Positions 1-64,000 of a DNA stretch of 64,000 bases are shown here, piece by piece (within the stretch, counting starts at the first letter, position 1; every line of letters starts with the position of its first letter). The stretch covers positions 38,316,001-38,380,000 of the forward strand of contig OZ024742.1 in NCBI GenBank assembly GCA_964016885.1, in the 5' to 3' direction. A program made the translations under genes and the position numbers. Under the pieces are notes generated by a model, which worked only from the letters and a program-made list of their open reading frames with translations, searched no databases and was not told where the DNA came from. This DNA is from Eledone cirrhosa (Eukaryota).

Positions 1-1493
1 GATGAACACCAACTTTTACGCTAAACTCTTCACTATATTCGTTGTTAATTCTAACCTTGCTGACTGTTTCTTTATACATGGCTTGTATAGCTCTCACAAC
101 CCATTCATCAACACATAGTTTTCTAAGAGCCCACCAGATAATGGAACGGGGGACTCTGTCGAAGGCTTTCTCCAAGTCGACAAAAGCTAAGTATAGGGGT
201 TTACTTTTAGCTAGGTACTTCTCCTGTAGTTGTCGTACAATGAAAAGAGCGTCTGTGGCACTTTTACCTGACACAGACTCGAACTGCATTTCATCTAGGT
301 CAATTCTCTCTCTGATTAGTTGCGCTATTACTTTTTCTGTGACCTTCATGACCTGGTCGATTAATTTAATGCCTCTATAGTTACCCCTATTTAGGGCATC
401 TCCTTTACCCTTGTAGCAGTTAATGATGATGCTGCTACACCAGTCCTTCGGAACAACCCCATTCTGTATGACTTGGTTTACTATCCGGGTGACCATAGTG
501 TGTCCCACCGTTCCAGAAGCTTTCAGCATTTCAGCAACTATTTCCGAAGGCCCAGCCGCCTTACCCGTCTTCATATCTTTGATTGCCTTACTTATTATAC
601 TACCTTCGACTAACACTGCTGGTCCCTCTATTGGATCGATGTGGGGGAGACTGTCTTTCTCCCATTTATTCTCCTCATTTAGTAGCCTTTCGTAGTGACA
701 CTTCCATGCTACCTTCTTATCAGCGTCAGTGATGGCAAGTACACCATTATCATTAAGGACACACTTCTCCCTGACAATATCACGGTTTTCCTTGACACAT
801 TGCCTAGCAATCCTGAACACCTCACGTTTTTGGTCCTTGCGTTGTAGAAGATGCTTGAACTTTCTTTCCTCTGCTTCCCTTCTTGCGAAGTACACTTGTC
901 TCCTAGCTTCCCTCCTGGCCACTTGATAGTCTTCTCTACTTCCCCCATCCCGCATACTTTCCAAGCCTGCTTTTTGGCCTTAATTGACTCCTCCACCTTA
1001 CTGTTCCACCACCATGTTACCCTCCTCCTGCCTATAGGCCTGCTCCAGCCACAGACTTCATCTGCCGCTATCAGCAGGTTTGCTTTCAGGAATTCCCACT
1101 GTTCCTCTATATTGTACGACTCTAATTGCTCTTCCTTACTGTCGAAAGCATCAAGTAATATGCTTTTAAATTTATTACTGGCTGTGGGGTCCTTTAGCTT
1201 CCATATTTTTCTCCTGAGGATAGTCCTCTTCTGCTGTCGAGTACGTCTCGTCCTGACTATGAGGTCGCTAATTCTGAGTCTATGTTGAGAGGTGCATTCT
1301 TCGTGGGGGAGGGATTTAGTGTTTACAACAGACACTCTGTCACGTCTTCTGGTAAGGATATAATCTACCTGGCTGGTATGTTCCCCTGATCTGTAGGATC
1401 AAGTGATTGTCTCGTTTTTTTAAGTTAGTCTTACAGATAGTTAGGTTATTTGCGTCACAGAATTCCAGGATTCTGGAGCCTTCCTCATTTCTG
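1..1493 (-). mobile_element. 5'-truncated RTE-clade LINE (end of endonuclease, linker and RT N-terminal part); runs off the window start
   Basis: Minus frame reads ...KTGKAAGPSEIVAEMLK...NYRGIKL...FVDLEKAFDRVPR.... It aligns nearly base for base with 27018-28490, and similarity ends abruptly at ~1493. Confidence 0.95.
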
Positions 1494-2334
1494 TTAAGTT
1501 ATTATTTTAATAATTAAATAGTTTTAGTAAATCCTCAAAATTGTCCATAAATTAATTGAAATAGAATGTATTTCATTCGAAATATGATTAAGAAAGAGTT
1601 AAAGGTGTTTTCTCATGGTGTTGGAGACTCTGGGATTATATTATCTATGTACTTTCTTTTTATATAATAGTGGGGGTATGGTTTGAGGGAGATTTGGCTT
1701 CTATTTCTAGCACATTGAATGACTACATGGAAATAGTCTAGTTTGCCCATGGTGGGAAGCATGCCACTCTTTTGAATAGCAGTATTCTTGTAAAACTGGT
1801 ATTGTTGCTAGTGATGATTATTGTGGACTTAGTGACCTCATGCTGTTAGTTATAATGACAATAGTGTTGAACATTTTTAATTTTTTAGTCCAGGATTAGT
1901 ATAGTATATTTACCAGGAATACTAGGATTAGTATAGTATATTTACCAGGAATACTAGATAGATGAGCAATCATACAAAATGAGAAATTTGCATTTTGATA
2001 AAAATTAATATTTTTCATAAGAGAAACCCAATAGTTTATGTTAATTACTGAGACATGGAAGTGCACCTGAGCACTGTACACAATATTTCATTATTATATA
2101 AAAGATAAGAATGATACTTTTATAGCTAGGATAGAATCACACAAATGTTCAGTATATATATGTACAAATGATATATAGAATTAAATGTTTGAGTAATTTA
2201 GGAGAAATGTTCATTTACAGGGACAAATGCAAAGCTGGAACCCAGGACCTTGTGATCAGTGAATTTCTTATTGTAGCAACATGACTGAGATAGGAAATAC
2301 AGTGTGTATGGTTATGTGTGTACATTTTAAAGAG

Positions 2335-2338
<4 letters not shown>

Positions 2339-2398
<60 letters not shown>
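2339..2398. repeat. (TA)n microsatellite
   Basis: Pure TA run. Similar runs occur at ~2981-3031, 24527-24561, 48190-48240, 48322-48375, 50544-50587 and 62941-62974. Confidence 0.95.
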
Positions 2399-2401
<3 letters not shown>

Positions 2402-2402
<1 letters not shown>

Positions 2403-2979
2403 CGGGATGTTTGTTTACAAACAGACCGAGCATTATAATAAATGTTCAGTGAATCCATACGTACATATATATATGTGTGCATGTATGTATATATATATAT
2501 ACATACTACTGTACGTCTGTATACATATATGTATGTACGTATACATACTTATATTTAAGTAACAGCCGTACTAAGAGTGGGAAATGAAATTTCGTTTCAT
2601 TTTTTCCGTTTATCGTTTTCGGTGCACCCGGCCGATTAACCCACTCGATATGCAAATTGGGCTACTCAGCCGTTAATATGCATAAGGAAAGTATATACTT
2701 TCAGACGTTCAATCATCTGGCAGGAAGATATACGTTGCTGACGATAGCTAATAAGCTTGAAACTAGTACAGCGTTCCTTTGTCAGTGTTGAACAAACGAG
2801 CAACGATGGTTGCTAGACACTACGGCTTAACACGGGATGCTTGTTTACAAACACACCGAGCATTATAATAAATGTTCAGTGAATCCATACGTACATATAT
2901 ATATGTGTGCATGTATGTATATATATATATATACATATTACTGTACGTCTGTATACATATATGTATGTACGTATACATA

Positions 2980-2985
<6 letters not shown>
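2402..2985 (+). mobile_element. 430-bp-period partial tandem repeat carrying a hammerhead motif (Penelope pLTR-like or retrozyme-like unit)
   Basis: 2402-2555 is repeated almost exactly at 2832-2985 (both start ACGGGATG.TTGTTTACAAACA). The unique middle part is CpG-rich and holds the hammerhead. Confidence 0.6.
2722..2778 (+). ncRNA. Minimal type I hammerhead ribozyme motif
   Basis: Stem I ACGTTG(2732-37)/CAGCGT(2769-74), extended by AGGA/TCCT. Core CTGACGA (2738-44). Stem II AGCT-AATA-AGCT. GAAA (2759-62). Palindromic stem III ACTAGT. Cleavage triplet GUA ending at 2768. Confidence 0.75.
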
Positions 2986-3035
<50 letters not shown>

Positions 3036-4513
3036 AATATAAATTATCGAGAATCGTATTTCAGCTATTGGAAATTAGCGAAAAACAACTTCCGAGATGT
3101 GTGGCAAGCGCTCAATAGATTCTAACGAACCAGAGCTACAACATACGTTAAAAGGCCAAACACACTGAGACGATGGTTAAACCATTATCCGCACAGTCAT
3201 AGAAACGACCAAGTAATTCGGGTCAAACAAATAAAAAAATGATTGAAAAATTTACCTGGACCCCTGGATGGTTGGTGAAAATCCAACATTTGGGTTTCTG
3301 CGACTCCTAAATCAAGTACTGTCCGCTTAGAGAAATAATTGTTTCTACTTTAGGCACAAGGCCAGCAATTACCCAGTGCAGAGAAATAATGTTAAGCTTT
3401 TGGTAAGATGATTGAACAAGGAAGTCACTTTCTCAACAGGCTTTTAGTTCAAGTGCCAGGCCAAGGATTGACCGTTACCAATACCCACGTGGGGCTCGGC
3501 AAGGGAGGCAACCCTTATTTTTGGCGGATGAATTTAGTATGTGTAATATTGCAAAATTGCAAAATATCACAAAACGAATCAAGTTCTCAACAGAATGGTT
3601 TTAAAGTTAACAAAAGCTATTCATCAGTCAATAGAATCAACTAAAAAAATCAAGAAAATTAACTGGTCAATAGCTAGACTCTGGAGATTAATACAATTAT
3701 ATATATAAATATGTAAACACACGTAGCAGATTACTATGGTTAATTGCATATTCCTTTTCAAATATAGTGTATCTAGAACTATATTGTCCAACAAGAAAAA
3801 CCTCTACTTTTCACTTCCAAAGATCATTTTTATTTAAATGAAGTTCCCCACATACACCCACTCTGTAAAGTAGTTGATAGAAAGCGCATCTGACCATTAG
3901 AAACCTGTCGAACAAAGGGTTGGGAGGACAGTTCAGCTGTGTTAAAGACATGGCAACCTTCTTAAAACTGGTGCCAAGATAAAATGACCTGGTAGAGTGC
4001 AGGAACATATGTAAGATAGATGTAGGCACCTTGCCCTTCTAAGAAGTCAGTAGTTCTGCTTGAGTATTGACTTGCTCTGTAAAGACCCATTCAAACCTTG
4101 TTAGCAGGGAAAACTGGGCGTTAAATGAAGATGATGACTCCAGCTACAGTTACTCCCACCCCAGATTATTATACATTGAGATCCAATAGCATTTGTATAT
4201 AAATAAATAAATATACAAACACATGGCGTATTATGATCGTTGACGATAGTTTGGTCAGGATGATTGTGTGGTAGGAAGCAACTGGAAAGTCAGCTGCATA
4301 GAGTAGGATGTCGATTAAAGTAATGGTGCCAACAGCTGCTAGTTCTGGCTGTTCTTCTCTTCAGTTTGGAAGAGCTGCTATCATTAATATATGATATAGG
4401 AAGAATCAATAACTGACTGTGCTGCAGATTGGAGATGACAGTGAGAAGATAGGCTTTGTGGGTGGTGTGTCTGTGTACACACATTTTTGTGTGTATGGCT
4501 TTGGCTCTATGAT

Positions 4514-4672
4514 AATATTTCATTATTGTTATTATTATTATATCATGACTCATACACTGTTCATTTTCCTGACATTTGTACATTATTCTATGTACTATAC
4601 ATGCACCTTTGATGAGTTGTAGTGCACCTGAGCACTGTACACAATAATTTCATTATTATTATTATTATTATT
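4514..4672 (+). mobile_element. CR1 LINE 3'-end fragment with (ATT)n tail
   Basis: Matches the 3' UTR of the long CR1 (~47995-48120), including GAGTTGTAGTGCACCTGAGCACTGTACACAATA. Confidence 0.9.
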
Positions 4673-5992
4673 ATAACCGTTTCATTACAATATCCTAATG
4701 AAAGACATTGCCTATGATCTTCAGATAATTTAAATCATTATGGATTTGAAGGGGTTTAGTAATATAACTAACTTTATTCATTATTTATCTGGTATTGGAA
4801 CTCAATTTTGACATAATTATGATGTAAGGTTTTTAGATAAATATAAACACTAAACACTTTAAAATAGACAGATTTTATAGTAAAACCAGAGGTAGTTTCA
4901 GGCAATTTGATATCATGAGGGTTAACCATTTCATTACCGTATTTCTGACAAAAGACATTACCTATGATTTTCAAATAATTCTTTAAATAATCAAGAATTT
5001 GAAGGGAGTTAATAATATAACTTTCTCATTACTTATATTGTTTGAAGCCTAACTTAACAAAGGTTCTTACAAAGGTCTAACACACGTGGGCATGCCCACA
5101 AAGTCAGAAAACAGCACAGTTCCCATGACTTTCGGAAACATTTTTTCACGCTCAGAATTGCTGGAACAAACTACCTGCATCCTTTAAAACCTCCATGCTT
5201 CCCGAGATTCGCCAACACTACATCTAATGTTCCCCCTCCATACACATACACACATGTATATCATGACTCGTACACTATTCACTTCCCTGACATTTGTATA
5301 TTATTCTATGTACTATATATGCACCTTTGACGAGTTGTAGTGCACCTGAGCACTTTACACAATAATTTCATTATTATAATTATTATATAATTGTCATGGT
5401 AGGTTTGTAGAAAAATACAGATATTTGAAAATAAGCAGTTCTATATTATAGAACCTGGGGCAGTTTCAGGTGGTTTGGTAACAGAGGGTTTAATGAGTGT
5501 GCACCCATGCATGTGTGTATTGTTGAATGTCCCTTTACTTGGGACATAACACAATAACAGTATTAACCCATTTGCTCTGATATTTCTTATGAAAAATACT
5601 GCCAAAGATTATCAATTAACTTTTAAAATCAGAAATATAGAGGACTTTAGTCATAGAACTAACTTTCTCATTATTAGATTTAGAACGGTTTAAATTTAAA
5701 CATGAGCACTTTAACCCTTTAGCATTTACATTACTCTATATTTACTATTATATTTTCATGGTAAAAGCTTTACCCTACATAATTATCTCACATAATATCA
5801 AATCTATGAGATTTTGATATAATTTATTTTGAGAACATTACCTTAACGTCAGTATGAGGAACTGGGTAAAGCCAGTTTGAACAGAAAGAGGTGAGAGAAT
5901 TATGGCCAGTTTAAATGCTAAAGGGTTAAAACAAATAGGTTTTCATCATAGAACCAAGGCAATTTCAGACGGTTTGGAATAAAAAAAGTTAA
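4672..5992. mobile_element. Cluster of TTAA-flanked (piggyBac-type) MITEs with nested insertions
   Basis: TTAACC...GGTTAA termini. MITE A at 5711-5929 has TIRs TTAACCCTTTAGCATTTA/TAAATGCTAAAGGGTTAA. ~250-bp MITE B copies share a TTAA at 4922-4925. A CR1 3' fragment (5076-5387) is nested inside. Confidence 0.7.
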
Positions 5993-7654
5993 TGATACAT
6001 GTATCCATAAGCTCTTCTGTAGTTCAGATCAACTGGAAAGAGTTCCAATACACACACGCATGTACATTTGGAACTTTCCCTCCATGCAGCATTAAGTACA
6101 TCAGCCTTACCAGTCTGAGAAGGCTTGAAAAGACTATGGGCTGTACACAACTTTTTTGATAACCAACTCACTCAAAACTGCCCCAGTTTCTATAAAACAA
6201 AGCCATCCATTTAAAAGAGTTCCTATATAAATTAAAATCTTCCAATATAATTTCACGTCAGAACTTTTACTTAAGGCAATAAAATGATTAATGATTTTTA
6301 TTAAAAAAATGTTTTATTTATACAGAATATTTCATTTGAAATATGATCACAAAAGGCTTAGTAAATATATGGAGAGCATATATGTCTATATCTAATGATA
6401 TAGACATATTAAGCTTTGTCTATCATGTGAATGATCTTCCCATTCCTTCTATTTTTATTGCTTTTAGTGACCAAATCATGTGCACTTGGGAGGATGGTCT
6501 ACATGCATGTGTACTAAAAGCATCCTACACACACACCACACCACTCTGTGTGCATGTATTATTAGTGCTTTGTATAATTACCGGAAGTAAACAATGAATG
6601 GGAGAACCTCTATGTGGTTTTTCAACTTGGTAGAAATAGCAGTCAAATCACCCTCAAATCACACACACCCTATTACCTTACCAAAATAAGAATAAAGAGA
6701 CTAAAAATGGTGAATGTAGTCCTGAATATATAAAGAGAGGGAATGGTAATGGCTGGAATACCTTTGACCATAGGTCTATTGGATTGGGGCTCAATATATA
6801 TCTTAATGGAGTATTATTGATTAGCTATTAATTAACTCCAATTAGCTTAACTGCAAGACTTTTAGTGTATATCATGAAGTTGCATGCTTCAGTGGTTAGG
6901 ATGTTCGGTTCACAGTTCTAAGATTGTGAAGTCAATTCCTGACAGTGCATTGTTATTCTTGAGCAAGATATTTTGTTTCTCTCTATTCAGCTAGTAAAAA
7001 TATGTTGTACCTGTTATTCTGTGAGGCAGTCTTGTTACTCACTTGCACATTAATTTCATGTGTAAGCTGTTCTCACGATCAAATTAACTGGAACACTTGT
7101 CATCATATCAGACAGATGTCCAATACACACACACACACACACCTGTAACAGATATATCAGAGCTTCTGAAATTGGTGGAGGAGAGGGAAGTGATGAAGAA
7201 GAGATGTATCGTAGGTCAAGATATCCAATTATCCATAGATCAGCAGATACCTAGTTCAAATGCAAGAGCCAGGTGGTGTTGTCAAACTAGGCAGTGGAAT
7301 TAGGCTACTAGCCAAATGTAGGTGCAGCCCATCTAGTGGACTTCTGCACAATTTCCATTGTCCATGCTGGCATTGGTTTGATGGGTTGTCATGGTCCAAT
7401 ACTAGACTGATCACAGGGTCACATTTTGCTTATATGTTCTATTTTCAACATGGTTTCTACTGCTGGATGCCTCTCCTAGTGGCAAAAACTTTACAGAGTG
7501 TTTTGGGTGCATTATCATAGTACTAGCATAAAAAAAAGGGAATTTACATCACATTCTTATGCAAGTTTAACTAACCTCCTACAATGTTGCATCTCATATG
7601 AGATTTCTCAGTTGTCTTTTGATACGAGCTCCAGTTTTATCATGATATCATGAC

Positions 7655-7782
7655 ATGTATATCATGACTCATACACTATTCACTTCCCTGACATTTGTAT
7701 ATTATTCTATGTACTATACATGCACCTTTGACGAGTTGTAGTGTACCTGAGCACTGTACACAATAATTTCATTATTATTATT
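7655..7782 (+). mobile_element. CR1 3'-end fragment
   Basis: Same 3' UTR, stem-loop and ATT tail as the 48-kb CR1. Confidence 0.85.
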
Positions 7783-7796
7783 TTTGATAACATAAA

Positions 7797-7985
7797 AGGG
7801 CGGTGGATTGGCAGTATCGGTAGAGAGTCGGACGCCATGCTTTGACGCATAGAGTTACGGCCCTTGCCATTCTGAGTTCAAATCCCGCTGAGGTTAACTC
7901 TGCCTTTCATCCTTATGGAGTCGATAAAATAAAGTACCAGTAATACACTGGGTAATTGGTGGCCTTGTGCCAAAAGTAGAAATTA
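7797..7985 (+). mobile_element. tRNA-derived SINE with Meta/MESC-like core
   Basis: A-box-like TGGCAGTATCGG, B-box GAGTTCAAATCC, core GCCTTTCATCCT...GTCGATAAAATAAAGTACCAG. Similar copies at ~14510-14660 (+) and ~40790-40975 (-). The core-domain name is recalled, not searched. Confidence 0.7.
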
Positions 7986-8762
7986 TTTTTATGATAACAT
8001 CACACTATCATTTTACTGAGTGTATTGGTTGCATTTTATCATGGCAGCTACACTTGAGAGATTGTCATGTACTTGGCAAAACTGAAAAGTTCTCTCTACC
8101 TTATGTTGTCTTTGTTTGAAATTTCACTTCCATGCTATGGCAGAAGACACTTCCCCGAGGTTCCATGTGGTGAGATCAAACCTAAAATCACATGGTTGTG
8201 AAGCATACTTCTTAACCACGTAGTCATGCCAGCATTCATTGATTAGTCATGATACGCACCAATTAATTAAAGTAATGCAGGACCTTTAATGTAGTGCTTT
8301 TGTGCAATCACAATACTTTGCTTAAATCCTATATTTGCTTTAACTTGTTAATATATGATTCAATGGAATGAAAGATCATAAGTTGACTTCTAAGCCAACA
8401 ATGCATGGATTACCTACCCCTCCCCCTCTTCCCCACACTCACATACAAAGTCTCTAGTTAACTCTTGTATACAAATGTTAACAGCTGCATATGAAAACTG
8501 TTAACCTTGCTGTTGGTGCCGAGTCAATTATGTACATGCACACATACAGATATGTACATATGTGATGTACTGACACATGTAAATGCACACATACACGTAC
8601 AGGCATATACCCCCCCAACATAAAGAACATATTTGCAGGGACAGCTTTTCATATCTTGATATTCCTAACCTTCACACCTTAGTACTCTAAACTTTCCTTT
8701 TTTGGGACTCTCAAGATTTCCTCTATTTTTTATCTTTCTTTTTATTTATTTATGTGTGTATA

Positions 8763-9410
8763 AAATAATAATAATGAAATTATTGTGTACAGTGCTCAGG
8801 TGCACTACAACTCATCAAAGGTGCATGTATAGTACATAGAATAATGTACAAATGTCAGGAAAATGAACAGTGTATGAGTCATGATATAATAACAATAACA
8901 ATAATGAAATATTGTGTACAGTGCCCAGGTGCACCACAACTCATCAAAAAAGTGCATGTAGTGCTTTTGTGCAATCACAATACTTTGCTTAAATCCTATA
9001 TTTGCTTTAACTTGTTAATATATGATTCAATGGAATGAAAGATCATAAGTTGACTTCTAAGCCAACAATGCATGGATTACCTACCCCTCCTCCTCTTCCC
9101 CACACTTGCATACAAAGGGCAATGCACAAACATCAGTAAAATGAACAGTGCACGAGTCATGATACACACATGTGTGCATGTGTATGGAAGGGGTACATCA
9201 GGTGTAGTTTTGGCGTATTTCGGGAAGCATGAGTGTCTTAAAGGATGCAGTGTCTCGGCAGCTAACAATTGACGCAGGCAGTTTGTTCCATGCTTCAGCA
9301 ACTCTGAGCGTGAAAAAATGTCTGCGAAAGTCATGGGAGCTGTGCTGTTTTCTTATCTTGTAGGCATGTCCACGTGTGTTAGACACATGGAGATCAAAGA
9401 GGCACTCAGG
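8763..9410 (-). mobile_element. Two tandem CR1 3'-end fragments, one interrupted by a 162-bp locally copied insert
   Basis: The minus ORF fragment SNTRGHAYKIRKQHSSHDFRRHFFTLRVAEAWNKLP is the CR1 RT C-terminus. Two ATT tails end at ~8763 and ~8894. Confidence 0.9.
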
Positions 9411-9584
9411 TATATGTTATCCCTAGCTTATTCTTTCTCCAGGATTGTCTTTCATAAGTGATGCTCATCTCCATCACAGCTCTCTGGTTTGCTCTGTCCA
9501 TTGATTTCCACAACCCAACAATTTGTTTTCAACCACCCATCTTAGCAAGAAATATATTACATATTCTGACATGGTAAAATTGTT

Positions 9585-12500
9585 GGTAGTAGAGGTGGTG
9601 TTGTGATGTCAGTGGTAGTAGTGTCATTATTGTGATGTTGGTGGTAGTAGTGGTGTTGTGATGTTAGTGGTGGTGCTGTGATGTCTGGTAGTGATGGTGT
9701 TGTGAGATAATGGTAGTCGTGGTGTTGTAATGTCAGTGGTAGTAGTGGTATTGTAATGATGTCGGTGGTAACGGTGCTGGTGTTGTGAGATAGTGGTGGT
9801 GTTGTTGAGATGTTGGTGGTAGTGGTGGTGTTGTGATGTCAGTGGTAGTAGTGGTATTGTAATGATGTCAGTAGTAGTAGTGTTGTTGTGATGTTGGTGG
9901 TAGTGGTGGTACAGGTGGTGTTGTTGGGATGTTGGTGGTAGTGGGGGTGTTGTTGGGATGTAGGTGGTAGAGGTGGTGTTGTTGGGATGTCGGTGGTAGT
10001 GGTGGTGTTGTTGGAGTGTTGGTGGTAGTGGTGGTGTTGGATTTTGGTGGTAGTGGTGATATTGGTGGTAGTGGTGGTGTTGTTGGGATATTGGTGGTAG
10101 TGGTGGTAGAGGTGGTGTTGTTGGGATGTTGGTGGTAGTAGTGGTGGTGTTGTTGGGATGTTGGTGGTAGTGGTGGTGTTGTTGGGATGTAGGTGGTATT
10201 GGTGGTAGTGGTGGTGTTGTTGGGATGTTGGTGGTAGTGGTGGTGTTGTTGGGATGGTGTTCGTAGTGGTGGTGTTGTTGGGATGTTGCTGGTAGTGGTG
10301 GTGTTGTTGGGATGGTGGTGGTAGTGGTGGTAGTGGTGGTGTTGTTGGGATGGTGTTCGTAGTGGTGGTGTTGTTGGGATGTTGCTGGTAGTGGTGGTGT
10401 TGTTGGGTGGTGGTGGTAGAGGTGGTGTTGTTGGGATGTTGGTGGTAGTGGTGGTAGTGGTGGTGTTGTTGGGATGTTGCTGGTAGTGGTGGTGTTGTTG
10501 GGATGGTGGTGGTGTTGATGGTAGTGGTGGTAGTGGTGGTAGAGGTGGTGTTGTTGGGATGGTGGTGGTGTTGTTGGGATGTTGGTGGTAGTGGTGGTAG
10601 TGGTGGTGTTGTTGGGATGTTGGTGGTAGTGGTGGTAGTGGTGGTAGAGGTGGTGTTGTTGGGATGTTAGTGGTGGTGTTGGTGGGATGTTGGTGGTAGT
10701 GGAGGTGTTGTTAGTATGTTGGTGGTAGTGGTGGTGTTGTTGGGATGTTGGTGGTAGAGGTGGTAGTGGTGGTGTTGTTGGGATGTTGGTGGTAGTGGTG
10801 GTAGTGGTGGTAGAGGTGGTGTTGTTGGGATGTTAGTGGTGGTGTTGGTGGTAGTGGAGGTGTTGTTAGTATGTTGGTGGTAGTGGTGGTGTTGTTGGGA
10901 TGTTGGTGGTAGAGGTGGTAGTGGTGGTGTTGTTGGGATGTTGGTGGTAGTGGTGGTAGTGGTGGTGTTGTTGGGATGTTGGTGGTAGTGGTGGTGTTGT
11001 TGGGATGTTGGTGGTAGTGGTGGTAGTGGTGGTGTTGTTGGGATGTTGGTGGTAGTGGTGGTGTTGTTGGGATGTTGGTGGTAGTGGTGGTGTTGTTGGG
11101 ATGTTGGTGGTAGAGGTGGTAGTGGTGGTGTTGTTGGGATGTTGGTGGTAGTGGTGGTGTTGTTGGGATGTTGGTGGTAGTGGTGGTGTTGTTGGGATGT
11201 TGGTGGTAGAGGTGGTAGTGGTGGTGTTGTTGGGATGTTGGTGGTAGTGGTGGTGTTGTTGGGATGTTGGTGGTAGTGGTGGTGTTGTTGGGATGTTGGT
11301 GGTAGTGGTGGTGTTGTTGGGATGTTGGTGGTAGTGGGGGTGTTGTTGGGATGTTGGTGGTAGTAGTGGTGTTGTTGGGATGTTGGTGGTAGTGGTGGTG
11401 TTGTTGGGATGTTGGTGGTAGTGGTGGTGTTGTTGGGATGTTGGTGGTAGTGGTGGTAGTGGTGGTGTTGTTGGGATGTTGGTGGTAGTGGTGGTGTTGT
11501 TGGGATGTTGGTGGTAGTGGTGGTGTTGTTGGGATGTTGGTGGTAGAGGTGGTAGTGGTGGTGTTGTTGGGATGTTGGTGGTAGTGGTGGTGTTGTTGGG
11601 ATGTTGGTGGTAGTGGTGGTAGTGGTGGTGTTGTTGGGATGTTGGTGGTAGTGGTGGTGTTGTTGGGATGTTGGTGGTAGTGGTGGTGTTGTTGGGATGT
11701 TGGTGGTAGTGGTGGTGTTGTTGGGATGTTGGTGGTAGTGGTGGTAGTGGTGGTGTTGTTGGGATGTTGGTGGTAGTGGTGGTAGTGGTGGTGTTGTTGG
11801 TGGTAGTGGGGGTGTTGTTGGGATGTTGGTGGTAGTAGTGGTGTTGTTGGGATGTTGGTGGTAGTGGTGGTAGTGGTGGTGTTGTTGGGATGTTGGTGGT
11901 AGTAGTGGTAGTAGTGGTGTTGTTGGGATGTTGGTGGTAGTGGTGGTGTTGTTGGGATGTTGGTGGTAGTGGGGGTGTGGTTGGGATGTTGGTGGTAGTG
12001 GTGGTGTTGTTGGGATGTTGGTGGTAGTGGTGGTGTTGTTGGGATGTTGGTGGTAGTGGGGGTGTGGTTGGGATGTTGGTGGTAGTGGTGGTGTTGTTGG
12101 GATGTTGGTGGTAGTGGGGGTGTTGTTGGGATGTTGGTGGTAGTGGTGGTGTTGTTGGGATGTTGGTGGTAGTGGTGGTGTTGTTGGGATGTTGGTGGTA
12201 GTGGGGGTGTGGTTGGGATGTTGGTGGTAGTGGTGGTGTTGTTGGGATGTTGGTGGTAGTGGTGGTAGTGGTGGTGTTGTTGGGATGTTGGTGGTAGTGG
12301 GGGTGTGGTTGGGATGTTGGTGGTAGTGGTGGTGTTGTTGGGATGTTGGTGGTAGTGGGGGTGTTGTTGGGATGTTGGTGGTAGTAGTGGTGTTGTTGGG
12401 ATGTTGGTGGTAGTGGGGGTGTGGTTGGGATGTTGGTGGTAGTGGTGGTGTTGTTGGGATGTTGGTGGTAGTGGTGGTAGTGGTGGTGTTGTTGGGATGT

Positions 12501-12703
12501 TGGTGGTAGTGGGGGTGTGGTTGGGATGTTGGTGGTAGTGGTGGTGTTGTTGGGATGTTGGTGGTAGTGGTGGCAGTGGTGGTGTTGTTAGTATGTTGTT
12601 GGTATTTGTGGTAGTGGTAGTAGTGGTGGCAGTGGTGGTGTTGTTGGGTTGTTGGTGGTAGTGGTGGTGTAGGTGGTAGTGGTGGTGTTGGTGGTAGTGG
12701 TGT
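9585..12703. repeat. G/T-rich minisatellite, 29-bp unit GTTGGTGGTAGTGGTGGTGTTGTTGGGAT with 38-bp variants
   Basis: Direct inspection shows a ~3.1-kb array with almost no C on the plus strand, degenerate edges and a homogeneous core. Confidence 0.97.
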
Positions 12704-13359
12704 ATGTTTTCTGATCTATTTTCTGAATGAGAAATCTGAAAATAGAACTGGCATTTTCTTAAGGACGTCTTAGTTATACAGAAAAGTTATGTGTGTATAC
12801 ATGCATGTGTGTGCACATGCATCATCATCATTGTTTAATTATAGTAGAAGACAACTGCAATCCCCCTCCACCCATACAAATGCATGCACATTAAATATAT
12901 AGTGAGTATTGTGCTTACAAAATTACATCTCTGGTTGAATAAAGTCACAAGGTCCCTCATATACATATATTTTGTGTGTGTATATGTGTATCTGTATGTG
13001 CGTGTGTGTGTGTATAATATACACACACACACATATCCGTGTATGTGGATACAAACAGTTATACAAGCTTATGCATAAACTCACCCAAACACACTCACTG
13101 ATAGTACCCATAAGCACATCCATACACCCACACTCATACATAAGCATATACATACATACACACAAACATGTACACACACACACGCACAAAAGTGCATAAA
13201 AAATTTGGACACACGTGTATGCACACCCATAAACACATCCGCACACTCACACCCATACATATGCATACACATGGAGCTGAATACATAAAGTCAGCACTGC
13301 AGACTTTATGTATTCGGTTCCGTACATTGTTTATATATATATATATCTATCTAGGGTGG

Positions 13360-13640
13360 GTAAGATTCCAGAGATCCATGGATGAGTTCTCTCCAGCGGT
13401 CTCTGTCCTTCATCATCGTCGACATGTCCTGCATCTCCCAGTGTCTGTTCTTAGGGCATCAATATATGTCATCTTTAGTCTCCCTCTTCTAGTTTGTCTG
13501 GGTAGGGGCTCACACAGGACCACTGAGTGCAGTGTCAACTCTGAATGTAGTTGAGCATGTCCTGCTAACCTCAGTCTCTTCTGTGCTATTTTCGAGCTGA
13601 CATTTGGGAGGCCCCCATACAGCTCTGAGTTCTTCATCCT
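13360..13640 (-). mobile_element. RTE-like LINE C-terminal fragment (different family)
   Basis: LYGGLPNVSSKIAQKRLRLAGH...RRGRLKMTYIDAL is a typical post-RT C-terminal domain. Confidence 0.7.
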
Positions 13641-13829
13641 GAGTGTGTGTGTGTGTATCATCCTCATCATCACCATTTAACATCTATTTTTCATGTATAT
13701 ATGAGTTAGATGGGTCAACACATTATAAGACAAGTTAGGTCAGGTGACCATGTCATGCTCATACTCAACTGTTTCTGGCTCAGTTTGTACTTTCGTATGG
13801 CCATACTTAACACAACATTGACTGGGTGC

Positions 13830-14500
13830 TTTTTATCATTGCTCCATTTCCTCTCTTTGCAATGTATACTTGTTGCCTAGCTTCTCTCCTAGCTTTTTAG
13901 TCATTTTCTCTGCTTCCCCCATTCTGCCATTCTTTCCATGCCTGTTTCTTGGCCTTAATTGTCTCATCCACTCTACTACTTCACTAAGTAATCCTTCTTT
14001 TCCCTGGAGCCCTGCTCCAGCCAAAGATCTCATCTGTGGCCTTCAGCAAATTATCCCTCAGGAACTCCTGCTGTTCCCCTATTTTATATCTGTATTTCTT
14101 CTTCCTTATTGTCAAAAGCATCAAGCAAGATATCTCTAAATTTGTTATTGGCTTAGGGTTCCCTCAACTTCCATGTCCTTCTGCATGTTGCCCTCTGTCT
14201 TCTAGTTTGTTTAGCCCTAACTTTAAAGTTGCTAACTACTAGGTTATGTTGAGAGGTGCATTGCTTACCAAGAAGGGACTTTGTGTTTACAACTATCACT
14301 ATATCACATCTTCTGGTGAGGATAAAATCTATTTGGCTTGTATGCTCACTTGATCTATAGAGCCACTAATGTCTCCTACCAAACTCAAAGTCTCCATAGA
14401 AACCATTATATTGTTCCCAACATCCCCATTAAAGACGCCTGCAATGATTATGAAACCAGCATTACTCATTAGGGAAGTAGTTTGCATTAGGGATTTGTAA
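13830..14500 (-). mobile_element. Older decayed RTE endonuclease/linker fragment
   Basis: Minus frame AKKQAWKEWQNGGSRE and IIIAGVFNGDVG are homologous to the 28-kb RTE. Confidence 0.75.
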
Positions 14501-17229
14501 CAGCTGTCATGGCAGTATCGGTAGAGGGTCGGACGCCATGCTTTGACGCATAGAGTTACGGCCCTTGCCATTCTGAGTTCATCCTTACGGGGTCGATAAA
14601 ATAAAGTACCAGTAATACACTGGGTAATTGCTGGCCTTGTGCTTAACGTAGAAACAATTAATTCATCTAACCGTCCTTATTGAGGTGTATAAACATATAT
14701 ATATATAATTATTATAGTTGTTCTATTAAGAACTAGTCTAAGTTTAATGACTCTGTCATTCACTCTATTTACCATAATTACCTTACTGACTACTGAATAC
14801 CCGCTCCACCCAGCCTGTTGTCTTTGCCTACCCAGAAAAATTTGTAGCATTATTTTCTGCCCATAAGGAGTCTAGTTGATGCTCCTTTTCACTTAGTCTC
14901 TTGTACACATCAACTTTTTTTTTGTCCTTTAGTAGAATAGATAGGTTTAGTTGTATGTGTGTATATATATATATGTATATTTTATGGGTGTTAGTGAGGA
15001 TTGTATGTGTGTGTGGATTTCAGTGTTCTTTGGATTAAAAGTTGAAATATATGGTATAATCCTTTTTTCTGGTTGAAAGAAATCTTTCAATCTATTTTTT
15101 ATGAGATAGTGATGCAGAAAGAGTGATTGGTTGAAAAGAGAGAGAGTTTATTTGAAGCTTTTTTTAAAATATAGATACAATATAGGGAGGGAGACACATA
15201 CAGTGTGTCAATATGTTCATACATATACATACATTTATGCAAATATTTTTTAATCATGAGCCTTATCATCACCACCAACATCATTTATCATTTTACTATG
15301 AGTAGACCACACATGATGTAACTAAAGATACATTGTTGCTTGGTATTAATGAAGCTCTATCAAATATGAGTGTGTCTATTATACACACACACACGCACAC
15401 ATATATTAATTTACAAAGTTAACTTATATATATATATATCCCACTTCTTTCTCATCTGACATTTTTTCTCTGTGAATAATTTACACCATAAACCAAGAAA
15501 CACTACCTCCACCCACTACTTCTACTCACTACCTCTACCCACTTCTTCTACCCTCTACCTCCACCCACTGCCAAATAACTCAGATCAATATTGCTGGTTT
15601 TATGAATGTCCATCACCACTACCACCTCTGTTTTCTCTTTAATACTTATATCAAGAGTATCAAACTTCTCATAACGACTCTTGCATGTATACATAGAAAC
15701 ATGCATACACACACTCACATTGCTGCACACACACACACAGACATCTACATGCCGCACACATATAGAATACATTAATTTTATAGCGCTGATAGCGCCTTCC
15801 ACTTTCTTGTCTCTGCCAATTTAGAACCATTAAAGCCATTGAAATATTATAATACTACATTGTACATTTAGTGTGTAATTGTTGTACAACTGCACCTTGT
15901 TTCATGAAACTGCATTAGCAAGACATTCTTGAAAAGTATAAAATAGCTCTATGACTGCATCACATTAATTATTAAAATCTTCTCCTAAATACTGCAAATT
16001 TTCACGATATGTCCACTAGTAAAAGTACTTTAAACATTTGAATTAAAAAACTCATTTTTAGATATGTTCTGCCATGGATGTTAAGAGTTTAATTCAAATG
16101 AGGAATTATACAATTATTTTCTAGCATTTGTAGTGGAACCATCGCTGGGCTAGATTTTCTTTGTTTGCGAAAATACCCCGATCAACAACCCAGACTAAAA
16201 TAGCCTTCATAGCACCTAGGGGTATATAGAGCACAGAACCTCTCACTTCTACCTCTCTCTCACTGGTTGTGTCAGTCCAATCACCAACTAAACTGGATAT
16301 TATTTTTGTTTTATTGTTAATAAAACATAAAAATTGCAAATAATGTCCACATTCTTCTGCAGACCACCAACATTTTCTCTTGGACGACTGGTTGGCAACT
16401 GCTGTTACAGAGAGTGTACTGGGGGCATTTCATACCACTACGTAGGTTGTTGTGCTATTGACACAACTGAAGATTCCTCTCAATGCTTTGGTTGGCAAGT
16501 TCTCTATGGCTGGGTGCTCTTCCTAACATCAACCACTTTACAGAATGTACTGGGCGCATTTTATCAGAGCATCACTACCCTATGGGGAAGGTGGAGGTGA
16601 CCATATTTAAATTAAAACCTTCCATCATAATTTTATGTAAAAACCTTTTATTAAGTCATAACCTAAATATGTTTAATAAAAGAAGTTATGTTATTAAATC
16701 CTTACAAATTCTCAAGTACTTTCAAAATAAATTGAAACAGAAGGGCAGTGTGTATGTGTTTGCATGTGTCCATGTGTGTGTTTGCACGTGTCGACGTGTG
16801 TATTTGCATGTGTCCATGTATGTGTTTGCATGTGTCCATGTATGTGTTTGCTGTGTATGTGTGTGATTCAAAATATGGTCTTGAAAGATTCAATCACCTA
16901 GCATCATTCATCTATTACTATCTTTGTCTCCTTTCCATTCACACACACACAAACAAACACACACGTCTTTATCTGTTTGCTTGTGGACGCATTAAGTGTG
17001 CTTTACTTAACAAAGAAGACTACTTGTTAATCAGAGTTTCTGAAAGTTTCATGGAGTTTTGCTGAGCCATAAATTGTTGTAGTGTTGTATTTGGATGTTG
17101 GGGAACAGTAGTTCCTCCATATTTCAGAGATAACATTTTAAATATTGTACTACTACCAGAGAACATCTAGGAGTGGATTAATCCAGTTTAGCTGATTAAT
17201 TATTAATCCCCAGGATTAGCCTGTCATTC

Positions 17230-17640
17230 TCTATATCTTTCTTTGACTCTTTCCCTCTCTCTCTATCTTTGCCTTCTTTATTTCACTTGCTCTCTCTCTC
17301 TCTAGATATATTTATATGTTTCCCCATCTGTTCGTATATCTGTCCCTGTATCTCTTTACCTATCCATCTATCGATCTGTCATATGTCTATCTATCTGCCT
17401 ATCTATTTAACATGTCTTTGTCTATCTATCTACCTCTTTATTTAAGTGTATATCTATCTCTTTATCTATCTAGCTATCTAGTTATTTTTTTTATATATCT
17501 ATCTGTTTGTATGTTTGTCTCTCTCCATTTATCTATCTATTTATCTGTGTGCTCATCCATTTATTTATCTGTCTGTCTGTCTATCCAACCATCTACTCAC
17601 CTATCTACCTATTCATTTATATATCTGTTTCTCTATCCAA
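17230..17640. repeat. Degenerate (CT)/(ATCT)n low-complexity tract before the exon acceptor
   Basis: Repeated TATC/CTAT units. Confidence 0.8.
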
Positions 17641-17655
17641 TTTTGTCTTTTTTAG

Positions 17656-17867
17656 GACTGGAAGCTGACATGTCAGTTGAAGTGAGTGAGCAGGATATGC
17701 TAGGGCCTCTCTCAAGTATGGCCACCACCGAACCAGACTGCCTACTTTACTTGGCCTGGATCTTTATAAATGTATGCAGTTTGTACGCCTTCTATTCTTC
17801 AAGCATTGGTCAACACATGATTAATAAAATACACACACTTTGGCAGGAACATCAACATATAGAATAG
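17656..17867 (+). CDS. TXNDC15: Last coding exon of a thioredoxin domain-containing protein 15-like gene
   Basis: Acceptor TTTTGTCTTTTTTAG, phase 1. Translation (G)LEADMSVEVSEQDMLGPLSSMATTEPDCLLYLAWIFINVCSLYAF...WQEHQHIE* resembles the TXNDC15 C-terminus as recalled (GIEAKKNVVVTQADQIGPLPS...DWLLVFSLFF...EQEHVE), including the TM helix. Confidence 0.8.
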
Positions 17868-18909
17868 ACAATCATTGGCTGTGTTTGTTTCTAATTATAT
17901 TTAATTATCATTATTTATTTATTATTATTATCAGTGTTGTTGTTGTTTTTTATTATTATTATTATTAATAATCAAAATGGCAGTGGAATGGCTGAGTTGG
18001 TAGAGCATTGGATGCATATGGTCTAGTTGGTTCAATTCCTAGACTGGGTGGTGCATTTCTGTTTTTGAGTAAAACGTTCATTTCATATTGCCTTTCATGA
18101 TAGGACTGGAGCCCCTGATGTTAACCCCTTTGTAACCATATATCTAATGAAAAACACTCCTTATAATTTTCAGATCATGTTGAAAATAATCAAAAATGTT
18201 GAAGGATTTAGTAATATAATTAACTTCTGATTATTAAGGTAGTGTTTATGGCATAATGTAACAAAGATTCTTACATAAAAATCACAATGGAAGGTTTTTA
18301 GATAAATATAAACATTAAAAAAAAAGAAGCTTTGTATCATTGAACCAGAGGCAGTTTGTTATCATAAGGGTTAAAACACCTGAGGAACCTGTGAGATACT
18401 GTTTCATAGGAAGTCAACTAAACCTGCATAAGTCTGAGCTGTAAATTTCACTTTTCATTCAAGATGCACTGTGGTTCTCAGTTGTGTCCTTCTGGGAACA
18501 ATTAAATAAGGAAATACCAGTCAAGTACTTGCAGATTTATCTAATCTGCTATACCTTGTGCTTATTTTAGAAATTATTATTGACAGTGATGGATTGGCAC
18601 AATTCTTTGCAGCATTTATTCTGGCTTTTTACGTTCTCAGTTCAAATCACTCGACGGTCAACTTTGCCGTTCATCCTTTTGTGGTTGGTAAAATAAAGTA
18701 CCAGTCAAGTATTGGGGTCCATTTAACCAACTCTGACCTTGCCCGCAAACTACTGGCCTTATTCCTAAATTATTATTATTATTTGAAGAAGGGTGGTGTG
18801 TTGGACAAAATGCTATGTAGCATTTATTTTGAGGTCAAATGTTTTTTTCATCTGTCTAGTGGTGATAAAATATAGTACCAGTCACATACTGGTGTTGATA
18901 TAATCAACA

Positions 18910-19200
18910 TTCTCTTCTTCGCCCGCTTATTCCTGGGAGGGTTGTGGGGGCAGAGTCCTCAAACACTCCTTCTAGCGAGTCCTGTCAGAAGCCACCATCT
19001 CCAATTGATCTAGCTGGATCTCCAAGTGAGACCAGCTGAGCTCATGGATCTTATCCAACCATCTTACTCGGGGTCCACCCCTGGGCCTCCTACCGGTTGG
19101 TTTTGCCTGAAAAATCTGTCTAGCGATTCTTTCCTGAGACATTCTAACCACGTGTCTATCATATCGGAGCTGTAATCCCTCAAATCTACCTAGAGAAACT
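18910..19200 (-). mobile_element. RTE-clade 3' fragment (third family); related piece at ~22540-22740
   Basis: Minus translation LQLRYDRHVVRMSQERIARQIFQAKPTGRRPRGGPRVRWLD. Confidence 0.7.
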
Positions 19201-20149
19201 CTCTGATATGTGATGTTACATGGTTGTGAGACGAGGGCAGTGAATGTAGAGGATATGTAATATTACATGGTAGTGAGACATGGGCAGTGACTGTAGGTGT
19301 ACAAAGGCTGGAAAGAAAGGAATTGAGCTTGTCCTATTGGATGTGTATTGTTAATGTGCATGAAGCATGGATGGGGTGAGATAAAATCTTAGAGTAAGAG
19401 GAATCAGATGTTTTTGCAAGAGAGAAGATTATGCTGGTATGGACATGTGACTATCATCATCATGATGCATATGTATTATAATTGTTGGGTGAAGAAGTGA
19501 CAGGAAGTCATGGTAGAGGAAAACCAAGAAAGACCTGTCGGAAGTAGTGAAAACTGATCTCAGAATGTGAGACTTCACAAAGGAAAGAGACAAGTGGAGA
19601 GATGCTGTACTACAGAAGACTCATCTAACTCATGTTAGCATGGAAGAATGAATGTAAAACTGTTGAAAATGATAATGATGATGATAAATACTTTGAAATA
19701 AACAGTTTTGTATTATAAAACCAGGAGTGGTTTCAGGCGTTTTTGTATCCAAAGTTTTATGCAACTAGTCAATAGAAAGTCTATAACTATGTCATTACAG
19801 ATTTCATTGAAATATTAAATATTATGCAGTGTTAAATCTCCTTATTAGTCCAAATCAGTTAATCTGTCAATATTTATAATTATAGGAGGGTGAATGGTTG
19901 TTAAAATCAGTAGAATTTCAGACAAAATGTTTTCTAGTATTTAGTTATAATCCCTTTACCTTATTTCAAGTATTGCTGGGGTCTACACTTTTATTCATCC
20001 TACTGGCAGTGGTGGTGACTGCTGTGGCTATTGTTGTCATTGACTAACTTCCATTTTCCCTTCTAGAAAAGTTTGGGCAGGTCATCACTGTTAATAAAAC
20101 AAATACTAATGATATACAACATAATGTCACAATGGCTCTTCAATCACTT

Positions 20150-20632
20150 CTAAGACATGAAAATCTCTCTAGTGCTGGGGCCATGATAAAATATGCCATG
20201 TACACTCTGTAAAGTGGTTGGATTTAGGAAGGGCATTCCAACTGTAGAAACTATACCAAAAGGTTGAGAAAACTTTCAGTTATGTCAAGTACATGACAAC
20301 CTCTCAAGTACTGCTGCCATAATAAAATGCATCCAGCACACTTTGTAAAATGGTTGGCATTAGGAAATATATCCAGCCATACAAATTATGTCAAAAAAGG
20401 TTAAGAGGACTCTTCAGTAGCATCAAGGACATAACCTCTCTAATGTTGGTGCCATGATAAAATGCACCAAGTAAACTATGTAAAGTGGTTGATATTGAAG
20501 ATTACCCAGCTGTAAAAATCATGTCCTTCAATATATCTAGGAGGACCATAATTCTAATAAAGTCCTGGCTTGGTCTGTAATAACCTGTCCAACCCATGCC
20601 ATCATGGAAAAATGGATGGAAAATGATGATAT
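20150..20632 (+). repeat. Tandem ~135-bp copies of a SINE/RTE-tail segment ending in a (GAT)n tail
   Basis: Three copies of ...GCCATGATAAAATGCA...GTAAAGTGGTTGG..., followed by CCAACCCATGCCATCATGGAAAAATGG...GATGAT. Confidence 0.65.
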
Positions 20633-21779
20633 TGTATTGATTATAATCAACTTATATCCTTCCATCCACAAAATATCTGGCCTTGGCTAATATTAAAAAT
20701 CAATATTTACTATTATTTTAGCTTTAAAAATGTACATCACTTTTCTATAAACTATTGAATTATTAATACACTTCTTTTGTAATTGCAATAAATCTAGCAT
20801 CAAATGATAATGGTAGTGGAATTGATGATAGCTGGCTATCTTTAGTGAGTATCCTAATTTACTAGACTAATCTTGTTTTTAACTATTTTATGTAGAAACA
20901 GTATTTTTTTTAAAAATTCAATTTAAATATTTAGAGCTTTAAAATTAGATATGTTTTCTATCTACCATCATAACACATGCTTACCACAACTTTCATTACC
21001 ATATTTCTAATGAAAGACACTGTCCTTTATTATTTGAAAATATCTAAGGATTTAGGGTGATTTAGCAAAATAACTAACTTTCTCATTATTAAGATGACAT
21101 TTAGAGCATAACTTAAAGAACTTCTTTGTTGCCAACACAGGTAGTAGCTCCCAGAATTTTTTTTATCTTGTTTTTATTTTAGCTACAATGCATTCAGAGC
21201 AACTTCTACTGCTACTAATTAGGTTACCTAGGTAACAGAAGTTATCAACTACTCTGGAGCCTTCCCTGGGTGGGAAAATGTCTATATTTATCTAAAAAAC
21301 TTTCGATCATCATTTTGTATTAGAACCATTTATTGTTCTATGTTTGAAACATCAGATTAATAATGAGAAAGTAATATTATTAGATCCCTCCAAATTCTTG
21401 ATGATTAAAATATTATTTAAAAAAAACAAATTAATCATAGGTAGTGTCTTTAATTACACATAGGGTAACAGAATGGTTAAAGCAGATTAAGAATTAAAGT
21501 CATGGAATAGGAATTGTATATTAAAATGTGTTTCTTCACAGCAGAAATGATCTCTGATACTTGACTTGTGTAAAGTTCCAAAGTTTCACCTGGTTAAAAA
21601 CCAAACCAACATCTGTGTAATAAGTATTCTATAGTTTGTTTACAGAAAGCCTTTCAGTCTTCTGCTCAGATAGACATTCTTGTTTCTTGGTTCCTATTAT
21701 TCCCATTATTTAACATGACTATTTTCTATTGATCATTATGTGGTGTTCAGTTTCATGGTTAGGTTGTTGTGCCCTCAAT

Positions 21780-22183
21780 CAAAATTATAAACCATCTTGC
21801 CAACAACAACCCTGAGCACCTTTTTGAATTCAATGTGTCTAACACCCATGGACATGCTTACAAAATCAGAAAGCCGAACAGCTCCCATGACTTTAGGAAA
21901 CATTTTTTCATGCTCAGAGTTGCTGAAGCATGGAACAAACTCCCAGCATCAGTTGTTAGCTGTTGAGACACTGTATCCTTCAAAACTTCCATGCTTCCTG
22001 AAATTTGCCAACACTACACCTGATATTCCCTCTCCATACACATGCACGCATGTGTTTGTGTATATATTATGACTCATGCACTGTTCACTTTTCTGACATC
22101 TGTACATTATTCTATGTACTATACATGCACCTTTGATGAGTTGTAGTGCACCTGAGCACTGTACACAATAATTTTCATTATTA
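21780..22183 (+). mobile_element. CR1 3'-end fragment
   Basis: NHLANNNPEHLFEFNVSNTHGHAYKIRK... followed by the 3' UTR and ATT tail. Confidence 0.9.
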
Positions 22184-22991
22184 TATGTAATGTCATGGGT
22201 TCAACTGTTGAGCTAGGTGGCACATTGTGTTCTTAAGAAAAATACTTCAGATTGTTTCAGTCTACTCAACTAAAAAATGAATACTAGCAGCATCTGCCGT
22301 TGTCTCATCGGAGAAAAAGAACAGATATTGTGATTTGGAGCGATTGAGCGCAAAGAAAATTGAAACAATAGGAGAGTATACACACACACACAAATGAATG
22401 AGATGACAGTCAAAATTATTTCTTTCCTCATCAGGAAGTTTCATTGGTGTTTGGAATTTCTAGAAACATTTTCATTACATAATGTTTTACAGTGTAAATT
22501 CTTCATTTCATTTCTTCAGTGATGTTTTCAAACTCCTCCTCCTCCCACTTATTCTTGAGAGAGTCGTTGGGGCAGAGTCTTCAAACACTCCATTGAGAGG
22601 GTTCTGTCAAAGACAACCATCTCCAAATGATCCAGCTGGATCCCTTAGCAAGACCAACCAAGCTCATCGATGTTATCCAACCATCTTGCTCTGGGTCTCC
22701 TACTGGCTGGTTTTACCTGTAACATCTGTCCAACGATGCTTTCAAACTCTCCAAACTGAATTTAGAATATTAACCCATCTCAGTGAAAATTGATGATGCT
22801 AACCGTTACTACTTTTTTACACATATATGTTGATTTGTGAAAGTAGCTTAGTGGTTAAGCTCATAAGTTTGATTCCTAGTGGCATGTTGTGCTTTGAACA
22901 AGACTTTATTTCACATTACTACAGTCCACTCAGCTGTAACTGTAATGCCTTGTCACACTGTGTGGCATGCTGAATCTCCCTGACAATTACA

Positions 22992-23200
22992 TTAACCCTT
23001 TAGCATTTACTATTGTATTTTCATGGTAAAGGCTTTACCTCACGTAATTATCTCACATAATGTTGAATCTGAGATTTTAATAATATTTATTTTGAGAACA
23101 CTACCTTAACATAAGTATGAGCAGCCGTTTATGGCCGGTTTCAACAGAAAGAGGTGAGAATATTCTGGCCGGATACAGCCGGTTTAAATGCTTAAGGGTA
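22992..23200. mobile_element. TTAA MITE family A copy (others at 31441-31656 and 39002-39580)
   Basis: TTAACCCTTTAGCATTTA terminus and internal sequence shared with 5711-5929. Confidence 0.75.
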
Positions 23201-23527
23201 TATGTGTCAGAGGATTTCTCAACAATTGGGATGTTAATTTCACAAGCAGCCTGTTTCATTGTTTGAACAATTGGAATACTCATCGCTAGAACTGACAAAG
23301 ATCCAACATGCACACGTGCTAGCTTGAAAGACTGCATAACTTTTGCCAGTTATTATTTCTTATTTGGGAACTCCTCTCCTTCAATATCTGACATACCAGC
23401 AACTTTGGGTCTATGTATGTGTGTCTTTTAATACCAATTCATATCACAGAGTTAAGCTAGTTAGATTAAGAACAATACACATTTTTCATTTACTACTTCA
23501 TGGTGTTATGTTTCCTTTATATATAGA

Positions 23528-24522
23528 CTAGCAGCAGGACCCAGCATTGCACAGGGTAGGAAACGTGAAATAGCAACATGCATATGCAAAGATTGAGGAA
23601 TGTAGCTGTGTACTTTTTGAATTCCCTTATTCTCAGGGAATGATTGTTCATCTACTGAAAACGTAGAACACCAGCAGGCCGAATCCAGTAGTAGCAGTGT
23701 CAGTGGGCTGATTGAGGAAATCCTGTATGCGAAAGGAGTAAGTGTTGTGGGGCGATGTATGTCATAAGTCTGTTCACAAATTATATCATGGATGGGAACA
23801 CATGTTAGTCTGAAGGAGCGATGTAGTCAATTGTGTGAAAACCAAGTAGGGATGTATGTTTAAGTAGGGATATTGAGATGACGAAATCAGCGTGGCAGTT
23901 GCAGCAGAAGGGGGTCATAGTGCAATTAGCACAAATGCTGGGCGGCACTGCATTTACACAGCAACACAGGTGCGACAAAAGGAGTCACCGCAGAATTAGT
24001 ACACAGGGCCCGGATTTGTGCGTGATGAAAGCCCGAAGCGTCAACAGGGCGGCGACAAAAATTTTAAGGTCCTCATTTCCTCAATCCCCCGAAAATGGTC
24101 CTGCTTAAAAGTAAGTAAGTGTTGTGTCCTCTGTTAAATAAACCAAATTTTTAACGAAATATTATTTGCTACTTACGATGTTTAAGTAGCGTTTATATTG
24201 AAAATGAAAATGGCATTTAATGCCCAATGCTAATCCGTAAATTTCCTAGAAACCATTAATGGAATTGGAAATTTTTTGTCCACAGCAATGTGAGGGGACT
24301 AACTAATGTGTGCTGCAAATTTTGAGGAAATTGGCTGGATTATCTTTAAGTTACGCCTCAAAAAAGCCTTAAAATGCCTAAAAAAATGCGGTTTTTCTAG
24401 GGCAGAAAAAGTTAAAAGTTAGCCCATTGCACTTCAAGAAATATAAGTAACACGTGTAATGTTTGAAAAAAATCGGTTGGGTACTTCTTGAGTTTTAGGG
24501 ATTTACACAAACAGACATCCTC

Positions 24523-24560
<38 letters not shown>
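23528..24560 (-). mobile_element. Non-autonomous Helitron-like element
   Basis: The minus strand ends in a GC hairpin (ACCC..GGGT, 23539-23557) followed by CTAG|T. The other end is in a TA run with the GTCTGTTTGTG...CCGATTTTTT motif typical of Lep1-like Helitrons. Confidence 0.6.
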
Positions 24561-24563
<3 letters not shown>

Positions 24564-25591
24564 TACACACTCCAGCTGTTTTATTTTCTCTCCCTTTTCC
24601 TTCTTTGCTTTTTCTATAATGTGTTGCAGCAGTCTCCTCAACATAATTCCCACCTTCTTTACTATTGGTATTAACATGCATTATTAATAAAGTTATGAAG
24701 AAACAAATTTGGGGATGGGTATTAAACTAATTAATGATATTCTTACAATGGCTACAGCTTGGAGAGCTACACCAAACCCCAAACAGGTGGCCAAGGTCCA
24801 CAGCTTTTTCAGCATCCTTGGGTGATCTACATGAAGTGGCTGTAAATGTTTTTAAGAAACATCTAGATATTCTACTGTCTGAGATAACCTGATGAGCCTA
24901 TATCACAGCAAGAAACACAAATAGGAGCTGCAGTAGCACACTCCCTCATTTATTGAAAGTCAACCAAAGAATGAGAGCCATAAAAAATGTAGCAATGGTA
25001 ATGGCAACATCCCAGCATGGACTGATATATGTAAAAGAGTGTACATATCTATATATATATATATATGTTCCTGTGTATTGCGTCACTGAAAAATAATCAT
25101 ATATCATTTTTTACTTAATTGAAATAAAAATTAATTATACATTGAGTTTGACTTGAGTGAAAACTTTTTAAAAAGTGTCCATCTTGGTAAGAATGAAATC
25201 AAAATTATCATCATTGTTTTAAATTTTTTTTTTTATTTATATAAGTGCTATAAGTAAAAAAAATTATAATTATTGTTTTTCTTTTTCACTTAAATTAAAA
25301 ATAATGTACTTAAATGAATTTATGGATTGGATTTCGATACCTGCCTGGACATGTGAAATGATGAAATTATTGATTTTTTTTTTTTTTTTTTTTTTTTTAG
25401 GGGTAAAATAAAAATAAAAACCCTAATTAGAGATTGAAATCCCTAATTAACACTTGTAGCTCCTTCCCCATTCCAGACAACTACCTACATGTTGATATTT
25501 TTGTGAAAAGTGATATATTTAAATCTATTTTTTCAAATGAACAATTAAGAAAATAAATATAAGTATCTGACTTTTTTCTCAGTTTTGAGGT

Positions 25592-28500
25592 ATCATCATC
25601 ATCATCATCATCATCATCGTTTAACGTCCATGTTCCACGCTTGCATGGGTTTGGCCGGGAGTTTTCCCACTTGAGGCAAGAGTGGTTGTCTTGCTCGCAT
25701 AGGACTGTCTGGCGGGTTTTCTACAGCTGGATGCCCTTCCTAACACCAACCACATTTACAGTGTGGGACTGGGAGGTTTTTACCGTGTTGCCTACACGGC
25801 CACATTACAGCGTGGACTGTGTGTTTTTTTGTCGTGACACCTACACGATCTCATTTGTTTCGGCCTGGATGTTGTGGCACCAACATAACTTTACATTAAA
25901 GGGGTGGGGTGGGGGGGGGGGGGGTTATTTTGTTAGAGATGCCTACTGACTGTAGTAGGTTTTACTTTGTATTTAGGTAAGGCGGGTCTTCTCTATTACT
26001 GAGTGCCGCCAAAGATCTCGGTCCAGTGACATTGTCTTGGAGAGGTGTAAGTGTGTGAGGTCAGAGTTTATCAGGTCGTCCCAGGTTTTTCTGGGTCTGC
26101 CTACTCCGTGGCTACCGTCTATCTTTATTGCCCTGCACTTTTTTATACAGCTGTCGTCTTTCATGCGCATCACGTGACCATACCAACGTAGCCTTCTCTC
26201 GAGTAAACAACATCTGATCCCTCTTATTTCTAATTTTTCCCTTAGTTCGTTTATGCTTTGCCGTTCGCGTAAAATTACTATTACACATCCAGCGGAGCAT
26301 GCAAGCTTCGTTCTTCTCTAGTCTGCGTATATCCTCTGCACACAATGCCCAGGTCTCACTGCCATGCAACATTGCTGTTCGTATGCAGGCATCATACAGC
26401 CTGCCTTTCATTTTTAGGGAGAACCTTTTAGCGGCTAATAGTGGTATAAGCTCTCTGAACTTTTTCCATCCAGTTCTGACTCTAGCTACTGTACTTTCAG
26501 AGCACCCTCCCCCACTGCTGATTTTGTCACCCAGGTAACGGAAGCTGTCCACTATTTCTATAGAACCCTCTGCACAATTGAAAGAGCTAGTATTTTGTGG
26601 GCACTTGCTGCTACTTATTGCACCAGAGCACCGGCCACATGTAAAATCTGTTCTTAGTTAGCTTACCTATGATCCCACTACATCTTTTATGCACCCATAC
26701 TTTGCATTTGGGACATAAAATGGAGTTTCTACCTACGCCTTTCCTACACACTGAGCATGGCCATTTTCCGGAAGGGACCGGCGCCTTATTTTCTTTCCTA
26801 CAAACTAGAACTTTAGTCTTAGCCAGGTTAATTTTAAGGCCTTTTGATTCTAGGCCGTGCTTCCATGTTTGGAATTTCTTCTCTAGCTCGGCCATTGATT
26901 CAGCTATGAGCGTTAGATCATCTGCGTATAGGAGTTCCCATGGGCAGCCGGTCTTGAACTCCACTGTTATAGCCTGAAGGGCAATAATAAATAGTAGGGG
27001 GCTAAGAACAGAGCCCTGATGAACACCAACTTTTACGCTAAACTCTTCACTATATTCGTTGTTAATTCTAACCTTGCTGACTGTTTCTTTATACATGGCT
27101 TGTATAGCTCTCACAACCCATTCATCAACACCTAGTTTTCTAAGAGCCCACCAGATAATGGAACGGGGGACTCTGTCGAAGGCTTTCTCCAAGTCGACAA
27201 AAGCTAAGTATAGGGGTTTACTTTTAGCTAGGTACTTCTCCTGTAGTTGTCGTACAATGGAAAGAGCGTCTGTGGTACTTTTGCCTGACACAAACCCGAA
27301 CTGCATTTCATCTAGATCAATTCTCTCTCTGATTAGTTGCGCTATTACTTTTTCCGTGACCTTCATGACCTGGTCGATTAATTTAATGCCTCTATAGTTA
27401 CTCCTATCTAGGGCGTCTCCTTTACCCTTGTAGCAGTTAATGATGATGTTGCTACGCCAGTCCTTCGGAACAACCCCATTCTGTATGACTTGGTTTACTA
27501 TCCGGATGACCATGGTGTGTCCCACCGTTCCAGAGGCTTTCAGCATCTCAGCAACTATTTCCGAAGGCCCAGCCGCCTTACCCGTCTTCATATCTTTGAT
27601 TGCCTTACTTATTATACTACCTTCGACTAACACTGCTGGTCCCTCTATTGGATTGATGTGGGGGAGACTCTTTCTCCCATTTATTCTCCTCATTTAGTAG
27701 CCTTTCGTAGTGACACTTCCAAGCTACCTTCTTATCAGCGTCAGTGATGGCAAGTACACCATCATCACTAAGTACACACTTCTCCCCGACAATATCACGG
27801 TTTTCCTTGACACATTGCCTAGCAATCCTGAACACCTCACGTTTTTGGTCCTCACGTTGTAGAACATGCTTGAACTTTCTTTCCTCTGCTTCCTTTCTTG
27901 CGAAGTACACTTGTCTCCTAGCTTCCCTCCTGGCCACTTGATAGTCTTCTCTACTTCCCCGATCCCGCATACTTTCCAAGCCTGCTTTTTGGCCTTAATT
28001 GACTCCTCCACCTTACTGTGCCACCACCATGTTACTCTCCTCCTGCCTACAGGCCTGCTGCCGCCATCAGCAGGTTTGCTTTCAGGAATTCCCACTGTTC
28101 CTCTATATTGTACGACTCTAATTGCTCTTCCTTACTGTCGAAAGCATCAAGTAATATGCTTTTAAATTTATTTCTGGTTGTGGGGTCCTTTAGCTTCCAT
28201 ATTTTCTCCTGAGGATAGTCCTCTTCTGCTGTCGAGTACGTCTCGTCCTGACTATGAGGTCGCTAATTATCAGTCTATGTTGGGAGGTGCATTCTTCATG
28301 GGGGAGGGATTTAGTGTTTACAACAGACACTCTGTCACGTCGTCTGGTAAGGATATAATCTACCTGGCTGGTATGTTCCCCTGATTTGTAGGTGATCAAG
28401 TGATTGTCTCGTTTTTTGAAGTTAGTATTACAGATAGTTAGGTTATTTGCATCACAGAATTCCAGGATTCTGGAGCCTTCCTCGTTTCTAGTACCAAACC

Positions 28501-29430
28501 CATAGCCTCCGTGGATTCCGTCATAGCCGTCACAATGTTGACCAACCTGGCCATTTAGGTCGCCAGCAATAATTATATAGTCACTGTCTGTTATTTGGGA
28601 GGTAGTGAGCATCAGTGTCTCATAGAATCTGTCTTTTATAGCGCCAGGCAGTCCGGATTGGGGCACGTATGCCGATATTACTGTCACATTAGAACAAGTC
28701 TTATTTTAATTATTCTGTCATTTACTCTTTTTACATCTATTATCTTATCCACCCATTTTTCTGCTAACATGATTCCTACCCCACCTATCCCATTGTCATT
28801 TCCCATCCAGAAAAGCTTATAGCAACGTTTTTTACCCACAATGAATCTAGCAAACCCGCCCCTCCACCTGGTCTCTTGGATACAGCAAACATCAACCTCC
28901 TTATGTTCAAGCATTTCTACAACCTCATTAGAGCGGCCTTTTAAGGTACCTACATTTATGGTACCAACTCTGAAGTTTGGGATTGTGTTTGGAGGATGGG
29001 GCGCAGAGATGGGGTTGGGGTTATGTTGGCCATCCGCGGCCGAAACAAAGAGGAGGGGGCCTTGCCCTTTCGTCCGGCAGCATGAGGTTAATTTGTCGTT
29101 ATCTTTGGCATTGTCATCGAGTGTCCAGATTCTTCAGACTCTCCAGAAATTCCTTAGTCCATCCATCATATCGAAAAGCAGCCAGAAGTGATAGCATAGG
29201 CCGTTGACTTGTGATTGGTCCAAATAATAAGGTGGAGAGTGGGGGCGGGGTATGGGGTAGTTAGCAAAGAGAAGATTATTTAGAACAAATGGGGTAGTTA
29301 GCGAGAGGTTTTAAATAAAATCTTCAAATTTTGGGGGGCATAATTGGAGAAGCATATAACAGTAATAATAAGCGAATAATGGGGTTTTAAAATACAAGAT
29401 TATTTAGAAACAACCAGACAGAATTATAGA
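25592..29430 (-). mobile_element. Near full-length RTE-clade LINE (single ORF: APE endonuclease, RT, PHD-like Cys finger, C-terminal domain), frameshifted
   Basis: EN motifs NVGTL, IQETRW, GDLN, VDYIL. RT motifs VDLEKAFD, GVHQGSVLSP, YADD. Finger CSVC..CPKC..HKRC. Stop at 25973 and (GAT)n tail at 25592-25618. The ORF is split by several frameshifts and stops. Confidence 0.97.
29214..29250 (-). promoter_or_regulatory. Putative internal Pol II promoter of the RTE (GC box and CCAAT box)
   Basis: GGGGGCGGGG at 29241-29250 and CCAAT at 29218-29214, about 45-80 nt upstream of the in-frame ATG at 29169. Confidence 0.35.
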
Positions 29431-29440
29431 TATAGTATAT

Positions 29441-31117
29441 TAATAATAATAATGAAATTATTGTGTACAGTGTTCAGGTGTACTACAACTCGTCAAAGGT
29501 GCATGTATAGTACATAGAATAATATACAAATGTCAGGGAAGTGAATAGTGTATGAGTCATGATATACATGTGTGTATGTGTATGGAGGGGGAATATTAGG
29601 TGTAGTGTTGGCGAATCTCAGGAAGCATGGAGGTTTTAAAGGATGCAGTGTCTCGACAGCTAACAACTGATGCAGGTAGTTTGTTCCATGCTTCAGCAAG
29701 TCTGAGCGTGAAAAAATGTTTACGAAAGTTATGGGAACTGTACTGTTTTCTGACTTTGTGGGCATGCCCACGTGTGTTAGACACATGGAAATCAAAAAGG
29801 TACTCAGGGTTGTTGTTGGCAAGATGGTTAACAATTTTGTAGGTGTTTACCAAGTCTGTTGCCAGGCGTCGGAGCTTCAATGTATCCATGCCCAGGGAAG
29901 CAAGGCGCTCAGAGTATGGTAGATACCTGATGGAGGGTATTCGCTTGGTTGCACGTCTCTGAACAGTTTCCAGGCGGTCAATGTTCTGAGCAAGATAGGG
30001 GTTTCAGACTGGTGATGCAAATTCTAAGTGTGGCCGCACCATAGCCATGTACAGCTTTAAATAGATAGCTAGAGAGCAGTTGACAAAGGTCTTGCTGAGT
30101 GATGCTAAGACACTCTCGGCCCTCTTGACAATTTTAGAGACGTGCTTCATCCAATGCAAATCGTTGCTGACCGTAATGCCCAGGTCACGTTCACAAGAAG
30201 ACTTCTTGATATTAGTGCTGTGGAGGGAGTATGTGGACGCTGGGTTTTTACTCCCAAAATGCATGGCCATGCACTTGTCCACAGCTAGCTTGAGTTGCCA
30301 GTCTGAGATCCATTGTTGCATTGTGTCCAAGTCAGACTGCAAGCAAGATCTATAGTGTTCAGGATCTGTCCTTTTTATCTCAAGGTACAGCTTGATGTCA
30401 TCTGCGTACTTCAGTACTGTGGCATTCTTTAAGTTGGCATCTATGTCATTAATATATGCCACAAACAAAAGGGACCAAGAACAGATCCCTGTGGTACACC
30501 AGATGACATCTCATATGGTGAGGAATGCTGTCCCAGAACCGTAACTACCTCTCTTCGACTGAGAATGAAGGACTTCAACCAGTTATAAAGATCATCCTTC
30601 ACACCCATTGCAGAGAGTTTTGCCATAAGTCTTTTGTGTGGCACAGAATTGAAAGCTTTCGCAAAGTCAAGGTAAACAACATCCACCCATGAGCCGCCAT
30701 CAGTGATCCGGGTGATGTCTTCAAGAAACTCGATAAGTTGATCACAGCAGCTGGAGTTGGGGATAAATCCAAATTGCGAGGGTCGGATAAGACTGTGAGA
30801 GTTCCAGAAGTTCCAAAGTGTTTCTCTGACACAGGATTCTATCAGTTTGGCATTGCAGCTAGTAAGACTGACTGGACGATAGTTCACAGGTGATGTGCAG
30901 TCGCCCTTTTTGAACAGAGGAATGACACTGGCAGTTTTCCACTGTTCTGGAGTAGCACTGTTGTTCAGACAGAATTGGAAGAAGCATGATAGCTGGTGCA
31001 GAAGGAAGTACCCACCACGTTTAAGAAGCAGGTACGTAACACCATCAAGACCAGGAGAGGCATGGTTGTGTTTATTTTTAAGGTGACGTCGCAGCATTGC
31101 AGGTGTAAATTCCATGG
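29441..31117 (-). mobile_element. 5'-truncated CR1 LINE (RT domain and 3' UTR)
   Basis: Motifs YLDFAKAFN, GVPQGSVLGP, YADD, VRPHLEFASPV. Closely matches 46453-48120. ATT tail ends at 29441. Confidence 0.96.
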
Positions 31118-33603
31118 TTGGCAGAAATATAGAAAAATAAAGATATAGAAGGGGGCTAACAGGTTGGTTAATGAAGAAGTTAGTCAGAGATAGTGGGCAA
31201 AAAAGATGATTGAGATCCACGAACTGGACAACTCAAAATAATTAAAATAAATGAAAATAGATTTAAATATATATTTCTTGACAAAAGAATATTTGAAGTT
31301 TTTCTTTCTTCTTTACTGGTAAGACATAGACTAAGGAACACTCGAGTTGGGGTTTGAATTTCATGTTATTTTTAAAACTATTTTTCTCTATTTTTAGAGA
31401 AATGGGAGAGTAATTAATTTGAAGTCAACTTAATACCCCTTTAACCCTTTAGCATTCACATTAATCTATATCTACTCTTGCAATTTCATGGTAATGGTTT
31501 TATTGCACATTATGTCGAATCTATGAGATTCTAATGTTATTTATTTTGAGAACAATACTTTAACATCAGTATGAGTGGCCAATTATGGTTGGTTTGAACA
31601 GAAAAAGGTGAGAGAATTCTGGCCAAATATGGGCAGTTTAAATGCTAAAGGATTAAACTATATTTCTGTCTTTAAAGAAAAGAGACACAGACACCACCTT
31701 ACAATTAGACAGGAAACACACATATCTGTTTTATTACCCTCAAACAATGTGATCCATTGCTATCAACTATATTCACCATACTGGATCTTCAGAAACATGC
31801 TACAGTGTATCCCATTCTCAAAAAGAGAAAATCCTATGACCCTCACAACCTGTATTACTGCACTTGCTAGTATCTCAACAGTAATGGAGACAGCCAAAAC
31901 CCTGATTCTCTCTCCTAAATGACCATAGATTCTGTAAAGCCAGATTTATTCGAGGTCTACTCTCCTATGTCACTCACCAATGGGTTTTTGCCCCCCCCCC
32001 CCCCCACTCTTTCACACACATGCACACTATCAACACTGGTGTGTTCCAGGGTTCAGTTATATCCCTCACACTCTTCATTCTCTACATCAATTACCCGCAA
32101 CACTCACTCTTACACATAACAATCTTTATGTAAAAATCTTCCATGACAATTTAATGTAAGAACTTCTAAGATTTGTTTCAATTACTCATAATAACGAGAA
32201 AGTTATTTTACTAAATCCTTCCAAAACGATTTTAAAATCATAGGCAGTATCTTTCATTAGAAATATGGTGACAAAAAGGTTAAAATATGTAACTTAAGCA
32301 TTGTCTGCTATATCTGTGCCATGGCCTTGAACTCTATATAAACTGGGACCTCAATCTCTCATCAACAAATAGTTTTTTCAATAAACACTCACTTCTGGGT
32401 GATGGGTAATGTACATAAAGGAAAGACACACACATTAGTGTGTATAAATGTGTAGATATACATTGCATACTATACCCCTCACATACACATGCTTTTATAT
32501 ACACACACGCAGTGTATATTAGTAACTTTTAACTCCAGACTTCTGTTAAATATGTTATTTTTATTCCATTGTCATTCAAGTTGCTAACTACTGAGAATCA
32601 CTTCCAGAATCTAACATATATAAAATTACATCAGTTTTAATTTGCATATTCTCGTTTCATGTTAAAGGTCGTTTAAAAGACTAATTATTCAAATATTCCC
32701 TGACTGACTAAACTATTTAATAAAATTCCTCTTCAGTTATGTCACTTGTAATAATGTTGGGATATTATAGCATTAACAAAAGCTATCCGACTCTTCAGGA
32801 ATTCATCTGAGATGGGGTAGTGGTTAGGGAAAAGATGGCATAGCATATATTTCAAAGTTGATTGTCTGCCATGTTCCCTCTAATTTTTCCCAACCACTGA
32901 TCAGAACATTTGATGCTTTGAGCAAAATCATTTTAAATTTAAAGCTATTAAGCAGCAAAATTTTAATGTGTATGGCACCAATACACTCTCCGTGCAGCCA
33001 CACACCCATGCAGCTTTGAGGGTTCGTTGATTGTCAATGTTGAATTTTCTCCCTAGGGTCCACATAAGGTGTGTACACACACATTAATGCATATTTTAAT
33101 TATATAGGGTCTACAACACATTCTTTATCCTTGAATCTTTATTTCAGGTCATCTATGCAGTTAAAGCCTTTCAAATCAGACTTTTTATTAGTTTGGTCTG
33201 GAGGTAGAGATTCTATTCATTGCCAGATGTTGTAAAGTGGTTGGTGATAGGAAAGGCACCCAGCTATAGAAAGCTTGCTAAACAAAAGGTTGGGAGGACT
33301 CTTCAGCTGTCAAAAAGTTGACTACCTTCCTAGTGCTGGTGTCACAATAAAATGCATTAGGTTGAAAGTGGGATTGTATGTAAGCTTTGTGCAGGCCTCT
33401 AACCCATCTGAGAGATCAGTCGCCCCACTTGAGTACTGACTTCGTTTGTAAAGACCTGTCCAATGCTTGCTAGCAAGGAATACAGATGTTAAATGATGAC
33501 GATGATTGGATATTTCTATATAAATTTTCCCAATGCTTTGTAAGTTATCTACTTTTTTACATTTCTACCTACAGGCTTAATATCTTCTTAAAGATGGCCA
33601 GCA

Positions 33604-33674
33604 GCTCTGTAGCATAGTGGTGAACACACTCACCCAGCATCCAAAAGATGCAGGGTTCGATTCCTCACAGATGC
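33604..33674 (+). pseudogene. tRNA-like sequence (SINE head or tRNA pseudogene)
   Basis: A box TAGCATAGTGG (33610-20), B box GGTTCGATTCC (33654-64), imperfect acceptor stem. No canonical anticodon arm. Confidence 0.45.
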
Positions 33675-34714
33675 CTCTGTCCACTTGTGGTATTGTATCC
33701 AATTTTCTTTTCTGAACCATTATTTATAGCAATCAACTATTATTATGGTCATTTGTGTTGGGATACATGTTTTCTTTGCCAGCAATAGTTGGATGTGTCA
33801 CCATAGACCAGTCAGTACTCAGAGTCACTGACCTCCAGATGGTCCAGGAGGCCTACATATGATCTCATGCTTTACTGAGTGCATTTTATCATGGCACCAA
33901 CATAAGGGAAGCTGTCATGCCCTTGATACAGCTAAAGAGTCCTCCTAACTTTCTTTGGTAGGTTTTCTATGACTGGATGCCCTTCCTATCACCAACCACT
34001 TTACAGAATGTACTGGTTGAGTTTATAGATAGTTAACACTAGAGAGGTTGTCATGTCCCTGATTACTAAAGAGTCCTCTCAACTCTTTTGGCATGGTTTC
34101 TACAATAGGTTGTCCTTCCATCATCATTTAAGTTTGCTTTTCCATGATATATATATATATTTATAAATAAACATGTGTGGGGAGAAACTGTTTCTACTTT
34201 GGATTCCCTTAGAAAGAAAAAACACTTTAAAAATTTCCCAGTTCACTTGCTCTCCATACAGAAAATCTCACAAGCTTCTTGTACCACAGTTCAAATCACC
34301 AATAACTTTAAAGACTTTTACATTGTTGCTTAAATATGAAAGGACTCATTGGATAATGAAGTCCTATATACACTGCCTGAAAAAATAAAGGACTTGGTTT
34401 AGGCTGAAATGCCTAAAAGGTCTAAAGGATCACAGCCGATCTTGGGCTAAATATTTTCATCTACCATCTCTTCCAAACAAACCATTAACCTACAGCAATC
34501 TCCCATCCAGTAGTACTTTTATTATAACTACAGACAAAGACCTGTTTCTCCTTCAATCCAACAAATTAGGACCAAATACACCATCTTCACCCTTTTTATA
34601 CCAAACCACCCGAAACTGCCCCTGGTTTTATGATAAAAAACAATTCTTTTTTGTTTATCGTAAAAACCTTCCATCATAATTTTATGTTAGAATCCTTGTT
34701 AAGTTATGCTCCAG

Positions 34715-35720
34715 ATATCATCATTTTACATCCAGTTCCATGCTTGTATGGGTTGGACAGGTCTTTTTCAGCACACTCTCCAGTTGTTACATTCCTTCAT
34801 AATTTCCTCTGTAAGCTTCAGCGATTTGTGATCAGTTCTTACCCACTCCACCCAAATCTTCCTTCCACAGGGATTTCTTAGCACTCCTTCATCCAGTGAT
34901 TATCATCCATGCACATTATGTTCATACCAGTACAGTCTTCTCTTTTGTACACTTCTGATTCTTTTTATACCCCGTTTTTCTCTCAGTTCAACCATACTTT
35001 GTCATTCACACACATCCATCAAAGCATGCATGCTTCATTTCTCCCCAGCTTTCACATACCCTCTTCATTCATTGCCCATGTTTCACTACTGTGCAACATC
35101 ACACTTTACAGACAAGCATCATACAGCTGGCCTTTCATTCATAGGGAGAAACCTTTTGACATCACATAAAGTAGCCCCCACTCGACTTCTTCCATCTTGT
35201 CATTCTAGTTACTATGCTCTCAGAGAACCCTTATCCACCACTAATTAGATCACCTAGGTAACAGAAGCTATCAACCACTTCTATGGATTCTTCATGGGAT
35301 TGGAAAAGAGTTAAATCACTGACACTTTTACTATTAATTACCCCTGAACATCTATTACATATGATGTTTTCCTCTCCTGTTAGTCTGCCTACTATCTCAT
35401 TACACCTCTTGCATACCCAAGATTTGCATTGTGTGCACCATTCAGAGTTTCTGCCTACTTCATGTCTACATATCAAGCAGGGCCGCTTCTCTGATGGGTT
35501 CATGGCCCGTCTTCTTTCCTGCTTACTAACACTTTGGTTTTCACTAAGTTCAATCTCAGCCGAAACTTATTCTCTAGTTCTTCTACAGATTCAGCTATAA
35601 GACCCTGAAGTTTCTTAAAATCATCTGTTATGGCTTTAAGAACTATAACAAACTGAAGTGGGCTGGTGACTGAGCTCTGATGCATTCCAATTTGTAATTT
35701 GAATTTCTTACTAAACTCAC
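34715..35720 (-). mobile_element. Decayed RTE RT/PHD-finger/3' fragment
   Basis: RPCLICRHEVGRNSEWCTQCKSWVCKRC...IEVVDSFCYLGDLISGG and GMHQSSVTSPL. Confidence 0.85.
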
Positions 35721-35862
35721 TTCTAATAAATAATGAGAAATTACCAAATCCTTCCAAATTCTTGATTATTTCAAAAATTATCTGAAAATTGAGGGCAGTG
35801 TCTTTCTTTCATAATGAAAGGGTTAGCAAGAAAACACAACACAAAATGTTCATGTTAACGAT

Positions 35863-35868
35863 TTTATT
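35863..35868 (-). promoter_or_regulatory. Candidate polyadenylation signal of UQCRC2
   Basis: AATAAA on the minus strand, ~160 nt after the stop codon. Confidence 0.5.
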
Positions 35869-36028
35869 TTCCAGATTTAGACTTAAGAGTAAAGTAGCCA
35901 GGGCAAATTAGAAAGTGGCAACTAATAACTGATGTCTCTTTAAATCTAAGAATCAGTCAAACACAATTTTAATGACATTTGGTGTTGACTTCTAAAAGGT
36001 ATTTTTACAGGACTAAGGTGTACCATAG

Positions 36029-36118
36029 TTATTTGTAGAGTTCGTCCAAGTAAGGAGTCTGTGAGAGGTTTCCAACAGCGGCCATTGATGGTTTTCCATT
36101 GATGATCTTCTTAGAAAC
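36029..36118 (-). CDS. UQCRC2: UQCRC2 last coding exon (VSKKIINGKPSMAAVGNLSQTPYLDELYK*)
   Basis: CAG acceptor. Conserved C-terminus SMAAxGNL..TP..DEL. Confidence 0.95.
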   Translation of the reverse strand, partial: VSKKIINGKPSMAAVGNLSQTPYLDELYK

Positions 36119-37119
36119 CTGGAGATAAAATGTGAAAATGGATGAGGAAAATGAAACATTGAAGTAAAAAAGTTGTAATATTGTTGTGCTTCTTAAAGTG
36201 AAGAACCAGAACTTAATCATTTAGAACATTCTTGAAATGAGTTGTGCATTGGTGTGTTGATTGTATAACAGATACTTTCAGTTACAAACTCATAGTCTAC
36301 TTATCTTTGTAATTGACAGTGGGTGAAACATAAGATAAAGAGAATAATGGATTAACTCTAACATTCTAAACTGCATGAAACTGCATAAGTAAGACATTCT
36401 TGAAAAGTATAAAACAGTACTATGACTGCATCAAATTGAATATTAAAGTCTTTAATTTACTACAATGTTCACAAGAATCTGTTGACTACTAGTAGAGATC
36501 TATAAACATTTGAATTAACAAACATGTTTTTAGATATTTTCTATTAAATCATTACAAGATGTTAAGAGATAAAGAACTCACCATGGCAAATATAACATAA
36601 GTCAATTCTAACAGCATTATTTAATGCTTTCTGATACCAAACCACTTGAAACTGCCTCTGGTTCTATGATACAAAACTATTTTGAAGTATTTATATTTAT
36701 CTGAAAACTTTCCATCATAAATGTTAATAAGCACCCTTTTTAAGTTATGTTCCAAGCACCAGCTCAAGGACAATGTACCACTTAGTCCAGGAATCAAACT
36801 CATGAACTTACAATCATGAGCCTAGTATCATAACAACTAAGCCACACACTTTCACATTAACTACAATATTAATCCATTCAGATTAGAGTGTTGTTACTGT
36901 AAAGATAACCAATTGAGTAATGAAGTATTATCTATGGCAAACATGAAGGAATATTAGTTCAATAGGCAACAGACAAGTTCAGTTTTTTATGAGCAGGATT
37001 ATAAAGGCAGTTAAGATTAGCATGTAAGAAAAACCAGTAACCAGTCATAGTGATGGCATGTGGTCTAGTGGTTAGTGTTGTGTTCATTAAAAGAACCAAG
37101 CAGCCTCCTATAAGATATA

Positions 37120-38291
37120 CGAATGTGGGCTGAAAAGTTTGTAGGCTAACTATGAAATCTCACATGCATTGTTTCTTTCCAGATAAACAGACATCTGACT
37201 GTTTAAAGAAAACTTCAAAAGTAACTAGTAGCAACTTCTCTTGAAAATGGACAAAATTTGGCATTGTGGTGTTATCAAGAAAAAGGGTTTAGCCTCCAAG
37301 GACATTAATGTTTTCATGGTTGTTACATTAGGGTATGATGCACCAGTTTTATCAACAGTGCAAAAGTGAACAGCTGAACTTAGTAGGGAAAGAGGGAGTC
37401 TTGAAGACAACCCAAGGTTTGGATGTCCTGCAACTGCCACCGAGGAAAATATTGATCGTGTTCACCACATGGTAATAGATGACATGCAATTGATTATAAA
37501 TCAAATAGCCAATGTTATTAGCAGATCCTGTGAGAGAGTTGAGAATATTCTGCACAATGAACTTAGCATGATGATGGTTTCTGCTTGGTGGGTGCCACGT
37601 CTTCTGACACCTAATCAAATCACGGGAAAATCTGATATTGGTTCAGGCAGATCCAGCTGGTTTCCTTGAACGTTTCCTAACCCAGGATGAGTGTTGGGTT
37701 CATCACTTTGAGCCAAAGACAAAGAGACAATCCATGCAGTGGAAACACCCCTCCTCACCTGCTCCAAAGAAGGCCATGGTCATTTCATCTGTAGTGTAGG
37801 TGATGGCCTCAAGTTCTTTTGGAAGCAAAAGGCATTGTATTTATTGACTATCTTCAAAAAGGCCACACCATCAATGAAGAGTACTATGCCAACTTGCTGA
37901 GGCAATTACGAAAGGCTATCAAGAACAAAAGCCCAAGAAAACTGATGAAAGGGGACTTGTTTCAATGGTTACTGTGTGTGACTGGCTTTGAACTGGTTGA
38001 TCACCCTCCCTATTCTCATGATTTGGTCCCATTTGATTATCATCTGTTCCACAACATGAAAAAACACTTGACTGGGAACCAGTATTGCAGTGATGATGAT
38101 GTCATATCTGCTGTGGACGGCTTTTTTACCAACAGGATGAAAGCTTCTTCATCAATGAGATCCAAGTGCTGCAAAACCGATGGAAGAAGTGTGTGGACAG
38201 CAAGGAAGACTTATGTTGAAAAATAAACCTCATTTGGTAACATTCCATGAGAATATCTTGGTTAGCGTATGAACTTTTCAGCCAACTCTCA
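37120..38291 (+). mobile_element. Decayed mariner (D,D34D) transposon in the last UQCRC2 intron
   Basis: TA-flanked TIRs CGAATGTGGGCTGAAAAGTTTGTAGGCTA / TGAGAGTTGGCTGAAAAGTTCATACGCTA (revcomp). Motifs WVPRLLT, TQDECWVHH and HPPYSHDLVPFDYHLF. Frameshifts and an internal deletion. Confidence 0.93.
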
Positions 38292-38446
38292 TAACTTCAT
38301 AGGAGGCCAGCTAAGCCTGCATAAGTGTGAACTGTAACTAACTTTAATCGGAGTTATGACAGGTACAAGAATCACATTTAATAACGACATCTTGTTTCAG
38401 AGACAAACAAAAATGAATAAAAAAAATAAATAAATAAAATACTGAC

Positions 38447-38600
38447 TGTATTAACATCATTAACGGTGATAGCATCAATTTGTGCAACAATGTCATGAAG
38501 GTCAGCTAGTCCACCAGCAATCAATATTTGCTCACCCATCTCTTTCAGAAGAAGGTTGCTGTCTTCAGCATTCATCAATACTGCAGCCTTCAGCTGGTTC
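38447..38600 (-). CDS. UQCRC2: UQCRC2 exon (154 nt; NQLKAAVLMNAED...DVNT)
   Basis: AG/GT boundaries, frame continuity, homology to M16 peptidase core 2. Confidence 0.95.
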
Positions 38601-39203
38601 CTGTGTATACAACATACATACATTTAGCCAATGTTGTAAAATTCAAATGCAAAACTACTAACATTCTACCACATGTTTCACTGTTCTCTGCTTCATACAT
38701 GATTAATCCATCAAAAAAAGGGAAACGAATATCATCAAATTGGACCAAGGAAACTAGGTTTCCATAGCTGATATAATTTGACAGTTGCAACTCTTTGCAG
38801 GAGGAGGTGGGATTTAGACTCAGAATACATAGAACATCATGTCTGACTTCTTAATAATTCCACCAATCACCCCTCCTGGGGAGACCGGTACTGTATTGAC
38901 CACAAAAGGATGAAAAGCAAAGGTGACTACAGCAGAATTTAAATTCGGAGTGCAGAGAGCCAGAACAAATACTGATGTTTTAATTCTGCCAATTTGCCAC
39001 CTTAACCCTTTAGCATTTAAACCAGCCATATCCGGTCAGAATTTCCTCACCTCTTTCTGTTCAAACTGGCTATAACTGACCACTTATACTGATGTTAAGG
39101 TATTGTTCTTAAACTAAATAATAACAAAAGCTCATAGAATCAATATTATGTGAGATAATTATGTGAGGTAAAGCCTTTACCATGAAAATATAATAGTAAA
39201 TAT

Positions 39204-39555
39204 CATCATCATCATCATTTTATGTCCGCTTTTCCCTGCTTGCAAGGGTGGGATGGGAACTGATTTTGGCTTGATTTCTACAGTAAGTGCCGGGTGCTTT
39301 TTTTTCCGTGGCACCTACATGTCCACTTTACAGTGTGGGCTGGGTGCTTTTTTGCAGTGGCACCTCCACGACCACTTTGCAGTGGAATGATAGGGACCCC
39401 AGTCCTATCATCTCATTTCTACAGCTGAGTAAACTGGAGCAATGTGAAGTAAAGTGCCTTGCTCAAGGAAACAACACATCACCCGTTCTGAGAATTGAAC
39501 TCACAACCTTTTGATTGCAAGGCCAATGCTCTAACCACTAAGCCATGTGCCTCCA
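39204..39555 (-). mobile_element. Complete tRNA-headed SINE with RTE-type (GAT)n tail and 7-bp TSD, nested in a MITE
   Basis: TSD TAAATAT at 39197-39203 and 39556-39562. Head TGGCTTAGTGG...GAGTTCAATTCT. Tail matches the RTE 3' end. Related copies near 6885, 22845, 42795, 48905, 53920 and 58840. Confidence 0.8.
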
Positions 39556-40249
39556 TAAATATAGAGTAACATAAAGGTTAAAGGCTTAATCCATCAATAT
39601 AGCAATAAAGAGCAGTTTTATGTAGTTGCTGGATCTGCTCAATATAGCAGCTATAATACAACAAACTATATGTAATAGAAACCATATATTTCAAGTCCTA
39701 AATCCCAGGACAGCATCTCTAACAAAAACATTAAAAAGGACTGGACATCAAGTGGGATTCAATATGTCCAGTCTGCCTCACTTACACGCCACGTACCCAA
39801 ACACTGTTTATGAGAGAGAGAGAGAGAGAGAGGGGGCATGCAGTGTGATGCCAAATGAAGCCGACATCTGCTATTGTAAAGCAGCCTACCTATAATATAA
39901 TAGATAAAGATTCCATAACTCCTTGTGGAGTTGTAGAGGCACTGTCATATGGCGAGTCTAGGGCACTTTTAAACCTGGTGGAGCCCAACCCTTTCCAGGC
40001 CTGAACACAGCCGATTTTTTCTATAGAGGAAGAATCGACCCCAGTACTGGACTGGTACTTTTTTTTTTTATCGACCTCAAAAGCAAAGTTGACCACGCGG
40101 GATTTGAACTCAGAGCGTGCAATAAGGTGGGATGAATACCATAAAGTATTCTTTCCGACATTTTAATGACTCCGCCTTATACCCATAATATAATAAAAGA
40201 TAATTCCCCGCCTTATACCCATAATATAATAAAGATAAAACATCTATAC

Positions 40250-40326
40250 TTAGCACGACAGATCTCTTCTGCAGTAAATCCAGATTTGGTGATGCTGGCA
40301 AATTCCTGGAAGGCAGCTTTCAGAAC
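40250..40326 (-). CDS. UQCRC2: UQCRC2 exon (77 nt; VLKAAFQEFASITKSGFTAEEICRAK)
   Basis: TAAG acceptor, GTATAG donor, frame continuity. Confidence 0.9.
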
Positions 40327-41826
40327 CTTAATTAGAAGCGAAAGAAAGAAACAACATAAAAATCTGCAGGAGAAAGGGAAGAAATAGAAATATGGTCCCT
40401 GTCAGTGTGACATATTTTATACACACACAATATAAATGCCTTGCTAATGCAGTACAGGCTGTTAAGATTTATATAATCAAAGTTTACTTACCCAACCTTA
40501 CTACCACCAGATATATTTTTTCTTTTAATTCCTATTCCTTTGCTGTGTGTATCCAGTATACTAACTACATATGTGTGAAGCAACTAAAAGGGTTGGCACC
40601 AAGAAGGGCATCTGCCCATAAACATTGCCTCAAAAAGGCCCCATATTATGAAACTTACATGTTAGCTTTGCTTTAGCAAAGAAAATGGTCTTAAAACGTT
40701 TGTTGCATCTTTTAATTTCTGATCCATTTCCCCCTTTTGATATTTCTATTGGAAGACACTGTCAATGATTTTCAAATAATTGTTAAAATAATTGTTTCTA
40801 CGTTAGGCACAAGGCCAGCAATTACCCAGTGCATTACTGGTACTTTATTTTATCGACCCCGTAAGGATGAAAAGCAAAGTCAACCTCGGCGGGATTTGAA
40901 CTCAGATCGTAAAGGGACGTAACTATGCTGGAAAGCATGGCGTCCGACCTTCTACCGATACTGCCAATCCACTAAAATAATAAAGAATTTTGAGGGATTT
41001 AATAATATTTAGTAAACCTTTTCATTATTGAACTGGTTTTTTACATACAATTATAATGTATGGTTTAAATATAAACAATATAATAAACAGCATTATAGAA
41101 CCAAGGTAGTTTTATGTGGCTTGATAACAGGTTTAAGTCATCTGTTCAAACCATTGCAGTTTATTCAATTTTTTTTTTTTTACCACTGTCAAATGTATAT
41201 GAGACTAAATTAACAAAAATCTAAGAATTTGAACCACAAAACTCTGCAACTTACCCCGTGCTTTCTTACTGGCCAGAAAAGGATTGAAAAAACAAAAATT
41301 AAAACTAACAAGAGAAGCACACAGTGCAGCACTAACAGTTGATTTAATCCTTTCATTATATATTTCAAGTGACTTACATTGTATTTGAATTGGTAAAGAA
41401 TTTGGAGAGATTTTCTAAAATTATCAATTATTAATATATTTGTAACATAACAATTCATATATAAAATTATGCTGGAAAGTTTTGATTTAAATAGAAACCC
41501 TTCAAAATATATGGTTTTATTTCATAGAACTAGAGGCAGTTTTGGGTAGATTGGTATGGAAAGGGTTAAAACGTTTGATACCAAACCACTTGAAACCACC
41601 CGTAATTCTAATGTACAAAACTGTTTATTTTAATGTCCTTATATTTATCTAAAAACCTATCATAAAATTTTAAATTATGCTCTGAACACTAACTTAAGAA
41701 CAAGTAATTTAAATATATTACTAAATCCCACCAAATTCTTCATTATTTTCAAACTTATTTGAATATCATAGGCAGTATCTTTCATTAGAAATATGGTAAA
41801 ATAAAAAGTTAAAATATGAAACTAGC

Positions 41827-41907
41827 CTTTCCAATTTCTGATTTGTCTGCTGTTGCTGCGAAACCAAATATACCTCCATCAGAGTAGGCTCCAGTGATGC
41901 AGGAAAT
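41827..41907 (-). CDS. UQCRC2: UQCRC2 exon (81 nt; ISCITGAYSDGGIFGFAATADKSEIGK) ending at a GC donor
   Basis: Conserved YSDxGxFG motif. TAG acceptor, donor AAG|GCTAGT. Confidence 0.9.
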
Positions 41908-43558
41908 CTACAAAATTGCAATGAGAGAAAAAACTTGAATAATGGATAAATAGAACTAGAGCTACCCTGTAATGCTCCTAGTACAAACTGTAAAGTGGTT
42001 GGCATTAGAAAGCCCAAAACGGAACACATGAGAAAGACATAGTAACTTAACCGGTTTAGCCTCAGAACATAATCCGTCTAACCCATGCAAGCGTGGAAAA
42101 TAGATGTTAAACGATGATGATGACGATACATCGTCATCATCATCGTTTAATGCCTATTTTCTTTGCCAGAATACATATGCACTCAAATAGAAATTCAATG
42201 TCTTGACATGGTGAGAGGAAAAAATTCAATTAACCAAGACTATCCTCTCAATTTCAAGACTGATGGAAAGCAAGCAAGGGAGGTAACTCCCATAGCCTAA
42301 GCCGAAGTCTTTTGGAACAATTTAAGATAACCAACTTGGTGAAAGCTATGATCATGTTTCTATCTTGTTAGATCTTTTTAGTGAAGTATATTAACTTAGC
42401 AGGTTAGCTTAACTAAGAGTAATTAGGTATAGATATAAGAAAAGAATAATGTACTGATTGTGTTGATAAAGGGTAAAGCAAAAATGAGTAAGGAGAGCGC
42501 TCTACATGATTTGTATACATACAAATAGTCTTGCTGTTTGAAAATATATAAAGGAAAAATAAACTATCAAACATTACTTGTCATGATTAACCCTTTCAGT
42601 GAACCATTGTTTGATTCACAGACCTTTTATACTCCACCCAATGTATTTTATTTTTAAAATAGCGCTCTAGTGATATTATGTAAGCCAGTTGATTCCCTTG
42701 TCAACCATGCTGGAGCAGCACTATGGTTATAAGTGTTCCAGCTGTAACTATCTTTTTTCGTTTTCAGCTGGTATATCTAAAACTTGCGAAGACACGTGGC
42801 TTAGTGGTTAGAGTGAGATCAGTAAGTTAAATTCCCACTGGCATGGTATATCCTTGAACAAACACTTTATTTCACATTGCTCTAGTTCACTCAGCTGAAA
42901 AAATGAGTTATACCTGTGTTTCAAAGGTCCAGCCTTGTCATACACAGTGTTTCACTGAATCCTCCTCAGAACTATGTTATGGGTACATTTGTCTGTGGAA
43001 TGCTCAGCACATTTACTTTTATGACTAGGCCATTCCATTGATCAAACAACTTGTGAGAACCAATAGTTTCAGCACATACACAGGAAGGTCATCCAGCTGA
43101 AGAAACCAAGCTAAAAGCAGTTCTGTGTGAATGAAATACGGTCCCCCAACCTGATCTCTCACAAAGGGACAGCCCGTCCTACCCATGCTAACACGGAAAA
43201 TGGACATTAAACGAGATGATGATGATGACACACACATATACAGGTTTGTGGGGTGGAGGAAGGAGGCAATTGACTACATTATTTTACTAGAATTTATTTT
43301 ATCGATCCTTGGTAGAAAAAAAAAGGCAAAGTTGACCTCAACAGGATTTCAACTCTGAACATAAGTAAAATCAAATATTACAAGCTATTTTGTCCAATGC
43401 TTTACTAATTCAGACAACCCACCAGAATATTGTGTTAGTTAGTGAAGGGATGTCGTACTGGAGTGGACTCGTTTAATTCATGCAAGCATGGAGAAAGCAC
43501 ATAAAAATGATAATGATTTTAACATTGGTATTTGATCGGATTTCAGTATGATACTTAC

Positions 43559-43697
43559 ACCAAATGGAGCTGAAGTGGCAGAGCCGGAAGCCTTTCCTAG
43601 CCGTGATATCGAATCATTGGTGCTGTACTTCACAAATGGTCCAGTTCCCATCACCATCTGCATTAGACATGCAGGCAGCAGGTCCTTGCTGGGCAGC
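43559..43697 (-). CDS. UQCRC2: UQCRC2 exon (139 nt; LPSKDLLPACLMQMVMGTGPFVKYS...APFG)
   Basis: AG/GTAAGT boundaries. Conserved GxGPxVK motif. Confidence 0.93.
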
Positions 43698-43947
43698 CTA
43701 GAAACATGAAGTGGAAATAAATTGTATGAACAAAAGGAAACACCAGCAATGACAACAAAGAGAGAGAGAGGGAGATAGAGAGAGAGAGAATTTATGAGTT
43801 CAAAAGTTTAAAGACTTTAAATTCTACAAAATAAGCACATATGTTTTAAGGTAAAAAGAAGTGGTATAGTTCAATTAATATTTGCAAAATGCATGCAGAA
43901 ATATCACAGATCAGTTCTCTATCGTATAGTATATCATATATATATTA

Positions 43948-46900
43948 TGTCACCTCCACATCAGTAATTAGACTGGGTTTGTTATTGTTTTACATCCATG
44001 GATGAAGTATGCGACAAAACTGGTCGATGTTCCAAAATAGAACATTGCCCAGAAAACCACATCTGCCATATTTGTACGGAACCCGAAAACCCGTTCCGTA
44101 ATCGCTGGGTCAAATGTGGAACCTGTCACATCTCTGTCTGCCTTCAATGCGCCACAGGCTTCCGGAGGATCCCAGGCCAAAAAAAGAGACATCATAATGC
44201 TGTGATGGATGGAATCTGGGAGATGGTCCAGCTAAAATGCTGGTCCTTTCAACGCCTGGCCTGTGTACCTGCCTCCACCAATGTTATTGAAAAACAACAA
44301 CAAAAAAAAAACCGATGACTGTATCTTCCTCTACTGTTGTTACTGAACAATGGCAAAAACCTATGACACTGGCTTCTGCTGCTATTCCTGTGGGAGAACA
44401 TCAGAAACAACAACCCATGTCTTCCGCTCCCAGTACAGCTCGACACCAACAACCTGCGACTGTGTCTTCCCCTACCATTCCCGTGGAAGAGGAGGAGGAA
44501 CAACAACAACAGCAACAACAACCGACCAGTACAGATTTTGCAGAATTGCAACTAATGATTTCTGCTTTAAGAAGGGAAGTAACAGGAATAAAAGCAAGCA
44601 TTCGGGTAGGACCCCACGATGAGGGGGTCTTATCGGAATGCCTTGCTAAAGAATCTCCCTGTACCTCTTGCCGTATCTGGGCATACTGAGAAGACTGCGG
44701 AATCTGCTACTCATGAAGTAATTGCCATTGGGGTACCAGAGGACAAGGCTGATCTTCAGGCATTTGCTGCCAGCTCAGCCAAAGACCTAGGCTGTGTTCC
44801 CCCAAAGAGTGCTCTCCGCCTTGGTCGACCTGGTCCAAAACCCAGACTCATCAGTCTGTCTTTTTTGGAGCCCGCTGAGGCAATTTCATATCATCTGGCC
44901 TTTGTTAAAGCTGGGCGTGAAAACCGGATTACCTTCCGAATACGCCCAGGCCTACCACCCCATGTACACCCAAAGTTACGTGCTGCAGCTTCCTTGAATC
45001 GGAACTCAGCACAACATGAAAGTTTTAGTCTGCGTGATGATAGGCAGATCTGGAGGTTTGTTAAGGCTGGTGAAACGTGGAAGAGAGATACCAGCTGGTC
45101 TGAGTGTGCTCTACCCACAATAACTGGCAATGAAAAAACTGCTACAACTCTGGGAAACTAAACCAGAACAACCTGCCACCCTCTACACACCATCATAAAC
45201 TGCAAGCAGGGTACAAATTGTTGTCCTTAAATGCTCGCAGTTTATGCAACAAGATACATCTGTTTAACTCCTACGTCAGAAGCATCGACCCTGACTTCAT
45301 CAGAGTCACAGAAACATGGGCACATTCCTTACTCTGCGATGGGGTTTTCAGCATTACTGGGTACAACCTTCTCCGCAAGGACCGCATTAATCGCAGTGGT
45401 GGTGGTGTGATGGTCTACGTTCGTTCAAACTTTTCAGTAATTCCTTGCGTTGATTTGAACGAATCACAAGAAGTTTTTTCTGTAACATACGTATGACCAT
45501 GTCAACACTTCTGCTTGGTGTTGTTTATCGCCCCCCCAAACTACCATCAGGACACACAGCTTTGCGATATCCTCAGAGTTGCTGCCAGGAAAACAGCCAC
45601 TTATGTATTTATTGCAGGTGACTTCAATCATCCTGAGATCGATTGGGAAACCTTTCATTGGCCACAAAGTGCAAACAATTTCCTTGAACTAGTGCTGGAC
45701 TCAAACTGGTCACAAGTAGTCACCTCTCCAACAAGAGGTGACAACACTTTGGACCTGCTCTTCACCACTACTCCTAAAGTGGTTATCAGTTGTACTACTG
45801 AGGAACCTCTAGGCGACTCTGATCATGCTATGATCATTGCCAATCTGGCTCTTGCGGGCAGCAACAAAAACCAGAACCATCTCCAATCTGCTTGCTTTGA
45901 TTGGAAGAAAGCAGATTGGAATTGGTACTGCACTGAGCTACAGCGCTCAAACTGGCATGAATTCTATAACTCTGGAAATGTGAACACTATACTCCAGAGC
46001 ATCCTGGACTCAATATGGATAGTGTGTGCAGCATCGGTGCCACGTAAGCAGAAAAAAAAACCCACCCCAAAAGTGCAATTTGGGAAACTTCAGCGGTCCG
46101 ACTTGCCAGGAAAGAACGTCGGAACGCTGAACGGAATATAAACTGCATAGATCAGATGCCAACAGAAAAAAGCGGAATAAATCTTCCAACCATCTCAAGC
46201 AAGTGACAAAAAAGGCAGTGCTTGAATTTGAACAGTGCATAGCAACCCTGACAGTAAGGTGTTCTGGAAATATGTTCATTCAAAGCAGAGACCTCACTCT
46301 CCAGTTGGTCCTCTTCGCAATCCCCACACAAGCCAGATCACTGACGATCCCAAAGAATGTGTAGAACTCATTGCTGAGTGCTATGCAAGCATTTTTACTG
46401 TTGAAAACCAGAATGTACCATCTCCACCATCTCTAACATCAAATTCCATAACAACTATGGAATTTACACCTGCAATGTTGCGACGTCACCTTAAGAATAA
46501 GCGCAACTATGCCTCCCCTGGTCTTGATGGTGTTACATACCTGCTTCTCAAACGTGGCGGGTACTTCCTTTTGCACCAGCTTTCTTTCTTCTTTCAATAC
46601 TGTCTCAACAATGGTGCTACTCCGCAGCAGTGGAAAACTGCCAGTGTCATTCCCCTGTTCAAAAAGGGAGACCACACGTCACCTGTCAACTATCGTCCAG
46701 TCAGTCTTACTAGTTGTATTGCCAAACTGATGGAATCCTGTGTCAGAGAAACACTTTGGAACTTCTGGAGCTCTCACAGCCTCATCCGGACCTCGCAGTT
46801 TGGATTTATCCCTAGCTCCAGCTGCTGTGATCAGCTTATCGAGTTCCTTGAAGACATTACCCGGATCACTGACAGCAGCTCATGGGTGGCTGTTGATTAC

Positions 46901-48120
46901 CTTGACTTCGCTAAGGCTTTCAATTCTGTGCCACACAAAAGACTTATGGCAAAACTCTCTGCAATGGGTGTCAGGGATGATCTTTTTAACTGGTTGAAAT
47001 CCTTCATTCTCAGCCGAAAAGAGGTAGTCACGGTTCTAGGACAGCATTCTTCACCATATGAGATGTCATCTGGTGTACCACATGGATCTGTTCTTGGTCC
47101 CCTTTTGTTTGTGGCATATATTAAAGACATAGATGCCAACTTAAAGAATGCCACGGTACTGAAATATGCAGATGACATCAAGCTGTACCTTGAAATCAAA
47201 AGGACTGATCCTGAAATCTACAACTCATTCCTACAATGCAGCAATGGATCACAGACTGGCAACTGAAGCTGGCTGTGGACAAGTGTGCCACCATGCATTT
47301 TGGGAGGAAAAATCCAGCGTCCACATACTCCCTCCACAACCCTGATATCAAGAAGTCCTCTTGCGAACGTGACCTGGGCATTACTGTCAGCAGCGATTTG
47401 CGTTGGACAAAGCATGTCTCTAAGATTCTCAAGAAGGCCGAGGGTGTCTTGGCATCACTCAATAAGACCTTTGTTAGCCGCTCTCCAGCCATCTATTTAA
47501 AGCTGTATACAGCTATGGTACGACCACACTTGGAATTCGCATCATCAGTCTGGAACCCCTATCTTGCTCAGAACATTGACCTCCTGGAAATTGTTCAGAG
47601 ACATGCAACCAAGCGCATACCCTCCATCCATCAAACACCTACCATACTCTGAACGCCTTGCTTTCCTGGGCATAGATCCACTGAAGCTCCGACGTCTGGT
47701 AATGGACTTGGTAAACACCCACTAAATTATTAACCATCTCGCCAACAACAACCCTGAGCACCTTTTTGATCTCCATGTGTCTAACACACGTGGACATGCC
47801 TACAAAATCAGAAAACAGCACAGCTCCCATGACTTTCGGAAACATTTTTTCACGCTCAGAGTTGCTGAAGCATGGAACAAACTGCCTGCATCAGTTGTTA
47901 GCTGCCGAGACATGGCATCCTTTAAAACCCTCATGCTTCCTGAGATTCACCAAAACTACACATGATGTCCCCCTTCCATACACATGCACACGTGTATATC
48001 ATGACTCATGCACTGTTCATTTTCCTGACGTTTGTACATTACCCTATGTACTATACATACACTTTTTGATGAGTTGTAGTGCACCTGAGCACTGTACACA
48101 ATATTTCATTATTATTATTA
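43948..48120 (+). mobile_element. Near full-length CR1-clade LINE (ORF1 with PHD finger; ORF2 APE endonuclease and RT), frameshifted, intronic and antisense to UQCRC2
   Basis: ORF1 pieces span 43998-45161 (CHIC..CGTC..CLQC). ORF2 motifs NARSL, VTETW, GDFN, LDL, SDH, LDFAKAF, GVPHGSVLGP, YADD. (ATT)n tail. The 5' boundary is approximate. Confidence 0.96.
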
Positions 48121-48186
48121 TACATGAGAACATGTTTTGACTGTGGCTATTATTGGCATGGTGAGATTTTCCTTGATATTTTGTGT

Positions 48187-48243
<57 letters not shown>

Positions 48244-48319
48244 ACACTACCTGTTTGTTTAGATTGGTTTGGAGTCATTTTATTTCCCATTTTTTAAAGG
48301 GCATATAATAGTTATCTGT

Positions 48320-48378
<59 letters not shown>

Positions 48379-50538
48379 TAAATGACAGCCATTTAAAACA
48401 CATAACAGATACCATTCTATCAACTTTTGTTATAGTATTATATACGAGTACGTTGAAGGAGTGTGGATAGGGTGACATGCTAGGTCCTTGAGCAAGGCCC
48501 TTCATTTCATGTCACTCCAGTTCACCTGTGTATTTTCAGTCAAAACCAATGAAACCAGGATAAGTGCCAGGCTTCACAATGATCTGCTTACTGTTAAAGA
48601 TATTATAAACATTTGAATTACATGATGTTAAGGGGTTATATTGCAAATTTTTACAACAATCTGTTCATTAGAAAAGATATTATAAAAATTTCAATTAAGA
48701 AACATATAAATATTTCCTGCTAAATCATTACAGGATGTTAACACATGAAAAAATGTGATTACACACATGTTTGTGTAACCTTCACACCACCAGATGTCTG
48801 TAATGTCTGTACCACTCTACAATATACTAAAATATCTCAACATTAGCAGGCCACCATATTTCATCTTAGGCTATAACACAAGTATTTGCTAAATTATTGT
48901 AAAGGCCCATGGCTTACTAGTTAGAGTGTTGGGTTTATGAATGTAAGGTCATAAGTTTTATTCTTGGACTAGGTGGTGCATTGCATCCTTGAGCAAGACA
49001 TTATATTTCACATCACTCCATTCCACTTAGGAATTTTCCAGGTGCAAACCTATTGTCAGTTATAACCATGGAAGAAGGGCTCAAGCCAAATCAATAATGA
49101 CAATGACAACAGCAATAGTAACAACATCAATGATGACAACAAAAACAGTAGCACTGATAACAACAATAACCTTAGCAGCAACTGAGGTATAAAGCATGCT
49201 GATTGAATCATAATACTTTAAATGCTTAAAGCAATCATTTGGTTGCTGAGTTCATAGAATGCATAGGAGACAGAGAGACTATAAAAGGACCAGCTATTGA
49301 AGTTGGCAGCTGTACAATCAAAAGTGCAATTAAGGATATATTTTTTTAGTGTTTAGTCAGAGAGAGAAGGGCAGTACCCATGATCTTTCATTTTATTCAA
49401 AACCTTCATGACTGGTGGGAAGAAGGGAAGAGGTTATCTTCAAAATGGAGTCATGGTTTGAATGCTGGCAACAGAGTGAATTCTGCAAAAGGCATCCTAA
49501 GACAAGATAGTAGTGTTCAACTGGGCAAGAACTCAGAACATAAAGTGATATGTTTATATATCATGCTCCAAACATTGGTACACATATGTTGTCTCTCTTC
49601 TATCTGCCTTTTCTACCTAATAGACCTCAGAGGTCATCTAAATTTATTTACACATGTTTGAACCATAACAACAACAAACCGAGGCAAAGAGAAAAAAACA
49701 AGGTTATACAACAAGCATTTTAAGGACCATTTTCCTTGCTAAAGCAGAAATATGCCTTGCAGGCCTCATTACAAGCTTCTTCATGGTTAAGACCTTACAA
49801 ATTATCTCCAGAATTGGTAAAATAATTTTCTGGAAAATGGAACTTATAATCATCCTTAAGTCTTTCAGAAAGTCCTAGAATTCTATTTACTAATTTTGTA
49901 ATCTGAGGCTAAGAGTGACTAGATACAAACATGCTGAAGCAACGACTATAACACAATAACAATTTACTTTGATCAGGTTCAAGATCAATTTTATAAGGAG
50001 ACAAGGAAGATATAGTGAATATCCTCAACCCTAGGTTGCAACTGGTATCACATTAAACACCAAAAAATGAAGGGGGGAAATCAACCCCCAGTTGAAAAAT
50101 ATATTCTCACATGATAAATTGAACAAATCATTCACAATGACAAATAATAGTGAAACATTGAAACTAAAGAGGTATTACTAGCAGGTGTAAAGTACCGAAT
50201 TTTGGTGTGATTACAGGTAAAGCAAACATGGAAGCAAGTAGGAGAGGGCTGGCATGTCACTGGCACAATGTAGGAATGTTAGAAATAAGGTGAAGAAAGA
50301 AGAGAAAGGATGTCGACTTGGATGGGTCAGACATGCAATGACCGTAGCCTCACTTACCGTTTTGTCCTTCCATTAATGCTGGGAGAAAGAGAATCATGCA
50401 AGTCAATATAGCAGTAGAATTGTGTATATGGTGTGTGTGTGTGTGTGTGTGTGTGTGTATTATATATCATGTTATCTGATGTATAAAACGTACCTTTTTA
50501 CCCCAAAATTTGCCTGCACTCTGTACACTGAAGCTATG

Positions 50539-50589
<51 letters not shown>

Positions 50590-50592
<3 letters not shown>

Positions 50593-50750
50593 TGAAATTC
50601 CGTTATAATGAAATTCACGGGGTATAAAAAAAATTGCAACAAAAAATTCTTTATAACAAGATCGACCGAAACAAATCGAGCGTTTGTTATTAACTAGGGG
50701 ATTGAAAAAATTTTGTTAAAATGGTATTCGTTATAACAAAATTTTACCTG
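50590..50750. mobile_element. pogo/Tigger-like MITE
   Basis: Imperfect TIRs CAGTGAAATTCCGTTATAATGAA / TTCGTTATAACAAAATTTTACCTG in a TA context. Confidence 0.6.
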
Positions 50751-50989
50751 TGTGTGTATGTGCATATATACATATATATATATACATACACACACATACT
50801 CACAATACACAAGCCATGTATATGTAGAGCTGAAAATTAATTTTTTTTTTCCCCTAAACCGTTTGTTCAAAATAAAGCTGTATCTCGTATCTAAAAACAC
50901 ATGGTATAAATATGTGTGTTTTTTTTAACTTATGTTCACTTTGCTATGCTAGCAAGGGTTGGATAATTTATTTTTCAGAACCTTGTTTT

Positions 50990-51780
50990 TACAGATTGGA
51001 AGAAAGTAGGGAGTATGGAACAGTATCAGGTAGCTAGAAGTGAAGTTAAACATCAAATTTGCATAGCTTGGAGAGACAGTCTTTCGATGTTTTGTGAAAA
51101 CAATATCACAAGTTTGAGTTGTTCAGGATTGGAAAGCAATGTGTCTGTATGAATCAAAATATCATTGGAGAAAAGTGTGTTCAGAAGACATTTTTCTCCA
51201 ATGTCAAGGAGACCATCTGAGAAGTAACCATGCTTAATATACAGAAAAGAAGTAGGTAGCAATTCATGCACAGTACCCAATGTAAACAATGAGGGCATAA
51301 AAGATAGTGGGATGAAAGGTAGACTGACAGAAAAAATATTTCTTATGTAGCAGATGTATTGAAGTAGTTAGCAGTAAGAGTACTCATGAAATATACTCTG
51401 CTTGCAATAAAGGGATTCTCTCACTGAGTGCAGGGTAGATTTAATGATGGGAAGAAGAGAATCATGTTTGATGTTGTTCAGTAGCAAAACATGTGGATTG
51501 AATACAGGGTATCATTGGAATGTGATGTAATGTGCAAGAGAAAAGACTGCTCTGGCATGGACATATGTGTATGGATGATTAAATTTGAGCAAAGAAGTAT
51601 CAAGTAATACAAATGGAAGAGTAAAACATGGCAGAAATAGTGAAAACTAATCTCAAAATGCTGAATTCCACAAAGGAGATGACGAGTGACCGATACAAAT
51701 GGAGAGATGCTGTGCTGAAAAAAACCTGTCCAACCCATGTAAGTATGGCAAAATGAACATAAAATAATGATGATGCTTTT
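50990..51780 (+). mobile_element. Heavily decayed RTE 3' fragment
   Basis: Residual similarity to the RTE C-terminal region (WHGHMC) and to the CCAACCCATG...GATGATG tail. Confidence 0.55.
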
Positions 51781-52383
51781 CAAACTATTAACCACTTAAT
51801 CATTAAGGAAAAAGTATTTATGTATGACAACAGGTTGTAGATATAGATGCAAACTGTCGAAAAGTAACATTGTCTGTCTCTCTCTCTCTCACACACACAC
51901 ACATATGCACAGTATTTATGTTTTTAGACATAAGACAGTTTAGTAAAAGTTTATAATTGAAGTGTGCAGAATCTGTTATTGTAATTTGAAAGGTGGATGT
52001 GTAAGGAGGCAACAACTGCAACCTTATACAACGCCAGCTAAGCCTGCATGTGTGAGCTGTAACACCATGAGAAGACTGGAGTCCCTATCATTAAAACATC
52101 CAAGAAAACTACAAGGCACAACTACATAGAAGCCAACAAAACCTAAATAGGAGTGTGCTGTAAATTTCACTTCAACAACATAGTAGCTTAAAGTATTTTC
52201 TCAATGAATTTATAAATTTACAACTATGATAACAGCCCTATTGCTTTGGTGCTACTCACTCAGTCAAGAGAGATGAAGTGCAGGTTTAGTGACACCAGCA
52301 TTAGTAATCTTAATGCCTGTTAATTAGGGATCAAAAGCCAGAACTCCAAACAAGAAAATAACAACAAAATTCAGTAAACTTAC

Positions 52384-52447
52384 CAAGGTCCTTCAGTAGC
52401 CACGGCAGCAGATACCATATCGCTCTCAGACTCCACACGAATTTCGC
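52384..52447 (-). CDS. UQCRC2: UQCRC2 exon (64 nt; EIRVESESDMVSAAVATEGP)
   Basis: TAG/GTAAGT boundaries. GGEIR motif spans the junction. Confidence 0.93.
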
Positions 52448-53714
52448 CTATTTTCAGGAAGTAAAAAAACTCTCTAGTTAGTTGGTGTATCTCAAACAAC
52501 AGCAACATTATTATTACTTCTATTTCTTCTGCTGGTATCCAGATTGCTAGATATCACGCTGTCTTGCAGCCTTAAGTATCTATTTAATGCATTTTCATTT
52601 CTTATACGAAGGTCAGGTTTTGGCCCCAAAATTCAATCACACTATTGGGCAGTCATATCAAACCCTTGTGGTCAATGTTGGCCAGTATGGGAACTCCTGG
52701 GCTAAAGGAAAAACAGGTTCCATTCCTACTTAACATTTGAATGATTAACAGCTAGGAAGGTATGAAACTGTAAAAATAATTACTTCAACAAATATACTAT
52801 CTCAGCTATGGAAACATAGAGAAAGGGATGTAAATTATCATAAGAAATTCTCGGGAGAGCTGGACAGCAGGTCTTCAGAGAAGAAACCCTCCTCAAGCAG
52901 GTGTTTTGGCCCTTAACTTCTGAGAGTTTCTTACCAGTCTGGACAAAGGGATGTAAACCAGAGAAGGAAATAGAAAACAACAAAAACTGAAGAATAAAGA
53001 TGAGTTTAAAATATAACACTATGGTGTCAGTAAGGTCCCCTAGCCACAGAAAACTTGCCTCAAAAGTCTCACCCAACCCATTCAAGCATGGGTAAAATCA
53101 TGTAAAAATGAAGAAAATTATGTATCATGTCTAACAATTTAAACTTTACTTGGCCATTATTCTCTATCTCTTGTGTAAAGGACACAAATTGTCTAAGTTT
53201 GTTTTGGTGTCAACTAGTTACATTCTACATATATTTCATATTTGAAATAAGAATAAAAGGATATTCAGCAATAACCCATGCTTTCAGTTATACCAATCTA
53301 CAAAAAACACACATACAGAAAGCAATGTCAATATTGACTACAGCAGGGTCTAAATTTAAGTATGTACTTTCCTATGGGTCAAAAGTGAGAAAGTATGTTA
53401 TTAATATGAATTATAAAATAAAATTTCAGAATGTTTTCGTGAGTGTTGCATCCATGTGATAGATGGGGAAAATTCCAGTACAATTGTTGTCATAGAGACT
53501 AGCTGACACTAGGGAAATTCCACAGTTTAATTAGAAACAGCCACCACTGCCCTCTATCTCTCTCACTCACCATCCATTTTCAATAAATGGGATTGAAAAA
53601 AATGTTCTACAGTGCAGCTACCACTACCCTCTCTCTTTCACACATTCCCGTTTTCAGCATGACAGACATTTTACATAAAATATGCAACAGCTTTAATATA
53701 GTAGATTTACTTAC

Positions 53715-53865
53715 CGCCACAGTATTTTGCTTTTACATCTTCAACACTAGACAAGGGACTGCACTGAAACTGACTGACCAAGTCTTCAAGATGTTCATGG
53801 TCAACTCCAATGCCAACAACTGCAATACGGTCAGCTGTGTAGTGATCAGCTACATACTGATGCAA
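53715..53865 (-). CDS. UQCRC2: UQCRC2 exon (151 nt; LHQYVADHYTADRIAVVGIGVDH...AKYCG)
   Basis: CAG/GTAAGT boundaries and homology. Confidence 0.95.
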
Positions 53866-55602
53866 CTGGTTAACAAACAGGAAAAGAAAAATGAATGCTT
53901 CTGCAAATAAGGATGTGCATGCCCTAGTGGTTAGTGTATTGGACTCACAATCATAAGGTTGTTTGATTTGATCTCTGGACCAGGTAGTGCATTGTGTTCT
54001 TGAACAAGACACTTCATTTTACATTGCTTTTCATAATTTACCTTTTGATGGCCATATTTCTAATGAAATACTCTAATTAAATCAATTAATGAACAATTTC
54101 GAGGGATTTACATTAATGAAATAGTAACTTAACATATGGTTCTTATATGAAATTAAGTGGCACTGTTTCATAGAACCAGAACTGGTTTTAGCTGATTCAG
54201 TGTAAAATGGGTTAAAATGCTCGAGAAATCTACGTGATGCAATATCAACAGCCCTATACACCACAGTTGACCATATGGACTAGCAACATTGCCAATATCG
54301 TCACCATCATCACTACCACCAGACAAGATAGAGTGTACAAAATGATTGTTGATAAGAACTTAAGAATGACATATCTTCTATGGGTCACATCCAGGTGTTG
54401 GTTAAGTTACCTTTGTTAGGCAGATCTATTAAAGCAGTGCTGGAGTGAGCAACATTAATAATACTATCACCAGAGCAGCACTAGCTACATGAAAGTTAAC
54501 AACTGTACCTTCAGGAAATAATAGCTAAACTACTCAACTATGACGTGGAAATGGAACACCAGCTGTCAGTCAGGTAAACTAAAGTGATCAGGAAGGAGGA
54601 CAACAAATTGGCTGTATATAATAAGCTTTAAATTACTGCTTAATTAACCTTGCAGTCATTTGTATTTTTTTTTTTTTTTACATTTTTCACTATGTCAGTT
54701 TCAGTGGAATGAATTTAGGGAATTTCAACAAGTGAATGAACACACTTTCAATTCCCTGTGTCAGATAAAGCAGGGCTGTTTCTGTCTATTCTTAAATACT
54801 TTAAGAGGCAAGCAATAAAAATGTTTTGTTCAGGACTGCAACAATGGCTTCATCAAGATTGCAAATAATAGACTTGTGATCATTATTCCTTTATTTTAAC
54901 CATAATCAAATGCCTTGTTGAGTTATAATCCCTTCCATTACCAACCCATCAAAAACCTACAATGAAATCACTCATCATAAAAAGTTCATAAAAAAATTAA
55001 AAGAAAGTCCAAAATCTAACTATCCAGTACACTCTGTAAAGTGGTAATGCTGATGCCACAATAAAATACACCCAGAACACTCTGTAAAGGAGCCATCATA
55101 CAATATACCCAGTACACATTACAGGGGTAGTGCTAGTGCCACAATAAAATTTAGGGACTAGTTTTTTTCCCCCTTTCAAAATTGAATTAGCCCTTTTATT
55201 TCCATATTTCTAATGAAAGATACTGCTTATAATTTTCAAAATGATTTGAAAATTATGAATTTTGTGGGATTTAGTAATTTGGAGTATTACTTAAAGATTC
55301 TTATATAGACTTATAGTGGAAGGTTTTTAGACAAATATAAACACCTTTATATCATAGAACCAGGGCTGTTTTCTGCAGTTTGGTAAGCAAAAGGGTTGAA
55401 ACAGATAGGCAATATAAATCTTGTCTTGTTATAAATATGGTAAAAAAAAGGGTTAAACACATAGGCAGCTTAGTCTTGTTAGATATGTGGTCACAAAAGG
55501 ATTAATGGTTAAAACCCTCCCATCATTAAGAAAGCAACAAAACAGATACAATCACATATTCAATAGAATGTGAAGAGAAAGTACTAAAAGATAAAAACTT
55601 AC

Positions 55603-55700
55603 GAGATCAGAAGAGAACTTGTCAATCATGCTGTCAGATGCGTAAATGGAGTTTCCTAAGGTACCTCTAAAAGCTGCATAGTGGAGTAACTCAAACACCT
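55603..55700 (-). CDS. UQCRC2: UQCRC2 exon (98 nt; VFELLHYAAFRGTLGNSIY...SDL)
   Basis: CAG/GTAAGT boundaries. ExLHxAA..LxNS motif. Confidence 0.95.
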
Positions 55701-55865
55701 CTGTAATTAAAGAGAGAGACTTGCTTAATGTTAAACTATCAAAGTAGAACCTCAGCTTGGCCACAAGCAATCACTGAAATTAGTATTAAAAAAAAAGAAA
55801 AAAGAAATTAGATCAGTTTGTTTTGAGTAGACTATATATTTGGAGCAACCATTTCCATCAATTTG

Positions 55866-56690
55866 CTGCTGCCACAATAAAATGCACTCAGTACATGCTA
55901 TAAAGTGGTTGTGCTGCTGACACAATAAAATGAATCCAGTAATACTAGTGCCATGCTAAAATGTCCTTTATACATGCTATAAAGTGGTATTGCTGATGCC
56001 ATGATAAAATGTCCCTTATACATGCTATAAAGTGGTAGTGTTAGTGCCATGATAAAATGTCCCTTATACATGCTATAAAGTAGTAGTGTTAGTGCCTTGA
56101 TAAAATGTCCCTTATACATGCTATAAAGTAGTAGTGTTAGTGCCTTGATAAAATGTCCCTTATACATGCTATAAAGTGGTATTGCTGATGCCATGATAAA
56201 ATGCCCATTATACATGCTATAAAGTGGCAGTGCTGGTGCAATGATAAAATACCCACAGTATATTCTACAAAGTGCTAGTGCTGGTGCCATAATAAAATGT
56301 ACTTGGAACATGCTAAAAATGATAATGCTGGTGCCATGATAAAACACACCCAGTACACTCTGCAAAGTGGTAGTGATGGTATAACAATAAAATGCACCCA
56401 GTATACTCTGTAAAGTGGTAGTGTTGGTGTGTAATACATAGTGTACTCTTCAAAGTGATAGTGCTGGTGTCACAATAAATGCACCTAAGTGATAGTGCTG
56501 GAGCCATGATAAAATGCACCCAGTACACTATGCAAAGTGGTTGGCATTAGGAAGGGCAGCCAGCCATAGAAACCATGCCAAAATATGAAATGTATGAGCA
56601 AGGTGTAGTTCTCTGACCTGTCTAGTATTGGAACACGACAAGCCATCCAACCCATGTGGCTTGGAAAGTGGACATATGATGATGATACCA
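55866..56690 (+). repeat. 48-bp minisatellite amplified from a SINE/RTE-tail segment and ending in a normal (GAT)n tail
   Basis: Unit GCCATGATAAAATGTCCCTTATACATGCTATAAAGTGGTAGTGTTAGT, about 13 copies, then ...GGAAGGGCAGCCAGCCATAGAAACC...GATGATGAT. Confidence 0.85.
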
Positions 56691-56974
56691 AGTCAGGTAA
56701 TTAGACTAATTAACAATCTCTTATACTAATCCACTGCTCAAAATATATATAGGCACAGGCATGGATGAATGGTAAATAAGTTCACTTTGTAATATGGCTT
56801 GGGGTTTAGTCCCACTTTATGTCATCTTAAGCAAGTATCTAATATACCTCAGATTGGTGTATGACTTGTAAGTGAAATTTGGTAGAGGGAAACTGTGTAG
56901 AAGTGGGTATTGTCTGTATGTGTGTGTGTATATATATATATATTTATACACATTTATGTATTTGTGTATATGTA

Positions 56975-57541
56975 CACAGCTGTGTAAAAAAGTGCAGGGC
57001 GATCAAAATTGATGGAAGTTACGGAGTAGGCAGACCCAGAAAAACCTGGGACGACTTGATAAATTCCGACCTTACACACACCTCTCTAAGACAATGTCAC
57101 TGGACCGAGATCTTTGGCACTACGCAGTTATACAGAAGACCCGCCTTGCCTAAGTACAAAGCGAAACCTACAGTCAGTAGGCACCGCTTAATCAAATATA
57201 TACTCCCATCCCACTACATCCACTCCTCCACCCCCTTCTCTGTAATGTTATGTTGGTACCACAACATCCAGTCCTAAATAAATGAGGTTGTGTAGGTGTG
57301 ACGACAAAAGAATACACAGTCCACGCTGTAATGTGGCCGTGTAGGTAACACAGTAAAAACCTCCCAGTCCACACTCTAAACGTGGTTGGTGTCAGGAAGG
57401 GCATCCAGCCGTAGAAAACCTGCCAGACAGTCTTATACGAGCAAGATGACCAATCTTGCCTCAAGTGAGACAATTCCCATCTAAACCCATGCTAGCGTGG
57501 AAGATGGACGTTAAACGTTGATGATGATGATGATGATGATG
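56975..57541 (+). mobile_element. 5'-truncated RTE 3' end (same family as 25.6-29.4 kb)
   Basis: SCVKKCRAIKIDGSYGVGRPRKTWDDLINSDL, then the 3' UTR and (GAT)n tail. Confidence 0.92.
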
Positions 57542-58045
57542 TACACACTGTAAAGTAGTTGGCAACTGAATTGAGACAATGCAGGGTAGAGAAAACTCTT
57601 CAGACTTGCAAAGTACATGACAATCTCTCTAGTGCTGATACCTCAATAAATTACTCCCAGTACCCTCTGCAGAGTAGTTGGGATTAGGAACGGTGTCCAG
57701 TCATAGAAAACATGTCGAAATATAGTAAGGCATGCAGCTGAACTGTCATCTTGAACCTAACTTGTCCAGCCCATGCCAGTATGAAAAGCAAACATAAAAT
57801 GATGATATATGTGTCTGTTTGTACCTGTGTTTGTTTATACCCCATAGCAGTTCAACGAATGGGGGGGGGGGGGGGTTCAATAAAATAAGTACCAGGCTTT
57901 AAAAAAAAAAGCCCTGGGGTTGAATGATTAATTAAATCTCTTTAAGACTGTACCCCAGCATGACCACAGTCCAATGAATGGAATTAGTAAAAAAGTTTGT
58001 AATAACAAAGACAAGTGATTAGACCAATTATTATATTGTACTTAC

Positions 58046-58170
58046 GAAGAGGAGCTTGTGTCTTCAGGATAGCTTTGTCAAGTTTCAGAGTAGGAGTTAT
58101 ATCTTTTATCTCCCATGGCTTGAATGCTGGCATAGTCACTGTTTTCTTCAACAACCCCATCACATTATCA
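58046..58170 (-). CDS. UQCRC2: UQCRC2 exon (125 nt; DNVMGLLKKTVTMPAFKPWEI...APL)
   Basis: TAG/GTAAGT boundaries. PxFxxWE motif. Confidence 0.95.
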
Positions 58171-60054
58171 CTAAAACCAAGAAAATAATTCAAGTATTAG
58201 AAACATGGGTGATTTCTAAAGGAGTTTTTTTTTTATATAAGGAATCACAGTAGTTTGTGTTTCATCTGAAGTATTGGTAATAATTGTTTCTAACATAGGC
58301 ACAAAACAGGTACTTTATTTTACTGATCCAGGAAGTTGTTCTCGGCAGGATTTGAACACAAAATGTAAAGAGCTAGAAAAAATACCATAAACCACGATGA
58401 CATAATAAAAACCCACCACTCTTTGGACACTACACAAATATTATGAAGAGCACTATTAATACAAAAGAAATAACACTACAAAAAAAAAACACTGCACATA
58501 CTCAAGACACAAGAGCTGTGCTTGGTAATGCAGAAAGAACATGCAATAAAAGCAAAAATAATAATAGTAAACCTTCAAATATTTACCAAAATAGAACACA
58601 AAATTCAAATACAACAAGCATTTTAAAACTATTTTCCCTGCTAAAGCAGGAAATTTCCGCATGCATGCCCCATGACAAGCTTCTCCACTTTGTCCTATTG
58701 TCTGTATCCCTCCTCACCAAACCCCTGGCTTTCATTTCCTCTTCCATCATTTTTAGTCACACCTTTCTGAATTCAAATAAATAGAATGAGGTTTTGATTA
58801 GATACAACCTTATTATATTACAGGTATTTTATAACATGTCCTAGTGGTTAGGATAGTGGATTCTCAATAATAGGGTCATAGGTTCAATTCCTGGACACTT
58901 CATTTCATATTGCTTTTCATGAAAGGATAGGGGTCTGCTATCATTAAAACATCTAAGAACCTCATATGAGGGCAGCTAAATTTACATAAGCATAGGCTGT
59001 AACAATAACAGGATAGGACTGGGGCTTATCATTAAAAGATCCAAGAAACTTCCAATGAGATGTAACATCATATAAAGCCAGCTAAACTTACACATGAAGA
59101 CATTGGTCTGTGAGTCCTTAAAATGATCAAGATAACCAAAGATATTAGTTCTCTCTTGAAGTAGTCTTCAGCAATCTAAAGTCTTAGCCCTCAGAGACTT
59201 CAACTATTTTCTGAGTTTTGATGGACCTAAAAATAATGCCCCCAGTCCCTAGGGACATATTAGGCAAATATTTCTACATTTTAAGTAAAAATAATATTAT
59301 AGAGACTCAACTAGAATAAAGGTCAGCATATTGTAAAAAGAAAAAGAGCTAATCATTAGATCAGACCTAGGAAACAATTTTTCTACAAAGATGACAAAGG
59401 AATGCAACAAATGGAAAGAAACTGTACTGGAAAAGATTCACCCAGCCTAACCAAACATTGATAAACAGTTGTAAAATGAGGATGTTCCCTATGAGGCTTT
59501 CCTTTAGCTACTCATGTGGATAAAACAGATTTTGGGGTATTTTTTAAATGCCAAAATATAAAGAAGCCATTGCAAGAGAGAAAGCTATCAGCTAACTTAA
59601 CTGACCATAACCACATAATTTTTAACTTTGTCAATATCAACCAACCTGAGACTGCCTTTGGTTCTGATATTCAAAAAGAAAGAAAATGTTTGCATTGGTA
59701 TTTTCACTGCTGATACCTATCTGCTGGTTGCAGCTATTGGCAGGAGGAGACAGAATTTCAACTAGTAACACACATAGCAAGATCAGATACTGCAAAGCAT
59801 ACTGTCCAACTCTCTAACAATTCTGCCAATCTATTGCTCATGGATTGGTACTTTAGTTATCCAGCCCTAGGATGGCAAGAAAAATTGACTTCAACAGGAT
59901 TTGAACTCAGAGAACACAAAGCTGGAATAAATACAGAGACATTTAATCCAACACTCTAACGACTCTGCCAATTTGGTACCTAGATATATTGTAGTTTTTG
60001 ATGAAAAGGATCAGTGAAAAAGTTGAAGTGAAACATAGGTAGTGATATACTTAC

Positions 60055-60111
60055 AGTTCATCACGTAAACAATCAATTTGGTAAGTGATAAATTCCCGTG
60101 AAGTTGAACAG
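60055..60111 (-). CDS. UQCRC2: UQCRC2 exon (57 nt; CSTSREFITYQIDCLRDEL)
   Basis: CAG/GTAAGT boundaries. RE...Y...CLR motif. Confidence 0.93.
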
Positions 60112-61520
60112 CTGAAATACAGAAGAAAAGAGACTACAGTGAACAAATTTAGTGATAGAATAGCTATTAGGATCTAAACTACCATTATCATTATTATTAT
60201 TATTATTATTATGATGATCCTGCATTAACAAGACATTCTTGAAAAGTACAGAACAGCACTATGATTACATCACATTAACCAATTAGATACAAAATTACCT
60301 AAAACCAGCCCTAGATCTAAAAAACAAAATCGTTTTTAAATGTGTATATTTATCTAAAACTCTTCCATCACTACTTCATTTAAGAACCTTTATGTTATAT
60401 TCCAAACATCAGCTAAATAAAGAGAAAGTTATATTACTAAATCCCTCAAAATTATTTGAAAATCATAGAGTGTTTTTAATTAAAAATATGATAATAAAAG
60501 GGTTCAAAATTTAATAGAGCAAATGTTTACAATAATTTGTTCACTAGTAAAGATACTAAAAAACGTCTGAATTAACAAAGCCATTTTTAGCTATTTTCTG
60601 ATAAACTATTGTAGAATGTTAAGAGTTAACCTTTGTTGATCATCAAACCCTGACCTTTTTTCATCACAATTCTCTCTGCTATTTTTTATCCCCAACCACA
60701 TCACACTCTTTTCACAATTTTATAACAGGAATCTCAACATTATCATTAGTTTATAAACAACATAATTATCCTCTTTCATCCCATTCACAGTCCAATTTTA
60801 TTATCTCATCATCATCAGCTTATTATTTAATAACGCCAAAAAATATTTATGCACTTAGAACATCATTAGTCCTACTCAGAGCCAGCACCTGAGTATTTAG
60901 CACCCTATGCTAGCTCTACAATGTGCAACCCATTCTCCCAAATAAAATGTAACTCATAGTTTGGTGAGCTGACGAACCTAGTTTTTGACACTTCTTGTTT
61001 TGACTACACTAAGAAAATTACGAAGCCTGTATTTTCCACTACATACTCCACACTTACCTATGACAAAGATATTTAGTTATTTATTTATTGATTGCAGGAA
61101 ATTATCACATATTTAATTCATATACCTGCTTAATCAGGGCTGACCTGGAGCTAACAACTGGGAGTAAATATTTTTCTGTGCACTAAAGTATTTGATTTCT
61201 TTACCATTTTCAATCTTATGTAATTACTTCCTATTGTCTATTTTACCTCCAGATTAAAACAACATACAATACAAAACTTTCCATCAATCTCAATGCAGTT
61301 TGTACCTGATGATGATGATCTAGTTAAAATTTGAGACAGTAGTTTAGTTAAAAAATATTATCTGTATATGCATAAATGTTTGTGTGTATATAGGAATTAC
61401 TGAGCTAAAGAAAATATTTAGTTCAAGGTGCAAACCATCTCGTATAAGTTACCCTGATGAATCAGTTGTAAAGCTGATAGAAGGGTAAAGGTGAAAATTG
61501 AAGACAAAGCTCAAACTTAC

Positions 61521-61585
61521 GTATAATTGGCACCAGATTGCTGAATAGTCCTGGTCAGGCCAAATGCTGTGCTCTCCTTTGTTGC
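61521..61585 (-). CDS. UQCRC2: UQCRC2 exon (65 nt; ATKESTAFGLTRTIQQSGANY)
   Basis: CAG/GTAAGT boundaries and frame continuity. Confidence 0.93.
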
Positions 61586-62215
61586 CTGACAAAGAGAAAA
61601 AAAAGAACATGATGAAGAATATGCTTCAAACAAACTATCATAGATCAGCAATATTTCTCAACTACTTCATAGTGTGGTTAGGTGTGGAAGGTTATAGCAT
61701 CACATCATCAATTGTGTAAGACACTAACCTGGACGGGATGCCAGTTTGTTGCATGGATGATGCTGGTTGTCATTTTCTTCATCTGAGTGGACTGGAGCAA
61801 CCTAAAATGATGTGTTTGCCTCAAGAAGACATCACACAGCTCAGTCCATGAATCAAATATGACCTTACTGAGAGTATAACATTAACTTGGATAGGACACC
61901 AATCTAACGTAAGGTTAACCTTTACTTGAAGATGGTACTCAATTTTTTCATCTGGATGGATTGAAGCAATGTGAAATGAAGTGTCCTGCTTAAGAATACA
62001 ACACACTGTCCAAATAAATGGACTGGAACAAGATGTAATGTGTCTTGCTCAAGATCAAGATGTGCCACCAGTACAAGAGTCAAATTCACCACCTTATCAT
62101 TGTGAGTTTAACACCCTAACCACTTTGCCATGCACCATCACAATAGAATAAATAGCACAACACCATACACCACACTGTAGGAAATAGGATAAAAAAGCTT
62201 TAGAAAGCTACTTAC

Positions 62216-62365
62216 CATTCCAGCCATATTTCTCAAGAGATGACCAATTCCTAAGTGTTCTCCTGATTCATACCTGGAGCCAGCTTTAACCACAATGGAC
62301 ACATTAGATATGGGAGAATAATTCTCCATAGAGGCTACAGCTATACCATTTTGTAACTTAGATAT
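62216..62365 (-). CDS. UQCRC2: UQCRC2 exon (150 nt; ISKLQNGIAVASMENYSP...KAGSRYE...HLLRNMAGM)
   Basis: M16 N-terminal signature AGSRYE. HLLRN replaces HxxEH, as in non-catalytic core 2. Confidence 0.97.
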
Positions 62366-62937
62366 CTGAAAATGTAAACAGCAACAACAAATTTCAACAA
62401 ATGCTGGGGCATCACCTTAACCCTTACATCACCAACTCGACTCTAGTTATATGAAACAAAACCCACCTATTTAATTTTAAATCTTCCAACATAATTTTAT
62501 ATAAGAACCAATGGTTAAGTTATTATCTTAATAATGAAATGAATTTTACTAAATCCCTTAAAGTGTATTTCATTAGAAATAAGGTCAAAAGAAGGTTAAA
62601 GGGATTTAATCAATCATATCAACCCCAGTACTTATTTTATCAATCTCTTTATGTAGAACAGACATAAACACAAACACACACATATATACCTATAATAGAG
62701 GTGAATATGAAGCCATACACAATATATTTATCAAACATTGTGTATTTCATATATACTTCTACTATAATACTGGTAGTGCTATTAATTAAAACATATATAT
62801 ATACACATACACACAATACATATTAAGTTGTGTGCTAAGTAGCTGAAATATATAATAAAGATATATTTGTGTATACATAGAATATAAATAATCGAGATTG
62901 TGCAAATTTGTATAGATTTACACATTTTTAGTATATA

Positions 62938-62980
<43 letters not shown>

Positions 62981-63798
62981 TTTCCAGTAATAGCTAGATA
63001 AGGGTATCCAGCTGTAGAAACCAAGCCAAAACAAAGAGTATGAGAAGGACCCAGCCACCTGACAGTTGAGCTTCAGCATATGACAGCTGCCTAACCCAAT
63101 CAAGCATAAAAAGTAGATGTTAAACAGTAATGGCTGGAGGATGAAAGGCAGAGTTAACTTTAACAGGATTCATACTCAGACTACAGAAGTAATACTAAAT
63201 AATTTAAAGCTTTACTGCTTTACTATTTCTACTATTCATGAGTCTAAAATAATTTCATACACCAATGCAATGTCACAAATTAGTAGAGGAAGACTATAAC
63301 CAATTGCATTAATCTTGTATACTACTGGTATTCATTTAACTCCTGGTTCATTTTAAACTTCTATTTCTCTTAGTAGTATTATCATCATCATCCATTGTTT
63401 TAACGTGGATGTAAAAAAGACAATGATGATAAGGACATTGGTGGCAATGGAAGTCAAAAATGAACCTAACAAGATTTGAACTTAGAATATAAAGAAATAA
63501 AATTAAATACTTCAAGGCATTTAGTCTGACACCACTACAGTAACAATGACAATTTCTTGCATTGTAGTTGATACAGAACTTATCCTTGGTACAATTAATT
63601 GTATTTGATGAGACCTGTTTATAGATGACATTGAAGTAACTTAGTCTAGAAGTGTCTGAAAATGCTATGGGCATAAAATCATTTTCATATTCAAATAGAA
63701 AAATTGAATTTTATAGTTTTCAAATATACACCTAAAAAATTACTTCCATCCCCTCAGATAAGTTTTTAATACTAAATATGTAAACTAAGTCGACTTAC

Positions 63799-63873
63799 CT
63801 TTGTAGTTGGTTGTATAGGGCTGGATGTGTCCACATCACGTGCTGCCGCAGCCTGACTACCCAACAGACGCCC
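63799..63873 (-). CDS. UQCRC2: UQCRC2 exon (75 nt; GRLLGSQAAAARDVDTSSPIQPTTK), end of the mitochondrial presequence region; first exon is outside the window
   Basis: CAG/GTAAGT boundaries, phase 0 join to the next exon. Confidence 0.85.
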
Positions 63874-64000
63874 CTGTCAGGTAAAGAAATATAAAAGTAT
63901 AATATAATAGCTATTAACAGTAATCTGGATAAGGGTGATATTGAAACAGTAAAAGTATATAGGCTATGGTTTGAGTATCAGCATTGGAACAACTTTTTCT

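Follow-up and report, generated by a model that had tools for sequence, protein, structure and literature searches.

A probable non-LTR retrozyme inserted in a (TA)n microsatellite of the cephalopod Eledone cirrhosa

Metazoan non-LTR retrozymes, represented in PMC7229834 by elements of 350-390 bp in mussel and by Rtz_331 and Rtz_353 in axolotl, are described there as non-coding sequences with a GC content below 50%, a type I hammerhead of canonical size and a self-paired circle in which the ribozyme is left free. The pLTRs of Penelope-like elements (PLEs) have been argued to be the origin of animal retrozymes (bioRxiv 10.64898/2026.07.22.740005). A truncated copy ahead of a full copy is the typical PLE layout, and the families of the Hydra clade are almost all inserted in (TA)n, one of them being listed from Octopus bimaculoides (PMC8557442). 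A PLE-associated hammerhead family, HHR2 of Drosophila willistoni, is also found in 450-bp tandem repeats (PMC4209133, Fig. S5). Plant LTR retrozymes are likewise non-autonomous and hammerhead-bearing, with a circular RNA intermediate. In the literature on octopus and cephalopod hammerhead ribozymes, retrozymes and circular RNA, most of it outside subscription journals, we found no report of a cephalopod retrozyme, and the word 'ribozyme' is absent from the available text of the repeat paper on O. vulgaris (PMC13282606).

In the window, that is, the whole 64-kb stretch of Eledone cirrhosa DNA analysed here, a non-coding, hammerhead-bearing sequence was found between two TA tracts, and we consider it to be probably a single, recent insertion of a non-LTR retrozyme (a non-autonomous PLE) in a cephalopod. 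The class is already known, so that the gain is mainly one of annotation. The locus is also a test case for two questions, namely which PLE clade is responsible for moving animal retrozymes and whether they are copied from a circle, and the clean junctions in a young copy, the defined target and the clade-like hammerhead make both testable by one genome search. The parts of the insertion are as follows.

2339..2399, no strand: left (AT)30 tract, target microsatellite (TRF, 100% match, 30.5 copies)
2398..2554, plus strand: copy 1 of the repeated segment, a 5'-truncated extra 0.36 unit; it shares its first 3 bases (TAA) with the left tract as microhomology
2402..2831, plus strand: one full 430-nt unit (as a circle); non-coding, CpG O/E 1.43, predicted hairpin chain
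2828..2986, plus strand: second copy (copy 2) of the repeat, forming the insertion's 3' end; its last 5 bases, TATAT, are common to the right tract
2982..3031, no strand: right (TA)25 tract, pure TA, target microsatellite (repeat search)

BLASTN comparison within the window aligned 2398-2554 with 2828-2986 at 95.7% identity over 162 columns (E 3.5e-71). The period is 430, or 432 past the indel, copy 2 carrying an extra 2-nt TA relative to copy 1, and the two copies differ by four substitutions (copy 1/copy 2: T/C at 2401/2831, T/C at 2410/2840, G/C at 2424/2854 and C/T at 2506/2938). Of the 157 repeated bases, about 55-59 have complex sequence, the other 100 or so being a degenerate run of TA/TG. 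The insertion thus comprises about 1.36 units of 430 bp arranged head to tail, as in retrozymes, with a truncated copy upstream of the full copy, as in PLEs; no inverted truncated copy adjoining the insertion was found. This agrees with the preliminary description, in which a 154-bp direct repeat with a 430-bp period (about 1.36 units) was noticed between (TA)n tracts: the 154 bp are the core without the junction microhomologies, and the bounding tracts are the (AT)30.5 at 2339-2399 and the TA at 2982-3031.

The unit was also correctly described as non-coding and CpG-rich. Stops break all six frames across 2398-2990, and no Pfam domain was found in the scanned frames of the unit. With 430 bp, a GC content of 0.37 and no open frame, it matches the few hundred bp and GC below 50% of non-LTR retrozymes. 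Its 21 CpG per 430 bp (O/E 1.43) are the highest count of the window, where the median is 3 (O/E 0.26) and the LINE copies have O/E of 0.44-0.58; only 4 of the 1272 sliding windows over the 64 kb reach 21 CpG, all of them on the element. At the left edge the CpG O/E jumps from 0.06, in the 840 bp on the left, to 1.43, as is expected of an insertion boundary. To the right of the TA tract, 3036-3323 is CpG-rich (O/E 1.12), single-copy, unstructured and non-coding (folding z -0.3 for the flank 3031-3330), and may represent either another young element inserted in this tract or regulatory sequence.

The ribozyme motif lies in the unique part of the unit, and its elements are as follows.

2732-2774, plus strand: type I hammerhead (descriptor, folding, Rfam HH9 alignment)
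2732-37/2769-74, plus strand: helix I, 6 bp, with an extension to about 2707-2793
2738-44, plus strand: core CUGACGA
U2745·U2758, plus strand: U·U pair at the base of helix II
2746-49/2754-57, plus strand: helix II, 4 bp
2759-62, plus strand: GAAA
2762-67, plus strand: helix III, palindromic, 6 nt
After 2768, plus strand: predicted cleavage, at the GUA triplet

A generic type I descriptor, composed after the motif had been noticed, has this single match in the 64 kb on both strands. It matched 1 of 20000 dinucleotide-shuffled units and 6 of 100 shuffled windows (0 of 100 at the observed stem lengths). The Rfam model HH9 aligns over its full length with the core matched and with the 6-nt loop 2 and the helix I internal loop in register; the score is 20.4 bits against a cut-off of 52, and the E of 0.0034 is flattering, the 101-nt stretch having been picked afterwards. 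Rfam at gathering score gave 0 matches in the whole window. At E up to 10 on 2300-4400, no hammerhead was among the 65 matches, which were mostly miRNA models on TA-rich hairpins and were set aside as compositional. Looser core matches from a plain motif scan (four on the plus and six on the minus strand) failed the stem test. The 49- and 61-nt hammerhead cores showed no extra stability relative to shuffles (z about +0.3). The exact pattern was found at 0 loci in bacterial and archaeal genomes, so that there is no sign of a prokaryotic origin.

A palindromic helix III is a mark of ribozymes that work as dimers (PMC4209133), and the predicted energy of a double hammerhead here is -20.4 kcal/mol, against -3.6 (helix III closed) or -14.4 (helix III open) for two monomers. 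The U·U at this position of helix II is documented and better tolerated than other mismatches (PMC3088659). In the axolotl, helix III of HHR_Amex1 (there a single bp with a palindromic tetraloop) and the U·U of HHR_Amex2 resemble those found here. Monomers of the axolotl motifs with one or other weakening feature cleaved at 6% and 22% per hour, their dimers being far more active (PMC7229834); unlike in these motifs, both features are combined in one hammerhead in our element. The hammerhead here appears to be dimer-dependent through its palindromic helix III. To be weighed against the retrozyme reading, only 1 of 9 Xenopus retrozyme dimers cleaved in one test (bioRxiv 10.64898/2026.07.22.740005).

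The preliminary description placed the unit around the hammerhead and suggested that it may belong to a family producing RNAs of about 430 nt. The motif itself was confirmed, but it is single and located outside the duplicated 157 bp. One dimer-type hammerhead outside the repeat leaves this copy unable to release a 430-nt monomer, and for this copy the proposed RNA production is not supported. Active copies have been defined as having two or more units in succession, every unit with a complete hammerhead, and the single hammerhead places our copy instead in the monomer class of the same work (bioRxiv 10.64898/2026.07.22.740005). It is probably a dead end.

Compared with the metazoan retrozymes in PMC7229834, the element is similar in being non-coding, in its GC content below 50%, in its canonical-size type I hammerhead and in its predicted self-paired circle with the ribozyme free. 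It differs in its length of 430 nt, slightly above the reported 170-400 nt, in having just 1.36 units with one hammerhead, and in its insertion in (TA)n, a target absent from the main text of that paper. With the Hydra-clade PLEs in PMC8557442, a clade present in Octopus, it shares the (TA)n target, the U·U, the 4-bp helix II and a helix III that starts with ACU and ends with AGU. Unlike in these PLEs, there is no RT/GIY-YIG ORF, helix III is 3 nt shorter, and the hammerhead is farther from the 3' end and outside the repeat. Hydra-1_Obim has a hammerhead of another type, and its 3' UTR, compared by eye, has no convincing likeness to the unit (PMC8557442). A D. willistoni row in Fig. S3 of PMC4209133, tentatively linked to HHR2, has both the U·U and a palindromic helix III; the HHR2 arrays are long, with up to 85 units, and their helix II is longer than ours. 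Plant LTR retrozymes, similar in their class traits, carry type III hammerheads in both LTRs and have 4-bp target duplications, unlike the single type I hammerhead outside the repeat found here.

No helper was found beside the element. Among 256 frames scanned with Pfam, none had a GIY-YIG domain and the 5 RVT_1 matches were all in LINE-type frames; these were 239 of 374 filtered frames (at least 55 aa) plus 17 chosen ones, a set that small remnants could escape. The frame 4172-4360 had no Pfam or PDB match. An autonomous PLE would have an ORF with RT and GIY-YIG joined to the repeat and a hammerhead within its pLTR. No such ORF was found, and the hammerhead at 2732-2774 is outside the repeat. 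The search for adjoining PLE RT/GIY-YIG ORFs proposed in the preliminary description thus gave none in the scanned frames of the window. Of its two candidates, a retrozyme or a Penelope pLTR, the first is supported, since the hammerhead, the lack of coding sequence, the partial tandem and the (TA)n site all suit a non-LTR retrozyme or non-autonomous PLE, and the pLTR of a recognisable autonomous Penelope is not. At the sequence level, the element has the features of a non-LTR retrozyme, and is neither an autonomous PLE nor a plant-type LTR retrozyme.

Folding of the unit gave the following further features.

2457..2542, again at 2887-2974, plus strand: long TA/TG-rich self-complementary hairpin, 25+10 bp (folding, alignment)
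2546..2561, plus strand: 6-bp hairpin with a UAUU loop, matching the right end of the insertion; putative priming site (pair probability 0.96, loop unpaired 1.0)
2564..2827, plus strand: unique domain, closed as a whole by the 7-bp helix 2564-2570/2821-2827 (pair probability 0.96)
2650..2657, plus strand: octamer motif, near chance level, inside a predicted hairpin arm

The predicted circular fold of 2402-2831 has an energy of -137.5 kcal/mol (z -8.8, 100 shuffles), and its z is owed largely to the TA-rich hairpin. The unique part by itself reaches z -3.9, with 1 of 75 other windows lower, and the minus strand folds nearly as well (z -3.4). The most structured background window was 63201-63476, in an early intron of the UQCRC2 gene (z -4.7, 12 shuffles). 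Helices I and II are already part of the predicted lowest-energy circle, and forcing the active ribozyme in the circular monomer gave -136.1 kcal/mol, a cost of 1.4. The predicted self-paired circle is therefore compatible with an active ribozyme, as was reported for metazoan retrozyme circles (PMC7229834). The predicted fold gives moderate support for the element and does not fix its strand.

The octamer was noticed correctly at 2650-2657, but is not significant alone: counting both strands, the window has 10, or about 6.5% per 430 bp. An octamer is presumably involved in the promoter of newt satellite 2. That satellite, a hammerhead repeat, has its snRNA-type promoter inside the repeat (cited in PMC2220036), and in our unit the one octamer is the sole promoter hint. 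A T6 run at 2600 would argue against Pol III read-through of the unit. ARAGORN found no tRNA genes in the window. A sigma-70 promoter scan was set aside as irrelevant for a eukaryote.

A second copy of the unit was found in the 64-kb window neither by BLASTN nor by Smith-Waterman, whose best scores (33 and 29) were no better than those of shuffled queries, and a 24-nt likeness at 4214-4237 was rejected as chance on the same grounds. The unit is thus single within 64 kb, and we infer its membership in a multicopy family. Other (TA)n tracts are located at 24528-24561, 48190-48241, 48322-48375, 50544-50587 and 62941-62980, with no copy of the unit beside any of them.

Three other explanations of the locus were weighed. 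The two copies could be two 5'-truncated 3' ends of an autonomous PLE, a 3' UTR of 430 nt behind a 157-nt fragment, with no independent 430-nt RNA. We consider this unlikely. Most PLE insertions are indeed 5'-truncated partial tandems (PMC8557442; bioRxiv 10.64898/2026.07.22.740005), recent PLE activity with 31 families is described in O. vulgaris (PMC13282606), and the Hydra clade fits by its TA target and hammerhead type. However, no coding remnant is present in the 430 nt, and the cut site, at about 35-125 nt from the 3' end in six Hydra consensus sequences judged by eye, is 218 nt from it here. In addition, the predicted helix 2564-2570/2821-2827 and the hairpin across the junction of copy 1 and the unique part suggest a native junction and no chance join.

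It is very unlikely, in our view, that the locus is the relic of a longer tandem array or dimer, formed by one insertion or by unequal crossover and later reduced to 1.36 units by deletions that joined TA-like sequence inside it to the flanking tracts. The TA-like microhomologies at both ends are consistent with such deletions, a heterogeneous array would suit the 4 copy differences, and unequal crossover has been proposed for local amplification of retrozymes (bioRxiv 10.64898/2026.07.22.740005), but extra events are required and the junction microhomologies are just 3 and 5 nt despite the longer TA runs within the unit. Least probable is a local duplication of single-copy DNA, by slippage or template switching, in which the hammerhead-like motif would be due to chance. 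In its favour, the unit is single-copy in the window, the Rfam score is under the gathering cut-off and the CpG-rich zone runs on to about 3320, past the right tract. Against it, the motif arose in only 1 of 20000 unit shuffles, the order repeat-unique-repeat is unlike a product of slippage between flanking tracts, and the substitutions speak against an assembly duplication. Simple slippage between the TA tracts, the alternative named in the preliminary description, does not account for the repeat, since no TA run is present where the unique part meets copy 2 (2820-2835).

Returning to the retrozyme insertion, the junctions suggest how it may have formed. At the right junction, the end of copy 2 and the TA tract share TATAT, and the equivalent internal position, 2550-2554, corresponds to the top and loop of the 6-bp hairpin 2546-2561. 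At the left junction, the shared TAA is located in a single-stranded linker of the predicted fold. About a third of the unit positions are predicted to be unpaired, so that the location of both junctions in loops is weak evidence alone. The 3' end of the insertion is 218 nt downstream of an intact predicted cut site, which suggests that the template was not a cleaved linear monomer, but a circle or an uncut multimer.

Following published models (PMC4209133; PMC7229834), tandem master copies elsewhere would be transcribed, and two hammerheads would pair via the palindromic helix III and excise a 430-nt monomer, which a host ligase would circularise. A PLE GIY-YIG endonuclease would nick (TA)n, and the freed end would anneal to the exposed UAUAU at hairpin 2546-2561 and prime reverse transcription. 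The RT would then complete one round of the circle, across the sealed ribozyme site, continue for 157 nt into another, and join the left tract at TAA. Copying of more than a unit from a circle is part of the published model (PMC4209133).

The likeliest helper is a TA-targeting PLE, and the chance that it belongs to the Hydra clade is about even, the remainder falling to Neptune or another clade. The (TA)n target is a trait of Hydra-clade PLEs and also of Neptune and Naiad. Neptune likewise favours microsatellites, and Naiads target (TA)n, lack hammerheads of the canonical type and have, by published accounts, long been inactive in cephalopods. By eye, the U·U at the base of helix II is present in 14 of the 25 Hydra-clade families (File S2 of PMC8557442) and in 2 of the 56 general PLE hammerheads (Fig. 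S3 of PMC4209133). When three short motifs were sought in the supplement of PMC8557442, the one informative match was the Hydra-2_aJap core. Against a link to Hydra, a single species accounts for 11 of the 14 U·U families, helix III of the U·U families is 3 nt longer than here, the listed O. bimaculoides Hydra hammerhead is without U·U, and the U·U is present in axolotl and D. willistoni motifs too.

The copies diverge at 4 of 157 sites, or 2.5% (95% range 0.7-6.5%), a divergence that may stem either from age or from a tandem template that was itself heterogeneous. By the scale given for Octopus (PMC13282606), and assuming that the copies were identical at insertion, the insertion would be about 1-9 million years old; with a mixed template it would be younger. 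A more far-reaching proposal, which we regard as tentative and rather doubtful, is that the element belongs to an undescribed and still active cephalopod retrozyme family with abundant 430-nt circular RNAs, which borrows a Hydra-clade PLE and steers its own insertion by annealing of the UAUAU loop, exposed at a distance from the ribozyme cut site, to nicked (TA)n, all dispersed copies ending at that loop. If this were true, a 3' end fixed at 218 nt beyond the intact cut site would provide evidence, directly from genomes, of priming on a circular template, which for animal retrozymes is proposed, not shown, in the literature covered.

The element sits amid LINE fragments, 33 kb beyond the 3' end of the UQCRC2 gene (cytochrome bc1 core protein 2, M16 peptidase), which occupies 36032-63876 on the minus strand with about 13 exons mapped by tblastn. 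Its product shares about 80% identity with those of its two database relatives, from Octopus vulgaris and O. bimaculoides, with most exons at 70-95%, which points to an octopod-like cephalopod host, probably neither of these two species. Two introns of this gene contain repeats, namely a 48-bp minisatellite of about 8 copies at 55948-56429 and a decayed transposase fragment at 37804-38223 on the plus strand (Pfam Transposase_1, E 2.6e-11), which we take to be of the mariner type.

Two LINE copies, at 1-1492 and 26112-29133 on the minus strand, are 95.4% identical over 1494 bp and are both frameshifted. In both, the RT is followed by a PHD/C1-like Cys motif, and we assume that they are RTE-like; an older fragment is located at 13857-14360. 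A second LINE family, presumably CR1/L2-like, is present at 29596-31232 (minus strand) and 44610-47652 (plus strand) and as many short 3'-end fragments, for example at 4539-4668, 5075-5387, 7653-7785 and 8760-8913. Beside LINE fragments, a 162-bp direct repeat with 98% identity was found at 8289-8450 and 8956-9117, 667 bp apart.

Among the other repeats of the window, a dispersed repeat of about 190 bp at 7803-7989, 14510-14673, 40785-40972 and 3324-3380 is possibly a SINE, with no tRNA detected by ARAGORN. The 3.1-kb minisatellite at 9580-12708 is GT-rich, with a GC skew near 1.0 and spurious long Pro/Thr/His frames on its minus strand. A perfect 32-bp tandem duplication is located at 1892-1957, 440 bp to the left of the element.

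Follow-up and report, generated by a model that had tools for sequence, protein, structure and literature searches.

Retrozymes, Penelope-like elements and the helper question

The non-LTR retrozymes described in mussel, coral and axolotl are non-coding, low-GC sequences which are found in their genomes as tandem units of 150–450 bp, each unit carrying one canonical type I hammerhead ribozyme, and which are dispersed in thousands of copies (Cervera and de la Pena 2020, PMC7229834). The RNA circles formed by these retrozymes have been demonstrated in the same report, which also describes two axolotl hammerheads with structural weaknesses: HHR_Amex1, where helix III consists of one base pair and a palindromic tetraloop, and HHR_Amex2, where a U.U pair stands at the base of helix II. 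In both, cleavage is better in the dimer; in Xenopus, eight of nine retrozyme dimers did not cleave (bioRxiv 2026.07.22.740005). How animal retrozymes are moved is still debated. Penelope elements have been proposed as their helpers (PMC7761336; bioRxiv 2026.07.22.740005), but a 2020 review states that the retrozyme repeats themselves give no clue to the helper (PMC7761336), and the 2026 preprint, which bases its case on homology and on the joint occurrence of the elements, does not settle the mechanism (bioRxiv 2026.07.22.740005).

Penelope insertions, for their part, have a recognisable anatomy. Inverted arms with a tail at one end are hallmarks of the group, and the Hydra-clade elements target (TA)n tracts, where they leave an inverted, 5'-truncated arm and a one-end tail of 30–40 nt (Craig et al. 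2021, PMC8557442). Poseidon of Anolis, PAc, is an autonomous element with an AT-rich target, the reverse transcriptase of which starts at two internal sites, the tail being what lies between them, and extends both strands of the target; insertion does not need hammerhead cleavage, and unprocessed RNA is used (Frangieh et al. 2024, PMC11167929). Non-autonomous elements which depend on Penelope, and which insert as multicopy head-to-tail arrays, are known as MRC1 and other Chlamys elements; these are from green algae, most are without canonical hammerheads, and their 3' ends resemble those of their partners (PMC8557442). In cephalopods, 235 Rfam hammerheads have been counted in the giant squid genome (PMC6962438), and no octopus or other cephalopod retrozyme family was found in the published literature, of which the supplementary species lists could hold one.

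It is in this context that a single insertion was examined in a 64,000-nt stretch of octopus DNA (the window). The insertion spans 2398..2983 on the plus strand and consists of 1.36 units of a tandem unit of about 430 bp, as delimited by arm mapping and by a direct repeat (2398–2501 and 2828–2931, 97% identity, spacing 430). It is a single arm, truncated at its 5' side and closed by the inner, tail-less 3' end described below, and it sits between two (TA)n tracts, at 2339..2397 on the left and 2984..3031 on the right, which together form its target site. The initial annotation of this locus recognised the ribozyme but missed both the surrounding 430-bp unit and the family to which it belongs. 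A single intronic motif is ordinary; the importance of the locus lies with the family, since the mover of animal retrozymes is the point under debate and the octopus families give unusually direct genomic evidence on how retrozymes move. Judged by its sequence organisation, the window element is a copy of a high-copy octopus non-LTR retrozyme and a new member of that group. Such retrozymes being already known, what is new here is the octopus family and the anatomy of its insertions, the first of which could be changed by published supplements.

The hammerhead and its two main families

The hammerhead occupies 2722..2779 on the plus strand, and its sequence is as the initial annotation gave it, with every core nucleotide present (C3–A9, G12–A14, A15.1–U16.1 and H17). 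CUGACGA lies at 2738–2744 and is followed by U2745; stem II pairs 2746–2749 with 2754–2757 around an AAUA loop, after which come U2758 and GAA at 2759–2761; and the palindromic stem III, ACUAGU, spans 2762..2767, where it forms a predicted dimer interface. The proximal part of stem I pairs 2732–2737 with 2769–2774 and includes one U.G, and cleavage is predicted at 2768/2769, with A2768 as A17. These six base pairs agree with the initial annotation; its outer stem I of four (AGGA/TCCT) does not stand for the family, since it needs A2728, a rare variant carried by 97 copies, whereas most copies have G at this position and an outer stem of AAGG/CCUU. Similarly, the U.U that had been flagged as a possible handicap is indeed there in place of G10.1–C11.1, both in the window motif and across the family, but it is a family state rather than decay, as U is found in 146/146 and 145/146 copies at 10.1 and 11.1 in a sample biased towards intact copies. 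HHR_Amex2 provides a precedent for it, and the octopus motif joins in one ribozyme the two weak features that Amex1 and Amex2 have one each (PMC7229834).

With a helix I of 6 bp, a helix II of 4 bp and a short palindromic helix III, the motif is of the canonical class and not of the minimal one to which it had been assigned. In other words, the minimal hammerhead of Penelope-like elements (min-HHR) is defined by the lack of helix III, a long helix II (7–8 bp) and a short helix I (4–5 bp) (PMC4209133), whereas here helix II has 4 bp, helix I has 6 bp plus the outer stem, and helix III is a hexamer.

The window motif taken alone is not distinctive. Its fold is no better than chance (z = −0.70; 46 of 200 shuffles equally stable), and a loose core pattern has 5 matches within the 64,000 nt, against 3.15 expected. 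Comparison with Rfam, which had been suggested as a check, did not bear the motif out, the best match being Hammerhead_HH9 at 20.4 bits (E 0.0041), below the gathering score of 52. A wider Rfam scan, over 1.2 kb, had no hammerhead family among the matches listed; its miRNA matches were discarded as artefacts of the TA microsatellite.

It is the genome-wide copies and their covariation which confirm, at the level of sequence, that the motif is a real type I hammerhead, as first proposed. The 31-nt core of this family (family A) has 24,157 exact matches in the genome, as compared with 0 for a reversed control, and relaxing stem II raises the count to 27,846, again with 0 for the control. Family A units occur singly and in tandem arrays, dispersed at high copy number, with one type I hammerhead per unit and a unit length within the 150–450 bp range of retrozymes. 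They are non-coding, having no ORF beyond microsatellite frames and no LTR structure, in a region of 33% GC, under the 50% that bounds retrozymes. When window positions 1–9500 were compared with contigs of four runs of unrecorded kind, which are uninformative on ends, strand and level, those from the two other organisms covered portions of the unit at low depth.

A pattern that excludes the ACTAGT stem III has a further 20,449 matches in the genome, against 201 for its control, and most of the first 100 of these belong to a second family (family B), with a unit of 310–311 bp and a stem III of ACGCGT. Family B is very young and forms head-to-head arrays of up to 16 hammerheads, for example at loci L153–L161 and L166 on contig C1. 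Separately, other divergent type I hammerheads, their stem III again a palindrome, are found as single motifs (L019:2095–2159, L104, L152:8770–8835 and L162–L165).

An alignment of 16 divergent copies was made from families A, B and rarer ones. In it, stems I and II covary, with 80.7% of cells paired and a covariation score of 0.493, a score to be read with the fact that the rows were hand-picked by core pattern and that related rows can inflate it. None of 500 shuffles scores as high, slid controls fall to 28–41% paired, and in 9 of the 13 pairs both partners change, such that this second suggested check came out in favour of the ribozyme. The core is invariant in all 16 copies, and pair 10.1/11.1 is unpaired in 11 of the 16 rows. 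The stem III hexamer is always self-complementary, as ACTAGT, ACGCGT or ACATGT; its pairs never vary among aligned copies and thus add nothing to the covariation.

The palindrome of stem III is predicted to favour the dimeric over the monomeric hammerhead, in accord with the initial annotation: a double hammerhead is calculated at −20.4 kcal/mol, as compared with −3.6 kcal/mol for two monomers with the same stems. A non-catalytic fold is equally low or lower, at −22.2 kcal/mol for two monomers.

Insertion ends, candidate helper and RNA template

The ends of the family A insertions were mapped at 85 loci, made up of the 30 best BLAST matches together with 58 clusters lying in the first 22.5 Mb of contig C1, minus 3 duplicates. 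Loci chosen by exact pattern or best BLAST match are biased towards young copies, and arrays may have been smoothed in assembly. While the 5' ends at these loci are scattered, the 3' ends fall at two sites, which are mostly followed by (TA)n. From the junctions to (TA)n, the inner site lies at 2551..2554 on the plus strand, its equivalent closes the window copy at 2983, and it is a putative start of reverse transcription (start 1). The outer site, at 2613, would be start 2. Junctions and fold place a tail of about 59 nt between them (2555..2613, plus strand), with a predicted hairpin just before 2613.

The use of these two ends follows a strict rule. There are 52 head-to-head pairs in the 85 loci, of which 41 have both ends classifiable and 11 do not. 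A tailed arm is joined to a tail-less one in 38 of the 41, the remainder being one pair with two tails and two pairs with none (p = 1e-8 against independent choice of ends); allowing for a duplicated pair in locus L045 leaves 36 of 39 (p = 4e-8). The unpaired hammerhead-bearing arms, of which there are 44, are more evenly divided (22 without a tail, 18 with one, 4 unclassified), and the window copy is a single arm without a tail. In family B, where the tail is about 33 nt, all nine two-armed loci among the 11 examined follow the one-tail rule.

The insertion ends themselves carry a Penelope signature, in that family A shows 5' truncation, partial tandems, an inverted 5' arm and a one-sided tail, as well as the (TA)n target of the Hydra clade. 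As compared with Hydra-clade elements, the octopus retrozyme has no ORF and a longer tail, of about 59 nt rather than 30–40 (PMC8557442). Like PAc it has two start sites, here putative, that define a tail, and an AT-rich target; unlike PAc it is not autonomous. Moreover, the Anolis enzyme in vitro has no strand preference for either start site and does not pair one start site with each strand (PMC11167929), whereas the octopus insertions in the genome use one of each. None of these features, from the pair of fixed 3' ends and the head-to-head arms to the (TA)n target, is mentioned in the main text of PMC7229834, and no published report of an insertion anatomy of this kind in retrozymes was found. 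Taken together with the tandem unit, the ends and arms agree with the link to retrozymes and Penelope elements drawn in the initial annotation, and on this sequence evidence it is likely that the element is a retrozyme moved by a Penelope enzyme. One family A array, by contrast with the (TA)n insertions, lies inside another Penelope ORF (L044:5885–6736), with an AT-rich target duplication of about 9 nt, which indicates that non-microsatellite targets are used too.

Identical ends and targets would also be expected if the unit were the detached pseudo-LTR of a Penelope family beyond those found, most copies then being truncated autonomous elements, and Xenopus retrozymes do match Penelope pseudo-LTRs (bioRxiv 2026.07.22.740005). 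This is nevertheless quite improbable for the octopus, where no arm was seen to run 5' into an ORF in the 85 loci. Penelope ORFs do stand beside some units and were considered as parents, but these were rejected as separate or nested insertions in the same tracts, with ends of their own. The unit may yet derive from a lost parent element.

To return to a retrozyme moved in trans, the genome contains a young and abundant Penelope family which is the best candidate helper on sequence grounds. A first look gave 51,677 candidates for it, and it has open frames of 713 codons containing DKT and CxCx5C. A C-terminal GIY-YIG, the CxCx5C linker, DKT and the (TA)n target place it in the Hydra clade, an assignment made by motifs and without a tree; DKT is present in two of the three ORFs of the family that were inspected, and RWR stands in place of RWK. 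Its copies are about 97% identical in protein (loci L199, L208, L227 and L228–L242). This intact resident element has two fixed 3' ends at TA, 88 nt apart, where 17 and 14 of 37 termini lie, the other 6 having run on into the ORF, and it obeys the same one-tail rule, in eight of the nine two-armed insertions with both ends called (15 loci). It shares no detectable sequence with either retrozyme unit beyond microsatellite, and tail lengths differ between the three (59 nt in family A, 33 nt in family B, 88 nt in the Hydra-clade element). Other Penelope families, of which a part was sampled for shared sequence, are present in the same loci, and five Penelope fragments matched no families in Pfam. 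Naiads also target (TA)n in Octopus, but are described in cephalopods as remnants (PMC8557442). Two further hammerhead-like sequences were seen among these elements: the terminal repeat of the Hydra-clade family holds a core in which A replaces U4 and the base of stem II is U.U, and a different Penelope family (L021:1–340) has in its 3' region a motif whose core is variant and whose stem III is palindromic.

With regard to the RNA template, the arrays of the young family B are the more informative. In a comparison of 72 full units from 10 arrays, six of the eight arrays of five or more units contain one unit sequence and the other two contain two, and units across both arms of an insertion are identical or one base apart. 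Between arrays, differences amount to 0–5 bases, with one array at 14–17. Such uniformity in both arms is what a one-unit circular template predicts, and the young arrays have the look of a single pass over one unit. In family A, which is older, the means are 5.2 differences within an array and 20.3 between loci, over 183 nt; units are often no closer within an array than to the nearest other locus, and the two arms differ by 18–39 in three loci. Young family A arrays agree (L035 and L037), such that it is from young arrays alone that a single template can be read clearly. The family A array L048 has alternating unit types, spaced at 422/420, as either a template of dimer length or a subsequent duplication of two units would give.

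This alternation is compatible with a satellite-like history, in which monomers are inserted first and unequal crossover then lengthens the arrays, a route suggested in bioRxiv 2026.07.22.740005. It is an improbable history for the families as a whole, because both head-to-head arms are multimeric, have private variants in common and end at fixed sites.

The cleavage site, in turn, constrains the template. It is read through in 24,882 copies, while at most 149 copies (72 + 77) possibly start there, and of 30 inspected about 10 are true junctions, as compared with about 6 of 30 (from 279) at a control position. No pile-up of 5' ends was found at the cleavage site, where starts are no commoner than at the control, which rules out a cut linear monomer as the template and leaves either a circle or an uncleaved multimer. 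The latter would have Penelope mobilise linear, uncleaved multimers, with the hammerhead as a relic or acting elsewhere, and it draws on the read-through itself, on the unprocessed RNA used by the Anolis Penelope (PMC11167929), on the slow cleavage predicted from the weak stem III and the U.U, on the two-armed anatomy that the autonomous element has too, and on the one unit sequence which is common to three family B arrays. Indeed, a uniform source array copied as a linear multimer would likewise yield uniform arrays; the uniformity is indirect support for a circular RNA. Against linear multimers, the differences between young arrays are fixed in all units and in both arms, as a one-unit bottleneck predicts, covariation has preserved the core and stems among unrelated units, and the retrozymes of mussel, coral and axolotl form circles (PMC7229834). 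On balance this reading is doubtful, if by no means negligible, and from the sequence patterns the template is probably a circle, in keeping with the circles demonstrated in those animals.

Fixed 3' ends, one-tail arms and uniform young arrays, considered together, fit a Penelope reverse transcriptase that primes twice on one circular RNA. We suggest that tandem transcripts would cleave as double hammerheads and then ligate into RNA circles, and that the Penelope reverse transcriptase and endonuclease would likely insert the ~430-nt unit into (TA)n tracts. From the ends, the protein would nick both strands of the tract and each strand would be primed at one of two neighbouring sites within a single RNA; from the arrays, each polymerase would make a variable number of rounds of the circle, and the 5' ends of the two cDNAs would be joined to give the head-to-head arms, with the window copy as a one-armed product. 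The scheme in full, which assigns both nicks and both fixed priming sites to one complex acting on one ribozyme-made circle in a single event, and makes the hammerheads of both families passengers of a recently active Hydra-clade element, is an even call. Two-site priming on one circle is not described in the literature found. Were it true, about 45,000 hammerheads in the two families would be such passengers, and circle and enzyme would be a ready pair for in vitro work. Penelope-type ends, a one-tail rule shared with an intact resident element and arrays that look written in one pass open the helper question, and with it the rolling-circle model, to direct testing.

The copy in the TXNDC15 intron

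The window copy lies within a gene. The exon at 17656..17867, on the plus strand, is the last coding exon of TXNDC15 by its similarity to octopod sequences (96% to Octopus vulgaris, 94% to Argonauta hians), and the preceding exon is about 10.9 kb upstream of the window, where the intron holding the insertion starts. The motif is thus in sense orientation within a TXNDC15 intron, just as the initial annotation had placed it, and this intron is the last one, of about 28.5 kb. A thioredoxin family search and motif scans of the window missed TXNDC15, the exon being found by reading the sequence. Of the divergent hammerheads seen as single motifs, one is situated some 31 kb upstream of the window, close to the first TXNDC15 exon match.

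The sense orientation and intact core of the window copy, together with a trans dimer with retrozyme RNA that is possible on energy, might suggest its co-option for cutting or regulating the TXNDC15 pre-mRNA, alone or in trans through its palindrome. Such a role is most improbable for a single hammerhead with a weak stem III which lies 13–15 kb from either splice site, has a rare change in its outer stem I and is not distinguished among about 25,000 copies. Cores occur at about one per 110–125 kb and many insertions are two-armed, so that nothing particular need be invoked for a sense copy in an intron of 28 kb. The window copy is likely an ordinary one, neutral for TXNDC15, and its hammerhead likely comes from a parasitic RNA circle copied by a Penelope enzyme and is not a regulator of the host gene.

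Two other features were observed in the window. A G/T-rich, low-complexity tandem repeat of about 3 kb lies at 9500–12800, in the same TXNDC15 intron, with a GC skew of up to 0.99. A LINE-like reverse transcriptase is represented by two related minus-strand fragments, at 1–1400 and about 26,600–28,000.
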